Shown here: one piece after another, positions 1 through 64,000 of the stretch
How positions within the stretch are numbered: position 1 is the stretch's first letter
How the letters are laid out: the number at the start of each line of letters is the position of its first letter
Source of the DNA: Nemertoderma westbladi
Taxonomy: Eukaryota > Animalia > Xenacoelomorpha
Direction: 5' to 3'
Assembly: GCA_032718475.1 (NCBI GenBank)
Contig: JAUCBJ010004237.1
Location: 608 to 64,607 of the forward strand
DNA: 64,000 bases
The notes under the pieces: generated by a model
Told to the model about the DNA's origin: nothing
The model's input: only the letters and a program-made list of their open reading frames with translations
Database searches by the model: none
Translations under genes and position numbers: made by a program

Positions 1-1990
1 CCGGTACCAGCACAGCAGTATGACTACAGCATGCAGGGACATAACATATACCCAGGGGAGGGGGGAATTATTGCGGATAGGTGTATGGGCCCCAATATAT
101 TAACATCAACCCCAGTACCAAACATACCGGTGGGGGGGGGGGGGGGGGGACAGGGTGACATTCCCCCATCACAATATCAACAATATACCCCGATAGGAGC
201 AAGAACAACGAGACACTTGGATGAAAATAGGTCGTGTGACACAGAAATATGGAGGGGGCCGCTACCCCCGATGACATACCCAAGTCAAAGAAGATCGGGA
301 GATAGGACGGACGAACCGCACCAGACAGGAGAAACTATACAGCACCCATCGAATCTATTGGAAGCGCAGGCGATGGGGATGGCCACGTTGATCGATGCGT
401 TGAAAACGAGGATCGAGTTACCACCCGTGGAACCATTCAAGTTCGATGGGAGTAGGCCGGAAGAATACCTACAGTTTCGGCGCATGTATAGTAACGAAAT
501 ACTAACAAAAAACTTGACGCAGGCGGAGTGCCTAAAGTATCTGCAAGTATACACGGGAGGCCCAGCATACGATATCGTGAGGCAATATCAAGGAATAGAG
601 GGCGGCTTCACGACAGCATGGCGGGCACTGGACAGGGAATACGGGCACCCGGCCAAGATCATCAGACAGACACTGAGAGGCATAACATCAGGTGGCCTAC
701 AGGATAATCCCGTTAGCATTAAGACGTTCGCTAACAAAGTCGAAAAGGCGCTAATCGTGCTGAAGACGCTAGACGCGCCATACGAGCTCAACGCGTCCAA
801 TAACATCACCACGATAGCGCAGGCACTACCGAACTGGCTGCGCAACAAGTGGAGGAAGATCGCTTTCTCCACTCGAGACAAGAAGGGTGCGGAACCGGGT
901 TTAGAAGAAATGTCAAGCTTCTTAAACTACGAGGCTGAACTAATAAATGACCCAGTCTATAGCGAAGATAGCCTGGGAAAGGGACCGAAGACGGATTACC
1001 ATAGACCGAAACCAGAGCACAATACATCAAACGCATTACCGAGGCTCAGGCAATCATTGCCATATGCAGCGACGCAGGGGACTGCAAGTCCACAGCTAGC
1101 CGAAGATAAGACAACACCATGGAACGGACAGGGGAACAATAACAACACAAATAAATATAACCCCAGTACGTCCAGTAGGCCGAATCCTAACAATAAGAAT
1201 AGTAGGGACTTTGGTACAAACGCAGCTGCGATACGCAATGCGCTGTATAAGGAGGGCTACGACCCAAAGAGCAAATGCCAGCTACACGCAAATGCGCTTC
1301 ATCAAACCATGAACTGCAGGTACTGGCAAGCGCTACCCAGGGAAGATCAGGTAGAATATGCGGCGAGGAATGAGATCTGCTCGCGATGTGTGATGAGTGG
1401 ACATAGAGCTAGGCAATGCAAGGAGATGCCGGTCAAGTTCGGTCAAAGGAAAGGCCAAACGATGGCAACGAGCACAGTAGGGGCGAAGAGGAGAGGAACG
1501 GTGCTACTTGGGGGTAGTACCTGTGCGAGTGATTGGAGAAGGCAATCGATCAGTAACAACACTAATGCTGGTTGATAGTGGAGCTGCCTTCACATTAGTC
1601 GAGGATTGGGTGGCCGAAGAAATAGGATTGAGAACGAGGCCAAGTAGAATGGTGGTAACAACCATCTCCAGCAAAGATGAGGTCCTGGAGATGAGAACCG
1701 GACGGTGCACTATCGCAGCAATAGCACCAGGATGCGACTATGGGGCGAGCATCGACCCCATCCAAGTGATAGAGTCAATAAACATCAACGCCAGACGGCC
1801 CACCAACATTGAGGTCGAACAATATAAATTTCTGGATGATATCGACTTCTCAATCCCAGAGGTGGACGTTAGGAAGGTATCCATCATAGTAGGAATGGAC
1901 TGCCCAACGGCCCACGAAAGAATGCAAACGGTCTTCGGCGAAGACAAGCAGTGTGACCCGGTGGCGATACTGACACCATTCGGGTGGACT
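1..1990 (+). mobile_element. Truncated BEL/Pao retrotransposon copy (gag C-half + aspartic protease), sister of the element at 2674-15099
   Basis: Colinear with about 4612-6602. Contains a DUF1759-type gag core (FDGSRPEEY), a CCHC knuckle (CSRCVMSGHRARQC) and the protease motif LVDSGA. An extra G near 1510 shifts the frame, and similarity stops abruptly at TPFGWT (about 1989). Confidence 0.95.
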
Positions 1991-2103
1991 TTTTTATAAA
2001 TAATTTTGTAATAAGGTGTTGTTCAGAAATGGAAAAAATTTCTGAATTTCTGAACAACAACTTATTACAAAATCATATATATAATAATAATATAGAACAG
2101 AAA

Positions 2104-2673
2104 CTAACGCCTTCTATCCGTATATGAGTGATGGGCTGAAAGAATGCACTTAACCAAGGAGCACTTTGTGAATCCATCCCAATTACCATTGACCTTCTCC
2201 AAAAGTGTATGGAGGCCCAACTTCTTAAAGGAAAACTTTGCCAGAGATTTGGATGTTGTTTTTCCGGCGAAAGAACACTTTTTAGCTAATTCTCTAGTCA
2301 TGAGATATTCTTCCATCTGTCTCAATACAGCTTGTTTCATATTGGAACCACCGACTCTTTGCAAAGCAATAAATGTCTTTGGATCGGCGATTAACGTGAC
2401 AAGTTCATTCTTCATTTTCGCTCTAATTATTGATTCCGTAACATCCTGTTGCAGGTTACTGTGACTCTGACTATCTACACGTTGACTTAACCTCACTACT
2501 TCCTCCTTAATTTGACCTACCTTTGTGGCAATACTCATGAGCGTCAATCGATTATTTTTTGACATTAAAAACGTCGATATATTTAACTGACGATCTGACA
2601 ATCTTTTTAATTCTGGTGGTTCTTCTGGCAAGTCCTGATCAACAACTGAAATAACTTCCGAATCCTTATCAAC
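2104..2673 (-). pseudogene. C-terminal half of a DUF4806-domain accessory ORF of an EnSpm/CACTA-like transposon, split by the BEL insertion
   Basis: VGGSNMKQAVLRQMEEYLMTRELAKKCSFAGK...FSFKKL resembles DUF4806. It joins in frame with 15653-15100 across the TCAAC TSD (NVVTPVD|KDSEVISVVD). Confidence 0.75.
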
Positions 2674-3218
2674 TGTTAGCTTATTCAATCCCGCTAACAC
2701 CCCATAAAAGTTAAGCCGATAAGCAATATTGGGGGCCACGAGATTGGGTAATCACCAACTCGTGTCACCCCAATAAAATGGGAAGGAGAAACACAATGAG
2801 GGTCAGGGGCCAAACCCCTAACCCAGAGAGAACAGGTGGAGTGAACGGGAACACTCCAAAGGGCGCCAACAAGGGTATCAACCAATCAGAGGGGGGAAAG
2901 GCATCGATTAGGTAGAGTAACAAGGCCAACCCGTGCAATATAGCCAGTTGGCAGTAATCATTTCCTTCAGTTATCTCAGTATCATATTGGTGCTAGTTAG
3001 GTTAGTTAGTTTAGCTAGGGAAGGACCGGGACTTTAATTACCGTATCCCGCCTTCCGGATACGACAACATTATCCATATCTATGCTTATATCTATATACC
3101 CGTACAACCGATTATTATATACGATGAACGACACGAACTCTTTTTACCTTTCACACACGGCGGGGACGCGTGAACTAAACAACCGGATAAACCGGGATCC
3201 TTCCTGGATCCCGTCACA
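2674..3218 (+). repeat. 5' LTR of the BEL element
   Basis: TG...CA ends. Matches 14555-15099 with only three substitutions that I could see. AATATA at about 2938 and TCAGTT/TCAGTA initiator-like motifs at about 2967-2981. Confidence 0.97.
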
Positions 3219-3292
3219 GTAATTAAAACTCAGAGCTGCCGCCCTAGCTAGCTAAACCCAGCGACTACCAGCCACCAATCGAACCAAGCGAG

Positions 3293-6200
3293 ATGAGTCA
3301 GTCGGGAGAGACGACGCCGACGCGGACCCCGGACGAAGAATTAACGATCCGCGAGGCCGCAACCAGGCGGTACAGGCCCACAACGCCGGACCCATCGGTA
3401 ACGGGTCATCCGGCAGCTCAGGATGAGGGGGGCCGCCTGGAACCCGAGGTCGAGCCGAGAGAAGGAGAGAGCGAGACGGAGGGAGACGGAGACGAGTCGA
3501 CACGAGACGCGGGTCGACGTACTGATGTCGCCGGCCAGCCACAGGCCGAAGGCGACGAGCGGCCCACCGAAACGGCGACGGTGGGGCCGACGGTACAACG
3601 CCGGACCCGAAGAGACGGAGGAGATGTCGGTACCGATGTCGCCGGCCAGCCACAGGCCGAGGGCGACGAGCGGCCCACCGAAACGGCGACGGTGGGGCCG
3701 ACGGTACAACGCCAGACCCGGAGAGACGGAAGAGAGGTCGGTGACGAGGACGTCGGGGTTTCTGATCGACTTCGACGGGCCTACAACGCGACCCGGAGAC
3801 TATTAGAGGAGGCCAGAGGAGGGGCAACGATAGACAAGGTAAAACTAAAGAAAGGACTAGGTGAGTCGAATAGACACTTTTATTATCTAATGCGCTTCGG
3901 GCAAAGAGAACTGGCCAAGGAGAGAGCGAGAGGGGTTGCCGAGGAACTGTATGACTTATGGCGGCATAGGGGTATGGAACCTAGCGTAGTGTACGTAGGG
4001 CCGTACTTAGTCGATGCCCGGGGAGTAAAATTAGTGGGTTGGGAGAGACCTGAGGAGGACGAATCCGAGGTTAACCCCGAGGATTCGGCCTCGTCGGTCG
4101 GAGGAAGTTCCGGGAGGCGGGGGAAAGTTAGTAGGACGGGGAGGCGGAGGGAATCCGTTACAACTGATAAGTCTGCTACATCCTCCGTAAAAGAAAGACG
4201 GGTGAGAGAGATAAATGCCACGTACCGTCTCGATTTAATAGAGCAAGGTCAAAGGGAAGTGGGTAGACGGTTAGAGGAGGGGAGAGTGCTGCTAGAGAGG
4301 GAAATGGCGTTGATTAAGGAAACCGGAGAGAGGGCCGAAAGGGCCGCGAGAAGCCTTAGGGAGTGTGAGGAAGTAGGGAGGAAGGAACAAGAAGAGCGCG
4401 AGGCGAGAGAGAAAAATGAGCGCAAAGAGCGTGAGGCGGAACGTAGGGAACGTGAGGCGAAAGAGGAAAACGAGTGCAAAGAGCGCGAGGAGAGAGAGAA
4501 AAACGAGCGCAGAGAGCGTGAGGCGAGACGAAGGGTGGGCGGACAACGGGATTAAACCCAGAAGTCGCGGAATACATACCGGCGAGTAGGCCAGAAGCTG
4601 ATAGGCCTATACCGGTACCAGCACAGCAGTATGACTACAGCATGCAGGGACATAACATATACCCAGGGGAGGGGGGAATTATTGCGGATAGGTGTATGGG
4701 CCCCAATATATTAACATCAACCCCAGTACCAAACATACCGGTGGGGGGGGGGGGGGGGGGGGGGCAGGGTGACATACCCCATCACAATATCAACAATATA
4801 CCCCGATAGGAGCAAGAACAACGAGACCCTTGGATGAAAATAGGTCGTGTGACACAGAAATATGGAGGGGGCCGCTACCCCCGATGACATACCCAAGTCA
4901 AAGAAGATCGGGAGATAGGACGGACAAACCGCACCAGACAGGAGAAACTATACAGCACCCATCGAATCCATTGGAAGCGCAGGCGATGGGGATGGCCACG
5001 TTGATCGATGCGTTGAAAACGAGGATCGAGTTACCACCCGTGGAACCATTCAAGTTCGATGGGAGTAGGCCGGAAGAATATCTACAGTTTCGGCGCATGT
5101 ATAGTAACGAAATACTAACAAAAAACTTGACGCAGGCGGAGTGCCTAAAGTATCTGCAAGTATACACGGGAGGCCCAGCATACGATATCGTGAGGCAATA
5201 TCAAGGAATAGAGGGCGGCTTCACGACAGCATGGCGGGCACTGGACAGGGAATACGGGCACCTGGCCAAGATCATCAGACAGACACTGAGAGGCATAACA
5301 TCGGGTGGCCTACAGGATAATCCCGTTAGCATTAAGACGTTCGCTAACAATGTCGAAAAGGCGCTAATCGTGCTGAAGACGCTAGACGCGCCATACGAGC
5401 TCAACGCGTCCAATGACATCACCACGATAGCGCAGGCACTACCGAACTGGCTGCGCAACAAGTGGAGGAAGATCGCTTTCTCCACTCGAGACAAGAAGGG
5501 TGCGGAACCGGGTTTAGAAGAAATGTCAAGCTTCTTAAACTACGAGGCTGAACGAATAACTGACCCAGTCTATAGCGAAGATAGCCTGGGAAAGGGACCG
5601 AAGACGGATTACCATAGACCGAAACCAGAGCACAATACATCAAACGCATTACCGAGGCTCAGGCAATCATTGCCATATGCAGCGACGCAGGGGACTGCAA
5701 GTCCACAGCTAGCCGAAGATAAGACAACACCATGGAACGGACAGGGGAACAATAACAACACGAATAAATATAACCCCAGTACGTCCAGTAGGCCGAATCC
5801 AAACAATAAGAATAGTAGGGACTTTGGTACAAACGCAGCTGCGATACGCAATGCGCTGTATAAGGAGGGCTACGACCCAAAGAGCAAATGCCAGCTACAC
5901 GCAAATGCGCTTCATCAAACCATGAACTGCAGGTACTGGCAGGCGCTACCTAGGCAAGATCAGATAGATTATGCGTTGAGCAATAAAATCTGCTCGCGAT
6001 GTTTGATGAGTGGACATAGAGCAAGGGAATGCAAGGAGAAGCCGGTCAAGTTTGGTCAAAGGAGAGGCCAAACGATGGCGACGAGCACAGTAGGGGCGAA
6101 GAAGAGAGGAACGGTGTTACTTGGAGTAGTACCCGTGCGAGTGATTGGGGAAGGCAATCGATCAGTAACAACACTAATGCTGGTTGATAGTGGAGCTGCC

Positions 6201-6944
6201 TTCACATTAGTCGAGGAATGGGTGGCCGAAGAGATAGGATTGAAAACGAGGCCAAGCAGAATGGCGGTAACAACCATCTCTAGCAAAGATGAGATCCTGG
6301 AGATGAGAACAGGACGGTGCGCAATTGCAGCAGTGGCACCGGGATGCGACTATGGGGCAACCATCGACCCCATCCAAGTGATAGAGTCAATTAATATCAA
6401 TGCCAGGCAGCCAACCAACATCGAGGTCGAGCAATATAAATTCCTGGACGACATTGACTTCTCAATCCCAGACGTGGACGTTAGGAAGGTATCCATCATA
6501 GTAGGAATGGATTGCCCAACGGCCCACGAAAGAATGCAAACGGTCTTCGGCGAAGACAAGCAGTGTGACCCGGTGGCGATATTAACACCATTCGGGTGGA
6601 CGCTGAGTGGCCCAATCAAGACCAAGATACCATTTAGGATGTTGGAGACATCAGGATGCATGTTCGCGGGAACAATGCAGGAAATGGGTGATGAGGGAGC
6701 AGAGGAGCAGCTTAAAAGACTGCCCAGACAAGTTTTCGAGGGACTAAAAGAGACCGGGGTCGGGACCTCGGTAGAAGACAAGCAGGCTTTACAAAGCGTG
6801 GAGGAATCGATGACATGCAGTGAGGGGCGGTATACTATAGGAATGGTATGGAAACTACCGAAGATACTGCTGCCCGATAATAGAGGGATGGTACTCACAA
6901 GACTCCGCAAGCTGAAACAAACACTAAAACGGAGCCCCGAGTAG
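3293..6944 (+). pseudogene. gag: BEL gag + protease part of the polyprotein, frameshifted near 4500-4550 and in the G-run at 4743-4764
   Basis: ORFs 3293-4555 and 4830-6944 are bridged by a third frame that the sister copy reads continuously into the gag core. Contains a 111-bp internal duplication, an E/R coiled coil, the DUF1759 core, knuckles CQLHANALHQTMNC and CSRCLMSGHRAREC, protease LVDSGA and TPFGW. Confidence 0.9.
3524..3730 (+). repeat. 111-bp (37-aa) tandem duplication in the gag N-terminus
   Basis: DVAGQPQAEGDERPTETATVGPTVQR occurs twice, with units starting at 3524 and 3635. Confidence 0.95.
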
Positions 6945-9900
6945 AATGAGTACATCCACAGAACGATCAAGAAGTACGTCGAGAAAGGATGGGCCGTGGG
7001 GTTACCGGTCGACGAACCGAACACGGACAGGACATATTACCTGCCACTCCACGTGGCTTTAAACCCAAAGAAAGGTAAACTGCGGATGGTAGTTGACGCA
7101 TCGGCAAAGACCAATGGAAAATGCTTAAACGACTACCTGTTAGAAGGCCCAAACATATACAACTCGGGCATAGAGGTGCTACTTAGATTTAGAAATGGGA
7201 AACACACCTTCACGTATGACATAGAAGGCATGTTCAACCAAGTCCGTGTAACGGAGGAAGATAGCGACAGTCAACGCTTCTTATGGTATAACGGCGAGGA
7301 AGAACCGTCGATAATACCGGCATATAAGATGGTAGTACAAAACATGGGAGCCAAGTCGTCTTCATTTACGACGACTATGGCAGTGAGGGATACAGTGAAA
7401 GGGAAGGAAGATAGATACAGCACTAGGGCCGTCGATATGATTCGACACGGCTTCTACGTAGACGACGGAATGGAGCCTGGAAATACGGTTAAGGAGATAC
7501 TGGACACGGGGCGCGAGGTTCGCGACATCCTAAAAGGATCCGGCTTTAACCTGACAAAATTCCAATCCAGTTCGGAAGAATTTATCAAGGCGATAGAGGA
7601 CAAGAGGCCAGAATCGACCATGGATAATCCCACAACAGCCAAAGGGCAGGACATGGCGAATAAGAGAACAGAATCTCAACAGAAGGCATTGGGAATCGTG
7701 TGGAACAGAGAGACAGACGAACTGAAGTATCAGCTGAGCCAGGAGGGCGCAGACATCCACACGAAGAGGGGCTATGTATCGTATATAGCAAGGATATACG
7801 ATCCCCTAGGCCTAGCATCCCCATTATTAGTCACGGGGAAACAGATACTCAAGAGAGTATACAAATTGAAGGATGAGTGGGACGTAGAGGTACCAGAGGA
7901 AATCAAGAAACAGTGGAGTAAGTGGACAGGAGACTTGGAGAAGATGGGAACATACAACATGCCACGAGTGTATTTCCCGGATGGGAACATGACGAATCTG
8001 GACCTACACATGTTCTCCGATGCGTCGTTGGAGGCGTACGGAGCGGCACTCTACTTAGTACAACGAGAGGGGGCTCATAAGCCCAGACTAGCCTTTAGCA
8101 AAGCAAAGTCAACGCCGCCAGATTCAGCATCAGTTCCCAAGTTAGAATTGACAGCTGCGAGACTAGGAGTTAGAGCCACAGCCTACCTAGTGGATACTAT
8201 TCCCAACATAGTGGAGACACACTACTGGACGGACTCCATGGTAGTGCTTGGTTGGCTACATAATGAAAGGACGAGATACCCAATATTCGTCGCAAATAGA
8301 GTGGACGAAATAAGGGCGACCACAGAACTGGAAAGGTGGCACTACTGCCCAACGGACGAGAACCCAGCGGACTTGTTGTCGAGGGGCGTGGTACGCCACA
8401 CTTTCTTGAAGAAGGAAGTATTGTGGCAACATGGGCCACAATTTCTGAGCGATAAGGAGGCCTGGCCGCCGATGAAAAAGGTGGACCCGGGCTCAGAAGT
8501 AGTGTCAGAGGGAGAAGAGGGAGATTCAGAGGGAGAAGAGATATACTCCCGGATGGTGAGGGAGATTAGAGACGTGCAACCAAGACGAGAACTGTGCGAT
8601 AACCCGACGGATAAACTCCTCAGCTACAGTTCTAGTTGGTATAAGACCAAGAAACTAGTGGCGTACTGGAGAGCCTTCAGGAATTTCCTCGCGGGAGTTG
8701 GCAAAGACAAGATCAAGACATACATAGATCTGGAAGGAGTGGCCAAGGCAATCATCCGCTATGAACAACGGAAGAACTATGGCGACGAGGTAGAACGCGT
8801 CGGTAACCAACAGCACCTCCGACGGGACAGCGAGCTGATCACGCTGTCGCCACAACTTAATGACGACGGGATTCTAGTAATGAACTCTAGGGTGGGATAC
8901 AACAATAGCATAATCGTACCACCGAAACCCATCATCATTCCAACAGGATCGCCAATAGTTCACCAGATTATCTGGGACTCCCATAAGTCGATATTGCACG
9001 GGGGCACCAACCGAACCCTCACCGAGATAAGGAGGACCTTTTGGGTCAAACAGTTGAGGAAGAAGGTAAAAGCGGTGGTGGGGCAGTGCCAGACCTGCCG
9101 ACGAGCGAAGAAGGAGCGAGCCATACAAGAGATGGCGCCACTACCAGCGAGTAGAGTAAGACAACACGACCCGCCATTTACGCATTGCGGTGTGGACATG
9201 TTCGGGCCGATAAAGATAAAGGTGATGCGGCACACGGAGAAGCGCTACGGTATCATCTTCGTATGTAACAACACGCGGGCGGTAGGGATAGAACTCGCCC
9301 AAGATGCAACCGCATCAGCATTCATTAATGCCTTAGAAAGGTTTAGAGACCGCAAAGGTGGGACGATCGCAGTGATATACAGCGACAACGGCACCAACTT
9401 TGTGGGCGCAGAGAATGAGATGGCAGAAGCCTTGGACATCTTGGAAGGGGAGGAAGTCAGGGCGGCCATGAGACGACGACAAGTAAAGTGGGAGAGAAGG
9501 ACGCCGTATGCACCACATACACTAGGATGCGTCGAGAGACTGGTGGGCAGTTCAAAGCGTCTAATGACGAAGCTAATGAACACCCACATGGTCACTGAGG
9601 ACGTCCTGAGAACAGTATTGGCGAAGTGTGAGGGTATCATTAATAGCAGACCGCTATATCCGGAGAATGATGACCCTGAGTCACTAGACATGCTGACGCC
9701 TAGCCATTTTCTAATGGAAAGGCCAGCGACCATCGATATGCGGGGTGTAGATCCAGACGACATACACTCCCGCCAGAGTTGGAAAGTCGCTAAAGCAATA
9801 AGCGCCGAGTATTGGAGGAGGTGGGTCGAAGAATACCTGCCCATGCTCCATAAAAGAAGCAAGTGGAGGAAGCAGAATAGGGAGTTAAGAAAGGGAGATC

Positions 9901-10091
9901 TCGTAATCGTTACGGATGATACTATCATCAACAACCAATGGCGGTTGGCGAGAGTTGTAGGCACTTACTCCGACGAGGACGGAAGAGTCCGATCGGTAGA
10001 AGTGCGGATAGGTGGTAAGATAGGTGCGAAGGACAGAAAAACCTACAGGAGAGCTGTAGGGAAATGCTGTCTGTTAGAAGGGGCACCTTAG
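6945..10091 (+). CDS. pol: BEL pol: reverse transcriptase, RNase H (Peptidase_A17-type), integrase, DUF5641-type tail
   Basis: RT motifs KLRMVVDAS, DIEGMFNQV, FYVDD; YDPLG; RNase H motifs FSDAS, PKLEL, WTDS, NPAD; HHCC zinc finger; integrase GVDMFGP / SDNGTNF / VERLV. Same frame as 4830-6944, separated by one TAG. Confidence 0.96.
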   Translation, partial: NEYIHRTIKKYVEKGWAVGLPVDEPNTDRTYYLPLHVALNPKKGKLRMVVDASAKTNGKCLNDYLLEGPNIYNSGIEVLLRFRNGKHTFTYDIEGMFNQVRVTEEDSDSQRFLWYNGEEEPSIIPAYKMVVQNMGAKSSSFTTTMAVRDTVKGKEDRYSTRAVDMIRHGFYVDDGMEPGNTVKEILDTGREVRDILKGSGFNLTKFQSSSEEFIKAIEDKRPESTMDNPTTAKGQDMANKRTESQQKALGIVWNRETDELKYQLSQEGADIHTKRGYVSYIARIYDPLGLASPLLVTGKQILKRVYKLKDEWDVEVPEEIKKQWSKWTGDLEKMGTYNMPRVYFPDGNMTNLDLHMFSDASLEAYGAALYLVQREGAHKPRLAFSKAKSTPPDSASVPKLELTAARLGVRATAYLVDTIPNIVETHYWTDSMVVLGWLHNERTRYPIFVANRVDEIRATTELERWHYCPTDENPADLLSRGVVRHTFLKKEVLWQHGPQFLSDKEAWPPMKKVDPGSEVVSEGEEGDSEGEEIYSRMVREIRDVQPRRELCDNPTDKLLSYSSSWYKTKKLVAYWRAFRNFLAGVGKDKIKTYIDLEGVAKAIIRYEQRKNYGDEVERVGNQQHLRRDSELITLSPQLNDDGILVMNSRVGYNNSIIVPPKPIIIPTGSPIVHQIIWDSHKSILHGGTNRTLTEIRRTFWVKQLRKKVKAVVGQCQTCRRAKKERAIQEMAPLPASRVRQHDPPFTHCGVDMFGPIKIKVMRHTEKRYGIIFVCNNTRAVGIELAQDATASAFINALERFRDRKGGTIAVIYSDNGTNFVGAENEMAEALDILEGEEVRAAMRRRQVKWERRTPYAPHTLGCVERLVGSSKRLMTKLMNTHMVTEDVLRTVLAKCEGIINSRPLYPENDDPESLDMLTPSHFLMERPATIDMRGVDPDDIHSRQSWKVAKAISAEYWRRWVEEYLPMLHKRSKWRKQNRELRKGDLVIVTDDTIINNQWRLARVVGTYSDEDGRVRSVEVRIGGKIGAKDRKTYRRAVGKCCLLEGAP

Positions 10092-10254
10092 TGGAGTTAG
10101 AGAAGTGTTTAGTCGTCCAAGCTTTGGACTGAGGGGGGTGGGATTGAGGGCGAGACGCCCTTCCAACACATAAAAAAAAAATAATAAAAAAAATAAAAAT
10201 AAAATAATAGTACATAGTAGGTACGCAGTTAGTAGGCAGAAGTTAGTCAGTAAG

Positions 10255-10790
10255 AAGGTACGTAGTACCTAGAGTTAGTTAGTTAAGAGGTACGTAGTAC
10301 CTAGAGTTAGTTAGTTAAGAGGTACGTAGTACCTAGAGTTAGTTAGTTAAGAGGTACATAGTACCTAGAGTTAGTTAGTTAAGAGGTACGTAGTACCTAG
10401 AGTTAGTTAGTTAAGAGGTACGTAGTACCTAGAGTTAGTTAGTTAGTTAGGAGGTATGTAGTACCGCTAGTTAGGAGAGAGTTAGAGGTACGTAGTACCT
10501 AGAGTTAGTTAGTTAGTTAGGAGGTACGTAGTACCGCTAGTTAGGAGAGAGTTAGAAGGTACGTAGTACCGTTAGTTAGAGAAGAGTTAGAGGGTACGTA
10601 GTACCGTTAGCTAGAGAGTTAGAGGGTACGTAGTACCGTTAGTTAGAGAAGAGTTAGAGGGTATGTAGTACCGTTAGTTAGAGAGTTAGAGGGTACGTAG
10701 TACCGCTAGTTAGAGAGTTAGAGGGTACATAGTACCGTTAGTTAGAGAAGAGTTAGAGTTAGAGGGTATGTAGTACCATTAGTTAGAGAG
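10255..10790 (+). repeat. Tandem array of about 16 units of 31-40 bp, each a GGTAC-GTA-GTACC hairpin plus (GTTA)n/GA-rich spacer
   Basis: Consensus GAGGTACGTAGTACCTAGAGTTAGTTAGTTAA in the first units, changing to GGGTACGTAGTACCGTTAGTTAGAGAGTTAGA. Confidence 0.95.
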
Positions 10791-11291
10791 AGAGAGTAAG
10801 AGGTAGAAGGGTATATAAGATATAGATATTAGTTAGCAGTTAGTAGCGAGAGGGAGGCATATGAGTACAGTTGGGTAAATCGTGTGGCCACACGACGCAT
10901 ACTTCTGTACTGCACAAGCCCACAGAGTAGGCCAGAATGTGGATTAGAGAATAGAATAATCCATAGGCAATAGTAAGTAGTAGGACAGTAGAATTAAAAT
11001 TAAACTAAAAATAAATAGATAGATAAAAATAAATAGAATAGGGCTGAAAGTTACAAATTATGGCAACACTAGGAAAGTTATTCTGGAACATAATAAAAGT
11101 AACGGACAGAAATCGAAATTAGGGTGTATTTACTAGCTTCAGAATTAATTAGTAAGAATTTAGGCTAAAAGGGCGCAGTTAAGTAAGGAATAGGCCATTA
11201 TCGGACTGTACAGAACATCTTAGATACATCACTCATCTGTATTGCGCCTTGGTAAGGCACCACCTTACAGGTGAGCGAGTGAGTGTTCGGA

Positions 11292-12986
11292 ATGGCGAGC
11301 AAATTGATCAGAAAGAGAAAGGCGGAGTCAGGAGGAAAGGAGATACTGGTGGATTTCACCGAGAGGCATCCGGAAGAGAAGACGAGAGGATACTACGAGA
11401 GGTTGGAAAGGGGTCACGCGGCACGAGCGCTGCAGGATCACTTCCGGGAGATGCACGAACAGCGGCTGGTCGGGACCTACGGGACGCCGTCGCTGGACAA
11501 CGCGATCTTCCAACACTTCCACTACGTGGTGAAAGGGGACGATGCGAAGTTCAGGATTCCGAAGTACCCGAGGGAATCACCGAGGAAGGACTGGAAGAGA
11601 TTCATAGAGTCTGTCAACAGGGGAGGATATATGATCCTAGACGACGAGGGAACCGTGGAAGACGAGGCGGGTTCGAGACGAGGATCGGCGGGGTCGGCCA
11701 GGACCATACTCCTACATTTGGCCGCACCAAATGGGGACATCTTCTTATTCGATCTAGGAACGTATGGGAAGAAGGACGGGCCAAAATTAAACCGGTTGCC
11801 GAAAGCGGTACAAGTCTTGGTAAGAGAGAAGTCGACGACGAAAGTAGGATCGGCGATTCGCGAGGATGCGGAGAGAATCATCGGTCCGGACGCCACCAAC
11901 CTCCTGGATATGCAGAAGGTCTTTATGGCTATGACGGCACCGGATGGGTTGGGGGTAGTCGAAAACACAGGCCAATGCGGGGCAGTGGCAATGGGCCAAC
12001 TATTGGGGCTCGTGTGCCACAAACCGATGGACTGGGGGAAGTTCAGGGAAGAATACGGAGCAGAACTAGCGAACTCGCTAAAGTGGGGAGCGAGACCGGG
12101 AAAGCAAGAGGTATATCAATTCCGCAGAGGAGCGATAAAGGTATATCAGAAGCGATATATCCTGCAGGAAGACTGGATGATGATAAGTTTGCTTAACTTA
12201 TTTATGACCGTGGTTATCGAGAGGGAACCAGCGGCATTTCTGTTATCAGGATCACCCCTAAGCTACAGGAGAGCCTTTAAAATGGCCTCCGACTGTCTGG
12301 CAGACCACCCGGGGCTGAAGGGCGAGTCGGTGTACTACAACAGCCGACATCTGGTAGACGGGGAGACAGATACGCCGTATCAGAGATGGGAGCAGCTAGA
12401 AACGGATAGACGAGAAGCAAAGCGACTGGAAGAAGTCGCTAGATGGGAGAGGATAGAAGCAGAGGAGAGGGAAGAGGAGGCCAGGACGCAGAGTTACGTG
12501 TTCGAGGAACAGGCAGGCTTAGACGAACTTCATTGGACTTCGTCAGGGAGTTCGGGGGAGTCTCTAGGGCGAGAACTGGGATGGACGGTGGGATCACCGA
12601 AACAGTCGACGTCGGGGTTGCAAGAGATGCCCATACCAGCGGGCGCCGAAGGCGACCAACCGCCAAGGAAGTTAAGGGAACTAGAGGGATGGAGAGCTAC
12701 GGGCGAGAGCCAAGGCGGGAAGGGACATAGTGGATCCATCGGGATACCGGGGTTGGAGCCACTGCCAGAGGAGGAGGATGACGACGAGTTCGGAGAGATG
12801 CCGCCCATCGAGAGGATAGGCCACTCGGACACGGACTGGGTTGGCGGAAGGGTGGTGACGGCCAGTGGGCGAGGGCCTTCTGGAACAGATCCGGTAAACG
12901 GACCTGGGTGCACGAGGAGCCGGCGATGGATTTCGCGGGGAGCACTATCAGGTTGGGCGAGCAACCGGGGACGGCACCACGGATAG
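11292..12986 (+). CDS. Accessory ORF with a DEDDy 3'-5' exonuclease domain (WRN/Mut-7/EXD/RNase D-like)
   Basis: ExoI ILDDEG (11634-11651); ILLHLAAPNGDIFLFDL; LPKAVQVLVREKSTTKVGSAIREDAERI (ExoII Asp at 11865); NLLDMQ; KWGARP...QKRYILQED (ExoIII-like). First ATG at 11292. Confidence 0.8.
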   Translation: MASKLIRKRKAESGGKEILVDFTERHPEEKTRGYYERLERGHAARALQDHFREMHEQRLVGTYGTPSLDNAIFQHFHYVVKGDDAKFRIPKYPRESPRKDWKRFIESVNRGGYMILDDEGTVEDEAGSRRGSAGSARTILLHLAAPNGDIFLFDLGTYGKKDGPKLNRLPKAVQVLVREKSTTKVGSAIREDAERIIGPDATNLLDMQKVFMAMTAPDGLGVVENTGQCGAVAMGQLLGLVCHKPMDWGKFREEYGAELANSLKWGARPGKQEVYQFRRGAIKVYQKRYILQEDWMMISLLNLFMTVVIEREPAAFLLSGSPLSYRRAFKMASDCLADHPGLKGESVYYNSRHLVDGETDTPYQRWEQLETDRREAKRLEEVARWERIEAEEREEEARTQSYVFEEQAGLDELHWTSSGSSGESLGRELGWTVGSPKQSTSGLQEMPIPAGAEGDQPPRKLRELEGWRATGESQGGKGHSGSIGIPGLEPLPEEEDDDEFGEMPPIERIGHSDTDWVGGRVVTASGRGPSGTDPVNGPGCTRSRRWISRGALSGWASNRGRHHG

Positions 12987-13834
12987 TATTCGGGGAGACG
13001 ATGCCCGAGAGGGGCGGAGAGATCGACGTAGACAGGGACACCAACGTAGAGAAGTTCGCCTACCAGCGACTCCACAGACCGCGGAGATCGCTTGGGACGA
13101 AGGACGACGTGGGGCCGGAGACATTGGTACTCGGCTGCAACTACTGTGGCAGGCAGACCCACCAGGAAAGGAGCTGCTTGTACCGGTTCCAAAAGGGAAC
13201 CTTTTGTCTCTACTGCCGAGAGCCGAGCCACAGGATGGGGGCGTGTCCACGGTTGCATAACCGATGTCCAAAGTGCAACTTTCGGGGACACTACGGACGC
13301 CAGTGTGACTGGATGGACGACGAAGAGAAGTTCAGAAGATTCGAGGAGTGGGCCGACGTCGGGGCCATGACGCGCCAGCGCATGAAGGCCCAGGAGTTCA
13401 AGTGGGGTTTCTTCCTTATCAATCAGGAGGCTCACATGGAAATCATAAGGCGGAGGCTACCGTTTACCTATCAAGAGGTAGCAACAGCAGCGTCGTATGC
13501 CGGAGTGATGAACACACAAAGATATTTGGACAGGTGGACGCCACAGAACTGAGGGGAGTTTAGGGATTTCTTGGCGGAGCACGTGCCGCGAGCAATGAAG
13601 ATGATCCTATGGGACGCCATCAGAGGGAGACAACAGGGCCACTCTGAGGGGCCACCGGCGAAGCGATATCAGGCACTAATAACACCAGCGCCCAAGGAGC
13701 CAACAACCGGAATCAGCAGGGAGGTGGCGGCGAAAGTCCGAAAGCAGAAAGCGGATCCCAGAGGAGCGGTGGTAACCAAGAAACGACCCAGGGAAGAGGA
13801 TGCCAGGGGGAACTATCCCCAGAGGAACAGATAG
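12908..13834 (+). CDS. Triple CCHC zinc-knuckle region, probably the frameshifted C-terminus of the exonuclease ORF
   Basis: CNYCGRQTHQERSC, CLYCREPSHRMGAC and CPKCNFRGHYGRQC. ORF 13571-13834 is in the same frame after one TGA at 13550. Confidence 0.8.
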
Positions 13835-14545
13835 GTTCCCAGGGCCGGGGGGAGAGAAACTGAGACTTGGACGTGGTACGCCTGGAAGGCGCCGCGTGGG
13901 ACGTACGAACTATTAAGTACAAATTAAGCTGATGCAAATAATTAAATAAGTGCAATTATATGTACGTACGTAGTAATCAGTAGTTTAGCAATAAAATATA
14001 CGTTCGGAGTAAGTACTATAGTCATACAACCTTTCTCAATTAGCTACTGGGACTGGGGGGATAACTGACTATGGCACTATGAATGAGACACCAGACGATT
14101 TCACACTTCTTGAGTGCGACGGCACAAGAGGGGGGGGGGGGGAGATTCGTCAGAAGGGATGAGGTAGTCGAAGCGGGGTTGAGGGACGGAGTAATAGTGC
14201 GAAGTGCGGAGAGAGTGCGGACGCAATTCTAGTGTGGGGGGGGGGGGGAGAATAAGAGGCTGAGTGAGGGACGAGGAGGTCCGAGGGTATGAGAGAGTTA
14301 GGGTGAGAGTGGAGAAGAGATAGGGCGAAAGTGTTGGGGAAACAAAAGTCGCGTGAGAGGTGAGCGCGATCGGCCCGACATGGACGCCAGGCATACAGGG
14401 TAGCGTTATCATACCCATAGGGAGCAGCCTGGAAAGCCGGCTCCGAGAGAAAAGAATTCCACCCCACACCCGATACTAGATCGGGATCCAGCGGGATTGT
14501 AGCGCACTTAAGGTGGATGCTATCTTCTCACCGGGAAGATAGCAT

Positions 14546-14554
14546 GGGGGGGAG
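14546..14554 (+). other. Polypurine tract
   Basis: GGGGGGGAG directly abutting the 3' LTR. Confidence 0.85.
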
Positions 14555-15099
14555 TGTTAGCTTATTCAATCCCGCTAACACCCCATAAAAGTTAAGCCGA
14601 TAAGCAATATTGGGGGCCACGAGATTGGGTAATCACCAACTCGTGTCACCCCAATAAAATGGGAAGGAGAAACACAATGAGGGTCAGGGGCCAAACCCCT
14701 AACCCAGAGAGAACAGGTGGAGTGAACGGGAACACTCCAAAGGGCGCCAACAAGGGTATCAACCAATCAGAGGGGGGAAAGGCATCGATTAGGTAGAGTA
14801 ACAAGGCCAACCCGTGCAATATAGCCAGTTGGCAGTAATCATTTCATTCAGTTATCTCAGTATCATATTGGTGCTAGTTAGGTTAGTTAGTTTAGCTAGG
14901 GAAGGACCGGGACTTTAATTACCGTATCCCGCCTTCCGTATACGACAACATTATCCATATCTATGCTTATATCTATATACCCGTACAACCGATTATTATA
15001 TACGACGAACGACACGAACTCTTTTTACCTTTCACACACGGCGGGGACGCGTGAACTAAACAACCGGATAAACCGGGATCCTTCCTGGATCCCGTCACA
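14555..15099 (+). repeat. 3' LTR of the BEL element
   Basis: 545-bp direct repeat of 2674-3218, followed by TSD TCAAC. Confidence 0.97.
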
Positions 15100-15653
15100 T
15101 CAACAGGAGTCACGACATTGCGGCGCCTGTAAACTGTTTGGCCAGTTGGAGCAGGTAGAGAAGTGGTATTTTCAGTTTCCTCTATCGAAAAAGGACCAGG
15201 TGGTTCTGCCATTCGTGTCTCAACTACATTTGTACGGTTAGAATCTACCAGTGGTCGTTTTGAATGATGTGCTTGTTCATCTTCGGAAGAAGCCTGAGGT
15301 GGGCCCATTCGCTTGTACAATGGAAAATGGTGGCGCCTTCTTGCGGATTCCGACTTGGGGACAACCCGAGGAGTCAAATTTAATAGTTGTTCGAACCTAT
15401 AGCCAAGTCTCTTCATGTCTCTGGCCTTATTCAATATCACATTAAACTCTTCATCGCCTAAGAAACCATGGGTTAGTATATTTACATCACATAATTGTCC
15501 TTCATAATTCACCCTATAGTTACCACCTTGAAGCTTTGGCTTACCGTCGTAATCTTCTACCTCAGACGATAAATCAACAATGAATATTGAATTGTCCGCC
15601 CTGCAGTACACAATAGCATTTTTGTAGGTATCATCAACGTCATTGACATCCAT
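15100..15653 (-). pseudogene. N-terminal half of the DUF4806 accessory ORF
   Basis: ORF starts at ATG 15653, runs into the LTR at the TSD and resumes in frame at 2668. Confidence 0.75.
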
Positions 15654-15668
15654 ATTTAATAATAATAA

Positions 15669-17606
15669 TTACTTTCTATTACAGAGTACTGAAACATAAA
15701 ACAGATCATGGTGAGGAAAACAGATAAACCAATGGAATGACTCTATTATAGTTTCTATGACTGAACCATACCTAAATAAACCCTCCCCATACCGATGACT
15801 CACACATGGAGATGAATATAGATCAGCCACATGTTCAAGTTTATTTCCTGAAACGTTAATACTCTGAATATCATAGGAAACTAATGACACTATTATGACG
15901 CATTTACTATCATTTACATAAATACAGTTTCCCCTTTTCAATTTCACTACTTTGATTTAAGTCTTCGTTTCAGAATGGACATGTAGGATTCGAAATGGAA
16001 TGCGCTCCATTTATCCAATGCTCCAAATTTCTCAACATAATCAACAATGTGGGATAAAATGTAAACATTATACGTATACATGATAGATGGTGTATAGAGT
16101 TCAGACAACTTTGAATGAAAATTGTTAATTAGATCTCGTGCATACGAAGTATATATTACGTTAGAAGCCAAATCATTTGACACTAAGATTTGGACAGTAA
16201 CATGGAGCATCATAAGATTATCAAAATATAGCTTTGGGAGAAATTCTTTCATGAGTGGACTGGCATATAGTAAGAAGTTCCTAAATTCTGAAGCTTTAAA
16301 GTGTTTTAATTCGTCAAATCCACGTAATTTTCGATTAAATATTAAAGGCATATATCTTCCAAATGATTTGAGAATAGAATTCAGATCACATTTCCTACTT
16401 GGTCGAAGAGCACATGGCAAAGGCATAGTACGACTACAAATGAAATCGGTAGAGACCCAACTACTGATCAACTGCTTCACTACACCCAGGCACACATATA
16501 CAGTGCATGTATTCTGGAGGTACAGATGATACAAAGCCAAATAAATTCCTTAAAGGTGATAAACTTTTCTGGTGGACTGTATCTGAAATGGAAAGATATT
16601 CGTGATCTGTTCGAGGAACAAAACCGCTTCCCGGAAAAATGTTCTTTGTATTTTCAATATTACGAGCACCATAAATTTTACAATATGTGCAAGAACCATA
16701 ACCAGAATGGCCTTTATTACACAGTAGCCAGGTACAAGCAGGGACATCTGCAATAAGAAGCATTGTTATAATGTGATTCGAAAAAACATAGTCTATAAAC
16801 AACTTTAAATACTCTGAAACATTGTAAGGTTTACCACTTGGTCCAACCCAAAGCGCGATTACAAATGGAGGTATATTTGATCATAAATACAACCAAGTAT
16901 TGGCCAATATGAAGCATTTGATAACTTAGTCCATGGAGTGCCATCAATGTTAATAACAATTTGCAAAGAATGATAATCACGCGAAATTCCAAAAAATCTC
17001 ATATATCCCCCAGAGCAGTATGTGATGTCTTTTTTGGAAGGATATAATGTTCTATTGCTATCTAACAACAGCAAATTATGATGATGACGAAGGGTTTCGG
17101 TAGATAACGGTAAATCTGGATGACCGCTAATTTTCAAAATAGACAATAGTGATGAAAATGCCCAGTCGGAAACGGTAGCAATTAGTGTTTAGCCAGCTTA
17201 GGAGACAACAGCACAGCTTGTCATTTTTAACATACATATCATCATTGGAACTGCACATTTCAATAACACTATCAACTGATAATACATCACTTTCATCACT
17301 ACTACTGTCCGAATCACAATGACTAGCTTCTGACAACTGACTAGTTGTAGTCATATCTATATCTACAACTGCTGTGCAAGCTAAAGAATTAATCGGTATA
17401 CCGGTATTGATATCGGTATCATCATTTATCAGAATATTTTGATGAAGCTGCTCTGGAGCTATAGCCAATGTGTCACCTTGACTGTTCTGGTTTTCGATTA
17501 CCGCTACCGGTACTGGAATAATCGAATCGGTAGGACTATGTAAAAAAGGAATCTCATTTGCTATCTCTCTTTGTTGGCTCCGAAATAATGACGACCTTGA
17601 TGACAC
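15669..17606 (-). pseudogene. EnSpm/CACTA-type (animal) transposase, frameshifted
   Basis: INIDGTPW...YWPILG; ADVPA...KGHSGYGSCTYC; EYMH..CLGVVK; FNRKLR...FKASEFRNFLLY; YNVYILSH...FGALDKWSAFHFESY. Confidence 0.85.
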
Positions 17607-18537
17607 ACTACTGACGTAGCTTTGGCAGTATGGTGTACTGGGAGACTGGTATCGTTAAAATAGACCTAAAATAGGCTAATCTTCTTCGGGAATAATTAAT
17701 CCGGCACAGTCTGGCGATCTGGCACAGTCGGCACAAACTAAAATCGGAAAATAAACTAAAATAATAGGCCTACGCCTACTACTACCGGCTGACCCGTACC
17801 GGTACCGTACTGCGTACCGTACTGTCAGACTGTATTAGAGTAGGCCTCAGGCCTACAGTAGTGGGCAGTAGAAACATTTTGGCACCTGGCATGCCATGGT
17901 GGAATTGTTACAAGAAACCTAGAAGTTTCTTCCGCGCATTTGAGAAATGCGCGGCTTAACGCCGCCTAATGACGATTTTTCACCGCACAGCGGAGCGTGA
18001 CAAGTCTATGCCGCCGAACCCACTTGGTGTGAATCTGAAACTGAACTGAGTAGGGCCTACCGGTACCAGTATTGAGTAGCCTACCGGTACCGTGAATGTA
18101 CCGTAGCAATGCAATTTAGCAGTTCAGCAATTAAATCTGCCACCATCTGTAGGCCTACCCTACAGGTCTATGTCTATTGTCTATCTGTCTATGCCAATCT
18201 AAAACTATGCCATTTAAAAAATTTCCAATCGCTCCGCTCGCATTTACATTCGCTAGGCTATTTCATATTTAAACATTTAAAGTACCGGTACCGCAATTTA
18301 TTATATACTAGAATAAACTATAATTTAAAAATCTTCTGGCATCTTCCATCTTCCACATACATTGTGGAAAATATACCGAGCCAGCGTATTTTCTTACCAT
18401 AGGGAGGCCTGTATATGCTGAATTGCTGACATCATGCCTTCCACGTACTGCATACAGACGTAATAGTAAAAATACAGAAGTACGCGGCGTATCTTCCGCG
18501 TAAATTCAAGCAATTCCAGTCTGGCTGGCGTAGCCTT

Positions 18538-18612
18538 GCACGGAGCCGGCGCAAGGTTTTTTCACCCGGTGTGGCTTTGCACAGAGTTGGCGCAGGATTT
18601 TTTGCACCCGGG
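18538..18612 (-). repeat. Possible EnSpm terminus with two subterminal direct repeats
   Basis: GCACGGAGCCGGCGCAAGGTTTTTTCACCCGG and GCACAGAGTTGGCGCAGGATTTTTTGCACCCGG. The minus strand begins CCCGGGTGCAAAAAA. No partner end found. Confidence 0.35.
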
Positions 18613-18896
18613 TCGCTTTCGGCGCAGGAAACAGGAAATTTAAACTTTTCAAAAGAGGGTACCGGTACCGGTAATCAGTGTTAAAAAATTGTCTAGAAAA
18701 TCGTAGGTCCAGTACCGGTCACCGGTACCTAGGTGGTGTGTACCAAATTAATTTGAGCCGCTTCTACTAATGTACGGGCACGACGGTTGCCAGAACCGGG
18801 TGCCGGGTACTATGCCTACAGTTTATAGTACCGGTACTACCATAGAACCTACTAAGTTTACAGGACGATATTTTTTTTAATATATATATTATATAT

Positions 18897-20395
18897 AATA
18901 TAAGTTTAAATTAAGTAAAAAAAGTTAGGGAATATGACTGTAGGGTGTGAGATCAAGTTGTTTTAGTATAATAATATAAATCTTTTTGGAATAGTCATAA
19001 ATTGGAAGTTGTAACTCGCCGCGCACCAACCTTAAAGAATATCCTTGCGCCATCCAGACTGAGGTGTACAACTGAGGTGTACTTCATCTAGTGATTTTCT
19101 AGGAGTTCATAAATGTGACAGAGCGGCATGTGTCCCCTGTAAAGTATTATTACCTTTAAAATATGTCAGCTCAACAACTAACAAAAGCCACAGGGTTTAT
19201 ATAAAGAATGATTTATCTTGCAATGCTAAAAATGTTATTTATGTGGTGACTTGCCTTAAATGTAACTTATTTGGTATCGGTTCAACAGAGGACTTAAAGC
19301 CTAGGATAGCCAACTACAAGACAAAGATAATTAATGACAAACCATCGACTGCCATCGACAGACATTTTACTACCTCGGGTCATTCGTACAATGCACACTT
19401 CAGAATTACACCATTTGATTGTCTACCGATCTCAGCAAACAAAAAACTGAACCGACAAAAACTCAGAATTAAAGAGGGAGAATGGCAGTGCCGGTTGGAA
19501 ACTTTACAACCAATGGGTTTGAATGTTCTCAACAAGGCGGTGATCAATAACTTTGGACTTGATGTTTTCAATCCTTAAGAATTATAAAGATTAAAGATTC
19601 ACAAATTCAACAAACTCATTAGTTGCTAGGGTAGTATTATTATTTGTAGTGCAATAATTCTAGAATATCGTTTATTTGAAAAAGATAGAGAGAGCTATCG
19701 AAAGCTAATAATAAAAAAATAAATTTTTAGTGATTGATCATATAAGTTGTCACTTTTTGAATTCTTAAAATATTATTATACTAAAACAACTTGATCTCAC
19801 ACCCTACAGTCATATTCCCTAACTTTCTTTACTTAATTTAAACTTATATTAATTTTTGACTGTGGATGAATGGCGATTGTACCAAGAATTTTGTTCCTAC
19901 AATTAATAAATTTAGGCTCGCAACTAATTTTGGGTCAACTTCAAAGATAATTTCTTGAAAATTGCAAGAAGCACAACGTAATACCGAAGGGTTTGAGGAT
20001 TTGCTTAAACCTTAATTTACCTGGTAATTCTATTCATTTTGAACAGGTTCGCATTAAAGCTAAAAATAATATTTTTAAAGCCGAATTAAATATTTTGGAA
20101 GTTGTTTCTCTTCATGCCGAGACGAGGCGAAGACATTTTCTTAGTCTTTTTATGAGAGCTAAATCATCTGCTATCACCTATGATAATTCGAATTCAATCT
20201 TGTCCCGCGTTTATGATCACATGAAAAACACTTCTCGTACAGTGAGACAGCGTCTGATAAAAAAGTGGAACAGTTTAATGAATGAAACCCGCTCTGCTTC
20301 AAGCCCCAACAATGTTTTATACGATAATTTGTTATCTCATAAAAGACATAAACCTGGACCTCAGAGATCCGCACAACGTAGACTTAATTACTTAA
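18897..20395 (+). mobile_element. Penelope-like element: inverted pLTR piece, GIY-YIG C-terminus, pLTR, then N-terminus of the next tandem copy
   Basis: 18897-18977 is the reverse complement of 19770-19850. KCDRAACVPC...LSCNAKNVIYVVTCLKC..GIGST...HF...EGEWQCRLETLQPMGLN. N-terminal motif FLENCKKHNVIPKGL at about 19950-19995. Confidence 0.88.
19671..19714 (+). ncRNA. Minimal type-I hammerhead ribozyme in a Penelope pLTR (U3:A8 variant)
   Basis: TTTAT-TTGAAAA-A-GATAG-AGAGAG-CTATC-GAAA-GC-TA-ATAATAAA. A second copy with a stem mismatch lies at about 22217-22260. Confidence 0.6.
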
Positions 20396-21801
20396 CCCTA
20401 TTAAACCTGGGGGGGTGGGGGGGGTCAATATGACCCCCCCCGTGGTTTTTTTATTATAATTCTGAAACAAACGCAGTTGGGAATCTGAAATTTTATGACT
20501 TTTCCTAAAAATCTATTGTCTTCCTAGTAGTGAAAACCGTTTTCAAAAATATTGGGTACTTTTCGAGTTATAGCACCATTTTTTAACCCTACTTTTGGCA
20601 CTTTTTTTGAGACGTTTTTTGAAAATTACATTTCATTAAATATGAATTGTAACATCTCTATTTTTGATTTACACCGTTTTTTTGGTGTTAGAAATTTGAT
20701 GGAATTCATATAAATTGATTTAGAAATTTCGAACTTGTTTTTTTCGGTGGGTGCCAAATTTTGGTGCCAGCACCAAATTTTGAATTATGTCAATTTTGTA
20801 ATTTGATTGTTTGAAACTTGTTTTTTACGCAATTGGGGTTTTTTGGGGTTCTGGATTCGATGAAATATATACGAGTTGCACCAAGCGTATCAAACTTGTA
20901 TTTTTCGGTGCTGTGTGCAAATTTTGGTGCTAGCACGAAATTTTGAAAATTCATTCGATAGATAAAATTGCTTGTGACAATTTATTTCTTGCGTTTTAGA
21001 GGTTTATGGCTGTTCTGAATTCAATGGAATAAATAATTATCGAACTAGACATCTTAAACTTGTATTTTTCGGATGTGGGTGCAAAATGTGGTGCTAGCAC
21101 CACATTTTGCACCCGCTTCCGAAAAATACAAATTTGAGATGCCTAGATCGAAAATTATATATTCCATTCAATTCAGAATAGCCATAAACCTCTAAAACGC
21201 AAGAAATAAATTGTCACAAAGAATTTTATCAATTGAATGGATTTTCAAAATTTTGTGCTAGCACCAAAATTTGCACCCACCACCGAAAAATACAAGTTTG
21301 ATACGCTTGGTGCAACTCGTATATATTTCATCGAAACCAGAACCCCAAAAAACCCCAAATGCGTAAAAAACAAGTTTCACACAATCAATTTACAAAATTG
21401 ACATATTTCAAAATTTGGTGCTGGCACCAAAAATTGTCACCCGCCGAAAAAAACAAGTTTGAAATTTCTAAATCAATTTATATGAATTCCATCCAATTTC
21501 TAACACCAAAAAACCGGTGTAAATCAATAATAGAGATGTTACAATTCATATTTAATGAAATGTAATTTTCAAAAAACGTCTCAAAAAAAGTGCTAAAAGT
21601 AGGGTTAAAAAATGGTGCTATAACTCGAAAACTACCCAATATTTTTGAAAACGGTTTTCACTACTAGGAAGACAATAGATTTTTAGTAAAAGTCATAAAA
21701 TTTCAGATTCCCAACTTCCCAACTGCGTTTGTTTCAGAATTATAATAAAAAAACACCGGGGGGGGGGGGGTCATATTGACCCCCCCCCGGGTTTAATAGG
21801 G
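20396..21801. mobile_element. piggyBac-type non-autonomous foldback element (1406 bp)
   Basis: TTAA on both sides (20392-20395 and 21802-21805). Ends CCCTATTAAACC / GGTTTAATAGGG. Palindromic over nearly its whole length, centred near 21096. No coding capacity. Confidence 0.92.
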
Positions 21802-22328
21802 TTAAATGTAACTTATTTGGTATCGGTTCAACAGTGGACTTAAAGCCTAGGATAGCCAACTACAAGACAAAGATAATTAATGACAAACCATCGACTGCCA
21901 TCGACAAACATTTTACTACCTCGGGTCATTCGTACAATGCACACTTCAGAATTACACCATTTGATTGTCTACCGATCTCAGCAAACAAAAAACTGAACCG
22001 ACAAAAACTCAGAATTAAAGAGGGAGAATGGCAGTGCCAGTTGGAAACTTTACAACCAATGGGTTTGAATGTTCTCAACGAGGCGGTGATCAATAACTTT
22101 GGACTTGATGTTTTCAATCCTTAAGAATTATAAAGATTAAAGATTCACAGATTCAACAAACTCATTAGTTGCTAGGGTAGTATTATTATTTGTAGTGCAA
22201 CATTTCTAGAATATCGTTTATTTGAAAAAGATAGAGAGAGGTATCGAAAGCTAATAATAAAAAAATAAATTTTTAGTGATTGATCATATAAGTTGTCACT
22301 TTTTGAATTATTAAAATATTATTATTAT
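21802..22328 (+). mobile_element. Second copy of the Penelope GIY-YIG C-terminus and pLTR
   Basis: Near-identical to 19256-19779. Ends in (TA)n. Confidence 0.9.
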
Positions 22329-22354
22329 ATATAATATATATATATATATATATT

Positions 22355-23139
22355 TATAGAAACAATGTGATCCAGTCTCCTATCAAAAATGAAACCTAAC
22401 TACAAATAAACACTTTAATAACTGCAGGAATAACTATCCTATATATTAGAAAATACAGGACATTTAGTCCGCCGAAAGGGGTAAGTCTACATACTAAATT
22501 TTATAAAAATAAAGGGTTTCAGGATTTAAACACTGTACCCGGGGAAACACAGCTCCATCATCAGCAGTGTACTGTGAGTCCCTACCCTATCTAAATACGG
22601 CACAGTACCAATTGACCAATATAATACAGGAAATGAAACCAAATACTGAAATAGAGAAATAAACAAATCAGACCGGTAGTAAATAGATGAAACCCAAAAA
22701 CTGATACCACTAAAGGCTAAATAAAATACATGAAACCAAAATAAGAATGAACCCAAATGAGAATAGTGCCCAAATAGTGAACTACTACTATATCTAACCT
22801 GCATAACAAATAAATCCATAATGGCTGTATTGCACAGTCTAATAATAGATATGTTATATAATGGTATGAATACAGCAGTAAATAACAACCCCAAGACCAT
22901 ACAGACACCCCCCCCCCCAAAGCACTGATAGAATAATGATACCCAATAGAAACTCCCAGAACTAGAGTAACGGAAGCAACTAGCTTTCAATAGGCTACAA
23001 GAGGCATACTGCACAAGAAATATATAAGAAACAATATGGGTACAGTACAACATGACTGGCGAAATATATATATAGAAACAATGTGATCCAGTCTCCTATC
23101 AAAAATGAAACCTAACTACAAATAAACACTTTAATAACT
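22355..23139. mobile_element. Unclassified non-coding element with 69-bp terminal direct repeats, embedded in (TA)n
   Basis: TATAGAAACAATGTG...TTTAATAACT at 22355-22423 and 23071-23139. Confidence 0.55.
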
Positions 23140-23292
23140 AATATATATATATATAATTAAATCAAGTAATAGGAACGAATGCTTTTTCAAACAACCATGT
23201 TCAGCAGGATCTGGTCTCTCAAATATAGTATAGTGTAGAAAAAATATAGCATTAGCAATATAGCAATATATCAAGCAATAAAAATAAAATGT

Positions 23293-23331
23293 ATACGATA
23301 TTTCGAGTCAGCGTGACTCTTATTCATGTAT
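23293..23331 (-). ncRNA. Minimal hammerhead ribozyme-like motif (A3:U8 variant)
   Basis: Minus strand reads ATAC-ATGAATA-A-GAGTCA-CGC-TGACTC-GAAA-TA-TC-GTAT, about 90 nt downstream of a Penelope GIY-YIG stop codon. Confidence 0.6.
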
Positions 23332-23419
23332 TATTCTTAAATTCAAATGAATTTTCTAGAACAAATAAATAATTGAAATACTGTATAAATACCATAGGTA
23401 ACAACATAAATATAAAGTT

Positions 23420-23690
23420 TTAATCTTCTTGAAGAAAACCTGTGTAGCCATGTAAATTTGCGGTTGCTTCATTAATTGTGTTTATTCCGTATGGTTCTAA
23501 GGTCTGCAGTGAGCACTGGTAGTAACCCTCCCTCTTTCTCATTTGGATTTTGAGTTCTTTTCCCTTGTATCCCTTAATACTATCTATTGGTGTTATATGA
23601 AAATCTTCCCATGAATGTCCGTTGCTTGTAAAATGTTGATCAACCTTACATGTCTGCTTGTCCCAGTTACTCTTGTTCTTACACTGATGC
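23420..23690 (-). pseudogene. Penelope-like GIY-YIG C-terminal fragment (second family)
   Basis: KVDQHFTSNGHSWEDFHITPID...MRKREGYYQCSLQTLEPYGIN. Confidence 0.85.
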
Positions 23691-23724
23691 CTATGGAGTT
23701 CGCAAAATAGACACCATTGCAGAT

Positions 23725-24035
23725 CCATCTGCTATTTCCCCAGATGAATTTGGAAGATATAGGGATGACATTTTAGTTTTATATTTACATGATATAGATT
23801 TAAAATTAAAACGATTAGTTGAGGATTTAAATGATCAAGTAAAGCCAAGACAAATTAAATTCGTTACTGAACAGATGGGGAGAGAAGTTAATTTTTTGGA
23901 CCTCAAAATTTTCATTGACGCCCATGGAACCATTCAAACTGATATTTTTTTCAAACCTATGGACGTACATCAGTAATGGATAGGACTTTGTCTCACCCAC
24001 CATCTCAGATCAAGTATGTACCGTATGGTGTAGCT
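23725..24035 (+). pseudogene. Penelope-like RT fragment
   Basis: RYRDDI...IKFVTE...VNFLDL...TDIFFKPMD...SHP...KYVPYG, with a stop at 23974. Confidence 0.85.
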
Positions 24036-24064
24036 ATGTATGTATGTATAGTGATGAGCTATGT

Positions 24065-26026
24065 ATGGTGATGAAGTGTCGAAATGACCTCTACAAGGCG
24101 CAGAAAGAGTCCCGACTCAAACAGACTACAGCGGCCAAGAATGTAGTTAAGGCTGCATCTAGGTCCCTGAACAGGCAGTACTCTGTTAATTTACAGGAGC
24201 TAATAAACCAACAGGTTGATACCATCAATGATGCTGACGACAGCAGGCTATCATCCCAGGCATGGAGATCGATCAACTTGCTTGCTGGTCGAAAAAGCCA
24301 ACCAACCACCAAGGTTAAGGCTGAATCACCAGCCGATCACCTCAATGGTTGGAAGGCCCACTTCGAAAAGCTCCTCAATAATGACAGGGTATTGCCTGAT
24401 AACTTTATAGAAGTAAAAGTTTCTGAGTCTGTACTCCCAGATATTCCCATTGGTGATATCTCCTTTGCAGAAGTGAAGGCTGCTGCAAAGAGCATTAAGA
24501 CCAATCGTGCCAGTGGAGTAGATGGTGTTCCCCCTGAGGTCTTTAAAATACGTGAGTGTTTAAAGCTCATCTATCCTATCATAGTTGACATGTACCGAAC
24601 AACAAGAGTCCCACAAGAAATGAAAACAAATAAGTTGGTGCCAGTTCCCAAGAAGGGTAACCTAACACTCAATGGTTCTTTTCGGGGAATCTCATTGATC
24701 TCGATTGCTGCAAAGCTATACAATAGAATTCTATTAAATCGCATCAGGGATCCCATTGAGAGACTGCTCCGTGGAAATCAGAATGGGTTCTGTAAAGGTC
24801 GTGGGACCATGGAGCCTATTTTGGCACTTAGAAGGATAATTGAAGAGTTATCAAAAAAGAAAGACAGGCATCTGGCTGTTATCTTTGTTGACTTCTTCAA
24901 GGCCTTTGATTCAGTCTCTCGCTCACGTATGTTCAGCATACTTTCATTATATGGGATTCCTGATGAAATTATTGCAGCAATCAGATCAGTATACGATGGT
25001 TCGACAACATTTGTGTCTACGTTGACGGTGACACAGAACCATTTGAAGTGTTATGGGGCATCCTCCAGGGAGACACACTTGCACCATTCTTGTTCATAAT
25101 TGTTGTTGACTATGTTCTACGCATGTCCTTAGATCATCATAATGATGATGGGGTGATGATAACTCCACCTACTGGCTCCAGAAGTCGAGGAAATCCTGCC
25201 AAGTACCTAACTGATCTAGACTTTGCTGATGACTTAGGAGTAATCTCAGAATCACTAGAGGGAGCCCAACGGTTCATTAGAACATGCTGCTTCTAGTGTT
25301 GGTCTTTTTATTAACTCCAGAAAGACCACAATTTTGACAGTAAACTTTGAAAGTCCTCAGCAAGTCTCTGATCGAATGAGCATAAGCTCAAAAGATGGTA
25401 TGCTTGAGCATGTGGATGACTTCTGTTACCTGGGATCATGGATCCGGAAGTCAGGCGAGGACCTTCAAATACGTAAGGGAAAGGCATGGGCAGCCTTGAA
25501 TAGGCATTCCAGGATTTGGAAGTCACCGAGAATTAATCGGACACTTAAGGTCCGATTATTTAGAGCAGCAGTAGTTCCAGTACTCCTCTATGGGAGTCCA
25601 TGCTGGGCTCTAACTGCTGAGGACACCAAATCTCTGGATGGCACTTTCACATGAATGCTGCGCTGGGTTCATTGTGTCAAGTACAATGCACACATCTCCA
25701 ACCAGACACTATATAACATTGGAGGTGTCTCATTGGTTCCCCCAAGCTTGACACTAGAACAAAATCGCCTCCGCTTTGCAGGACATTGCTTTCGCTGTGA
25801 GGACCAGCCAGTGCATAATCTTGTACTTTGGCAGCCTCATGGAGTGAATAAGCATGGTGGGCAGCCCATGACTTTCTTGAGACGCATCTTAAAGGACACT
25901 GGCCTTGAAGATGCGGATGATCTAGCAAATGTCATGGGTGATAGGGAGTTGTGGCAGTGCAATTTTGTCGATAAGCCGGCACAGCTTAAAAATGCAGCTG
26001 CAATGCAGCATGCCGTTCCTAGTAGT
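24065..26026 (+). mobile_element. 5'-truncated RTE-like LINE (RT domain, frameshifted) with a (TAG)n tail
   Basis: ASGVDGVPPE, PVPKKG, FRGISL, QNGF, FVDFFKAFDS, ILQGDTLAP, DFADD, FCYLGS, LLYGS, LRFAGH. Lesions near 25030, 25290 and 25652. Confidence 0.9.
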
Positions 26027-26395
26027 GGAGGCTAGACAGGATACCAATTAGCCTTCCCCAGTTTCCAGCAGCTGATGTTCATATACTAATACCAGTCTGC
26101 AATCTGTATATAAGTTAGTTTGTGAGCCATTTAATATTGAGATAAAATTCAATGTTTGTTTTAAAACTTAATATAATAGAAAGTTTGTAAATTCCAGTAA
26201 AATATTTCATATATATAATACAGCAATATATATAGTTATGTTATTATTAATCAGTTTTTTCTATGTATATATAACATCATAATAAATAATTCAAATGTTT
26301 CTAACACTAAACTAAACGAAGTTCTATGTAGTTAAAGTAATATTTAATATAAGGATTATTATCTAACCAATCTAATCCTAATATGCTTAGGTCTA

Positions 26396-26987
26396 TTATA
26401 AAGTAAACTGAGATATTAAATGTATAAATTTTGGTAAAGTTAAACTAAAATTTGAAGGTGAGGTCATCCAGGTCATATTACCACTTGCAAATACACAAAA
26501 GGTTATTGCTTTATCAAAACGCACTAATATATTACAAAATATTTCTGGCTCATGGAATATTTGTATATGTGTATTATTTTCTATATGGAAGCCAACCTGA
26601 TATGCAAATTTTGTAAAATTAATTTTATATTTGAATACATATGTATGAGAATTTATACAGTATACCTCTAATTCCATTTTAGTTATTAATTTGATATAGT
26701 TTAATACCTTATCAATGGCCTTATCAATATATTTACAATGGCCTAATATTGTTACTTTTCCACCAGCAAAAAATAAAACAGTATATTCATATATTTTAAA
26801 TATAAATTGAATTGGTTTCTGATGTAGAACACCTTTAGATGGTTATTAAGTTTGTTTAAATTAATTAGTTGTTTTATTTTTGGTCTACAACTTATATTAC
26901 TATTTATATTGTATAATTTGGTATAGCTGTAGGAATCATAGATTCCAATTTACTAAAAGTAGGTTCATCTAATTCAGAATCAGACAT
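26396..26987 (-). pseudogene. TATA-binding-protein (TBP)-fold gene, two frameshifts
   Basis: Repeat 1: NISCRPKIKQLINLNKL...KPIQFIFKIYEYTVLFFAGGKVTILG. Repeat 2: SHTYVFKYKINFTKF...HEPEIFCNILVRFDKAITFCVFASGNMTWMT. Compare TBP TALIFSSGKMVCTG and YEPELFPGLIYR...LIFVSGKVVLTG. Confidence 0.65.
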
Positions 26988-26994
26988 AATTAAA

Positions 26995-29900
26995 CTATAT
27001 TAATACTGGTTGATGATATTGATGAGGAATTGGTCGAGTTACTCCTGTTTTATAATGTCCAAATGGCAAGGAAGTGTTACCATCATGCCACCAACGTTTA
27101 TCATCAAACAAATTTAATGATCTCTTTATTTCTCTGAGGATCTATAATTGGTGTAGCTTGGATCCTATTTTACGACTTTCTTCATAGAGCTGAGTGGTCT
27201 CCCTATAACTAGTTAAGTATGAATTATGAGTTAACTTTTTATTTATTACTGGTCTTGTAACTCCCTTAGCTGCTTTTTTATCCTCACCACCCTTAAAACT
27301 ATATGCTTTAGGCTTTAATAGGACCCATTCGGTATATTCCATTCCCTTGTTTTCATCTTTTACCATATTAAGGTCACCTTTATTTAAAGTACAGTATAGA
27401 GGATGATTACTGTCATAGAAGTATCTAATATCTTGCGATCTTTCATCGCCTTCAAAAATTTAAGATGTGAAATTCCCTTAATAATTATAAAGAAAGAGTC
27501 TGTGTCACCACATGCTATCTGTAATGTACAGTTTAGTTCTTTTTCTAATGGTTTCAGTTTGTCATACAACAATGAATACATACTTAGTTTCGATAATGAC
27601 AGTACAGCTTCTCCAATATATATTTGTTTATTCAAAGTAATCTTTGTTTTAGATAAGGTGTGCCCACTTAGAGAGTCTGTATATATATCAAAGTGCTTAT
27701 GGTTTGGCTTTGCTAAAATCTGCTCACATTGATATTTATTATTGCATAATCTAAAGTTCAAACGGTTCCTCAGGTTCTCCATTGTCTTACCAAATAATAA
27801 ATTATTTAATAGTTTATAAAAGTCTTTTTCAAATTTATTTTTGGCATTTTTACGTTTATCAATATTGAAATATATATAATCACGAAATATATGACCTTGC
27901 TTGAATTTATATAATCTGTGAATTTTTGTAACTTTCATTCCATGACATAAATAAAACTTAAGCAGTTCTAAATGGAGACCATATGCAACCTTATTAAACT
28001 GATTAAGCAAAAGTTTTTCTGTAGAGTGGTATTTCTTAGCCTGGGAATTTGTTTCTGTAGATGTTGAGGTTTTATTGTGTTGATTCCATAGTTTTTTTTT
28101 TTGATAATCACTCAAAAATTGTTCACATGGTTGTAATTTTTCAGGACAAAATGGTAAGTCTGCAGACATGCAAGTCATGTATGTGATCAGGATGATCTAA
28201 GTCTAACTGCTAGGTATCCAATTTCACAAGAAGTGTCTAAACCCATTAAATCAATAGTATCAATATTAGTCATTTGTATGTAGTCAGAGCAAGGAAGCTT
28301 TTCTGCTAAACACCCAGCATAATAAATACTTAAACATTCAACATTTAATAAATGACACTCTGGTACTGAAGTCTTATAATTGTCAGTGCCAGTTATGTTT
28401 GCCTCTATATAATGTGTATTTATATATGTCATCCTACCATGTATGGCCTTCTCTATATCGTCATATATATCATGCTTGCTTAAGAGATGTAATTTTGTGT
28501 TTGTGAACTTTAATTCTGCATCCCAAGTCATGGAGGAAGCTGTTGTTAGGAAGTGGGCTGGATCTAAACCATAGTTATTAAAACAAAGTTGGCGAAAATT
28601 TTAAAAAATGAAAAATGTCAGCTAGTAAACAAGTATGAAGGTGCAAGTATGCTATTAAATAGTCAAATAATGTATTACAACTAAACATTGACCAAGATTT
28701 CTATGCCCTATTATAATCTTCAGGTTCACAGTGACTTAACATTAATTTACTATAGAATTGTTCGATAGGTGGAAGGTGTGTCTGATCTAGTTTGTCAAGA
28801 CTAGTTATAGCCTCATATGGGAAGACTCCCTTGCTCTTTAGTATATCATCTGATACTGTAGGGTATAATGTTCTATGTGTTGAACTGTATGAGGAAGACT
28901 TAGAATCAAGTTAGTTATATCATCTGTCAAGAAAGAAGCAAGTTGACCTAAAGAATGGGCCATAAAATTAAAGCTGTCTATAATTTGTATATATATTTTA
29001 TTGATGTTGGTGTTTGGTTCATTAATTTTGTATGGAATTGTACCTTTTATAGTTATTTACTTTTCAGTAGTTTGTGCAATTGTCTCTATTTTCCAGTCTG
29101 AATGTTGATTATTTGTAAATGCTTGAGTTAGTATAAGATGACTGTCGATGCCCTTAAAGTTATGAAATACAACTGCCATATGATTTATTTTTAAATTAAT
29201 TTTCTATTGCATTTATGACAAGCAAAAAAAGCAAAAAAAGCATTTCAGCCCTACTTACTTAATACAATTTTATTCTTTGTGTTTTCTAGTGACCAAGTAT
29301 AAAGTTCCCTGAAATGATTTTCTAGAGATGTAAGAAAGTCATCTATACAGTTAGTTGTAGATGTTTGTTTGAAGGTAGCTAAGGATTGTTGAGGAGGGCC
29401 AACTAATTCTTTGTATGGGATAGTAAGGTAGCTGTAGCAAGCAGCAGATGGTTGCAATACATTAGTATATTTAACATGATCATTTGGTTTAATTACACAT
29501 TCGAAGTCAGCATAATGTAATTAATGGCAATGGGATTGTTCTATCAAATCTTGTAAATTTTACATTTAGCTGAGCTCCAGTTGGCATTGATGTAGCCAGC
29601 CGGTGGTTTTAATTGGTAACAACGTATTCTGTGTTCTTCAAGGGCATTGCTAGTATAGAAACCACGGAGACACCTTTCACATCTCTTGCAATGTGTATCA
29701 CTTCCATCCCCTGTCATACTGTTCAACAGTCTATCTTTATTGCTTGCTTATGGCATAATAGTGCCTATAATAGTAATAGTACATAATAGTATTAGTGCCC
29801 ATAATAATGCATAATAGTTGCTCACTTCTTTTTTTCTATGAATAATAAGTTCAGTAGTTCTTTTCCTTCTATCTTTTTACCTTCAGGCTGTCGTCATATT

Positions 29901-32126
29901 TCTACTTTATTTTCAGTGTTATACAGTAGTAAATTTATAGCTACGTTTTTGTTTTTTCTTTCAAATCTGTCAATATCATCTTTACAGTTAGTTGGAAATC
30001 CTACGTCACTAAAATCAAAGTAATTTTCCCATTGATTGTACAAACTCTTTCTATTATAATTAATTGGTATTTGTTTATGAAATTTGGCACAAATACAAGC
30101 ATCTCTAAAACATTCAGATTGGTTTCCACCTTCTATATTAATTATACAGTGTTTGTCTCTCTGTGTTTTAGGGATAAATGCCCCTTTTTTTTTAATTTTA
30201 TTTTTTAAATGACCCTTTAAATATATGTCTCTACTATAGCTAGCTACCCTTACTTCAATATTTGATACCCCTAGTATATACCAGCCAGAACCACGAGTAA
30301 TAAAATTTGCAACCTATTCTAAAATATAAGCTAGGCTATCTCCAAACCAGTAGTTAAATTCTGATTCGCTTTTAATTATATTATCACTATTTCCTCTAGA
30401 ATTAAAAATAAATATAGCCCCATCCCTATTTCCATCACCATCCTCCCTATCCATATCTACATACTGATAATGTCATCCTAATAAATCTGTGTGGTTCTAT
30501 CGTATCTATATCATGCATGTTAATATTATTTGATATTTCAAAAATATTACATACATTGTTTTCATTTTGTTGCAGAATCCCCTCAATGTCTGGGTTGTTC
30601 CCATTTATCTCACATCTAAAGTACTTTAGACACCCATCATGACAGTTTCGCCTCTCGATAAATGTATCTTCACCTTCGTGATCATTAATGTCAAGTTGTG
30701 GCAGTGAATGTGGCGGCAAAGATGACAATGGCATCTGATGCTGATATGGTAGAGGTAGTGGCGATTGTGGTGGTGGTGGTGGAATCAGAGGTGATGGTAG
30801 CAGAACTGGTGACTGTGACAGAGGAAGTGGAGGTGGTGGTGCTGTCCTCAGTGGAGAAGTTGGTAGAGATAGCGTAGGTAATGGTTGTGGCATCAGCAGT
30901 GGCATTGTTGATGGGGGTAAAGTAGTAGTAGGTGACGATATCTGAGCAAGTAGTGGTGATGCTGGTGCAAGTAATGCTGGTAAAGGTGATATAGGAAGTT
31001 GAAGTTGTAAGCTTGACTTCAGCAATGGAGATGGTGATCTAGAGCTTGGTTGTAACAAAAACTGAGAAGATGAGATAGGAATGGCCACTTGAGGCTGATC
31101 TATTGAAGCTGTAGCAAACTGTACTGGTGGCCTACTGATCAGATCAAATTGTGTAGTCATTGGTGGAGGTGGTATACTATACGGGATTGGTGGTATACTG
31201 ATTGGTGGCGGGATAGTGTATTGAACTGATGGTATATCCATGGTATCCAGGGTTGAAATATTACTAGGACTACTACTACTACTAGGATCGGCATGCTGCA
31301 TTGCAGCTGCATTTTTAAGAATGCTGTGCCGGCTCATCGACAAAATTGCACCGCCACAACTCCCTATCACCCATGACATTTGCTAGATCATCCGCATCTT
31401 CAAGGCCAGTGTCCTTTAAGATGCGTCTCAAGAAAGTCATGGGCTGTCCACCATGCTTATTCGCTCCATGAGGCTGCCAAAGTACAATATTATGCACTGG
31501 CTGGTCCTCATGGCGAAAGCAATGTCCTGCAAAGCGAAGGCGATTTTGTTCCAGTGTCAAGTTTGGGGGAACCAATGAGACACCTCCAATGTTATATAGT
31601 TCTGGTTGGAGATGTGAGCATTGTACTTGATACAATGAACCCGGCGTAGCATTCTTGTGAATGTGCCATCCAGAGATTTGGTGTCCTCAGCAGTTAGAGC
31701 CCAGCATGGACTCCCATAGAGGAGTACTGGAACTACTGCTGCTCTAAATAATCGGACCTTAAGTTTCCGATTAATTCTCGGGGACTTCCAAATCCTGGAA
31801 AGCCTATTCAAGGCTGCCCATGCCTTTCCCTTACGTATTCGAAGGTCCTCACCTGACTTCCGGATCCATGAGGTCAGGTGGACTACTAGGTTACTAGGAC
31901 TAGTTGATGGTTTAAAATGCTTGGAAGGGGGAGAATGGTCTGGATTGGATATTATTTGTTTGTCGCAATAGTGATGTAGGTAGTTGTCTAGCATTAACAT
32001 GTTCAAACAAGTTGGGCATTGTTGTGTAGAGGATGTTTCTCGGAAATGCTGTGTGCACAAGTGGCGGGGGTAATTTTTCTTTAAAGTAGTTATGGGGCAG
32101 AAGGCGCATTGAGATTGTCGATTCAT
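26995..32126 (-). pseudogene. Polinton/Maverick/adintovirus-type protein-primed family B DNA polymerase, heavily decayed and interrupted by a LINE
   Basis: Motifs in order: RGSGW, INIE...CF, GFP...FE, CERCL...H...C, ADFEC, FHNFKGIDSH, IDSFNFM, KGVFPYE, YGLDPAHF, FYKLLNNLLFGKTMEN, GDTDS, KDE...KPKAYS, KAAKGV, DDKR...PFGHY. Confidence 0.9.
31273..31890 (-). mobile_element. 5'-truncated RTE-like LINE, same family as 24065-26026
   Basis: High identity to about 25436-26025. (TAG)n tail. 12-bp TSD TTACTAGGACTA at 31261-31272 and 31891-31902. Removing it restores KPSTSPSN|ISTLDTMD in frame. Confidence 0.93.
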
Positions 32127-32702
32127 TTCTAAAAAAAATAGAAATGCACATAAAATATTATGTTGCTCGCAAGAATTTTTTTATTTCTATTAGACAAACC
32201 TTCAATATAACTGTATGACATCATAATATATGAAATGGAGTAAGGGAAAGGCGAGAAACAAACTGACAAAGGTATGTAAATCTTTAGCTGTCAGTATATT
32301 CTTGAATGGAATTTTGTTAGAAGTGGACTCCTTCCATTCAAAGTTTCAGAGCTTTAACATTAGGCAATGCTTGCAGTATTTGGTTCGTTCTAAAAACAGA
32401 TTTCATGTGTGAGCATAGTTCCCCATAATGTGTTACTTATATTACTATATTACTATTATTATTACTATTATTTATATGACACTTACTTGAATTATTAACA
32501 AATGTTTCATTAAATTTTTGTTCAGAATAATATAGATCTCTCTTTTTCTTCAGTATTTATCTTCTTCTTCTTCTTCTAATCCCTTGAATGATTGATTTTA
32601 TCAAAACGCGTAAAGATTAGTTATCAATGAAAGCTTAATGATACTATAATAATAATAATAATAATGGTATCGGATAAATACAATTATGTTCGAAATTTAT
32701 TA

Positions 32703-32899
32703 ATAGAAATGTTTTTAATATTTGGAGCTCAATAAGGCAAATATATTTCGATTTATATTAAAATCATTATCAATAATAAGCACTATAGGTAGGTTGTAAG
32801 TATGTTATGAAATTGTTATAATTACTTGGTATTTCTAGCAAACTGCGATATACTAACTGTACCGTACATTATACAACATCTGTATGTGCTGATATGCAC
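32703..32899 (-). repeat. Inverted repeat arm (Penelope pLTR-like), partner at about 37851-38047
   Basis: About 197-bp reverse-complement match. Contains a hammerhead-like core TTGA(C/T)AA-T-GATTT...AAATC-GAAA-TA-TA. Confidence 0.8.
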
Positions 32900-32907
32900 C
32901 AATTGTA

Positions 32908-33254
32908 TTATTACCCATTAACCAATCAAGGCCCACCACTCTGTCACCCCTATTATTACCTCACTGTATTTCTACAGCTTACCGAGCTCAACATTACTCA
33001 TTCACTATAGTTGATCTCATTTCTGCAGTTTCCCAAATGGAAACTCCCCCTATTAACACTCTTTATTACATTGTATTCTTGACTCTTACGATATTTTTAC
33101 GTTTATATTATTAGATCTCTTATTATGTATTCATGTTCTTGTATTTCCGTATATCTTATTACCCCTTACCGCTTATAATCCTATATTATTATCTTATATA
33201 TTGTCTATAATAAATACGCTCCTAATTGCCAATCAAATAAACAAATTATTCTTC
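32908..33254 (+). repeat. Partial duplicate of the solo LTR at 37308-37808
   Basis: Direct repeat of about 37455-37800 with few substitutions. Confidence 0.9.
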
Positions 33255-33371
33255 ATGGGATGTAACCGTGTAAACTGGGTGAAATCCATCTATAGTTGAA
33301 CATATTACAATCACATAGATCATCTTATTGTTTTATACACAAGAGCATATCAATCGCTCTTACAATCGCTC

Positions 33372-36300
33372 TTCTGTCTTGATTGAAGTGTCACTAAGTA
33401 TTCGCGTACCCAGCGGGTCCAAAAATGATTGGCTAGTAACTGAGCCTGGCGCCATTTACGAGTTGAGTATGTATCACTGTCATAGATGGGACCTGGTGGT
33501 AAATTGTAAGCAGGGCGCTGTAATAGAAGGTGGTTCGGAGTTAAGATTTCATCAGCTTTAGGGTCATTGGTACTAAGGCACAAGGGGCGGCTGTTTAGAA
33601 TGCACTCTACTTCTGCTAATGATGTCACTGACATGTCATCTGTGACAAGAGAATTGCCAAGGACCTGAAACAGAACTTGTTTGATTGAACGGATCAGCCA
33701 TTCATATACACCACCCATATGGGGGGTGTACGGTGTTATAAATTTCCATGTAATGCCCTTTGGGCGCAGGGCAATATCGATCTGATGTTCCCATAGTTCC
33801 AGGTTTTGCCGTAATTCTGACTCGGCACCTACGAAGTTTCTCCCATTGTCTGAAACTATTTCCTTTGGCGAACCTCTCCGTGCTTTAAAACGGAAGAACA
33901 CATTGATAAAGGCATCAGCTGATGCATCAGCAGCTACATCGAGGTGTACTGCTCTGCAGTTAAGGCACGTAAAGATAAAGGCATAACGCTTTATAGAACC
34001 TCTCCCGTATTTGACCTTTAGTGGACCAAACATATCAACGGCTGAAAACGTAAATGGCGGCTCATATGGGGTCAGTCTAGAGGACGGCAATGGCGCCATA
34101 AGCTGATTCACACGTGGAGCCTTACATTGCCGACATTTAAAGCACTTACGTATTAAAGACTTGCAGAAAGTGATAAGGCCAGGGATCCAATAGGATTCCC
34201 TTACCTTGGCAACTACTTGGTTGGGACCGGCATGTAATAAATAGATGTGCCAGTGCCATACTATGACATTTGTAAGTGGGTGTAACTTACTCAAAATTAT
34301 AGGGTGTTTTGTATCGTAGGATACTGGGGCGGAGGTAATGCGGCCACCTACCCGCAATAAACCATCCTGAGTTAGGATTGGGGCTAGATTAGCTAGTGGG
34401 CTTGAGCAAGCTACTGGGGATGATTGCAGTAACATTTGAATTTCGTTAGGATAAGATTGCCTCTGTGAGAAATAAATCAGACATCGTCCAGCATGGTGAC
34501 GTTCACTTACCGAGACAAATTTACCTTTAAGATTTAAGACCGAATTTGGATTTAAAGAATACTTGCAAAGACGTAAGATCCATGCGAACAGAGTCTGTAA
34601 TTTATTCCATGACGAATGTTTAGCTATAAGTGAACCTATAGCATTAAATGCTGTGTTAGAATCAATGTGGACATTAAGAATTATTTCAGAGTCAGGATTG
34701 TGGTATGGTGTCTGTTCTTCGACAACTATGTCAAACCAGAAGTCTGTCATGGTGATGTCATCGTTATAATCAATATCAGATGACACCAATATATGAGAAG
34801 TTAGCACATCTGGGTTATTGATTAGTGTATTAGTAATAGTTTCTGGGCATATGGTTGATACTGTCGTCCATGTTTCCTCGGGCTGAACGAGAAAAGGAGG
34901 CCCATGCCACAATTTCTGTGAATTAATGAGCTTGACTGCTGTAAGCCCACGAGTAATGTCGTCTGCAGGGTTTAAATGACCAGGTACATGTTGCCATTGT
35001 GAACTGGTTGTACGATCAAGGATATACTTAGTGCGGTTGTGAACAAAACATCGAAATTGCTTGATGGTGTTGTTTATGTACCCAAGTACGACAGTAGAGT
35101 CTGTCCAAAAATAACATTTAGCGATTGGTAAGTCTAGGGATTCTAACACAGTTTCACTTACCTGCGCTGCTAAAACTGCAGCTTGGAGCTCTAATCGAGG
35201 AACTGAATGTCCAGAGGCTGTACGAACTAACTTACCTTTGCTGAAAACGAAAGATGAATTTATTTCATTATCACTTACAGATTGGATGTACAATACTGTA
35301 CCGTAGGCCACTTTAGAAGCGTCTGAGAAAATATGTAGCTGGTAGTTGATTGGAACCGAATGGACGGGGATGTACATCCTAGGGATTTCCAGTTCGCTAA
35401 GCATAGGAAGTTGATCTCGCCACTTCATCCATTGACGTGCTGTATCTGGTGGGAGTGGGGTATCCCAGTCTAATTCCATTGACCACATTTTTGCTATAAC
35501 TAATCGACCTGCTATGATTAATTGGCAAGATAAAGTTAATGGGATCGTACAATGAGCTAGTCAAAGAGACGCATCCCCGTTTAGTTAATGGTGTGTTTTT
35601 AAGCACATAGGAGAATATGAAGTTATCTGAATTTGTGTCCCAGGAAACTCCAAGGGCACAGGTTATAGGAAGATTATCAAAATCTAAGTTAATGAAGGAT
35701 TTTGCCTTTTCTGAATCGGGAAAGGCATCTAGGAATTGTCTAGAATTGGAGGCAAATTTTGTAAGGTGAAAGCCACCTAATTTGAGGCAATCTACCATCC
35801 CAGAAGCGATGTGAATAGCTTCAGAGACAGATGCTGCACTTTTGAGGCCATCATCCACATACATGTGGCGATTAATGGCATCAATCACCTCCGGGTTAAA
35901 ATGACTGGCATTATCAATAGCAGTTCGTTTGACTGATCCTGATGCCACAAAGGAAGAATCGCAAGCACCAAATATATGTACTAACATTTGGTAAGTCTCC
36001 ACTGTGGTAGAGCCATCGGGCTGCCACAAAAAGCGAAGACTATCGGCATCGCCTGGTGTGACTCTCACCTGGTGGTACATTTCCTTTATGTCGCAGGTGA
36101 AAGCCACAGGATATTGTCTAAAACGCAAAAGAATTCCAATAAGGCTACTGGTGAGATTAGGACCTTCTAACAGTTGACTATTGAGGGACATCCCTCGGTA
36201 TAAGGCAGCAGCATCATTTACGATCCTTGTCTCACCAGGCTTGTTGGGATTCTCAACAAAATGATGGGCGAGGTAATATGTCTGTGGCCCTGGTGTTATC

Positions 36301-37307
36301 TCACATGGTAGGAGTTTGCGAGCATAACCCTTCAAGACATAATCGTCTATTTTTTGTTGATAAAGGGCATGGATATATATGTGGCTTACGATGTAGCTGA
36401 CGGATTAAATATGCGAAACTAGATTTTGCCATATTATAATTATTAATTAATAATGGAGGTGAGTCCCTCCAGAGCATTCCTACCTGATAGTGACCATCCA
36501 CTAGACGTATTGACTTAGAAAACATTTCTAATGCTTTTAAGTCATCCATGGATGGTGATAGAAACTCATCGATCAGGGGTGAGGGTTTTGGGTCTGAAGG
36601 TGAACTTTCAGCAAAACTCTGAAATTTCATCCATTGAGTGACCTGTTTAGAGATGTCGCGGTCTGTGCAAGGGTCACTGACTGTGATGTGATTAAACTGT
36701 GTTACTGTACTATTGGGTTCAACTGCTTTACAGCTCACAGGACCGATTATGCACCATCCAAATGGTGTCCTAATTGCAGAGGGATTAGGGTTCCCAGCCT
36801 TTGGGAATACATGTACATCCCTAGCTAGGGCCTCAGGATGGTTACCACCAACCAGAATTGTGATTGATGGGATATCAAGATTAGGGCAGCATGTCACATA
36901 TGGCAATATGTGATCTAAGTGCTGGAGCGTTTTAGGACACAGTTGTGTTACATCATATGAGTAATCCCTTTTGAAATCGGGGGCTACAAATACTTGAGGC
37001 ATGTTGATGACAAAATTGGGTTTAATTTCTGGCTGTCCTTTGATAGGTGAGATACTACATGATATTTCCCCTAAAGAAACAGACATATTTGATTGGAAGA
37101 CAGTACTAACATTAAGAGAAGTAGTTTCGGGAATGATACCAAGAGTATCAGTTACATTTTTGTCAACAAATGTCGCAGTAGACCAATCAGTGCATCAGAG
37201 CAGTGCATATGTAGTGAGTGATTTATTGGCAATGCATATGGTTACTGGGACTACTGATAACCATACGGGTTGTACTTTGGCAATTGATAAGTGTACAGAC
37301 ATGGAAT
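33372..37307 (-). mobile_element. pol: Internal fragment of a second BEL/Pao family (protease-RT-RNase H-integrase), frameshifted
   Basis: TPFGW, RIVNDAAA, DIKEMYHQV, MYVDD, YDP, FSDAS, PRLEL, WTDS, NPADD, HHCC, AVDMFGP, SDNGRNF. Confidence 0.93.
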
Positions 37308-37808
37308 TGTACGATGGAACTGAAACATTATTACAGTTACATTATTGGCTGCCCCCATTCACAGCCGTTTATCCTATACAGATAAACAGCTGTATTATTC
37401 CCTTCACTCCTGTTCAGCTACATTAGGTAGGTATCTCCACTGCGCTACAACCCCTTATTACCCATTAACCAATCAAGGCCCACCACTCTGTCACCCCTAT
37501 TATTACCTCACTGTATTTCTACAGCTTACCGAGCTCAACATTACTCATTCACTATAGTTGATCTCATTCCGCAGTTTCCCAAACGGAAACTCCCCCTATT
37601 AACACTCTTCATTACATTGTATTCTTGACTCTTACGATATTTTTACGTTTATATTATTAGATCTCTTATTATGTATTCATGTTCTTGTATTTCTGTATAT
37701 CTTATTACCCCTTACCGCTTATAATCCTATATTATTATCTTATATATTGTATATAATAAATACGCTCCTAATTGCCAATCAAATAAACAAATTATTCTTC
37801 TTTATACA
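37308..37808 (+). repeat. Probable solo LTR (501 bp)
   Basis: TGTA...TACA ends, AATAAA near the right end on the plus strand, flanks GGAAT/GTAAT (5-bp TSD with one mismatch). Confidence 0.65.
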
Positions 37809-37850
37809 GTAATAATGTAATGGACAATTGTATGTGTAATATTCAGTCAG

Positions 37851-38047
37851 TGCATATCAGCACATACAGATGTTGTATAATCTACGGTACAGTTAGTATA
37901 TCGCAGTTTGCTAGAAATACCAAGTAATTATAACAATTTCATAACATACTTACAACCTACCTATAGTGCTTATTATTGACAATGATTTTAATATAAATCG
38001 AAATATATTTGCCTTATTGAGCTCCAAATATTAAAAACATTTCTAAT
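37851..38047 (+). repeat. Inverted repeat arm with a hammerhead-like core at 37976-38007
   Basis: Reverse complement of 32703-32899. Confidence 0.8.
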
Positions 38048-38879
38048 AATAATAATAAAAATAAAAATATTAGGCTAAAAACTGAAAACTTTTTACCTGT
38101 AACTCGACAGAGTCAAATATGTAAAGTGATGATCTGATTTGTGTGTTGCTCTTATGTGTTTTAGTGGAATTTTGAAGGAATTTTCTGGAGTGCCAATTGG
38201 GTTGTATCGGGAATAGGTTTGAATCAGATGAAATAATAATCATGGAACAATAAAAAAATTACATGATGTCACTAGGGGGACCAAGTCTGACCATGTAGTT
38301 GACCAGCATTCATTCATGGGTTGTTTAAATGCGACCAATAAATTTAAAGGTTATGAGACTATGAAAAAATCAGACAGTAGACAAGTAATTTTTGACAGAA
38401 TGTTGAAAAAGTTTAAGATTGTTAATGTCTGGAGAAAAGCCCATTGCTCTATATTATTGTGTTCCTTATTAAAATAATTAATCGAGTTTATCTGTCTAGA
38501 CCTGCCTCGATCAATGAAAAATACGTGATTACCCTTGGTGCCATTGTGACACATCATTCATGATTATACTAAGAGTATACTAAGAGTATACTAGAACCGG
38601 AAATGTCTGATATGCCGCGGTTGAAAGGGGCAATTAGGATTTCATGACAACTCCACGTGAAACTTGAACTGAATCAACATCCAGTCCCTTTACCGTTATG
38701 GTTTACTAAATCATCCGCTTGTAAGTTATCAAATCTGACTCAAATAGATAACTTGGCAGTTTACATACACAACGTGAGGATGATTGGTAGACTGATACAA
38801 CAACAATTAAGGAATTACTCCAGTTGAAGTACTACAACAAAATTGGGAGACCACATTACTCAAACAAGGTTATTCGATT

Positions 38880-39340
38880 TGCACTAATGATACTATGTAA
38901 TAATAGGTATACTTCAGCCCAAGCATGTAGATTATTGTAGAAAGAGATCCCATCCCATTGCCATCGTTCTCTCTTCTAAATCAACTCCAATGCGGTGGGG
39001 TGGATTCAATGGAGGCGCTAACAGCCCAGATTAAGAAGAATGCAATTGATAAGAATGTTATTCTGCTTATAGATGGGATGAAACTTGAAAAGGCTGCTAG
39101 ATACAGCCAATGAGATTTTGTTGGGATGAGTGATGACAGGTATTTATATACGGAAATAATTTGTTTTATGGTGGTGAGTGTCATAAAGGGAGCTATGTAT
39201 ATTTTAAGAACAGTCCCAGTCGTTTCACTTAAATAAATCCAACTGGCAAACAAATGAAATTGTGTCTGATTCGAATGATTTGTATTCTGTAGAATTGATA
39301 ATTAGAGCCATTATTATGGACAACAAACTGTATAAATATG
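38880..39340 (+). pseudogene. P-element/THAP9-type transposase remnant
   Basis: RYTSAQA..., LQCGGVDSMEAL...VILLIDGMKLEKAARY...FVGMSDDRYLYTEIICFMVVSV, with stops and frameshifts. Confidence 0.6.
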
Positions 39341-39529
39341 TCTAAATGAATCTGAGTCCACCTAATACATCTATACATATTGGGTAATCAATTTGGTGGA
39401 CAGTAGTCACAAAGCTAGACAATCTATAAAGTAGTTACTTCATATAGAACATAGCGCAAACAAAGATTAAACAAGAACTAAGTGAGATTATTCCAACTTG
39501 ACAATTTTTGATCTTCAAACAAATAGCTA

Positions 39530-39619
39530 ATGGACAATCCGAATCCAAACTATAGTGGTAAAAATTACGATGCCGTGAAGGACGGAAGATTAAAGGCTAA
39601 AGGAAAACAGGTTCCTCAT
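39530..39619 (+). pseudogene. Probable N-terminus of the partiti-like capsid EVE, cut off by the hATm insertion
   Basis: ATG 39530 MDNPNPNYSGKNYDAVKDGRLKAKGKQVPH continues in frame as GPPKPLNKP after the TSD at 45108. Confidence 0.55.
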
Positions 39620-40529
39620 TAGGGTAGATCGAAAAACACTTTTTCGAAATTTTGATTTTCTGTATGAAAACTATTTGAGAAATTTATCAAAACGATGTAA
39701 ACGCAAAACGAAAAATAATTTCGTGCCCATTTGACCCCAGCACATCTAAAGTGAAAAGTTAAATTTTTTAATTTTTTTTTAAATTTTTAAAATTTTTGCA
39801 AAATTTTAAGTTATTTTTTTATTTATTTACTGATAGTTCAAAATGTTAATAGAATCTTAAATACTAACAGAAAAAAAGAAATTTGGTAATATTATATATT
39901 TTAACCCCAGCACATAGGTCTTGTAGTCAGGTATTATTTTGACGCAAATAGATTATTACTAAAATTCTCTTGGCTAGAAGATTCGATTTTATAACCAATG
40001 CGTTTTATGTTGTTTAAATTCAACACAGCAACAATTTAGTTCCATAAAATTTAAATTATAATTGGCACATTTCAACTCATTCAAATTAAAAATGTCACAA
40101 TTTGACAGAATTTAAAAAATTTAAAAAATATAAATTCATTTCAATTATGAACCATAAGCTTTCAACTGCATCGCTCTATGACATAGAGTGGAAACTTCTA
40201 AGTCCATTCCCAAGTAATTAATAACAAATTTATGAGTACAAAGAAACATGTATGTGAAGCATTTAATAATTACAAGGCTACACACTACACAAATTACAAC
40301 CACGTTGTAAGGCATCACTAAACATGTGGCTCGCCCCAATATGTCTATACTACAGTATTTAAGTTTACAGAGATGTTGACCTCTGCCTAAAAATTATATC
40401 AGTTTTTACTTTCAGTTTAGTACGTTTTATGGTTTACTTTTTTTAGGAAATTTACAACTTAACACATATAAACTTTATACAGTATACGTATTATCAGCTG
40501 CTTTTAGCAAGTTTTAAAGTATTTTTTAC

Positions 40530-43500
40530 TTGTAAATTTTGGCATTTCACGTCGAGAAGCTAGTAGGGTTCGAATGTACCCATCTCTGCATTGTTTGCAA
40601 ACTACATGTTTAGATGCAATAGAGACACATTGCACCAACTCTGGGAGTGGCAAGGGAATCTCCATGTAATGGGACCCTCTTGTAATAGTTCATAAAGTTT
40701 AGGTAATGCTATCTTGCAGATCAGTGGTGGTTGCAATAGGTCACTGTTACTCTACTAGATCGTCCATTGTATTTTCTTGGAAGGTCAATTTTAGGTTTTT
40801 GAAAACTCTCAGCTTACTTATTTCAGCTAGATTATTGACTCGCACTTTACGTATTAAATCGTATGCTTATATTCTAGTGACCAATACATCACTTGACATC
40901 ATATTAAGGATAACATTCTCAACATGTGCATAATAGACACCTTCTTGGAGAACTGGGAAGATAACCATCTTTTCATTTTTTTTTCATATTAAACCAAACT
41001 GGCACATAAATGTGAATGACAAAGAAGGAGAGACGTTGGAGAGCATTAGAAGGTTCGCTTACAGTGACATAATGACGCAATATTCTTGAAGACGTTGTGA
41101 GCCATCTGGAATGATTGACAGGACCAGGTTTCATATTAACTAACTTTTCGCCAATTTCTCCACTCATTACAGCTTTACACATATCTAGAAGGTACTTCTG
41201 GTCGTTTGAAAGTTCGCCACAAATTGGATAAGGAATTGCGGATTGGGGATTGGAACAAATGGAACAGGTTTTACCGAGTGGCATTCTTGTATCTTTTTAC
41301 CAATTGCGCCGGAAAATTAGTTGACACCAGTTGTAGGTCCATCTAGTTTACACATTAAATGGCGGAAAGGGAGTTCATTTAGATGGAGCAAACATATTGC
41401 ACGTTGTATATATATATATTAAAATCCGGGATGGCCCCGGTGCTATAATAATATCCATTCAAAATTGGCATTATAAATTAAAATTTACATTAACATTTCT
41501 TTTAGTACTGATAGTCGTGCAAAAGTGTTTAAGTTATATTTATTTAAAATATCAATACAATAAATAGATAAAAACTCCTCTTTGTGAGACATAAGATCAT
41601 TACATGTTTTCTTAACTTTGTTGCCACATTGTTTGGTAGAATAACTTGACACAGCTAGGGACAATAAGTTAGGTAACTCGTATTCCCATGACGAAATTTT
41701 ATAAGAAGAGAACATGTCTATGGTAGACCCAATACAATGATCACAGAGGATATTCGTGAAGAGCCATGTTATCTTAGAATTTCCGGTATTGAATATCCGA
41801 TGGATGAAATTGAATTGTTGTAGCCTTAGTAGCACCTCTATATTCAAGTCAAACAACTTATATAACATATAGTTTGATATCTTGTTGTCTAAATGTAGAA
41901 TCGAGCGCATAGCCTTTCTTATCTGTTTCGCAATAACATCAATGTTATTAGAAGATAGACTTGCTGCTCCATAGATAATACTTGGGATACAAATCACATT
42001 CCATATCAGTTTGGTTATTTTTAAGGGGACATCGGTAATTGAAAACCCATTCCGGGTCATTTGAGCTGCATTACCCCAAATCTTCCCATTTAGAAAAGAA
42101 AACATTGATGCTTGATCGCAAGGAATAGGCAATCCCATATACTTGCATACTAGCGTTGATGTAATTGTCTCCCCATTGAAAACTATATTGTCGTCTAATA
42201 TGGCCTTCCCCTTGGTATCTAGCGAAATAAAATGACACTTTGTTATATTTAGCTGCAAGTCGTGTTCTTGAAAATAGTTCGATGATATGTTCAGCAGATT
42301 TATGAGGTCTATTTTCATGTTCGAAATTAATATTATGTCATCAGCATAATTTACTACTGCAAATGAATGTTGCCCTATATGAACACCCAAGCCGCTTTGT
42401 TCCATCTCATCAATAAGGTCTTTCAAGTAGAAATTGAATAAAAGAGGAGATAGGATTCCCCCTTGACGTACACCTTTCTGAATAGGGATTGAAGTTTTAA
42501 TTCTATGACCGTCAGCTGTTATAAATGCTTTGGATTGGGAGTAGAAAGAATCTAAAGCATCGATAATATTGGGATTTAACTCAGTCTTTCTTCTGTTTAA
42601 ATTACTTAATAATTTATAAATAAATAATTATTAATAAAAATTATTATTTATTACATAGGAAAAAAGTAGAACTTTTTTTCACTATTCTCGGGGCATTTTA
42701 TTTGCTGAGCGCCAGCGAAAAAATAAAAAATAAAATGTTCTACAGTACGTTTTTTTCCCATGTATTACGTAATTTTATTCTTAAATTGGTATTTTTTTTA
42801 TGCTTAATTCTTTAATAAAACATACAGTGGTATAGTGTTACAAAATAAAATGAACAGTAGTAAAATCAATGCCATCCTATTCGAGCGAAAAGGTAACAAT
42901 TTAAGAATAAAATATATTATTAATTATTGAATTTTAGATTAATGACTGCATTTTTTTAAATTTTTAATAATAAAAAAGTTTTCAAATAAAATAAAAACAA
43001 ATAATAGAACCGGGATGCAAAAAATCTGCCCATGTGGGTAGTCTACCATATAACCTGCTACTCTACTGTAATATAGGGTAGACTTACCAACTTCTAGCTT
43101 CTTTAGAGAAATTTCTCTGGATTCAAAATACTCGAGAATAGATGATGTTATACACATAGACTTTCCGGAGTCTGGAGTAATGTGACCTATATAATTGGAC
43201 CCAGGTTCATCCAAAAGAACAATGTGTTCTTCTTTTATGAATCGACCCCTAGTTGCTAGTGTTACATCTCGCCTACCATCAAAATAAATTCCAGCTGGTT
43301 CTGTAATCTTTGATTCATTTTGTATATGTTCCCTAAACTTCTTCCGCTGGCGTCTTATTTTGTTCCGGTCCACAACTGGTGAAACTATACCCTCAACGCT
43401 GGTGTCCTGCAATGTGGCAGAACATATGGCAGCAGCAGCAGTGTCACTTAGTTGAATCTATCAGACAGTTTTGCAATGGGGGGATATTGAGCTCGGTTTT

Positions 43501-44172
43501 GCCGATTGATTGAAGGACGAACTGATGGCCGTGGTTTATATGTTGTATCACGTCGATCATCATCAACAATACTCTCTGGGGAGTCACCAAAGTCTAAGGA
43601 ATGTAAAACTTCAGTTATGGAAGCAGATTCCTCAAATTGTCGTTTTTGAGACAAACGAAGTCGCTGTGTTTTGGCAGCGTCCAATTTTGCTGAAATTATC
43701 ATCTTCCTATGACTCCTTTGATCCTGGAGAAAAGCTCTTTCACATTCAGGAACTTTCCTCTCTATTGGACAATCACAGCCAGCATCACTAGAACATTTAC
43801 AGAGAGCTATATCAAATAATAACGAAAGTTTGTTTTCATAAGTTTGGAACTGAGAAACAATTTTCTCATTTAATCGTCGATTAGTTGGGATTTTCTTTAG
43901 TTTTTTACTTATATTGAAAAATCCTTGATTCGGGTACCTAGTTGTGTTACAGATGAAACAGCTGGTATTCCTAATTTATTCCAGATTCCTATTACAGTAT
44001 TGGCACAACTTCTTGCTTCTTCATCAGTATTTGACATGCCTGTCTGCTTCTGCTCACGGAGAAAAAGTAGGTGCTTCATGCATTCTAAGGCCGTGGGAAG
44101 TTCGTTAGCTGTATCCAGATCTAATTTTTGGGAAGTTCCAAAAAACTCATAATTCCCCTTAGAGCGTAACAT
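40530..44172 (-). pseudogene. hATm transposase, fragmented
   Basis: ORF pieces 44172-43909, 43702-43448, 43412-43088 and about 41400-40973. Likely GTAAG splice donor at 43087. Confidence 0.8.
41407..42600 (-). mobile_element. 5'-truncated non-LTR retrotransposon (RT C-terminal part) nested in the hATm
   Basis: GVRQGGILSPLLFNFY, NYADD, CKYMG, PSIIYG. Short 3' UTR and (TA)n tail at about 41407-41419. Confidence 0.85.
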
Positions 44173-45107
44173 TATCTAAAACTATAGGCTACGACTCCTG
44201 CCAAGCTGACAGGAATACAGATCTATTATTACCTAAAGGCTTAAAAAGTAGGCCTTTAATGGACGTCTAGCTAGTAGAATAGAGCTAGGCCCTACTGTAT
44301 ACATGAAACAGGTACTAATAATACTTCCAGCTGATATGAGATGCACTAAGCTTAGGGCCTATAGTAGCCCTTCACTATGCTAAGCATAAGCCATACAATA
44401 TACAGTACTGCATAACTTTACCGGTACTGATGTGGTAGGTAAGCCTACCGAAATTGGTTTCAGTATTAGACTAGCTAAATCGAGTTAAAGTTAGTTCAGT
44501 ACTAAGAAGTTCAAGAATACGGACCAAGAACATTATGGTTCAGATTAAAATTTAAAACTCCCTCCAAAATATCCGATTAAAGAATAAAGATGTTTGTTAT
44601 CAATTTCATGTAATTGAGTTTGAATTTAATGAAACAAAATGTGAGATTTTTAATATGAACGAGTTGAAATGTAACCCACTGAAAATTTATTTAAATTTTG
44701 TTTATGGTGTTTGTAAAAAACTAATCTTCTAGGAGAATTTTAGTAATAATCTACATTTGCATTAAAATGATACACCTGACTACAAGACCTATGTGCTGGG
44801 GTTATAATATATAATATTACCAAATTTCTTTTTTAGAAATGTTTTGTTTCGGTATTTAAGATTCTATTAACATTTTGAACTATCAGAAAATAAAAAAAAA
44901 ATAACTTAAATTTTTCAAAAATTTTCAAAATTTAAAAAAAAATAAAAAAATTTAAATTTTCACTTTAGATGTGCTGGGGTCAAATGGGCACGAAATTATT
45001 TTTCGTTTTCCGTTTACATCGTTTTGATAAATTTCTCAAATAGTTTTCATACAGAAAATCACAATTTCGAAAAAAAGTGTTTTTCGATCTACTACCCTAT
45101 TCCTCAT

Positions 45108-46145
45108 GGACCTCCTAAGCCACTAAATAAACCAATAGCTAACCCAACATTACACCATCTCTTGCCACAAATGTCTTTGTACCTGATAATGTTACTCTGA
45201 ATGAAGAGAACAATTTTAAGCTATTCCACGTGAGCTGCGCAGGATACTTCGACATAGTGGACCAAACTTATGGTCAAATAGTTATCGACAATAGAGATTT
45301 TGCTCGATCTGTTTGTCCTGAATTATTTCGATATTACGCAACAGGGGTGTTATGGCTTCGTATTATCGAAAATAAATCTAAGCTCGGAACACCACACTAA
45401 CTGACGCTGAACACGAAATTAAATATTTAAACGCGAATCAGGTCCTTAATGTTACAGAGCCATTACACCTTTATCTATGCGAGATAGGCCTAACAACAAC
45501 CTCAAATGGCGAGAGGTTCTATCCAACTTTTCCCGAACTACCGACAATTCCAGTTGGAAATCAGGGTGGATACTTTGGACAAATTACCATTGCATCACAC
45601 ACAGTCTATGAGGAAATACCATGTTTAGGCATCGTCGTGGAGGCATGCAGACACACTACAGTCGAAGCAGATATTGTCTACCATTCTGTGCTAAACACAC
45701 AGCAAAATGTAGTAAATCGTAACCTGCTAGGCTATGGCCCGTTGAGTCAACGCAGATCAGGGGTTTTATCTCTCCTGACAGCTTTGGATATCACCATCGA
45801 TCGGTTCCCCGAAGATGTTCCTAATACTGCATTTAACCTTAGTGTAATGCGTGAATTATAAGATCATCTGTTGCAGGTCCAAACATTCAAGATATCCCCA
45901 ATTTAATTCGCTACATTAACTTGTATTGGAGGAATATCTCAAACGCTGATCTGCCATACCAGAAACGTCAATCCACCACCAACTCTGGCAAAACATTCCG
46001 ACATATATATATTGTTACTGTCCAGAGACACTCAGACAACAGTAGGTGTAGCTATGACGTTCCTATTCCAATATAGGAGACCAGGAACCAATGCCATGAT
46101 ACCAACATGGGCATGTCTTACTCCTACACACGAACACCCTTACCC
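45108..46145 (+). pseudogene. Endogenous partiti-like dsRNA virus capsid gene (EVE), decayed
   Basis: Joined frames give ELFRYYATGVLWLRII...LNVTEPLHLYLCEIG...PTFPELP...GGYFG...HTVYEEIPCLG...NLLGY...GVAMTFLFQ...WAC, a pattern I associate with invertebrate partiti-like capsids. Frameshifts near 45160 and 45390; stops at 45859 and about 45904. Confidence 0.65.
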
Positions 46146-46429
46146 TGTATGTAAACGCCACTAAGTTAAAACCTGGTGGTTTTCCCTCAATATCCGGAAC
46201 AGTAGTTTTGTGTCATATGACACAAAACACACTGGTTAGGATCCTGCACCAACTCAGATCCCGTCACAGTCAAAACCATCGACATGAGTTAGTAAACCTA
46301 CGAGTTAACCAGGACAGGAAAACTATGATGCCAATGACACGCAAACAGCACCAACGAGATGAGCAAACCAGGAGAGACTCCCCAGAGTTCTGAGAAGGGA
46401 GGGAGTTAGCCGTATACTCCCAGTGACAG

Positions 46430-46665
46430 CGTTCGTACTAGTGACAGCGATGTCAATTATGAAAAGGATGGTTCAATCAGTGGTGACAGCAAGGAGGATG
46501 ATGTTATTGATATCAACAAATGTAGAAAATGTCTCATACAATTCTGGCCCTCTGATATCAAAAAATTGTTGGATGTGATTCATGTGACAGGTGGTATCAT
46601 AAATCCTGCACTGCTGCGTTTGCGTGGGTCGATACAGAAGCAAACATTGACAATATTGTCTTCAA
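46430..46665 (+). pseudogene. Acidic linker + PHD-finger remnant, likely a transposase C-terminus
   Basis: CRKC...IVGCDSCDRWYHKSC...YC across a frameshift. Confidence 0.5.
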
Positions 46666-47129
46666 CTTTATATATTATCATGAGTTCAATTAACAATTTG
46701 GTCAATTGAATTGCAGAGGAAACATACTCACCCGCATAGGGCCTTTTTTAATTGAATGACTTGAATCGCATTTTAATTGATATTAATAGGGTGTTGGATA
46801 GTTTCAAATTTGAAAAAAACTTACTGGAATCGCTTTGTGTTTAGAGTTGAAATCAGTAGGCCTAGGCCAGCACTTCTAACCTATGTAATATGTTGGTACT
46901 GTATATCCAATTCATGCAATATTTGTAGATATTTACTTATTTTGCGGCTTTAATACTGTTAATATACTGTTATCTTCATTGCAATATGTAGGAATTAAGC
47001 TGTTATTGTTCAGTTTTTTTGGGCTGTTTTTTTTAAAACCTTGTCTGTGGGCCAATGTTGTAATGAGCTACTACTGTAGTACATTATCCATGATGGTTAT
47101 TTGGTAGTTAGTATCACATTGAACGGCAA

Positions 47130-47315
47130 ACGTGTTACGTTTCGAGCCTTCAGTAGAACTTTGATCCCTGGGTTGTGGTGAACATCTGTTTTGATGGCGA
47201 GTTCGGTATCGATGAAGGTGGTCCTCGTCATGAATTTCTAAGATCAATGATGCACGCCATTAAAAAACTGCCTATATTCTATGGAGAAGATAATTCTATG
47301 ATGCTTGCACATTAG
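47130..47315 (+). pseudogene. HECT-domain (G2E3-like) fragment
   Basis: FDGEFGIDEGGPRHEFLRSMMHAIKKLPIFYG matches the HECT N-lobe GExxxDxGGxxxEF motif. Confidence 0.6.
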
Positions 47316-47948
47316 CTAACACGTGCAAACGTGTTGAGTAACATGTGTGAACGTATTAGTGTTATATACGTGTTATATATAAAAAATATTTCTTCACAAA
47401 TGACAAATGTCCCTTTAGGGGCTCCGTACCTACCTACTGCTACTGCACTGAATACAAATACTTCCGTACCTACCTACCGCTGCTGCACTGAATACAAATA
47501 CTTCATGTGATTTGCGTGATTTTATGATAAAAATTGAAACATTAGATGATGTCTGAATAAATTGTCTGTGTTGTAAATAGTAAAATACATTTTGTCATTG
47601 CTTCGCATTTGTGTAAATAGAGCCAAAAATTAATTTTTCAAAAATTAACTTTATTCAATGTCAAAATATAGGTCGAATTTTTGACACTTTGGGTTAATTT
47701 TGTTCTAAAATTATTTTTACAGATGCTAATAGATGAGTTTGAATATTATGTTCCTAAAAAAATTAACAAATTTTCATATGAATTGGTGGTGGAGCACCCC
47801 TTTTTAAGCTGGTTTATTTGAATTCATATGATGAATTCCTGTTATGCAGATACGCAATCTCCTGGAGAGGATGATTACGTGCAATTAAAAGATAAAACAA
47901 ATGAAGGACTGTCAGCCACAGGTATGAAAAATAGTAGGTAATTAGGCC

Positions 47949-47991
47949 TAGCAGACGTTTCGAAAGCCAATGGCTATCTTTATCAATGCTA
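47949..47991 (-). ncRNA. Minimal type-I hammerhead ribozyme (U3:A8)
   Basis: Reverse complement of 50267-50309. Confidence 0.75.
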
Positions 47992-48572
47992 AATTTTAAA
48001 AAAGTATTAATTATTGGGCACTGGACAGCAAAGTTACCGGTATATAGGCCTAGCAGTATATACTATACAGTATACAAAAAATAGAACGCACATATACAGT
48101 AAAACTCAAATCTATTAACGGAAAAACATACAGTATAATGAAACTATAGTATAAACATGTATAAACTACCACTACAGACTACACACTACTGTACGTACAA
48201 CGCACATACACACACATTACACAATATAAAATAAGTGTACAAACAGAAAGCACATATTATACATTACAATAGAAATGTATAAATGGATAAAACAAATATA
48301 GTAAAATATAAATGAATAAACAACTACAGCGTACATACAACAACTACAACTCACATATACACAGAATAATAATAAAGTATAAACCCTAAACGGTAGGCCT
48401 ACACATATACAAAGCACATACCGTATAATATAAATGAATACACAGTACACAACTACAACGCACATATACAGTAAAATAATAAAGTATAAAGATTTATACA
48501 GAACACATATACAAAGCACATACCTTATAATATAAATGAATACACAGTACACAACTACAACGTATATATACA

Positions 48573-49642
48573 CGTTCGTGGGGCCTTCGCGCAGCACGAG
48601 GCCCAGTTATGAGATACAAATTAAAATTGAGCGACTGTATCACAAAATCAGGTTTTGAGAAATTTACCCACACCACCAATCAATCCAAGAAAGGGGGACA
48701 TGACAGTACGTGTTCACCCCTTTTAATCTCTCCAGCCCCCACCCTTCCCAACCACCAATACATAACCGCGACATCTACCACCCACGGAAGGGTAGAACGA
48801 ACTTATTTCCAATCGCACGTTCAATATGCAAAGCCAGGTGGTGTATAGGAATATAATCAACGCCGTACTCGTCTTAATTATTATAAGCGTCGTTGCGCTC
48901 GTCCTGTTTTGTATTTAAATATATTTCCTAAACGCAGACTGGCAATCTTTATAACTATGGATACGTGCAATATGCGAAACCAGGAATGGTTTATAGGAAT
49001 ATAATCAATGCAGAACGCAGTACTAAATGCAGTCGATGCAGTAATGATATTCAAATAATTAATTTAATACCAGTACCCTCTGTTAATGCCTCAGTGTAAA
49101 AACTTAGACAATTCAACTACAAAGAAATCCCATCAAAAAATAATAAGCCCAATATTTATGAGGAAAAAACAAGTATGGATATAAATAAGTCTTCTGCAGT
49201 GGTAAAATGTTATTGACTGACATTTATTAAACGAGATCTGTCTAACACGGCAATAACACAATAATAGACTGAATAGTAGGGAATAGTAGGGACTATAATA
49301 GAATGGAGTATGTGGATTACATCTGTATAATTTTTAAGTATAATTATTTAAATCTTATACTGTAAAACAATTAATTTCCTTTAAAAGGCAGGTTGAAAAT
49401 GGTGTTTTCACCCTAATCAACTTAATTAACTAATTAACTGCTATTATCTTAGCTTCTCGAAGGCCACACGGAAATTCTACTTGGAAAATTTCTAAACAAC
49501 ATGTGTACCAAGTTTGGATAGATTTCATCAAAGATTGGCCGAGTTATTAACGTTTAAAATTGAACGCGACAGAACGACAGAACGACAGGTTGATTAATGG
49601 TACCACTACGCTAAGGCTCACTCACTTTGTGGCTCGCCCCAC
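48573..49642. mobile_element. Non-autonomous insertion, possibly Helentron/HINE-like
   Basis: Terminal GC hairpin GGGCCT...AGGCCC. ACAGAACG repeats near the other end. End motif CTTTGTGGCTCGCCCCAC recurs inverted at about 56161-56180 and partially at about 40325. Confidence 0.45.
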
Positions 49643-50266
49643 AGTATAATATAAATGAATACACAGTACACAACAACTGCAACGTATATATACAGTATAA
49701 TAATAAGGTATAAACACTAAACATTACACATATACGGTATGTGCTTTGTATATGTGTTCTGTATAAATCTTTATACTTTATTATTTTACTGTATATGTGC
49801 GTTGTAGTTGTGTACTTTGTATTCATTTATATTATACGGTATGTGCTTTGTATATGTGTAGGCCTACCGTTTAGGGTTTATACTTTATTATTATTCTGTA
49901 TATGTGAATTGTAGTTGTTGTATGTACGCTGTAGTTGTTTATTCATTTATATTTTACTATATTTGTTTTATCCATTTATACATTTCTATTGTAATGTATA
50001 ATATGTGCTTTCTGTTTGTACACTTATTTTATATTGTGTAATGTGTGTGTATGTGCGTTGTACGTACAGTAGTGTGTAGTCTGTAGTGGTAGTTTATACA
50101 TGTTTATACTATAGTTTCATTATACTATATGTTTTTCCGTTAATAGATTTGAGTTTTACTGTATATGTGCGTTCTATTTTTTGTATACTGTATAGTATAT
50201 ACTGCTAGGCCTATATACCGGTGACTTTGCTGTCCAGTGCCCAATAATTAATACTTTTTTAAAATT

Positions 50267-50309
50267 TAGCATTGATAAAGATAGCCATTGGCTTTCGAAA
50301 CGTCTGCTA
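50267..50309 (+). ncRNA. Minimal type-I hammerhead ribozyme (U3:A8)
   Basis: TAGCA-TTGATAA-A-GATAGCC-ATT-GGCTTTC-GAAA-CG-TC-TGCTA. Perfect stem I, palindromic ACGT stem III, GUC cleavage site at 50304. Confidence 0.75.
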
Positions 50310-50452
50310 GGCCTAATTACCTACTATTTTTCATACCTGTGGCTGACAGTCCTTCATTTGTTTTATCTTTTAATATTTACTCGCCACATTCCCCACCATG
50401 ATTTTTAATTCATTACGTGCAATATTTTGCGTATTTGTTTAAAATTAATACC

Positions 50453-51417
50453 AGGGGGGGTACACCATTTTGGTCCAAAATATGTCGAAATTTTTTTTAT
50501 GGTCTATTATAATGCACCATTGAATGGTGTTTCCAAATCTGAAAACCGCTATTTAATAGCTCTTTTAGTTTTCAAGTTATGTAAATTTCCATTTAGGGAA
50601 TCCTATTGAAATTACTATTACTATGTATAATGAAAGGTCGATTATCTCCAAATATTTTTTTCATGAAATTGTCAACTTCAAAACCGTACTACTTCTACAA
50701 TTTTTGAGCAATTAGTCTGAAGGATCGGCATGCTGCATTGCAGCTGCATTTTTATGAATGCTGTGCCGGTTTGTCAACAAAATTAGTCTCATTAACTCTG
50801 ATTAACAATTAGTCTGAAACTTCCTGTGGGTGTCTAGATAGCCACCCTGCATAAAAGTATCAGACAACTTTTCGAAAGTTTTTGTTAATAAAATTTAATA
50901 CTATTTATAAAAAACCTAAAAATTAGCATAAATTTGCAGCGCCAGCTATTCTAACAATTTCTAACATTTAGTGTGAAACTTCCTGTGGGTGTCTAGATAG
51001 TCACCCTGCATAAAAGTATCAGACAACTTTTCGAAATTTTTTGTTAATAAAATTTAATACTATTTATAAAAAACCTAAAAATTAGCATAAATTTGCAGCG
51101 CCACCTAGCGGTGCGGAATTATTTTTACAAAATTTCGCCTGATAGTTATGTTGCCCCATCTTTGATCTATCATATAAATAACTTTCATGTGATACGGTTC
51201 AAAACTGTAAAAGCCTTAGGGTTTTAAGCGCAACCAAGTTTTTTTTTATTGTTAACTAGTATTAACTAATATTAAATAGCGAAATTTTTTTTTTCTGACC
51301 TGTCCTGTAGAATAGCACCTTAGGCACCTATATGCCATATTTTAGCCCAAACCAAACAATTTTGAAACGCTGAGAGTGATAATTCGAAGAGTTGTCCGAA
51401 AATGGTGTACCCCCCCT
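50453..51417. mobile_element. MITE-like element (possibly Kolobok-type) with an internal about 158-bp tandem duplication
   Basis: AGGGGGGGTACACCATTTT / AAAATGGTGTACCCCCCCT inverted ends. TTAA present only on the right side. Confidence 0.5.
50722..50805 (-). mobile_element. Very short 3' end of the RTE-like LINE
   Basis: Matches about 31285-31347. 13-bp TSD CAATTAGTCTGAA at 50709-50721 and 50806-50818. Confidence 0.85.
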
Positions 51418-52099
51418 TAAATGTTTAATATTATATCGTAAATACCCGTTGTTAAGGTATGTTAGTTATTATTAATTCGTCCCTATTAAAACATAAGGCC
51501 CTAACTCAAAAAATCATGTTTTGAGAAAATCGACTTTTTTTACTATAAATTCATGGATCCTTGTAAGCCGCTGAAAATTCGATTTTTAGGCAAAAGGAAT
51601 ACAAGGAATTTGATTTTGCTATTAAAATCTGTCCGAAATGGACATTTGGAATGGAAATTTTAAAAAATATTAGTTAGGGCGTTTTGAAAAAACCAACTTT
51701 GGCAGATGTGTGTCAATTCAAAACGCCCTAACATTTCGCTGCACTGTATATATGTATTAAAGAGTGGAAAATACAGCGCGTTTTTGGTATATTGAAAAAA
51801 TTTCCTCATGTCGTGTGTCTGTGTGTGTTTGGAACTGTCAATCACACTGCAGGAAATGTCTTGTAGCAGCCTTTATGTCTTGCCATTATTGAAAATTTTC
51901 GATTTCAATGCAACGTCACTCAAGTATTGATTTAACATCGATATGAATAAAAAAAAAACAAAGTATAAAGTAGAGTAGAGTACCGAGGAAAGAACAAGAA
52001 AGAAACCGTTGATATTCATTAGTCCAAACTCGGATCTCCGCTATAACAATCTACTGTACTCCAGTCTATGAGAGATAAATGTTTCAGTTAGTCACCGTT

Positions 52100-52645
52100 T
52101 CATTCCTCATCTATGACCTCCTCCTCGTCGGTTTCATCTAGAGAGTCGCGAACCTCATCACCTGGTCTGAGAGCCAAGTATTCCCGATGAAAGATTTTAG
52201 GAATAACGCCATTCTTCACTAACTTCATTAAGTCATTATATTTGGCTCTGGATATGCAAGGCTTAAACTGAAAGGCTCGCTTTGGTAGATCTAGCAAATT
52301 AGACCGACGACCAAAACCACGTATAAACTTGACTTTCACCGGCTGGGAATTCGACGTATACTGTATGTCCATTGTATCGCTGCCCCGAAGAAATAACACC
52401 CTTCGCATTTTCGACCACCTGACTCTTTCATTTGCTTCATCCACCATCATTAAAGGAAGAATGTCATCTGCAGCTTCCATCCACTTCAGAACGTTCTTAG
52501 TTTCCAACACCTGAACCTCGTAAGGAACAGTAGCTTCATCTTGTCTAGAACCTAAGATAATCCCTGCCCACATGGATGGTGCCCAAACCATCATGTTGGG
52601 AACAGATCTCTCAATGGTGCTGTGGATCGAATCGACTGGCATATA
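52100..52645 (-). pseudogene. Sola1-like transposase C-terminal fragment
   Basis: YMPVDSIHSTIER...WAPSMW...PYEV...KYNDLMKL...VIP..FH..Y..L. Confidence 0.65.
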
Positions 52646-53079
52646 CAGTAGTAAAAAAGGGGGAGTAAGTAGTCAACCACCAGTGTAAACGAACTAGAAA
52701 ACGTCAATCTAAGGAAAACTTCAAAGTAAAAACTCATAGGAAAACTCATAGAGAGCTTTCCACTACAGTGGCCACCTGGGAAAGCAATATCCATTAATAG
52801 TAGTTACTGCTAGTGCATATATCCAGGACCTTATTCATCGCACACTTGCCATTTTTAGACGCAAGGTCACTGCGGTACCTCTTGGCAGATTTTATATTCC
52901 AACCATACCGTTTCATATCATTAGGTTTTGCTTGTTCCATACTTTTGGTCTCTGTACATACATACCACTGGAGTAGTTTGTAACTCTGGCCTAGTTCTGA
53001 AAGCCACTGAGATGTAAACTAAACAAGTACACACGCCTTTACTCTCATCTGCACCTACTCTACCGTTAAATAATCACAA

Positions 53080-53360
53080 ATATGTATTTTTACAAAATTT
53101 ATTTTTGCAAAAGGTCTTCTAACCCAGGCGTTCTATAATTGCTAATTATAAAATCGGGGTTAATACCGGTTCTCATAACTAAATCGCCAACAATCATGGT
53201 ATCTCTTGTATCATTGTATGTACCAATTGTAGCCTCAATGAAGTCAAACTTATGTAAAGGATCTCCATTATGACTGGCAGCACCTTGCGGAGGTATATAA
53301 GCTGCTCATAATATTAAATTCTTTCGAAATGATGAAAGTCTGGATCCGACAATGCGGAGC
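53080..53360 (-). pseudogene. LINE apurinic-endonuclease domain remnant
   Basis: AAYIPPQG...TMIVGDLVMRTG, compared with the typical YIPP...GDFNARTG. Confidence 0.55.
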
Positions 53361-54576
53361 TCACCTCACCTCACAAGGACATGTAACTGGATGAAATAAG
53401 GCTTTTAGGTATCGGTTTTGAGTGTGGGTTTTGGGCATGTCTTTTGAGCATGGGTTTTAAGAATGAATTTTGGGCATGGGTTTGGACATTACTCAAGCGA
53501 AAATAAGGTTGATTACGGCATTACTAGATATAGGCTTATCAAGTTAGACTCCTTCACTGCAATCGCTACAATTTGCAAAAGTCCTCATCAAACTGTGATT
53601 TGTATACTAGAATAATTAATAATATAATTATTCAGCCAGTCAAGCAGTCTTTCCTTCGAGACCTTCTCAATGATATTAGATTTAGAACAATGATGAACTT
53701 GGAGAATACTAACCCAGACTTCATTGTTTATATGCCTGATTAACTGGCCAAGACTTCATTCATTGTTAATGTGCCTTCTAACTTCCATAGTGTTGGTTCA
53801 TCACATCATGCCATACCAGAACATAACAGTGTTGTGAGACCATGAAGGTGAGATAGGTGATATGTGTGTATGGTCAAAGTCAAAATAAATGTTACATAAG
53901 CGAAACTTTTGAGTGAAATTTTAAAATTGACAAAATATAGGAACATTATTACCATTCGAAAGCTCTTGGCGAGCTGAATTCGAATCTGGCAATGAAACAT
54001 AAAAATAACATAACAGTAAGTCCATGTTGTCCAAAAACTGATTTATGTGATTCACATCTACAGTTTTTATGGTATTACATGAAACACAGTACTCACAGAC
54101 TACATTTTAATGTAGACCATGAACCATTATTTTTACAGAGTTTGTAGGTGGTTGCTCATGGTATTCATTAAATGTATATTTTTGTGAAGGATTTGTGTAG
54201 ACCATGAACTAAATTGCTTCAAAACTGTAGCAGTATATATTAGATTAAAAATAAATTATTCAATTAATTCATTTCGGAGCTCATTCTGAAGCATTATATT
54301 TATTAGGTAAATACTAATTCATTTTAAACACATTCATTAATGAATTATTATTTCCTAAGTTATTTTCAGTTGGTTAGTTATTTAGTTTCTCATTCTAGTT
54401 ATTAGGGCCTACTCTACTACCGGTACTTAAATAGTTGTTTATTCATTCAGTTCAAAACCTAAAAATTTGTTATCGAAGACAGGCTGCTTCATAGCTGCTG
54501 GGGGCGTTAGCCCAGATGTTGAATCAATTCAATCAATCAAATACTAAATATAGAAATATTAATTATTAACATATTA

Positions 54577-54894
54577 TTAGGCCTTTACAAGACGGTAAAA
54601 CTTATTATAAAATCGACCATTAATGCAGAAATGGCAGTAGCAGGATGATAGCTCGCGATATTGGAAAGCACACGGGTTCGCCTTTATATAATGTAGTTTC
54701 AACGTCCCTGCCACAGGTGTTGGGCACTTATATAATGGTGAAAGTGACGCTAATTCAGTATCAATTTGGTTCTTTGATATGTACAAGATAATACAACTAG
54801 TCAGTTCTTTGCTGTCCTTACAGTAGTTGAAAACATTTTCAGCACTATTCAATTCATGACACGTACGTACATGTACAATTAAGTAAGAATTCAC
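54577..54894 (-). pseudogene. Sola2-like transposase C-terminal fragment
   Basis: LNSAENVF...YI...PVAGTLKLH...RELSSCYCHFC. The flanks carry dispersed TAGACCATGAA motifs (about 54112, 54197, 54971; inverted at about 55040 and 55179). Confidence 0.5.
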
Positions 54895-56477
54895 TACTAC
54901 AATACGTTAAGTAGAATACAAAAGTTTCACTTTCAATTTGCCTCTCCATAGTTAGCCTACATACATTTTGTAGACCATGAATCAGATAAATGACTACCAT
55001 GATCCATTGCTTCTGAGAGGTGTTCACGGTATTCAGTTTCATGGTCTACAATGTTTGTCTCATGATTACATACTTTGTCTCGCAGGGCCAATACAATACA
55101 TTGGCTACATACAATTGTTATTAAAAACCAATATATTCTCAATCAGCTGTTTTCAGAAATATGGTATTTAAATTTGATTCATGGTCTACAATGTTTATAT
55201 AAAATTCGTGAATCACTGTGTTTAGAGCGACGGGAAATGAATAATATGATATGTGGAGGTGCAAGGTGATAAATTTAAATAACCACAGATATTTGGGGTT
55301 TCAGAAGAAATATAACTTTCAGGGCTTTGTTATGGGAATTTGAATTATCCCTCTTCCAATTTTCCAACAAAAATTACGAAAAATGGTCACTTTTGGTAAA
55401 CAACATTCACCCATGCAACACACCACCGACGTTTTATTTATTTGGGCGGATATTATGTTTAGAAGAAAGCTTGGCATCTCAGCTTTCTAAGTAACATGTA
55501 CTTGACACCTCAGGCAGCTCCAATCCATAGTGACAGTGCGTGGAATACGAGATGGTATAAAAGTTTCGCTCACGGTCTACAGCTTAGATCTACATAAGAG
55601 CACCCAAAGGGGGTGAATACAGGTATAGTTATGCGTAGAAGATGATGGATTTTAAATGTTGGTTTCTAATGTATTACCCCATAAGCTGATTGCTCTCCCA
55701 GTGCTTCCTAAGGGTATATCTACAATAAGGTTACTCACTCTGCTATGTTAGGGGGTGGATCAGGAGAATGAATTTTAGTTACACAAAGCAGTGTGTTTTG
55801 TCCTATTGCAGTCGATACTCACTGTGGATTGCAAAATGTTTTATAGTTGACCTACACTATAATACAGTAGTTGCATGTATTTAAGGAGCCTGCTCTGGCC
55901 TACCGCCTTACATACCGCCTTACATATTCACATAGAATTCACTGGGAAGAGATATTCCGCTTGACGACGGGGTAATACCTATAGAAGGAAACTAAATTTG
56001 TTATTTGGCTCTATTCGTTGTTATTTATCTGGTTGTGCATCATGGGCATTTTTTATAAATATTCGGTAATCGCATCTTATATCTTGTAAACGTGCTTGAT
56101 AATGAAATTATTTGCTTCATATTATATTTTTGTTGGTAGCTAAGTTGCATTTTTTATTATGTGGGGCGAGCCACAAAGTCAGCTAGCCTCACGCCTTGCA
56201 GTTTAGACAATTTTAGTTTACTTACTGCTGACTGACATAGTTCTTTGTAATAGTCTTGGCTAGGATTTTTCCCCCGGGCTCCTTCCAGCCAGCTTGCTGG
56301 CTTTCTAGTTTAGATTATTTGAATTATTCTGCTCAGAGTTTAAATTAGAATTATTATTATTTTGCGTATTTGAATTTAAATTATTATTTAGATTATTTTG
56401 AATATTTGAATTAGAATCATTATTCTGTATATTTAAATTAATATTATTAGTTGGATTATTTATATTTAAATTAGGAG

Positions 56478-56818
56478 AAAGGAGACGAGTACTGTATTAA
56501 CTATACTTCTAAATAACAAGGTTTAGTGCATTATATCCCACTTTGACAGACTGTTGTAGATTGTTGAATTTATGAATGGTTGAAAAAGAATAGTAAAAAT
56601 TCTAATAATCAATGATCATATTGTGATCCTTAGTGGAATGTTGTAAACTTTATAATTTGTAACCAGATGTTCAGGAAGATCACAGTGATGCGTGTAAAGG
56701 AGACGAGTACTGCATTAACTATACTTCTAAATAACAAGGTTTAGTACATCATATCCCACTTAGACAGACTGTTGTAGATCGTTGAATGTATGAATGGTTG
56801 AAAAAGAATAGTAAAAAT
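56478..56818 (+). repeat. About 120-bp direct repeat pair
   Basis: AAAGGAGACGAGTACTG...GAATAGTAAAAAT at about 56478-56600 and 56696-56818. Confidence 0.85.
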
Positions 56819-57803
56819 AAAAACAACTTGTTACATCACTATAATCAAAAATAACAATTAAAAATACATCAATTCAATAATTATGAGCACAACTAAAATT
56901 TAATAAAGCTCAAAATATGTATCATGCCATCACAGGATACCACACTTTAGTGTAACCAATACATGTGTACATTTAAAATATAGGCACTCAATCAATACTG
57001 ATGATATACAGAACAACACTACAATTGAAATTCTATAATATAATTAACAACAGTTAAAGACTGAAGACCTAGTTGTAAAAAAAAAGTCAAATGGACCAGG
57101 ATAAAAGGTACCTGGATAAAATACATCCAGTCTATTGGTACACACAAGATTTTTAGTACCTTTTACCCGGGTAGGATTTATCTGGGTACATACCGTTGAA
57201 ATATAGGCATTCGTACTTGATACAGTATGTGATACAGAACAACACAAAAAATTAAATTATAAAATATAATTAACAACACGAATGACAAATATAATTGTTA
57301 TGCATAGTTTCCTGAACGGGTAGACATTGTACACAGTTTCAAATTTAATATAATCTGATAATTACGCCATCCCCAAAAAATGTACAGTCTACACCATAGA
57401 TTAGTCAATCCACCCACATGTAATTGTATAGTTAGATATTAAGTCGCAATTACATACTTATGGTTGAAAACACAAACTTAGTAATTTTCGATTTCTGAAA
57501 ACGTAATAATTGTCATATTTTGCATACACACATTAGTTAAATTTGTAAACGCAAATACGTGAAATTTAATTTAGAGGCTTTGGCCAGTATTGTGCGGTTT
57601 AAGTTTTTAGAGTCATATTTAAATATTATATTTGCATTGGTGAGCATATAGGCCTAGTATAAATATAATAATGCCTTCTGAATATAAACTGTTTCCGAAA
57701 GTAAATATGTTCTGAAATTAGACAGAAATGTCAGGCACTTTATGTTTTCAACCTTTTGTTTATTTATGTTTAACCTCATGAAGTTTAGTTGACTATAAAT
57801 TTG

Positions 57804-59531
57804 TCACTCAGATTTCTTGCCTCCTAATAACAAGGATGCCTCCTCCATCTTTTCGCGGACATTGATCAGACGCTTACCTCGGAGTTCGCTGTTAAAAAAT
57901 GACTGCATTATTATGTTCTCTACTTCGGACCACTTCGCTTTCTTTGAGATTGTCAACATGCCACCTGAGTCATGCTGTGCCATAATAAGATTGATATTGT
58001 CTTTGGTTGATATACCCTCCCCCTCCATGGTGTAAGAGCTGCCCTCATTTCTCAAATACCGACAGTTCTGCTGTTGATGGCATTTGGCTAGCAGCAAGGG
58101 ATTGAACTTTGTGAAGCCTTGCTTTAAAGACGGGTTTTTGAACACTCATCAGATTACTTACACCAGCACGAGCCTTAATAATGTTTGCAAGTATAGTAAA
58201 TGGAAGTGCCTTGGCATTTTCAATACAGAACTTATAGAAAATATCAAGTTTTTGTAAGTACACTCTCAATGACGTAATTTGTCTAGTCTTTTTCCCTCTT
58301 ACAGATTACATCTTAAGACTCTCGTAGGACTTTAGTATATTATATTTCTCAAACATCATTTGGGCTGTGAGCCGTTTAGAAACAGCAGCACTCATCAAAC
58401 TAAAAAACTTCTTTATATATAATAACGTGAATGATTGGGCCCTCTCATCTCTCACTATGGGTAGCGCACTACTAAGATACAGTTTAAACTCAGTCTTTAA
58501 GGGGAAAGATTTTTGGTTACAGTCATAGTTCTTTTCTGGTAGTTTTGGTAGAATAAATTGGTGTGGATCATTAAGTAATTTTTCCCTTTCAGGGTTTTTT
58601 TCTCTAATCCCATTCACATCTGTGTAATGCGACATTGAATGTGTATTCGGAAGATGGTAGGCATAACGCTTTATGACGTTTTTCACAAATAGAATAACAA
58701 GAATGCTTTCGCCTTTGTTTTCCCCTAGTAAGACGCGCCCCAATGCAGATAAGTATTGTACTTGTTTTTCGTCCTTAATGTTATGTATTGTACAAACAAG
58801 CCTTGGGAGGTTAATTACTACCTTAAAGCACATCTTGCATTTTGAATGCATTCTTGTTTTCCCACGGTTAGGCCTACTTATATTGCTACTAGTAGGCATA
58901 TCCATAGTCAAAGAATTCTGATGATCAACCAGCACCTTTATTTTCACCCTCTTTCATTTTTGTACTGGTGGGATATAATCTGAGTCGGATACATCCTTCT
59001 TTCTTTGTTTTTTAGTTATAGGAGGGATATGAGATCACTCCGTTTCATGTTTTGTTCGGTACCTTTTTGTTTATTTTCTTTTTGCTTATTCTTTTCTTAT
59101 TGTTCTTTCTTTGTTTTTTTGTAGTAGGGGGGATATCAGATCGTTCAGTATCGGGGCTGAGGCAGACCAGGAGACAGGCAGAACATGAGGGTTGTGGTTG
59201 TGAAGGGCACATAGAAGCGCACAAGTGACCTCCTCATTCAGTATATATGCAAGGTTTCGAGTTCTCCTTCATCTCCTTCAATACCAGTACTATCACTGTC
59301 AGAAAATAAGTCACCAGAAGACCATTCATCATCACCATGAACATCCATTACAGATTCCTGGACAGGAATCTTCAGATCGCGATAGGGGTTCAGGGTATTG
59401 GATCCAAGAAAACTATGGTAATTCGAACCCAGCAAAGTCATAGCATAATAAGTCGCTGATAAATTGCTACTAATTTTGCCGGCTAATACCCTGCTAATTT
59501 CGCCGGATAAAAGCCGGCTTTTTGGTTCCAA
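57804..59531 (-). pseudogene. Fragmented ORF with a Zn-finger and a helical domain, possibly Crypton (tyrosine recombinase) N-terminal region
   Basis: Colinear minus-strand ORFs: CKMCFKVVINLPRL...H; FKLYLSS; RVYLQKLDIFYKFC. No catalytic R-H-R-H-Y motifs seen. Confidence 0.35.
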
Positions 59532-59559
59532 TGTGGATTTCAGAGAGAAATATCCGTCG

Positions 59560-61010
59560 TTTAGTAGACTATTTATTAGCCTTCGATTAGTATTTTACGA
59601 AACATATTTGAAGGATAATTCGAAGACAAAAATGCTTCGTTTAGTAGACTATTTGCCTGTGATTAGAAGTTTATGAAGCATTTTTCGAAGGATGATTTCG
59701 AAGATAAAAATGCTTCGTTTAGTAGACTATTAGCCTTCAATTAGAAGTTTATGAAGCATTTTCGAAGGATAATTTCATACATTATTTGAAGCATTTTCGA
59801 TGCATAAAAAAGACTTTTTTCGAAGAAAAAAAATGCTACTGCTACAAACAAGTCCAAATCACTGGACCTGCCTGTGGATGCTTTCGTGGAGAGGGATAGG
59901 GGGGGGGGGGGGGGGGGGGTATTGGCCTACCTACCTTATCCTACCCTACACCATAAAAAATTAAATAAAAGATTTAAAAATAATTATTAATTAAGAATAT
60001 ATTTTATACAGTATAGAGCAGTAGAGTAAATAGTTTCTGTATCATTATAGTATAAAAGGATATATTTTTTAAAACTTTCAGTTTCGGATATAGTACACCT
60101 TTAATACAGAAAAAATATGTGCTTTGTTTGTCCCCAGGATTTCCCTGAAAGACATAGTCAGATAGTCTCGTTTTTACAGGTGTCTGACATTCTGACAGTG
60201 ACATAGGGCAGTATGGACCTCGCCTTTACCTCTAGCTCTGCCATACACTCAGACCTGCAGATTCTGGAAACATGGATTACCGCACCTTTAAGGACAGACA
60301 CAGCATCACGCAGTAATTAATGGATTTATTTCATAAAACAATATGAATGGCACTGGACATAATATAGATCAATTTTCTTTGCACCAGATGATATTATTAT
60401 ATAATCGACAATTCGAAAAAACTGATAACTTTGTACTAATTCACTGCTAAATATGGTCCCCAGATAAACAAATATTCGGATTATTAGTAGGCATAACTAT
60501 ATAATTATTATTTTACTCTCAGTATTTGCCGGATAAAACATAACATACAGTAACTATGCATAACTAAACAAAACTAAGCTAAATGATCCAACCTTTGAAA
60601 AGTCTACAAATTTATCCTTCGTTTAGAAGGTAATTTATCCTTCGAATAGAAGGTAATTTATCCTTCGAATAGTAGCATAAATTATCATTCTAAACGAAGG
60701 ATAAAAACTATAAATTCATCCACCCTTCGAAAAGTCTACAAATTTAGCCTTCGTATAGAAGGATAATTTATCCTTTGAATAGCAGCATAAATTATCCCTC
60801 TAAACGAAGAATAAAAATTATCAATTCTTCCACCCTTCGAAAAGTCTACAAATTTATCCTTGGTTTAGAAGGATAATTTATCCGGCGAATAGTAGGCATA
60901 TTTACCCTTCTATTTGCCGGCTAAAAACTAGCTAAATCTTCAGAATCTTCGAATAGTCTTCAAATGTATCCTTCATTTAGAAGGATAATTTATCCTACGA
61001 ATTGTAGACT
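59560..61010. repeat. Two clusters of about 20-bp motif repeats (TTATCCTTCGAATAGAAGG / AGTCTAC), resembling transposon subterminal repeats
   Basis: Clusters at about 59560-59830 and 60590-61010, mixed orientation. Confidence 0.7.
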
Positions 61011-62249
61011 GAATTTTAAACTGTGTGTGATATTTTCCCCTTAATGGAAAACTGTATAACTGCAGAGTAGTGGTTAGCGTCCTCGCAAACAGAACCTATA
61101 GTGCAGTAGGTCACTGCAGCATCTATCATATTAAAATGGAAGGTTTTAATTTCAGACATTTCACACAATTGCATAATTCTGCACTGGTTAGCGTCCTCCC
61201 CAAACACGAAAACTATGGTGTAGTAGTACTCTGCCAAGTGCCAAGTATCAGCAAAAAAGCATTCATAAACAACAAAATTGTAGGTTTCCTCAGACATTTC
61301 ATCCCCAAATAGCGGCAGACTGTAGATTGGTCATTGTCTCCCCAAATACACAACCTACGGTGTAGTATACTCTGCTTGGTATCAGGAAAAAAAAACATAA
61401 ACATATTGTGTAAAGGACCTAAGTATCAGCTAAAAATCATTATTAATAACTAAATAGGATAAGATTTTCACTTTAAGACATTTCGCCTCCTAGTGGCAGA
61501 CTGAAGAACCGGAAACTGGTCGGCGTCCTCCCAACAAGCAACACACCTATGGTCAGGTAGAATTTCTTCTTCAAATTGTCAGTTAGAACAGAGTGGTTAC
61601 GATGATGCAACTGCTGTTATAATTTCCTGCTTGCTGACCAGTAATTTGGTCGATAACAAAACAAATACAGAATAACGCCATTTTACCTCAAATACGCATT
61701 CATGCAAATCAAGTAAATGTGTAAAAAACCAGCCTCGAGATAGCCTTTATGTTCACGGGCTCAGGATGGTCTGCATCATATAGATGCAGTGATGCACGAA
61801 CATGATAGTGTCAAGATCCAACTTGTAGGATGACGGACTGACGACCTGCTAGGCCTACCTCGCTAGCACCCATCCATCCGGTACACTGCAAAAATGAATA
61901 ATTGAATCATTTTGTGTTTATGATTATAAACATGTGAACTGAAAAAGCTAATCTAAGATTTACTGCTTGTTCTTACCAATATTAGTCAAGAACCAATCAA
62001 GGTAGTTCCACTCTTCTGCTCTCCTGCTGGGTCCTATTTATTGAGATTACTACTTAACCAACCCAGCCTGCCTGCAGGCCACCCCAAGATATGATTGGTC
62101 TGCCAGTAGCTAGCTACCTTGCTAACACTTTACTCTCAGCTTTGCCAGGCCTGTGTACTGCCAAAAGGAATATTCGAAACACTTAGTGATATTGACACAC
62201 AACATATTGCGGCAACCACAAAATAAGCATTCACACAAGAAAACGTGTA

Positions 62250-62395
62250 AAATTAGTCTCCAGGATAGCGATAGTTTACGTGCTCGGAACAAGAGCTTCC
62301 CATCGATGTATCATTTGTTCAGATTGGTGCTCGTGTGTCGGAGCGTATAGCTTGGACAGACTCACAGACAGACAATGCATATTTATATATATAGA
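62250..62395 (-). mobile_element. Non-autonomous Helitron 5' end
   Basis: Minus strand A|TCTATATATATAAA followed by (GTCT)n-like repeats. The 3' CTAG end was not located. Confidence 0.5.
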
Positions 62396-62499
62396 TTATT
62401 ATAGGTCTATAAGGTCAGAAGGTAGCAAACTAACACACTTTTATTTTTCTGTTGTTCAACATAACGCACATAAACAGCATAATGCCTCGAAAATATGTT

Positions 62500-63722
62500 T
62501 GGAAGCCAGGTTCGCAACCATACTTGACAGGGTAGGCTCAAAGCACCATGGAAAAGGCCTTAAATGCAGTAATTGACCATGGCAATTCCATCAACAAAGC
62601 TTTGAAGGAAAACGGTGTTCCTTATGGAACATTGTACAGAAGAGTCAATTTGGGTCCTACATTAAAAAACCATGGTGGACAAACATTTCTAACCATGGAA
62701 GAAGATAAGAAAATTGTTAATGTCATTTACACTGTTACAGAGTGGAAATGCTCACTTAAGGGTATAGATATCATTCTTCTCATTAAAGAATATATCGATT
62801 CTACTACACCTGGGGCTGGAGGTTCTAGGTTTAAAGACAATCGACCGGGTCGAGATTGGTTAGAAAACTTTAAAACTCGGCATTTAACATCCAGGATGGC
62901 TCAAAATGTCAAACTGGAAGGTGTCCCTGAGACACACATCTTCAATTATGATAATAATAATAATCATTTATAGAGCGCCTTTCTGGGCATTATTTCAAGG
63001 CGCATAAGACCAATGTAATGGACGATCCAGGGTCGAGGAGTGCCATATGTTCTCGGGGGCTGAGGTGTGTTGAACAAAAATCTGCCCACACGAAATCATC
63101 AACAAGCATCATGTTTTGTGGTTCAGCTTCAGGGAAATATCAGCCTTCTATGGTGGTATACAAGGCTGAAAATCCAAACCAGCTTTGGGGTCATGTATCA
63201 GAGACCAACATGAAATCTGGTTTCAGGGCCTGTGGGCTGTACCCATTTAGTCCAACAGAAGTAATTAAGAAATTACCTAGGGACGAGCCTGGTGCTGATG
63301 AGCAACGTTCAGTGTTGAATTCTGCCACAATTAGTGTTTTAAGAACTTCTCTCTATGGTTCAAATACACCAGTCCATGTCAAGTATAAAAGAGGGAAGAA
63401 GATCATACCTGGAAAACGTGTCATATTAAGTGATAACCGATAGCCTGTGTCTGCAGTTACACAAAACGAACAGCACAATCATCCTGCATCTGCTTCAGCT
63501 CCAGCAGCTCCAGTCTCGTGGTCACCTAAAAGGAAGAGGAATAGGATTATTGAAGAAGAATCAGAGGAGGAAGAGGAAGTATCAGAAATATCAGAAGTTG
63601 GTTGTAGCAACTGTGATGAAGCTACAGAGAGCGATTCTGTCATCGACCCACTAAATTGTTGCCAAATATGCAAATCCTGGAACCCCCCTCGACCAAAGGA
63701 GAATAATGCCTATCTTTTGTAG
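62500..63722 (+). pseudogene. pogo/Tigger-like transposase (HTH_psq, CENP-B HTH, partial DDE, acidic tail, start of PHD), internally deleted
   Basis: MEKALNAV...GVPYGTL; GGQTFL; FKDNRPGRDWLENFKTRH; IFNYD.TN; SIMFCGSASG...VVYK; NMKSGFRACGLYP; CQICKSW. Confidence 0.85.
62951..63004 (-). mobile_element. L2-like LINE 3' tail inserted in the pogo NYDxTN motif
   Basis: Minus strand GCGCC...GGCGCTCTATAAATG(ATT)n, with ATAA duplicated at the borders. Confidence 0.6.
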
Positions 63723-64000
63723 TTACTTTACTTTGCACGTTTTATTTCAGCATTAATATTTTACTTATGCTACATACCTACGGTACCAAATTTATGTTCC
63801 GTATAACTCCATATTTTTGTGTTGTATCCTATAGAATATTGTAAACTTGTCCCTTATTAATACGTTTGCCTTTCGTACTGTATGTTGTTGAGTATGCTTT
63901 GCCGGGTTTTAATTTTGAATTTATTTGATGTTGGTCAGCCTAGTAATTACGCACAAATACAAGTAGGTCAAAGGAGACTTCAATACCACAAATTCATAAA

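Follow-up and report, generated by a model that had tools for sequence, protein, structure and literature searches.

A predicted DEDDy exonuclease gene in the env position of an abundant BEL/Pao retrotransposon from Nemertoderma westbladi

Introduction

Exonucleases of the DEDDy class have been described as retrotransposon cargo in bdelloid rotifers, where they are encoded by the ORF3s of Juno and Vesta and of Athena/Terminon elements (Rodriguez et al. 2017, PMC5408684). The rotifer proteins have a DEED tetrad and no activity has been shown for them; the same study names no BEL/Pao or nematode case (PMC5408684), and the available sections of two reviews repeat its finding (PMC6431247, PMC5718144). 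For BEL/Pao elements themselves, the accessible text of a metazoan survey holds no word beginning 'nuclease' (PMC3118150), and the excerpts at hand of two further papers mention third ORFs as env-type only (PMC554778, PMC13524379). The closest cellular architecture is that of the Trypanosoma brucei RNase D (TbRND), in which, according to the available portions of its description, the enzyme needs its zinc-finger domain to bind RNA and to trim efficiently, and guide RNAs become depleted when it is overexpressed (PMC7797062).

Here we analyse a stretch of 64,000 nucleotides from N. westbladi (contig JAUCBJ010004237.1, positions 608 to 64,607), hereafter the window. A preliminary description made from the sequence had placed in it a BEL/Pao retrotransposon carrying a DEDDy 3'-5' exonuclease in the env position, and had mentioned precedents in rotifers and nematodes. 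The rotifer precedent is confirmed (PMC5408684), while the nematode one was not found in the literature searched, to the extent that its text was accessible. The same description knew of no characterised BEL example, and none was found in the openly accessible main texts searched.

Anatomy of the element

The 12.4-kb element (Table 1) is an LTR retrotransposon of BEL/Pao type. Its LTRs have TG...CA termini and are bounded by a 5-bp target-site duplication, and gag, protease (PR), reverse transcriptase (RT), RNase H (RH) and integrase (IN) follow in that order with BEL/Pao-type domains. The class named in the preliminary description stands because Peptidase_A17 (E 1e-40), DUF5641 (8e-24) and DUF1759 (4e-10), all matched by Pfam in the element, are BEL/Pao markers. 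The lineage is divergent, since the best 120 RT-RH relatives listed, all with PF05380, are only 34–39% identical to it. The copy in the window is broken: an in-frame stop separates protease from RT, and the third gene shifts frame.

Table 1. Features of the element in window coordinates.
Feature	Position	Strand	Remarks
Left target-site duplication	2669..2673	.	TCAAC; identical 5 bases after 3' LTR
5' LTR	2674..3218	+	545 bp, TG...CA; 99.45% identity to 14555-15099, 3 mismatches
LTR bases complementary to first 9 post-LTR bases	3033..3041	+	9 bases; possible self-primer
Primer-binding-site position	3219..3236	+	without TGG for tRNA CCA end; read from sequence
Gag-region frame 1	3248..4555	+	acidic/coiled, two 111-bp repeats; without Pfam match
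Gag and aspartic protease	4773..6944	+	DUF1759, Cys-His boxes; in-frame stop at end
Pol	6945..10091	+	RT (YVDD), RNase H (DAS), integrase, DUF5641; BEL/Pao type
32-bp tandem array	10241..10817	+	pol-ORF3 interval; TATA-like motif (10812) at end
ORF3	11292..12986	+	564 aa; from a basic N-terminus through exonuclease domain and charged helix to a low-complexity, acidic linker
Predicted DEDDy (PF01612-like) 3'-5' exonuclease domain	11580..12260	+	aa 97-323
Overlapping zinc-knuckle frame	12782-13552	+	three CX2CX4HX4C knuckles; likely ORF3 C-terminal part, out of frame here
Individual knuckles	13136-13177, 13205-13246, 13265-13306	+	
Polypurine tract	14546..14554	+	
3' LTR	14555..15099	+	second 545-bp repeat
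Right target-site duplication	15100..15104	.	TCAAC

An A-rich run with AATAAA motifs lies shortly past pol (10170–10209), and some 480 bp upstream of ORF3 a TATA-like motif closes the tandem array. The run and the array (10241–10817) are possibly an internal terminator and promoter. Closer to ORF3, a junction around 11270 resembles either an AG acceptor or a GT donor. Besides the polypurine tract, the element has G-rich purine runs directly after the pol stop (10131–10138) and, twice, within the 1-kb tail (14126–14145 and 14236–14252). Right after the pol stop is the usual place of a BEL/Pao polypurine tract, and the run at 10131–10138 may be a candidate mark of the point at which the ORF3 unit was inserted.

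Surroundings in the window

The insertion site of the element is a broken region on the minus strand (14973–17654), which we take to be DNA-transposon-like and whose frame resumes on the other side at 2104–2751. The family is represented once more at positions 1–1989, by a truncated copy that shares 96.3% identity with 4612–6601 and ends in the protease region, where a short palindrome (1992–2084) adjoins it; in gag-PR this copy and the full element are separated by 37 synonymous and 31 non-synonymous changes. Another BEL/Pao element, unrelated to the first and about 4.9 kb long (32908–37800, minus strand), has no room for a third ORF. It has 347-bp direct repeats that are 98% identical, is 33% identical to the first element in RH-IN, and is nested within 212-bp inverted repeats; the stretch after its 5' repeat is, we presume, tRNA-like, although ARAGORN found no tRNA there.

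A perfect palindrome of 621 bp occupies 20475–21716, and around it (19063–22101) are what we take to be a GIY-YIG-like frame and Penelope-like pieces. Farther on, inverted repeats (25428–26026 and 31278–31879) enclose a minus-strand fragment (27384–28196) whose motifs would resemble those of a protein-primed, Polinton-like B-family DNA polymerase.

The third open reading frame

ORF3 lies on the sense strand, past the pol stop (10091) and ahead of the 3' LTR (from 14555), in the interval to which it had been assigned, and opens with an ATG at 11292. The feature was at first thought to end at 12300; the frame in fact extends to 12986. All seven motifs listed in the preliminary description recur in this one frame and in the expected order, namely LDDEG at aa 116 (nt 11637), LLHLA at aa 140, FLFDL at aa 151, KVGSAIREDA at aa 184, LLDMQ at aa 204, WGARPG at aa 265 and QKRYILQEDW at aa 286. 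ORF3 would presumably be expressed separately, from an internal promoter or a spliced RNA.

No env-like architecture had been seen in this frame, and hydropathy, sequons, cysteine count and N-terminus all agree: the best 19-residue Kyte-Doolittle mean is 1.35, with no hydrophobic anchor, there are zero N-glycosylation sequons and four Cys residues, and the N-terminus is basic. Neither signal peptide, transmembrane anchor, glycosylation sites nor fusogen homology was found in ORF3, which is also without a Pfam match, and the named top matches of its model among the viral structures of BFVD are exonucleases and polymerases. The stretch RKRK at aa 7–10 resembles what we take to be a nuclear localisation signal.

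Evidence for a DEDDy fold

Searches by sequence alone were blank for the domain. The Pfam comparison proposed at the outset (DNA_pol_A_exo1) gave no match to the ORF3 domain up to E 10, and the Pfam gathering score was not reached; lacking a PF01612 match the domain is therefore not a Pfam member, though predicted to work like one. There was no match to the domain in NCBIfam or among PDB sequences, none to ORF3 among 1.84 billion representative proteins or in plasmid, viral, metagenome and prokaryote contigs, and none among the 2159 candidates drawn from a set of 5.8 billion proteins (candidate lengths 310–987 only). PHROGs gave only weak matches, all of them outside the nuclease domain, and searching viral and metagenome contigs with pol yielded neither related elements nor a second cargo-bearing family.

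Atlas and profile comparisons nevertheless place the domain with DEDDy nucleases, and we are confident that it has a DEDDy/RNase D-like fold. In the ESM Atlas, PF01612 is present in 24 of the 30 matches to the ORF3 query and in all 30 named clusters (score 0.93–0.94, 174–182 of 256 features common), against a background in which 4–10 of every 100 shuffles reach 0.9, a rate that does not refer to parts of proteins. When ORF3 was compared with 94 known DEDDy domains (bacterial RNase D, NrnC, PolA and WRN-like), local hhalign scored 30.4, while 150 shuffles gave 12.9 ± 2.4 with a maximum of 23.8 and the reversed sequence 11.8; the global score of 18.8 beat all 150 shuffles (maximum 9.7). In hmmsearch ORF3 ranked first of 1204 with the WRN-like profile and with the first combined profile, and second of 1204 with the final one; the first 16-seed HMM put it 11th of 1204, below the best shuffles. 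A MAFFT alignment sets D117, E119, D192, W265, Q286 and Y289 on invariant columns. Counting motif columns was rejected as strong evidence for DEDDy, because ORF3 agrees with only 8 of the 13 conserved columns, a level equalled or exceeded by 12 of the 191 shuffles.

Also noted were bacterial proteins of 650 aa in which a WRN-like exonuclease is combined with a protein kinase and leucine-rich repeats, and others in which the exonuclease is joined to a FliA sigma factor.

A single-sequence AlphaFold model of ORF3 was unusable (pLDDT 30.6). AlphaFold2 seeded with 59 DEDDy sequences gave pLDDT 71.8 and pTM 0.71, with the core at 81–90 and only the ExoIII insertion below 50, a result that is partly circular in that the seeds are themselves DEDDy domains. 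The RNase H-like fold that structure prediction had been expected to reveal is present in this seeded, partly circular model, with ExoI, ExoII and ExoIII in order, and together with the Atlas and hhalign results it supports the fold first proposed. Foldseek ranks 1–5 are all T. brucei RNase D, which was absent from the seeds (E 6e-6 to 2e-5, TM 0.35–0.41), TM-scores of the model overall being only about 0.3–0.5. VIA gives Z of 11.1–12.4 to twelve DEDDy chains (rmsd 3.2–4.7, 164–199 aligned), and EXD1 and Egalitarian stand high in both rankings. The layout had been likened to WRN-exo, Mut-7, EXD1-2 and RNase D. As a fold class this holds, but nothing points specifically to WRN, Mut-7 or EXD: VIA scores are tied across the family, and the top Foldseek match is the trypanosome enzyme.

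That no set searched contains a sequence homologue would suit the view that the exonuclease likeness is coincidental, or that the window copy has ORF3 as passive cargo or by nested insertion. We consider this very improbable; against coincidence, independent fold signals from the Atlas and hhalign agree with each other.

Predicted catalytic site

From the alignment, the predicted site consists of D117 (11640), E119 (11646), D192 (11865), Y289 (12156) and E293 (12168), the last of which aligns with the final Asp of known DEDDy enzymes and is adjoined by D294. The ExoIII spacing had been called atypical (YxxxED); it is canonical, with E293 falling at Y+4, the place occupied by Asp in the known enzymes. 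The departure lies in the residue, Glu in ORF3 versus Asp in 59 of 59 seeds, and in the alignment an insertion of 12 residues directly precedes ExoIII. Klenow with Glu at the ExoIII position is said to stay active, a statement of which the literature searched holds no mention and on which nothing here relies.

Substitution and insertion would both fit a pseudo-nuclease, whose fold is kept for RNA binding as in Egalitarian and EXD1 and which might serve the element transcript as a knuckled adaptor or transport factor. The high placing of EXD1 and Egalitarian by Foldseek and VIA agrees with such a protein, and EXD1 and Maelstrom have been described as inactive DEDD derivatives (PMC5408684). Nevertheless all four site positions remain acidic, the general-base Tyr (Y289) and the ExoIII Gln are retained, and the sole copy difference listed for the E293 codon is synonymous; the rotifer ORF3s, moreover, also show D-to-E, at a different position (DEED, PMC5408684). 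A dead enzyme seems unlikely to us, and we judge the domain to be probably catalytically active.

An overlapping zinc-knuckle frame

Overlapping the end of ORF3 is a frame with three zinc knuckles (Table 1) that was absent from the preliminary description. Within the overlap the coding-type codon bias shifts from the ORF3 frame to the knuckle frame, and a short length difference there makes up 58%, 49% and 61% of the depth in sequencing runs X1, X2 and X5, respectively. Because the bias switches frame and other copies differ in length at this place, we infer a fusion of exonuclease and knuckles: the product of intact copies is likely a single protein, some 750 aa long, with nuclease, charged linker and knuckles in succession, its frame being broken in the window copy. 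In a comparison with the TbRND zinc-finger domain the three knuckles are in register (E 0.089, second PDB sequence match), although knuckle matches are generic and these knuckles, unlike those of TbRND, would lie some 300 residues from the nuclease.

The knuckles also incline us towards RNA as the substrate rather than towards RT proofreading. An enzyme acting on DNA, whether in proofreading or in trimming cDNA ends before integration, could draw on a fold that is found as well in DNA polymerase proofreading and in WRN, and the RKRK stretch, which we take to be nuclear-localisation-like, would suit it. CCHC knuckles, however, indicate single-stranded RNA, ORF3 is separate from Pol, and a family as highly diverged as this one (99+ to under 90%) gives no sign of unusual fidelity, so that a role on DNA appears improbable.

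Copies and selection

Copies were observed via the contigs of sequencing runs only, and six of the seven runs listed contain the stretch or part of it, the best of them perhaps being the source sample itself. The low-depth pieces of run X6, which may be an RNA run, were left out as evidence of expression. ORF3 is not confined to the window copy: many diverged copies of it are present. Contigs on the 4.35 kb from 10850 to 15200 number 6085 in X1 and 10692 in X2, cover all 30 bins and fall into identity classes from 99+ down to under 90%; although summed depth cannot be read as a copy number, this is clearly a large family. The element is young.

Selection was judged from the best 40 of 785 difference rows, which are the best supported, come mostly from two divergent contigs and form a biased sample that gives direction but no dN/dS. 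Within ORF3 lie 31 of these 40 rows, 24 of them synonymous and 7 non-synonymous, where about 31% synonymous would be expected under the strong transition bias (P 1e-7 for the excess); given this excess, ORF3 is under purifying selection. Five of the ORF3 rows are private to the window copy and four of these are non-synonymous, as in post-insertion decay, while the 26 that segregate in the family divide into 23 synonymous and 3 non-synonymous. In the nuclease domain, 13 of 15 rows among the best 40 are synonymous.

So strong a synonymous excess speaks against passive cargo, as does the coverage of every bin of 10850–15200 in both X1 and X2. Nor does a nested insertion in the window copy accord with the sequence, since no repeat of at least 40 bp flanks the ORF3 unit and the unit lies within LTRs that differ at 3 of 545 bases. 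Passive cargo and coincidence are thus largely refuted.

Primer site and primer maturation

The primer site of the BEL/Pao family is 18 nt long and complementary to tRNA-Arg/Gly (PMC8742986). The corresponding position here lacks TGG, so the CCA end of an intact tRNA cannot pair with it, and contigs of run X5 that continue past the LTR end likewise start without TGG. Nine bases within the LTR are complementary to the first nine after it (Table 1); when the LTR was Markov-shuffled 20000 times, complementarity of at least 9 bases arose in 125 cases, the match having been noticed post hoc. The minimum-energy fold of 3020–3250 does not form the 3033–3041 duplex, and the tRNA and Rfam searches of the element found no tRNA, no Rfam family and no primer RNA.

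These observations bear on the main rival to our preferred reading, in which the nuclease would mature the element's own RT primer or RNA ends by trimming an unpaired 3' tail back to the duplex, the primer being annealed by an internal stretch or being the element's own 5' RNA. RNase D-type enzymes process the 3' ends of structured RNAs (PMC5408684), and self-priming is known for Tf1 and Tj1 from the available part of PMC4600332; the absence of TGG and the nine-base complement would both fit. Set against this are the post hoc nature of the match, the fold without duplex and the failure to find a primer RNA, and a separately expressed ORF3 would need to enter the particle. Primer maturation seems to us unlikely.

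Proposed function

Our leading reading, which we hold tentatively, is that the selected gene in the env slot encodes a DEDDy nuclease, likely knuckle-fused, that trims host small RNAs or their precursors and so weakens silencing. The three knuckles would grip single-stranded RNA and the tethered DEDDy domain would trim its 3' end; the most likely substrate would be host small RNAs or precursors, and their trimming would weaken the silencing of the element. Mature piRNAs have a protective 2'-O-methyl end, so that such trimming could reach only precursors or small RNAs of other kinds. A small-RNA target seems likeliest because the family is abundant and Nibbler-type trimming acts in piRNA maturation, as the available part of PMC13269885 describes.

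A broader statement, which we regard as possible but somewhat more doubtful, is that a deeply divergent and abundant BEL/Pao lineage independently evolved a TbRND-like, active D-E-D-E exonuclease with three knuckles as a counter-defence or priming factor, which would degrade or wrongly trim the precursors of host piRNAs and siRNAs, or finish a primer that is not a tRNA. We rank small-RNA trimming first, with primer maturation as its main rival and the dead adaptor equally open; a DNA role and passive cargo are least likely.

Comparison with known systems

As a retrotransposon, the element agrees with Belpaoviridae in its LTRs, gag Cys-His boxes, PR-RT-RH-IN order, Peptidase_A17/DUF1759/DUF5641 domains, polypurine tract and optional third ORF (PMC8742986; accessible text of PMC3118150). 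It differs in length (12.4 kb versus 4.2–10 kb, PMC8742986), in a third ORF that is not env-like, in a primer-site position without the usual TGG, and in RT-RH identity, which is at most 39% among the best 120 matches listed.

Among cellular proteins, WRN-exo, EXD1/EXD2, Mut-7/Nibbler, Egalitarian and RRP6 share the fold class of the ORF3 domain, with VIA Z tied within about 1 and identities of 11–18%, and none is singled out. TbRND (PDB 7c42/7c45), the top Foldseek match, likewise has a DEDDy domain and tandem CCHC fingers. It is, however, a cellular enzyme of the mitochondrion; its four fingers follow the nuclease immediately on one polypeptide, whereas nuclease and knuckles here occupy two overlapping frames, the fourth site residue is Asp, and its identity to the ORF3 domain is 14–17%. 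We read the likeness as an analogy of architecture, in which the putative knuckle tail offers TbRND as a concrete model of substrate choice.

The closest parallel among mobile elements remains that of Juno and Vesta, compared here by description: in both they and the present element, the env position is taken by an ORF for an RNase D-like DEDDy protein that lacks transmembrane and env features and has one D-to-E change in its predicted tetrad. The host in our case is BEL/Pao, the predicted tetrad is D-E-D-E rather than DEED, and there is a long linker with a probable triple-knuckle tail. Juno and Vesta have 1–2 full copies in contrast to the abundant family described here, and purifying selection is seen here, while the rotifer study confined its tests of variation to env- and GDSL-like ORFs (PMC5408684). 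Nuclease cargo in the env slot was previously known from low-copy rotifer elements, with neither activity nor selection shown; the occurrence of a DEDDy gene under selection in a second LTR superfamily suggests that retrotransposons have recruited 3'-trimming enzymes repeatedly and adaptively. Since the family is abundant and its enzyme soluble and single-domain, it becomes directly testable whether animal retrotransposons encode enzymes that oppose small-RNA silencing or make primers of their own.

Follow-up and report, generated by a model that had tools for sequence, protein, structure and literature searches.

The locus studied here lies in a 64,000-nt stretch of Nemertoderma westbladi DNA (GCA_032718475.1, contig JAUCBJ010004237.1, positions 608 to 64,607), referred to below as the window. 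It is a two-gene Polinton fragment consisting of a broken DNA polymerase gene and a TBP-like gene (Table 1). The original prediction placed an ATG 7 bp behind the polymerase stop and on the same strand, and this junction is confirmed on the minus strand. A LINE 3' piece has inserted into the polymerase gene, with the 12-bp target sequence duplicated on either side of it (31261-31272 and 31891-31902). The segment on the far side of the insertion is read as the likely start of the polymerase ORF because it is Cys/His-rich, like the C2H2 zinc-finger starts of its relatives; the Pro/Ser-rich linker on the near side gave no match in a Pfam scan. Profiles made from relatives detect no integrase, packaging ATPase, protease, capsid or penton gene in the 64-kb window. 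No inverted pair brackets the remnant within 18000-45000, where the sole nearby pair is made of two LINE pieces, and the ends of the element may have been lost.

Table 1. Features of the Polinton remnant, other repeats of the window, and the ORF overlapping the TBP-like gene in related elements
Feature	Position	Strand	Evidence or remarks
AT-rich non-coding tail, TBP-like stop to LINE 3' end	26030..26395	.	element remnant ends here; terminal repeat not found
TBP-like pseudogene, main open piece (148 aa + stop; most of lobe 1, whole lobe 2)	26396..26842	-	PF00352, family profile, model, Foldseek
TBP-like middle piece, other frame; probably first strand and helix of lobe 1	26836..26904	-	weak profile match (2.5 bits), three-frame translation
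ATG and 27-codon acidic N-terminal piece, then stop	26904..26987	-	translation
7-bp spacer, polymerase stop to ATG	26988..26994	-	junction bridged by contigs of other copies
Polymerase stop TAG	26997-26995	-	
Broken protein-primed family B DNA polymerase body, many frame pieces	26995..30313	-	relatives, tblastn pieces
Pro/Ser-rich linker, inferred N-terminal part of polymerase ORF	30447..31260	-	open frame; partly covered by 4190-nt contig of another copy
LINE 3' piece (high-copy) inserted in polymerase gene	31261..31902	-	95-96% match to LINE at 25428-26026
Likely start of polymerase ORF (ATG 32126), Cys/His-rich	31903..32126	-	translation; covered by contig of another copy
BEL/Pao retrotransposon	32697-38052		direct LTRs about 32908-33254 and 37455-37800; inverted pair 32697-32908 / 37841-38052
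Fold-back element	20412-21794		two arms
Similar fragments	19063-19578 and 21780-22124		presumed Penelope end
LINE	23984-26026 and 31261-31902		AGT-repeat tail
GC-rich ORFs behind first BEL/Pao pol	11183-13552		567 and 256 aa
ORF overlapping the TBP-like gene in related elements	L074 7511-8158; L035 1896-2558; L033 4842-5489; L040 8810-9565		

The window as a whole is repeat-rich, and BEL/Pao and LINE-type ORFs dominate it. The BEL/Pao retrotransposon directly upstream of the remnant has direct LTRs that are 98-100% identical and is itself enclosed in a 212-nt inverted pair (97%). The fold-back element is composed of two 621-nt arms, 95% complementary and without a spacer, with subrepeats of about 164 nt and G/C-run ends. 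Two fragments that are 99% identical, the former lying between 82-nt inverted repeats and lacking a Pfam match, are presumably the GIY-YIG endonuclease end of a Penelope element. The LINE carries a short AGT-repeat tail, and the summed depth over its 3' part (near a million, against about 20-130 in the flanks) reveals a very high-copy family. The GC-rich ORFs behind the first BEL/Pao pol belong to no Pfam family and are possibly an extra ORF of that element.

Out of 2130 candidates, 602 match a 270-aa polymerase piece at E<=1e-10, the best at 5e-58. Many of them carry PF03175/PF02945, and the best named ones are arthropod. The gene is of the protein-primed family B class that marks Polinton/Maverick elements and adintoviruses; the window copy is broken. 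A single-sequence search of viral contigs with a polymerase piece returned no match (0/10).

From its ATG to the final stop, the TBP-like gene occupies 592 nt, or about 196 codons, without need for an intron. This agrees with the intronless product of about 195 aa that had been predicted and fits the family length (median 175 aa), but the gene is broken by two frame changes, one near 26905 and the other near 26840. The frame that opens at the ATG stops after 27 codons, and the rest lies in a second and a third frame. The gene is therefore a pseudogene that makes no protein, and its true start is uncertain. Since contigs from two studies, one of which may be the source sample, are identical to the window across both breaks (0 differences over 26000-27303), the frame changes are not assembly errors.

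The motifs named as TBP-like repeats in the original prediction (TVLFFAGGKVTILG, HEPEIF and FCVFASG) all lie within the single 148-aa open piece (26842-26399). This piece matches PF00352 at 26.5 bits with one repeat counted (E 5.8e-6), above the cut-off of 22.9, and is alone among 11 local pieces in exceeding any Pfam cut-off. Scored with a profile of 120 relatives, from which the window was excluded, it reaches 43.6 bits (E 3.8e-13), against 0.0 bits for the second-best location in a six-frame translation of the window. The middle piece, bounded by frame changes at both ends, matches positions 7-27 of the family profile. Single-sequence searches with the 148-aa piece found nothing among PDB sequences at E<=10, nothing in a separate set of candidates (0/8), nothing at E<=0.001 in a collection of 1.84 billion representatives, and nothing in viral contigs (0/7). 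In the ESM Atlas, TBP clusters account for 30/30 matches (best 0.94), a weak result with a recognition value of 1977, below the bar of 2300.

The predicted fold is that of a TBP, as the original prediction had anticipated. Modelled with a 106-row alignment, the piece, which lacks the first strand and helix, reaches a pLDDT of 81.9 and a pTM of 0.57, and the model is a two-lobed saddle. A Foldseek search with it returned 34 PDB matches at E<=0.001 with TBPs at the top, and the matches listed to rank 40 are all TBP chains (about 160 columns, TM 0.45-0.62, rmsd 4.3-6.4 A). Its structural neighbours in BFVD are viral TBP-like proteins, including HaV TBP and an ASFV B263R homolog. When folded without the alignment, the model has a pLDDT of 42 and a fold search with it is meaningless. 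We are highly confident that the feature is a TBP-fold gene of a decayed Polinton-type element.

Other copies in the same species, about 87-90% alike, span the polymerase-TBP junction (X1 record 2, 26804-27551; X3 records 14 and 15). A further copy, represented by a 4190-nt contig that spans the polymerase, is probably free of the LINE. Retention of the junction in other copies indicates that the linkage is older than this insertion.

Relatives gathered through the polymerase comprise 26 viral and 80 metagenome loci (106 in total), the latter being the best 80 of 493 from a scan that took in 22 of 64 parts. Among the 4407 ORFs of these loci, the window TBP piece matches proteins of L052 (E 1.7e-5) and L074 (E 1.2e-4), and the profile recovers intact TBP relatives in five of the 106 (L033, L035, L040, L052 and L074). 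Four intact relatives were included in the Pfam scan; they match PF00352 at 46-56 bits with two repeats each. The L052 protein has 35 PDB sequence matches (best E 1.4e-11), and nearly all of these are annotated as TBP or as TBP fusions. Of the loci with an intact TBP relative, the long ones are L052, L074 and L040, which carry an integrase with chromodomain, an ATPase and virion-module genes and are full Polintons; we take some of the latter genes to be capsid and penton, labels for which there is no Pfam match. In the Polinton L052, KilA-N, phospholipase-A2-like and C2H2 genes form one same-strand block (11226-18626) in which four genes end in a CA-TAA-AC context. In four elements, a conserved ORF read in a different frame shares about 290-385 nt with the TBP-like gene (Table 1). 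This ORF has no Pfam or Atlas assignment, and a 'PC4-like' label for its L074 version found no support and was dropped.

A search with a profile that included the window piece retained 338 of 1009 candidate proteins at E<=1e-5, and PF00352 is found in all 120 of these that were listed. It must be noted that 120 of the 125 relatives compared below come from a word-seeded search biased to the YEPELF motif, with element context verified in five of the 125; the motif also occurs in all five relatives found through the polymerase alone. Among the viral records, Pfam TBP was found in none of the 6 searchable of 26, and family-alignment scans of viral contigs returned two near-canonical TBP contigs alone, both outside the family. 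The giant-virus-like contig L114 encodes a near-canonical, eukaryote-type TBP (9840-10397, minus strand; E 4e-49 to solved TBPs) adjoining a capsid-like gene. The sole genome-contig match, L123, arises by chance on the antisense strand of a bacterial gene. Weak phmmer matches such as L047 and L087 are not TBP either.

In the related elements, TBP is found 3' of the polymerase at a distance of 1.0 kb (L033, L035, L074), 4.1 kb (L040) or 5.5 kb (L052). It lies directly behind the polymerase in 0/106 related loci, and since other genes intervene in all five TBP-bearing ones, the 7-bp packing of the window is a local gene order. The linkage proposed originally is thus not unique to this locus, recurring in other copies and in 5/106 loci, but the direct packing is shared by none of these loci. 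A polymerase tree was made from the window and those loci whose alignment spans 170 residues or more (89 of 106). In it, the window and the five TBP-bearing loci fall in one 23-row clade (SH-aLRT 98), and five near-complete TBP-negative elements fall outside it. The other 17 rows of the clade are short contigs that extend 18-2727 nt behind the polymerase, most of them too short to judge TBP absence. From these sequences, TBP appears to be a trait of one Polinton polymerase clade. Polymerase and TBP trees divide the five loci alike, L052 standing against the other four.

A TBP tree of 74 rows (64 of the 120 proteins) sets the family and the window together apart from four reference TBPs (100/99), with the window inside the family on a long branch. 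In a smaller tree of 24 rows (15 of the 120 proteins), the window falls between the family and the four references (89/64, unstarred). The phylogeny proposed originally thus separates the family from the reference TBPs in the larger tree; with four references and a long branch, the two trees give the window copy different positions. The smaller tree, in which the window stays outside the element family while the host's own TBP is absent from the four references, leaves some room for a host TBP or TRF retrocopy that landed by chance beside a dead polymerase, in a repeat-rich region with LINE activity. This reading is very improbable and largely refuted. The window scores 3.9-6.4 bits against the four reference TBPs and up to 34.6 against element proteins, 101 of the 125 of which score above the best reference. 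The Pro signature and shortened loop described below are common to the window and the family, and the copies that are about 87-90% alike keep the junction. Moreover, the GC content of the TBP-like gene is low like that of the polymerase (0.25 and 0.29), unlike the LINE/BEL ORFs (0.43), and the window polymerase itself falls in the TBP-bearing clade.

Residue positions were mapped via L114, aligned to solved TBPs, and compared in 125 relatives. The site of the first intercalating Phe is occupied by Pro in 120/125 and by Phe in 0/125, in a shortened loop, and the remaining three intercalating Phe are kept in 124, 125 and 124 of 125. Each member of the acidic pair of the C-lobe, at the TFIIB-contact sites, is present in 124/125. 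The basic helix-2 patch is lost, Lys or Arg being found at its four sites in 9, 48, 7 and 22 of 125. The lobe-1 Asn is kept in 111/125, and of the basic residues that contact the backbone, several persist. The window copy has Pro at the first site, both Glu (E-P-E), Lys at one helix-2 site, and a Cys where 123/125 relatives have Pro after the lobe-2 Phe. The canonical set of four Phe is thus incomplete in the window (three), and the TFIIB-contact Glu pair is complete.

TBP homologues occur in large nucleocytoplasmic DNA viruses, and the standard Polinton gene set (pPolB, integrase, ATPase, protease, capsids) does not include TBP. The lack of precedent implied by the original prediction is overstated all the same, since the legend of Figure 5 in Starrett et al. 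2021 (PMC8502044) labels a 'TBP' in MELD viruses with adintovirus-like PolB. Like the elements described here, these are midsize, linear and DNA-based, have this class of polymerase and include a TBP-like gene, which may or may not be of the same family. The gene appears there as a legend label only, the text giving no sequence analysis, distribution or mechanism, and the supplement text has 0 matches (PMC8502044). Beyond this label, a search by title and start of abstract found no study of a Polinton TBP family, although subscription journals, Repbase or figures may name the gene.

Cellular TBP (PF00352; PDB 1ytb, 1cdw, 1ais) shares with the element protein the two-lobed fold, three of the four intercalating Phe and the acidic TFIIB-contact pair. 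The element protein is unlike it in its low identity (about 15-22%), in the replacement of the first Phe by Pro in a shortened loop, in the absence of the basic helix-2 patch, and in being encoded by a mobile element. According to Ravarani 2020 (PMC7221094), the C-lobe Glu pair contacts TFIIB, and the TBPs of large viruses, which are likewise virus-encoded and without the N-lobe regulator patch, are usually accompanied by a viral TFIIB and conserve the pair at about 40%. In contrast, the pair is near-invariant in the element family and no TFIIB was found. The closest working model is KSHV ORF24, described in PMC12529657 as a viral TBP-fold factor that uses a variant box (TATTWAA) and host polymerase II. 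ORF24 differs in having all four Phe and none of the acidic TFIIB residues; it binds directly to polymerase II and depends on five partner proteins. The element protein, of about 175 aa, amounts to no more than a core.

We consider it fairly probable, on sequence grounds, that intact members of the clade encode a private factor for promoter recognition, through which host TFIIB and RNA polymerase II would be brought to element genes. Such a protein would bind and bend a variant TATA-like box and plug into host TFIIB via the kept acidic pair, and loss of the basic helix-2 patch would allow it to escape from host TBP regulators. The use of host TFIIB is proposed because no TFIIB or RNA polymerase family was found among the 37 ORFs scanned in these elements. 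The initial notion of a Polinton encoding its own divergent TBP or TBP mimic thus stands as to the element gene and the TBP fold, but the window copy is dead and a role as transcription factor or mimic is a proposal.

The sequences upstream of genes bear on this proposal. Words were sought in 120-nt windows in 18 loci (4 TBP-bearing, 14 not) and compared with 200 random draws. CATAAAC precedes 7/14 genes in L052 (background 0.033) and TTAAGC precedes 7/13 genes in L074 (background 0.05), and in each case 0/200 random draws were as extreme. No significantly enriched upstream word was found in L040, the third long TBP-bearing element, or in L035; TTAAG is present 33-43 nt before the TBP-overlapping ORF in L033, L035, L040 and L074. 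Several TBP-negative loci also have enriched words, which are A/T-only in six of seven significant cases. CATAAA is also a variant of the poly(A) signal. On the plus strand of L052, CATAAAC occurs at 11 sites, four of which coincide in part with the stop codon of the gene before them, so that the word may have a role in termination there. Neither word occurs near the two genes of the window, which are too few for an enrichment analysis. A TATAAA at 27054 sits in the polymerase coding sequence and carries no weight as a promoter.

A more specific and tentative version of the promoter-factor proposal, which we hold possible, is that of a minimal orthogonal promoter code. A 175-aa TBP with the Phe-to-Pro change would read CATAAAC or TTAAGC according to the branch, its acidic loop would address host TFIIB, and loss of the patch would shield it from regulators. 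The TFIIB-contact Glu pair is, however, the best-kept surface of the protein (124/125 each), one intercalating Phe is gone and L040 has no enriched word, all of which would also suit a decoy whose acidic loop ties up host TFIIB or Brf1/2, or which sits on host promoters, damping host transcription. We think this unlikely. A pure protein decoy would not need the three Phe, the lobe-1 Asn (111/125) or the backbone-contact basic residues, and two of the three long relatives have element-specific upstream words. The protein might instead be an architectural factor that bends DNA during replication, integration or packaging and takes no part in transcription, an idea encouraged by the position of the gene, which adjoins the polymerase in the window and directly precedes the packaging ATPase in L052. 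That position differs between elements, however, and an architectural role leaves unexplained the near-invariant Glu pair, a TFIIB contact according to PMC7221094; we judge it improbable.

The window copy is a dead fragment, yet it widens the family by a divergent branch and a new gene order. Intact members are natural variants for studies of TBP specificity, and the candidate boxes make the mechanism testable. Polintons have no RNA polymerase of their own, which raises the question of how expression of their virion genes is timed and achieved. If the recruitment of host TFIIB by a small private TBP with an altered DNA face is true, it would represent a third mode of viral promoter control, as against those of giant viruses, which bring their own TFIIB, and herpesviruses, which make no TFIIB contact.
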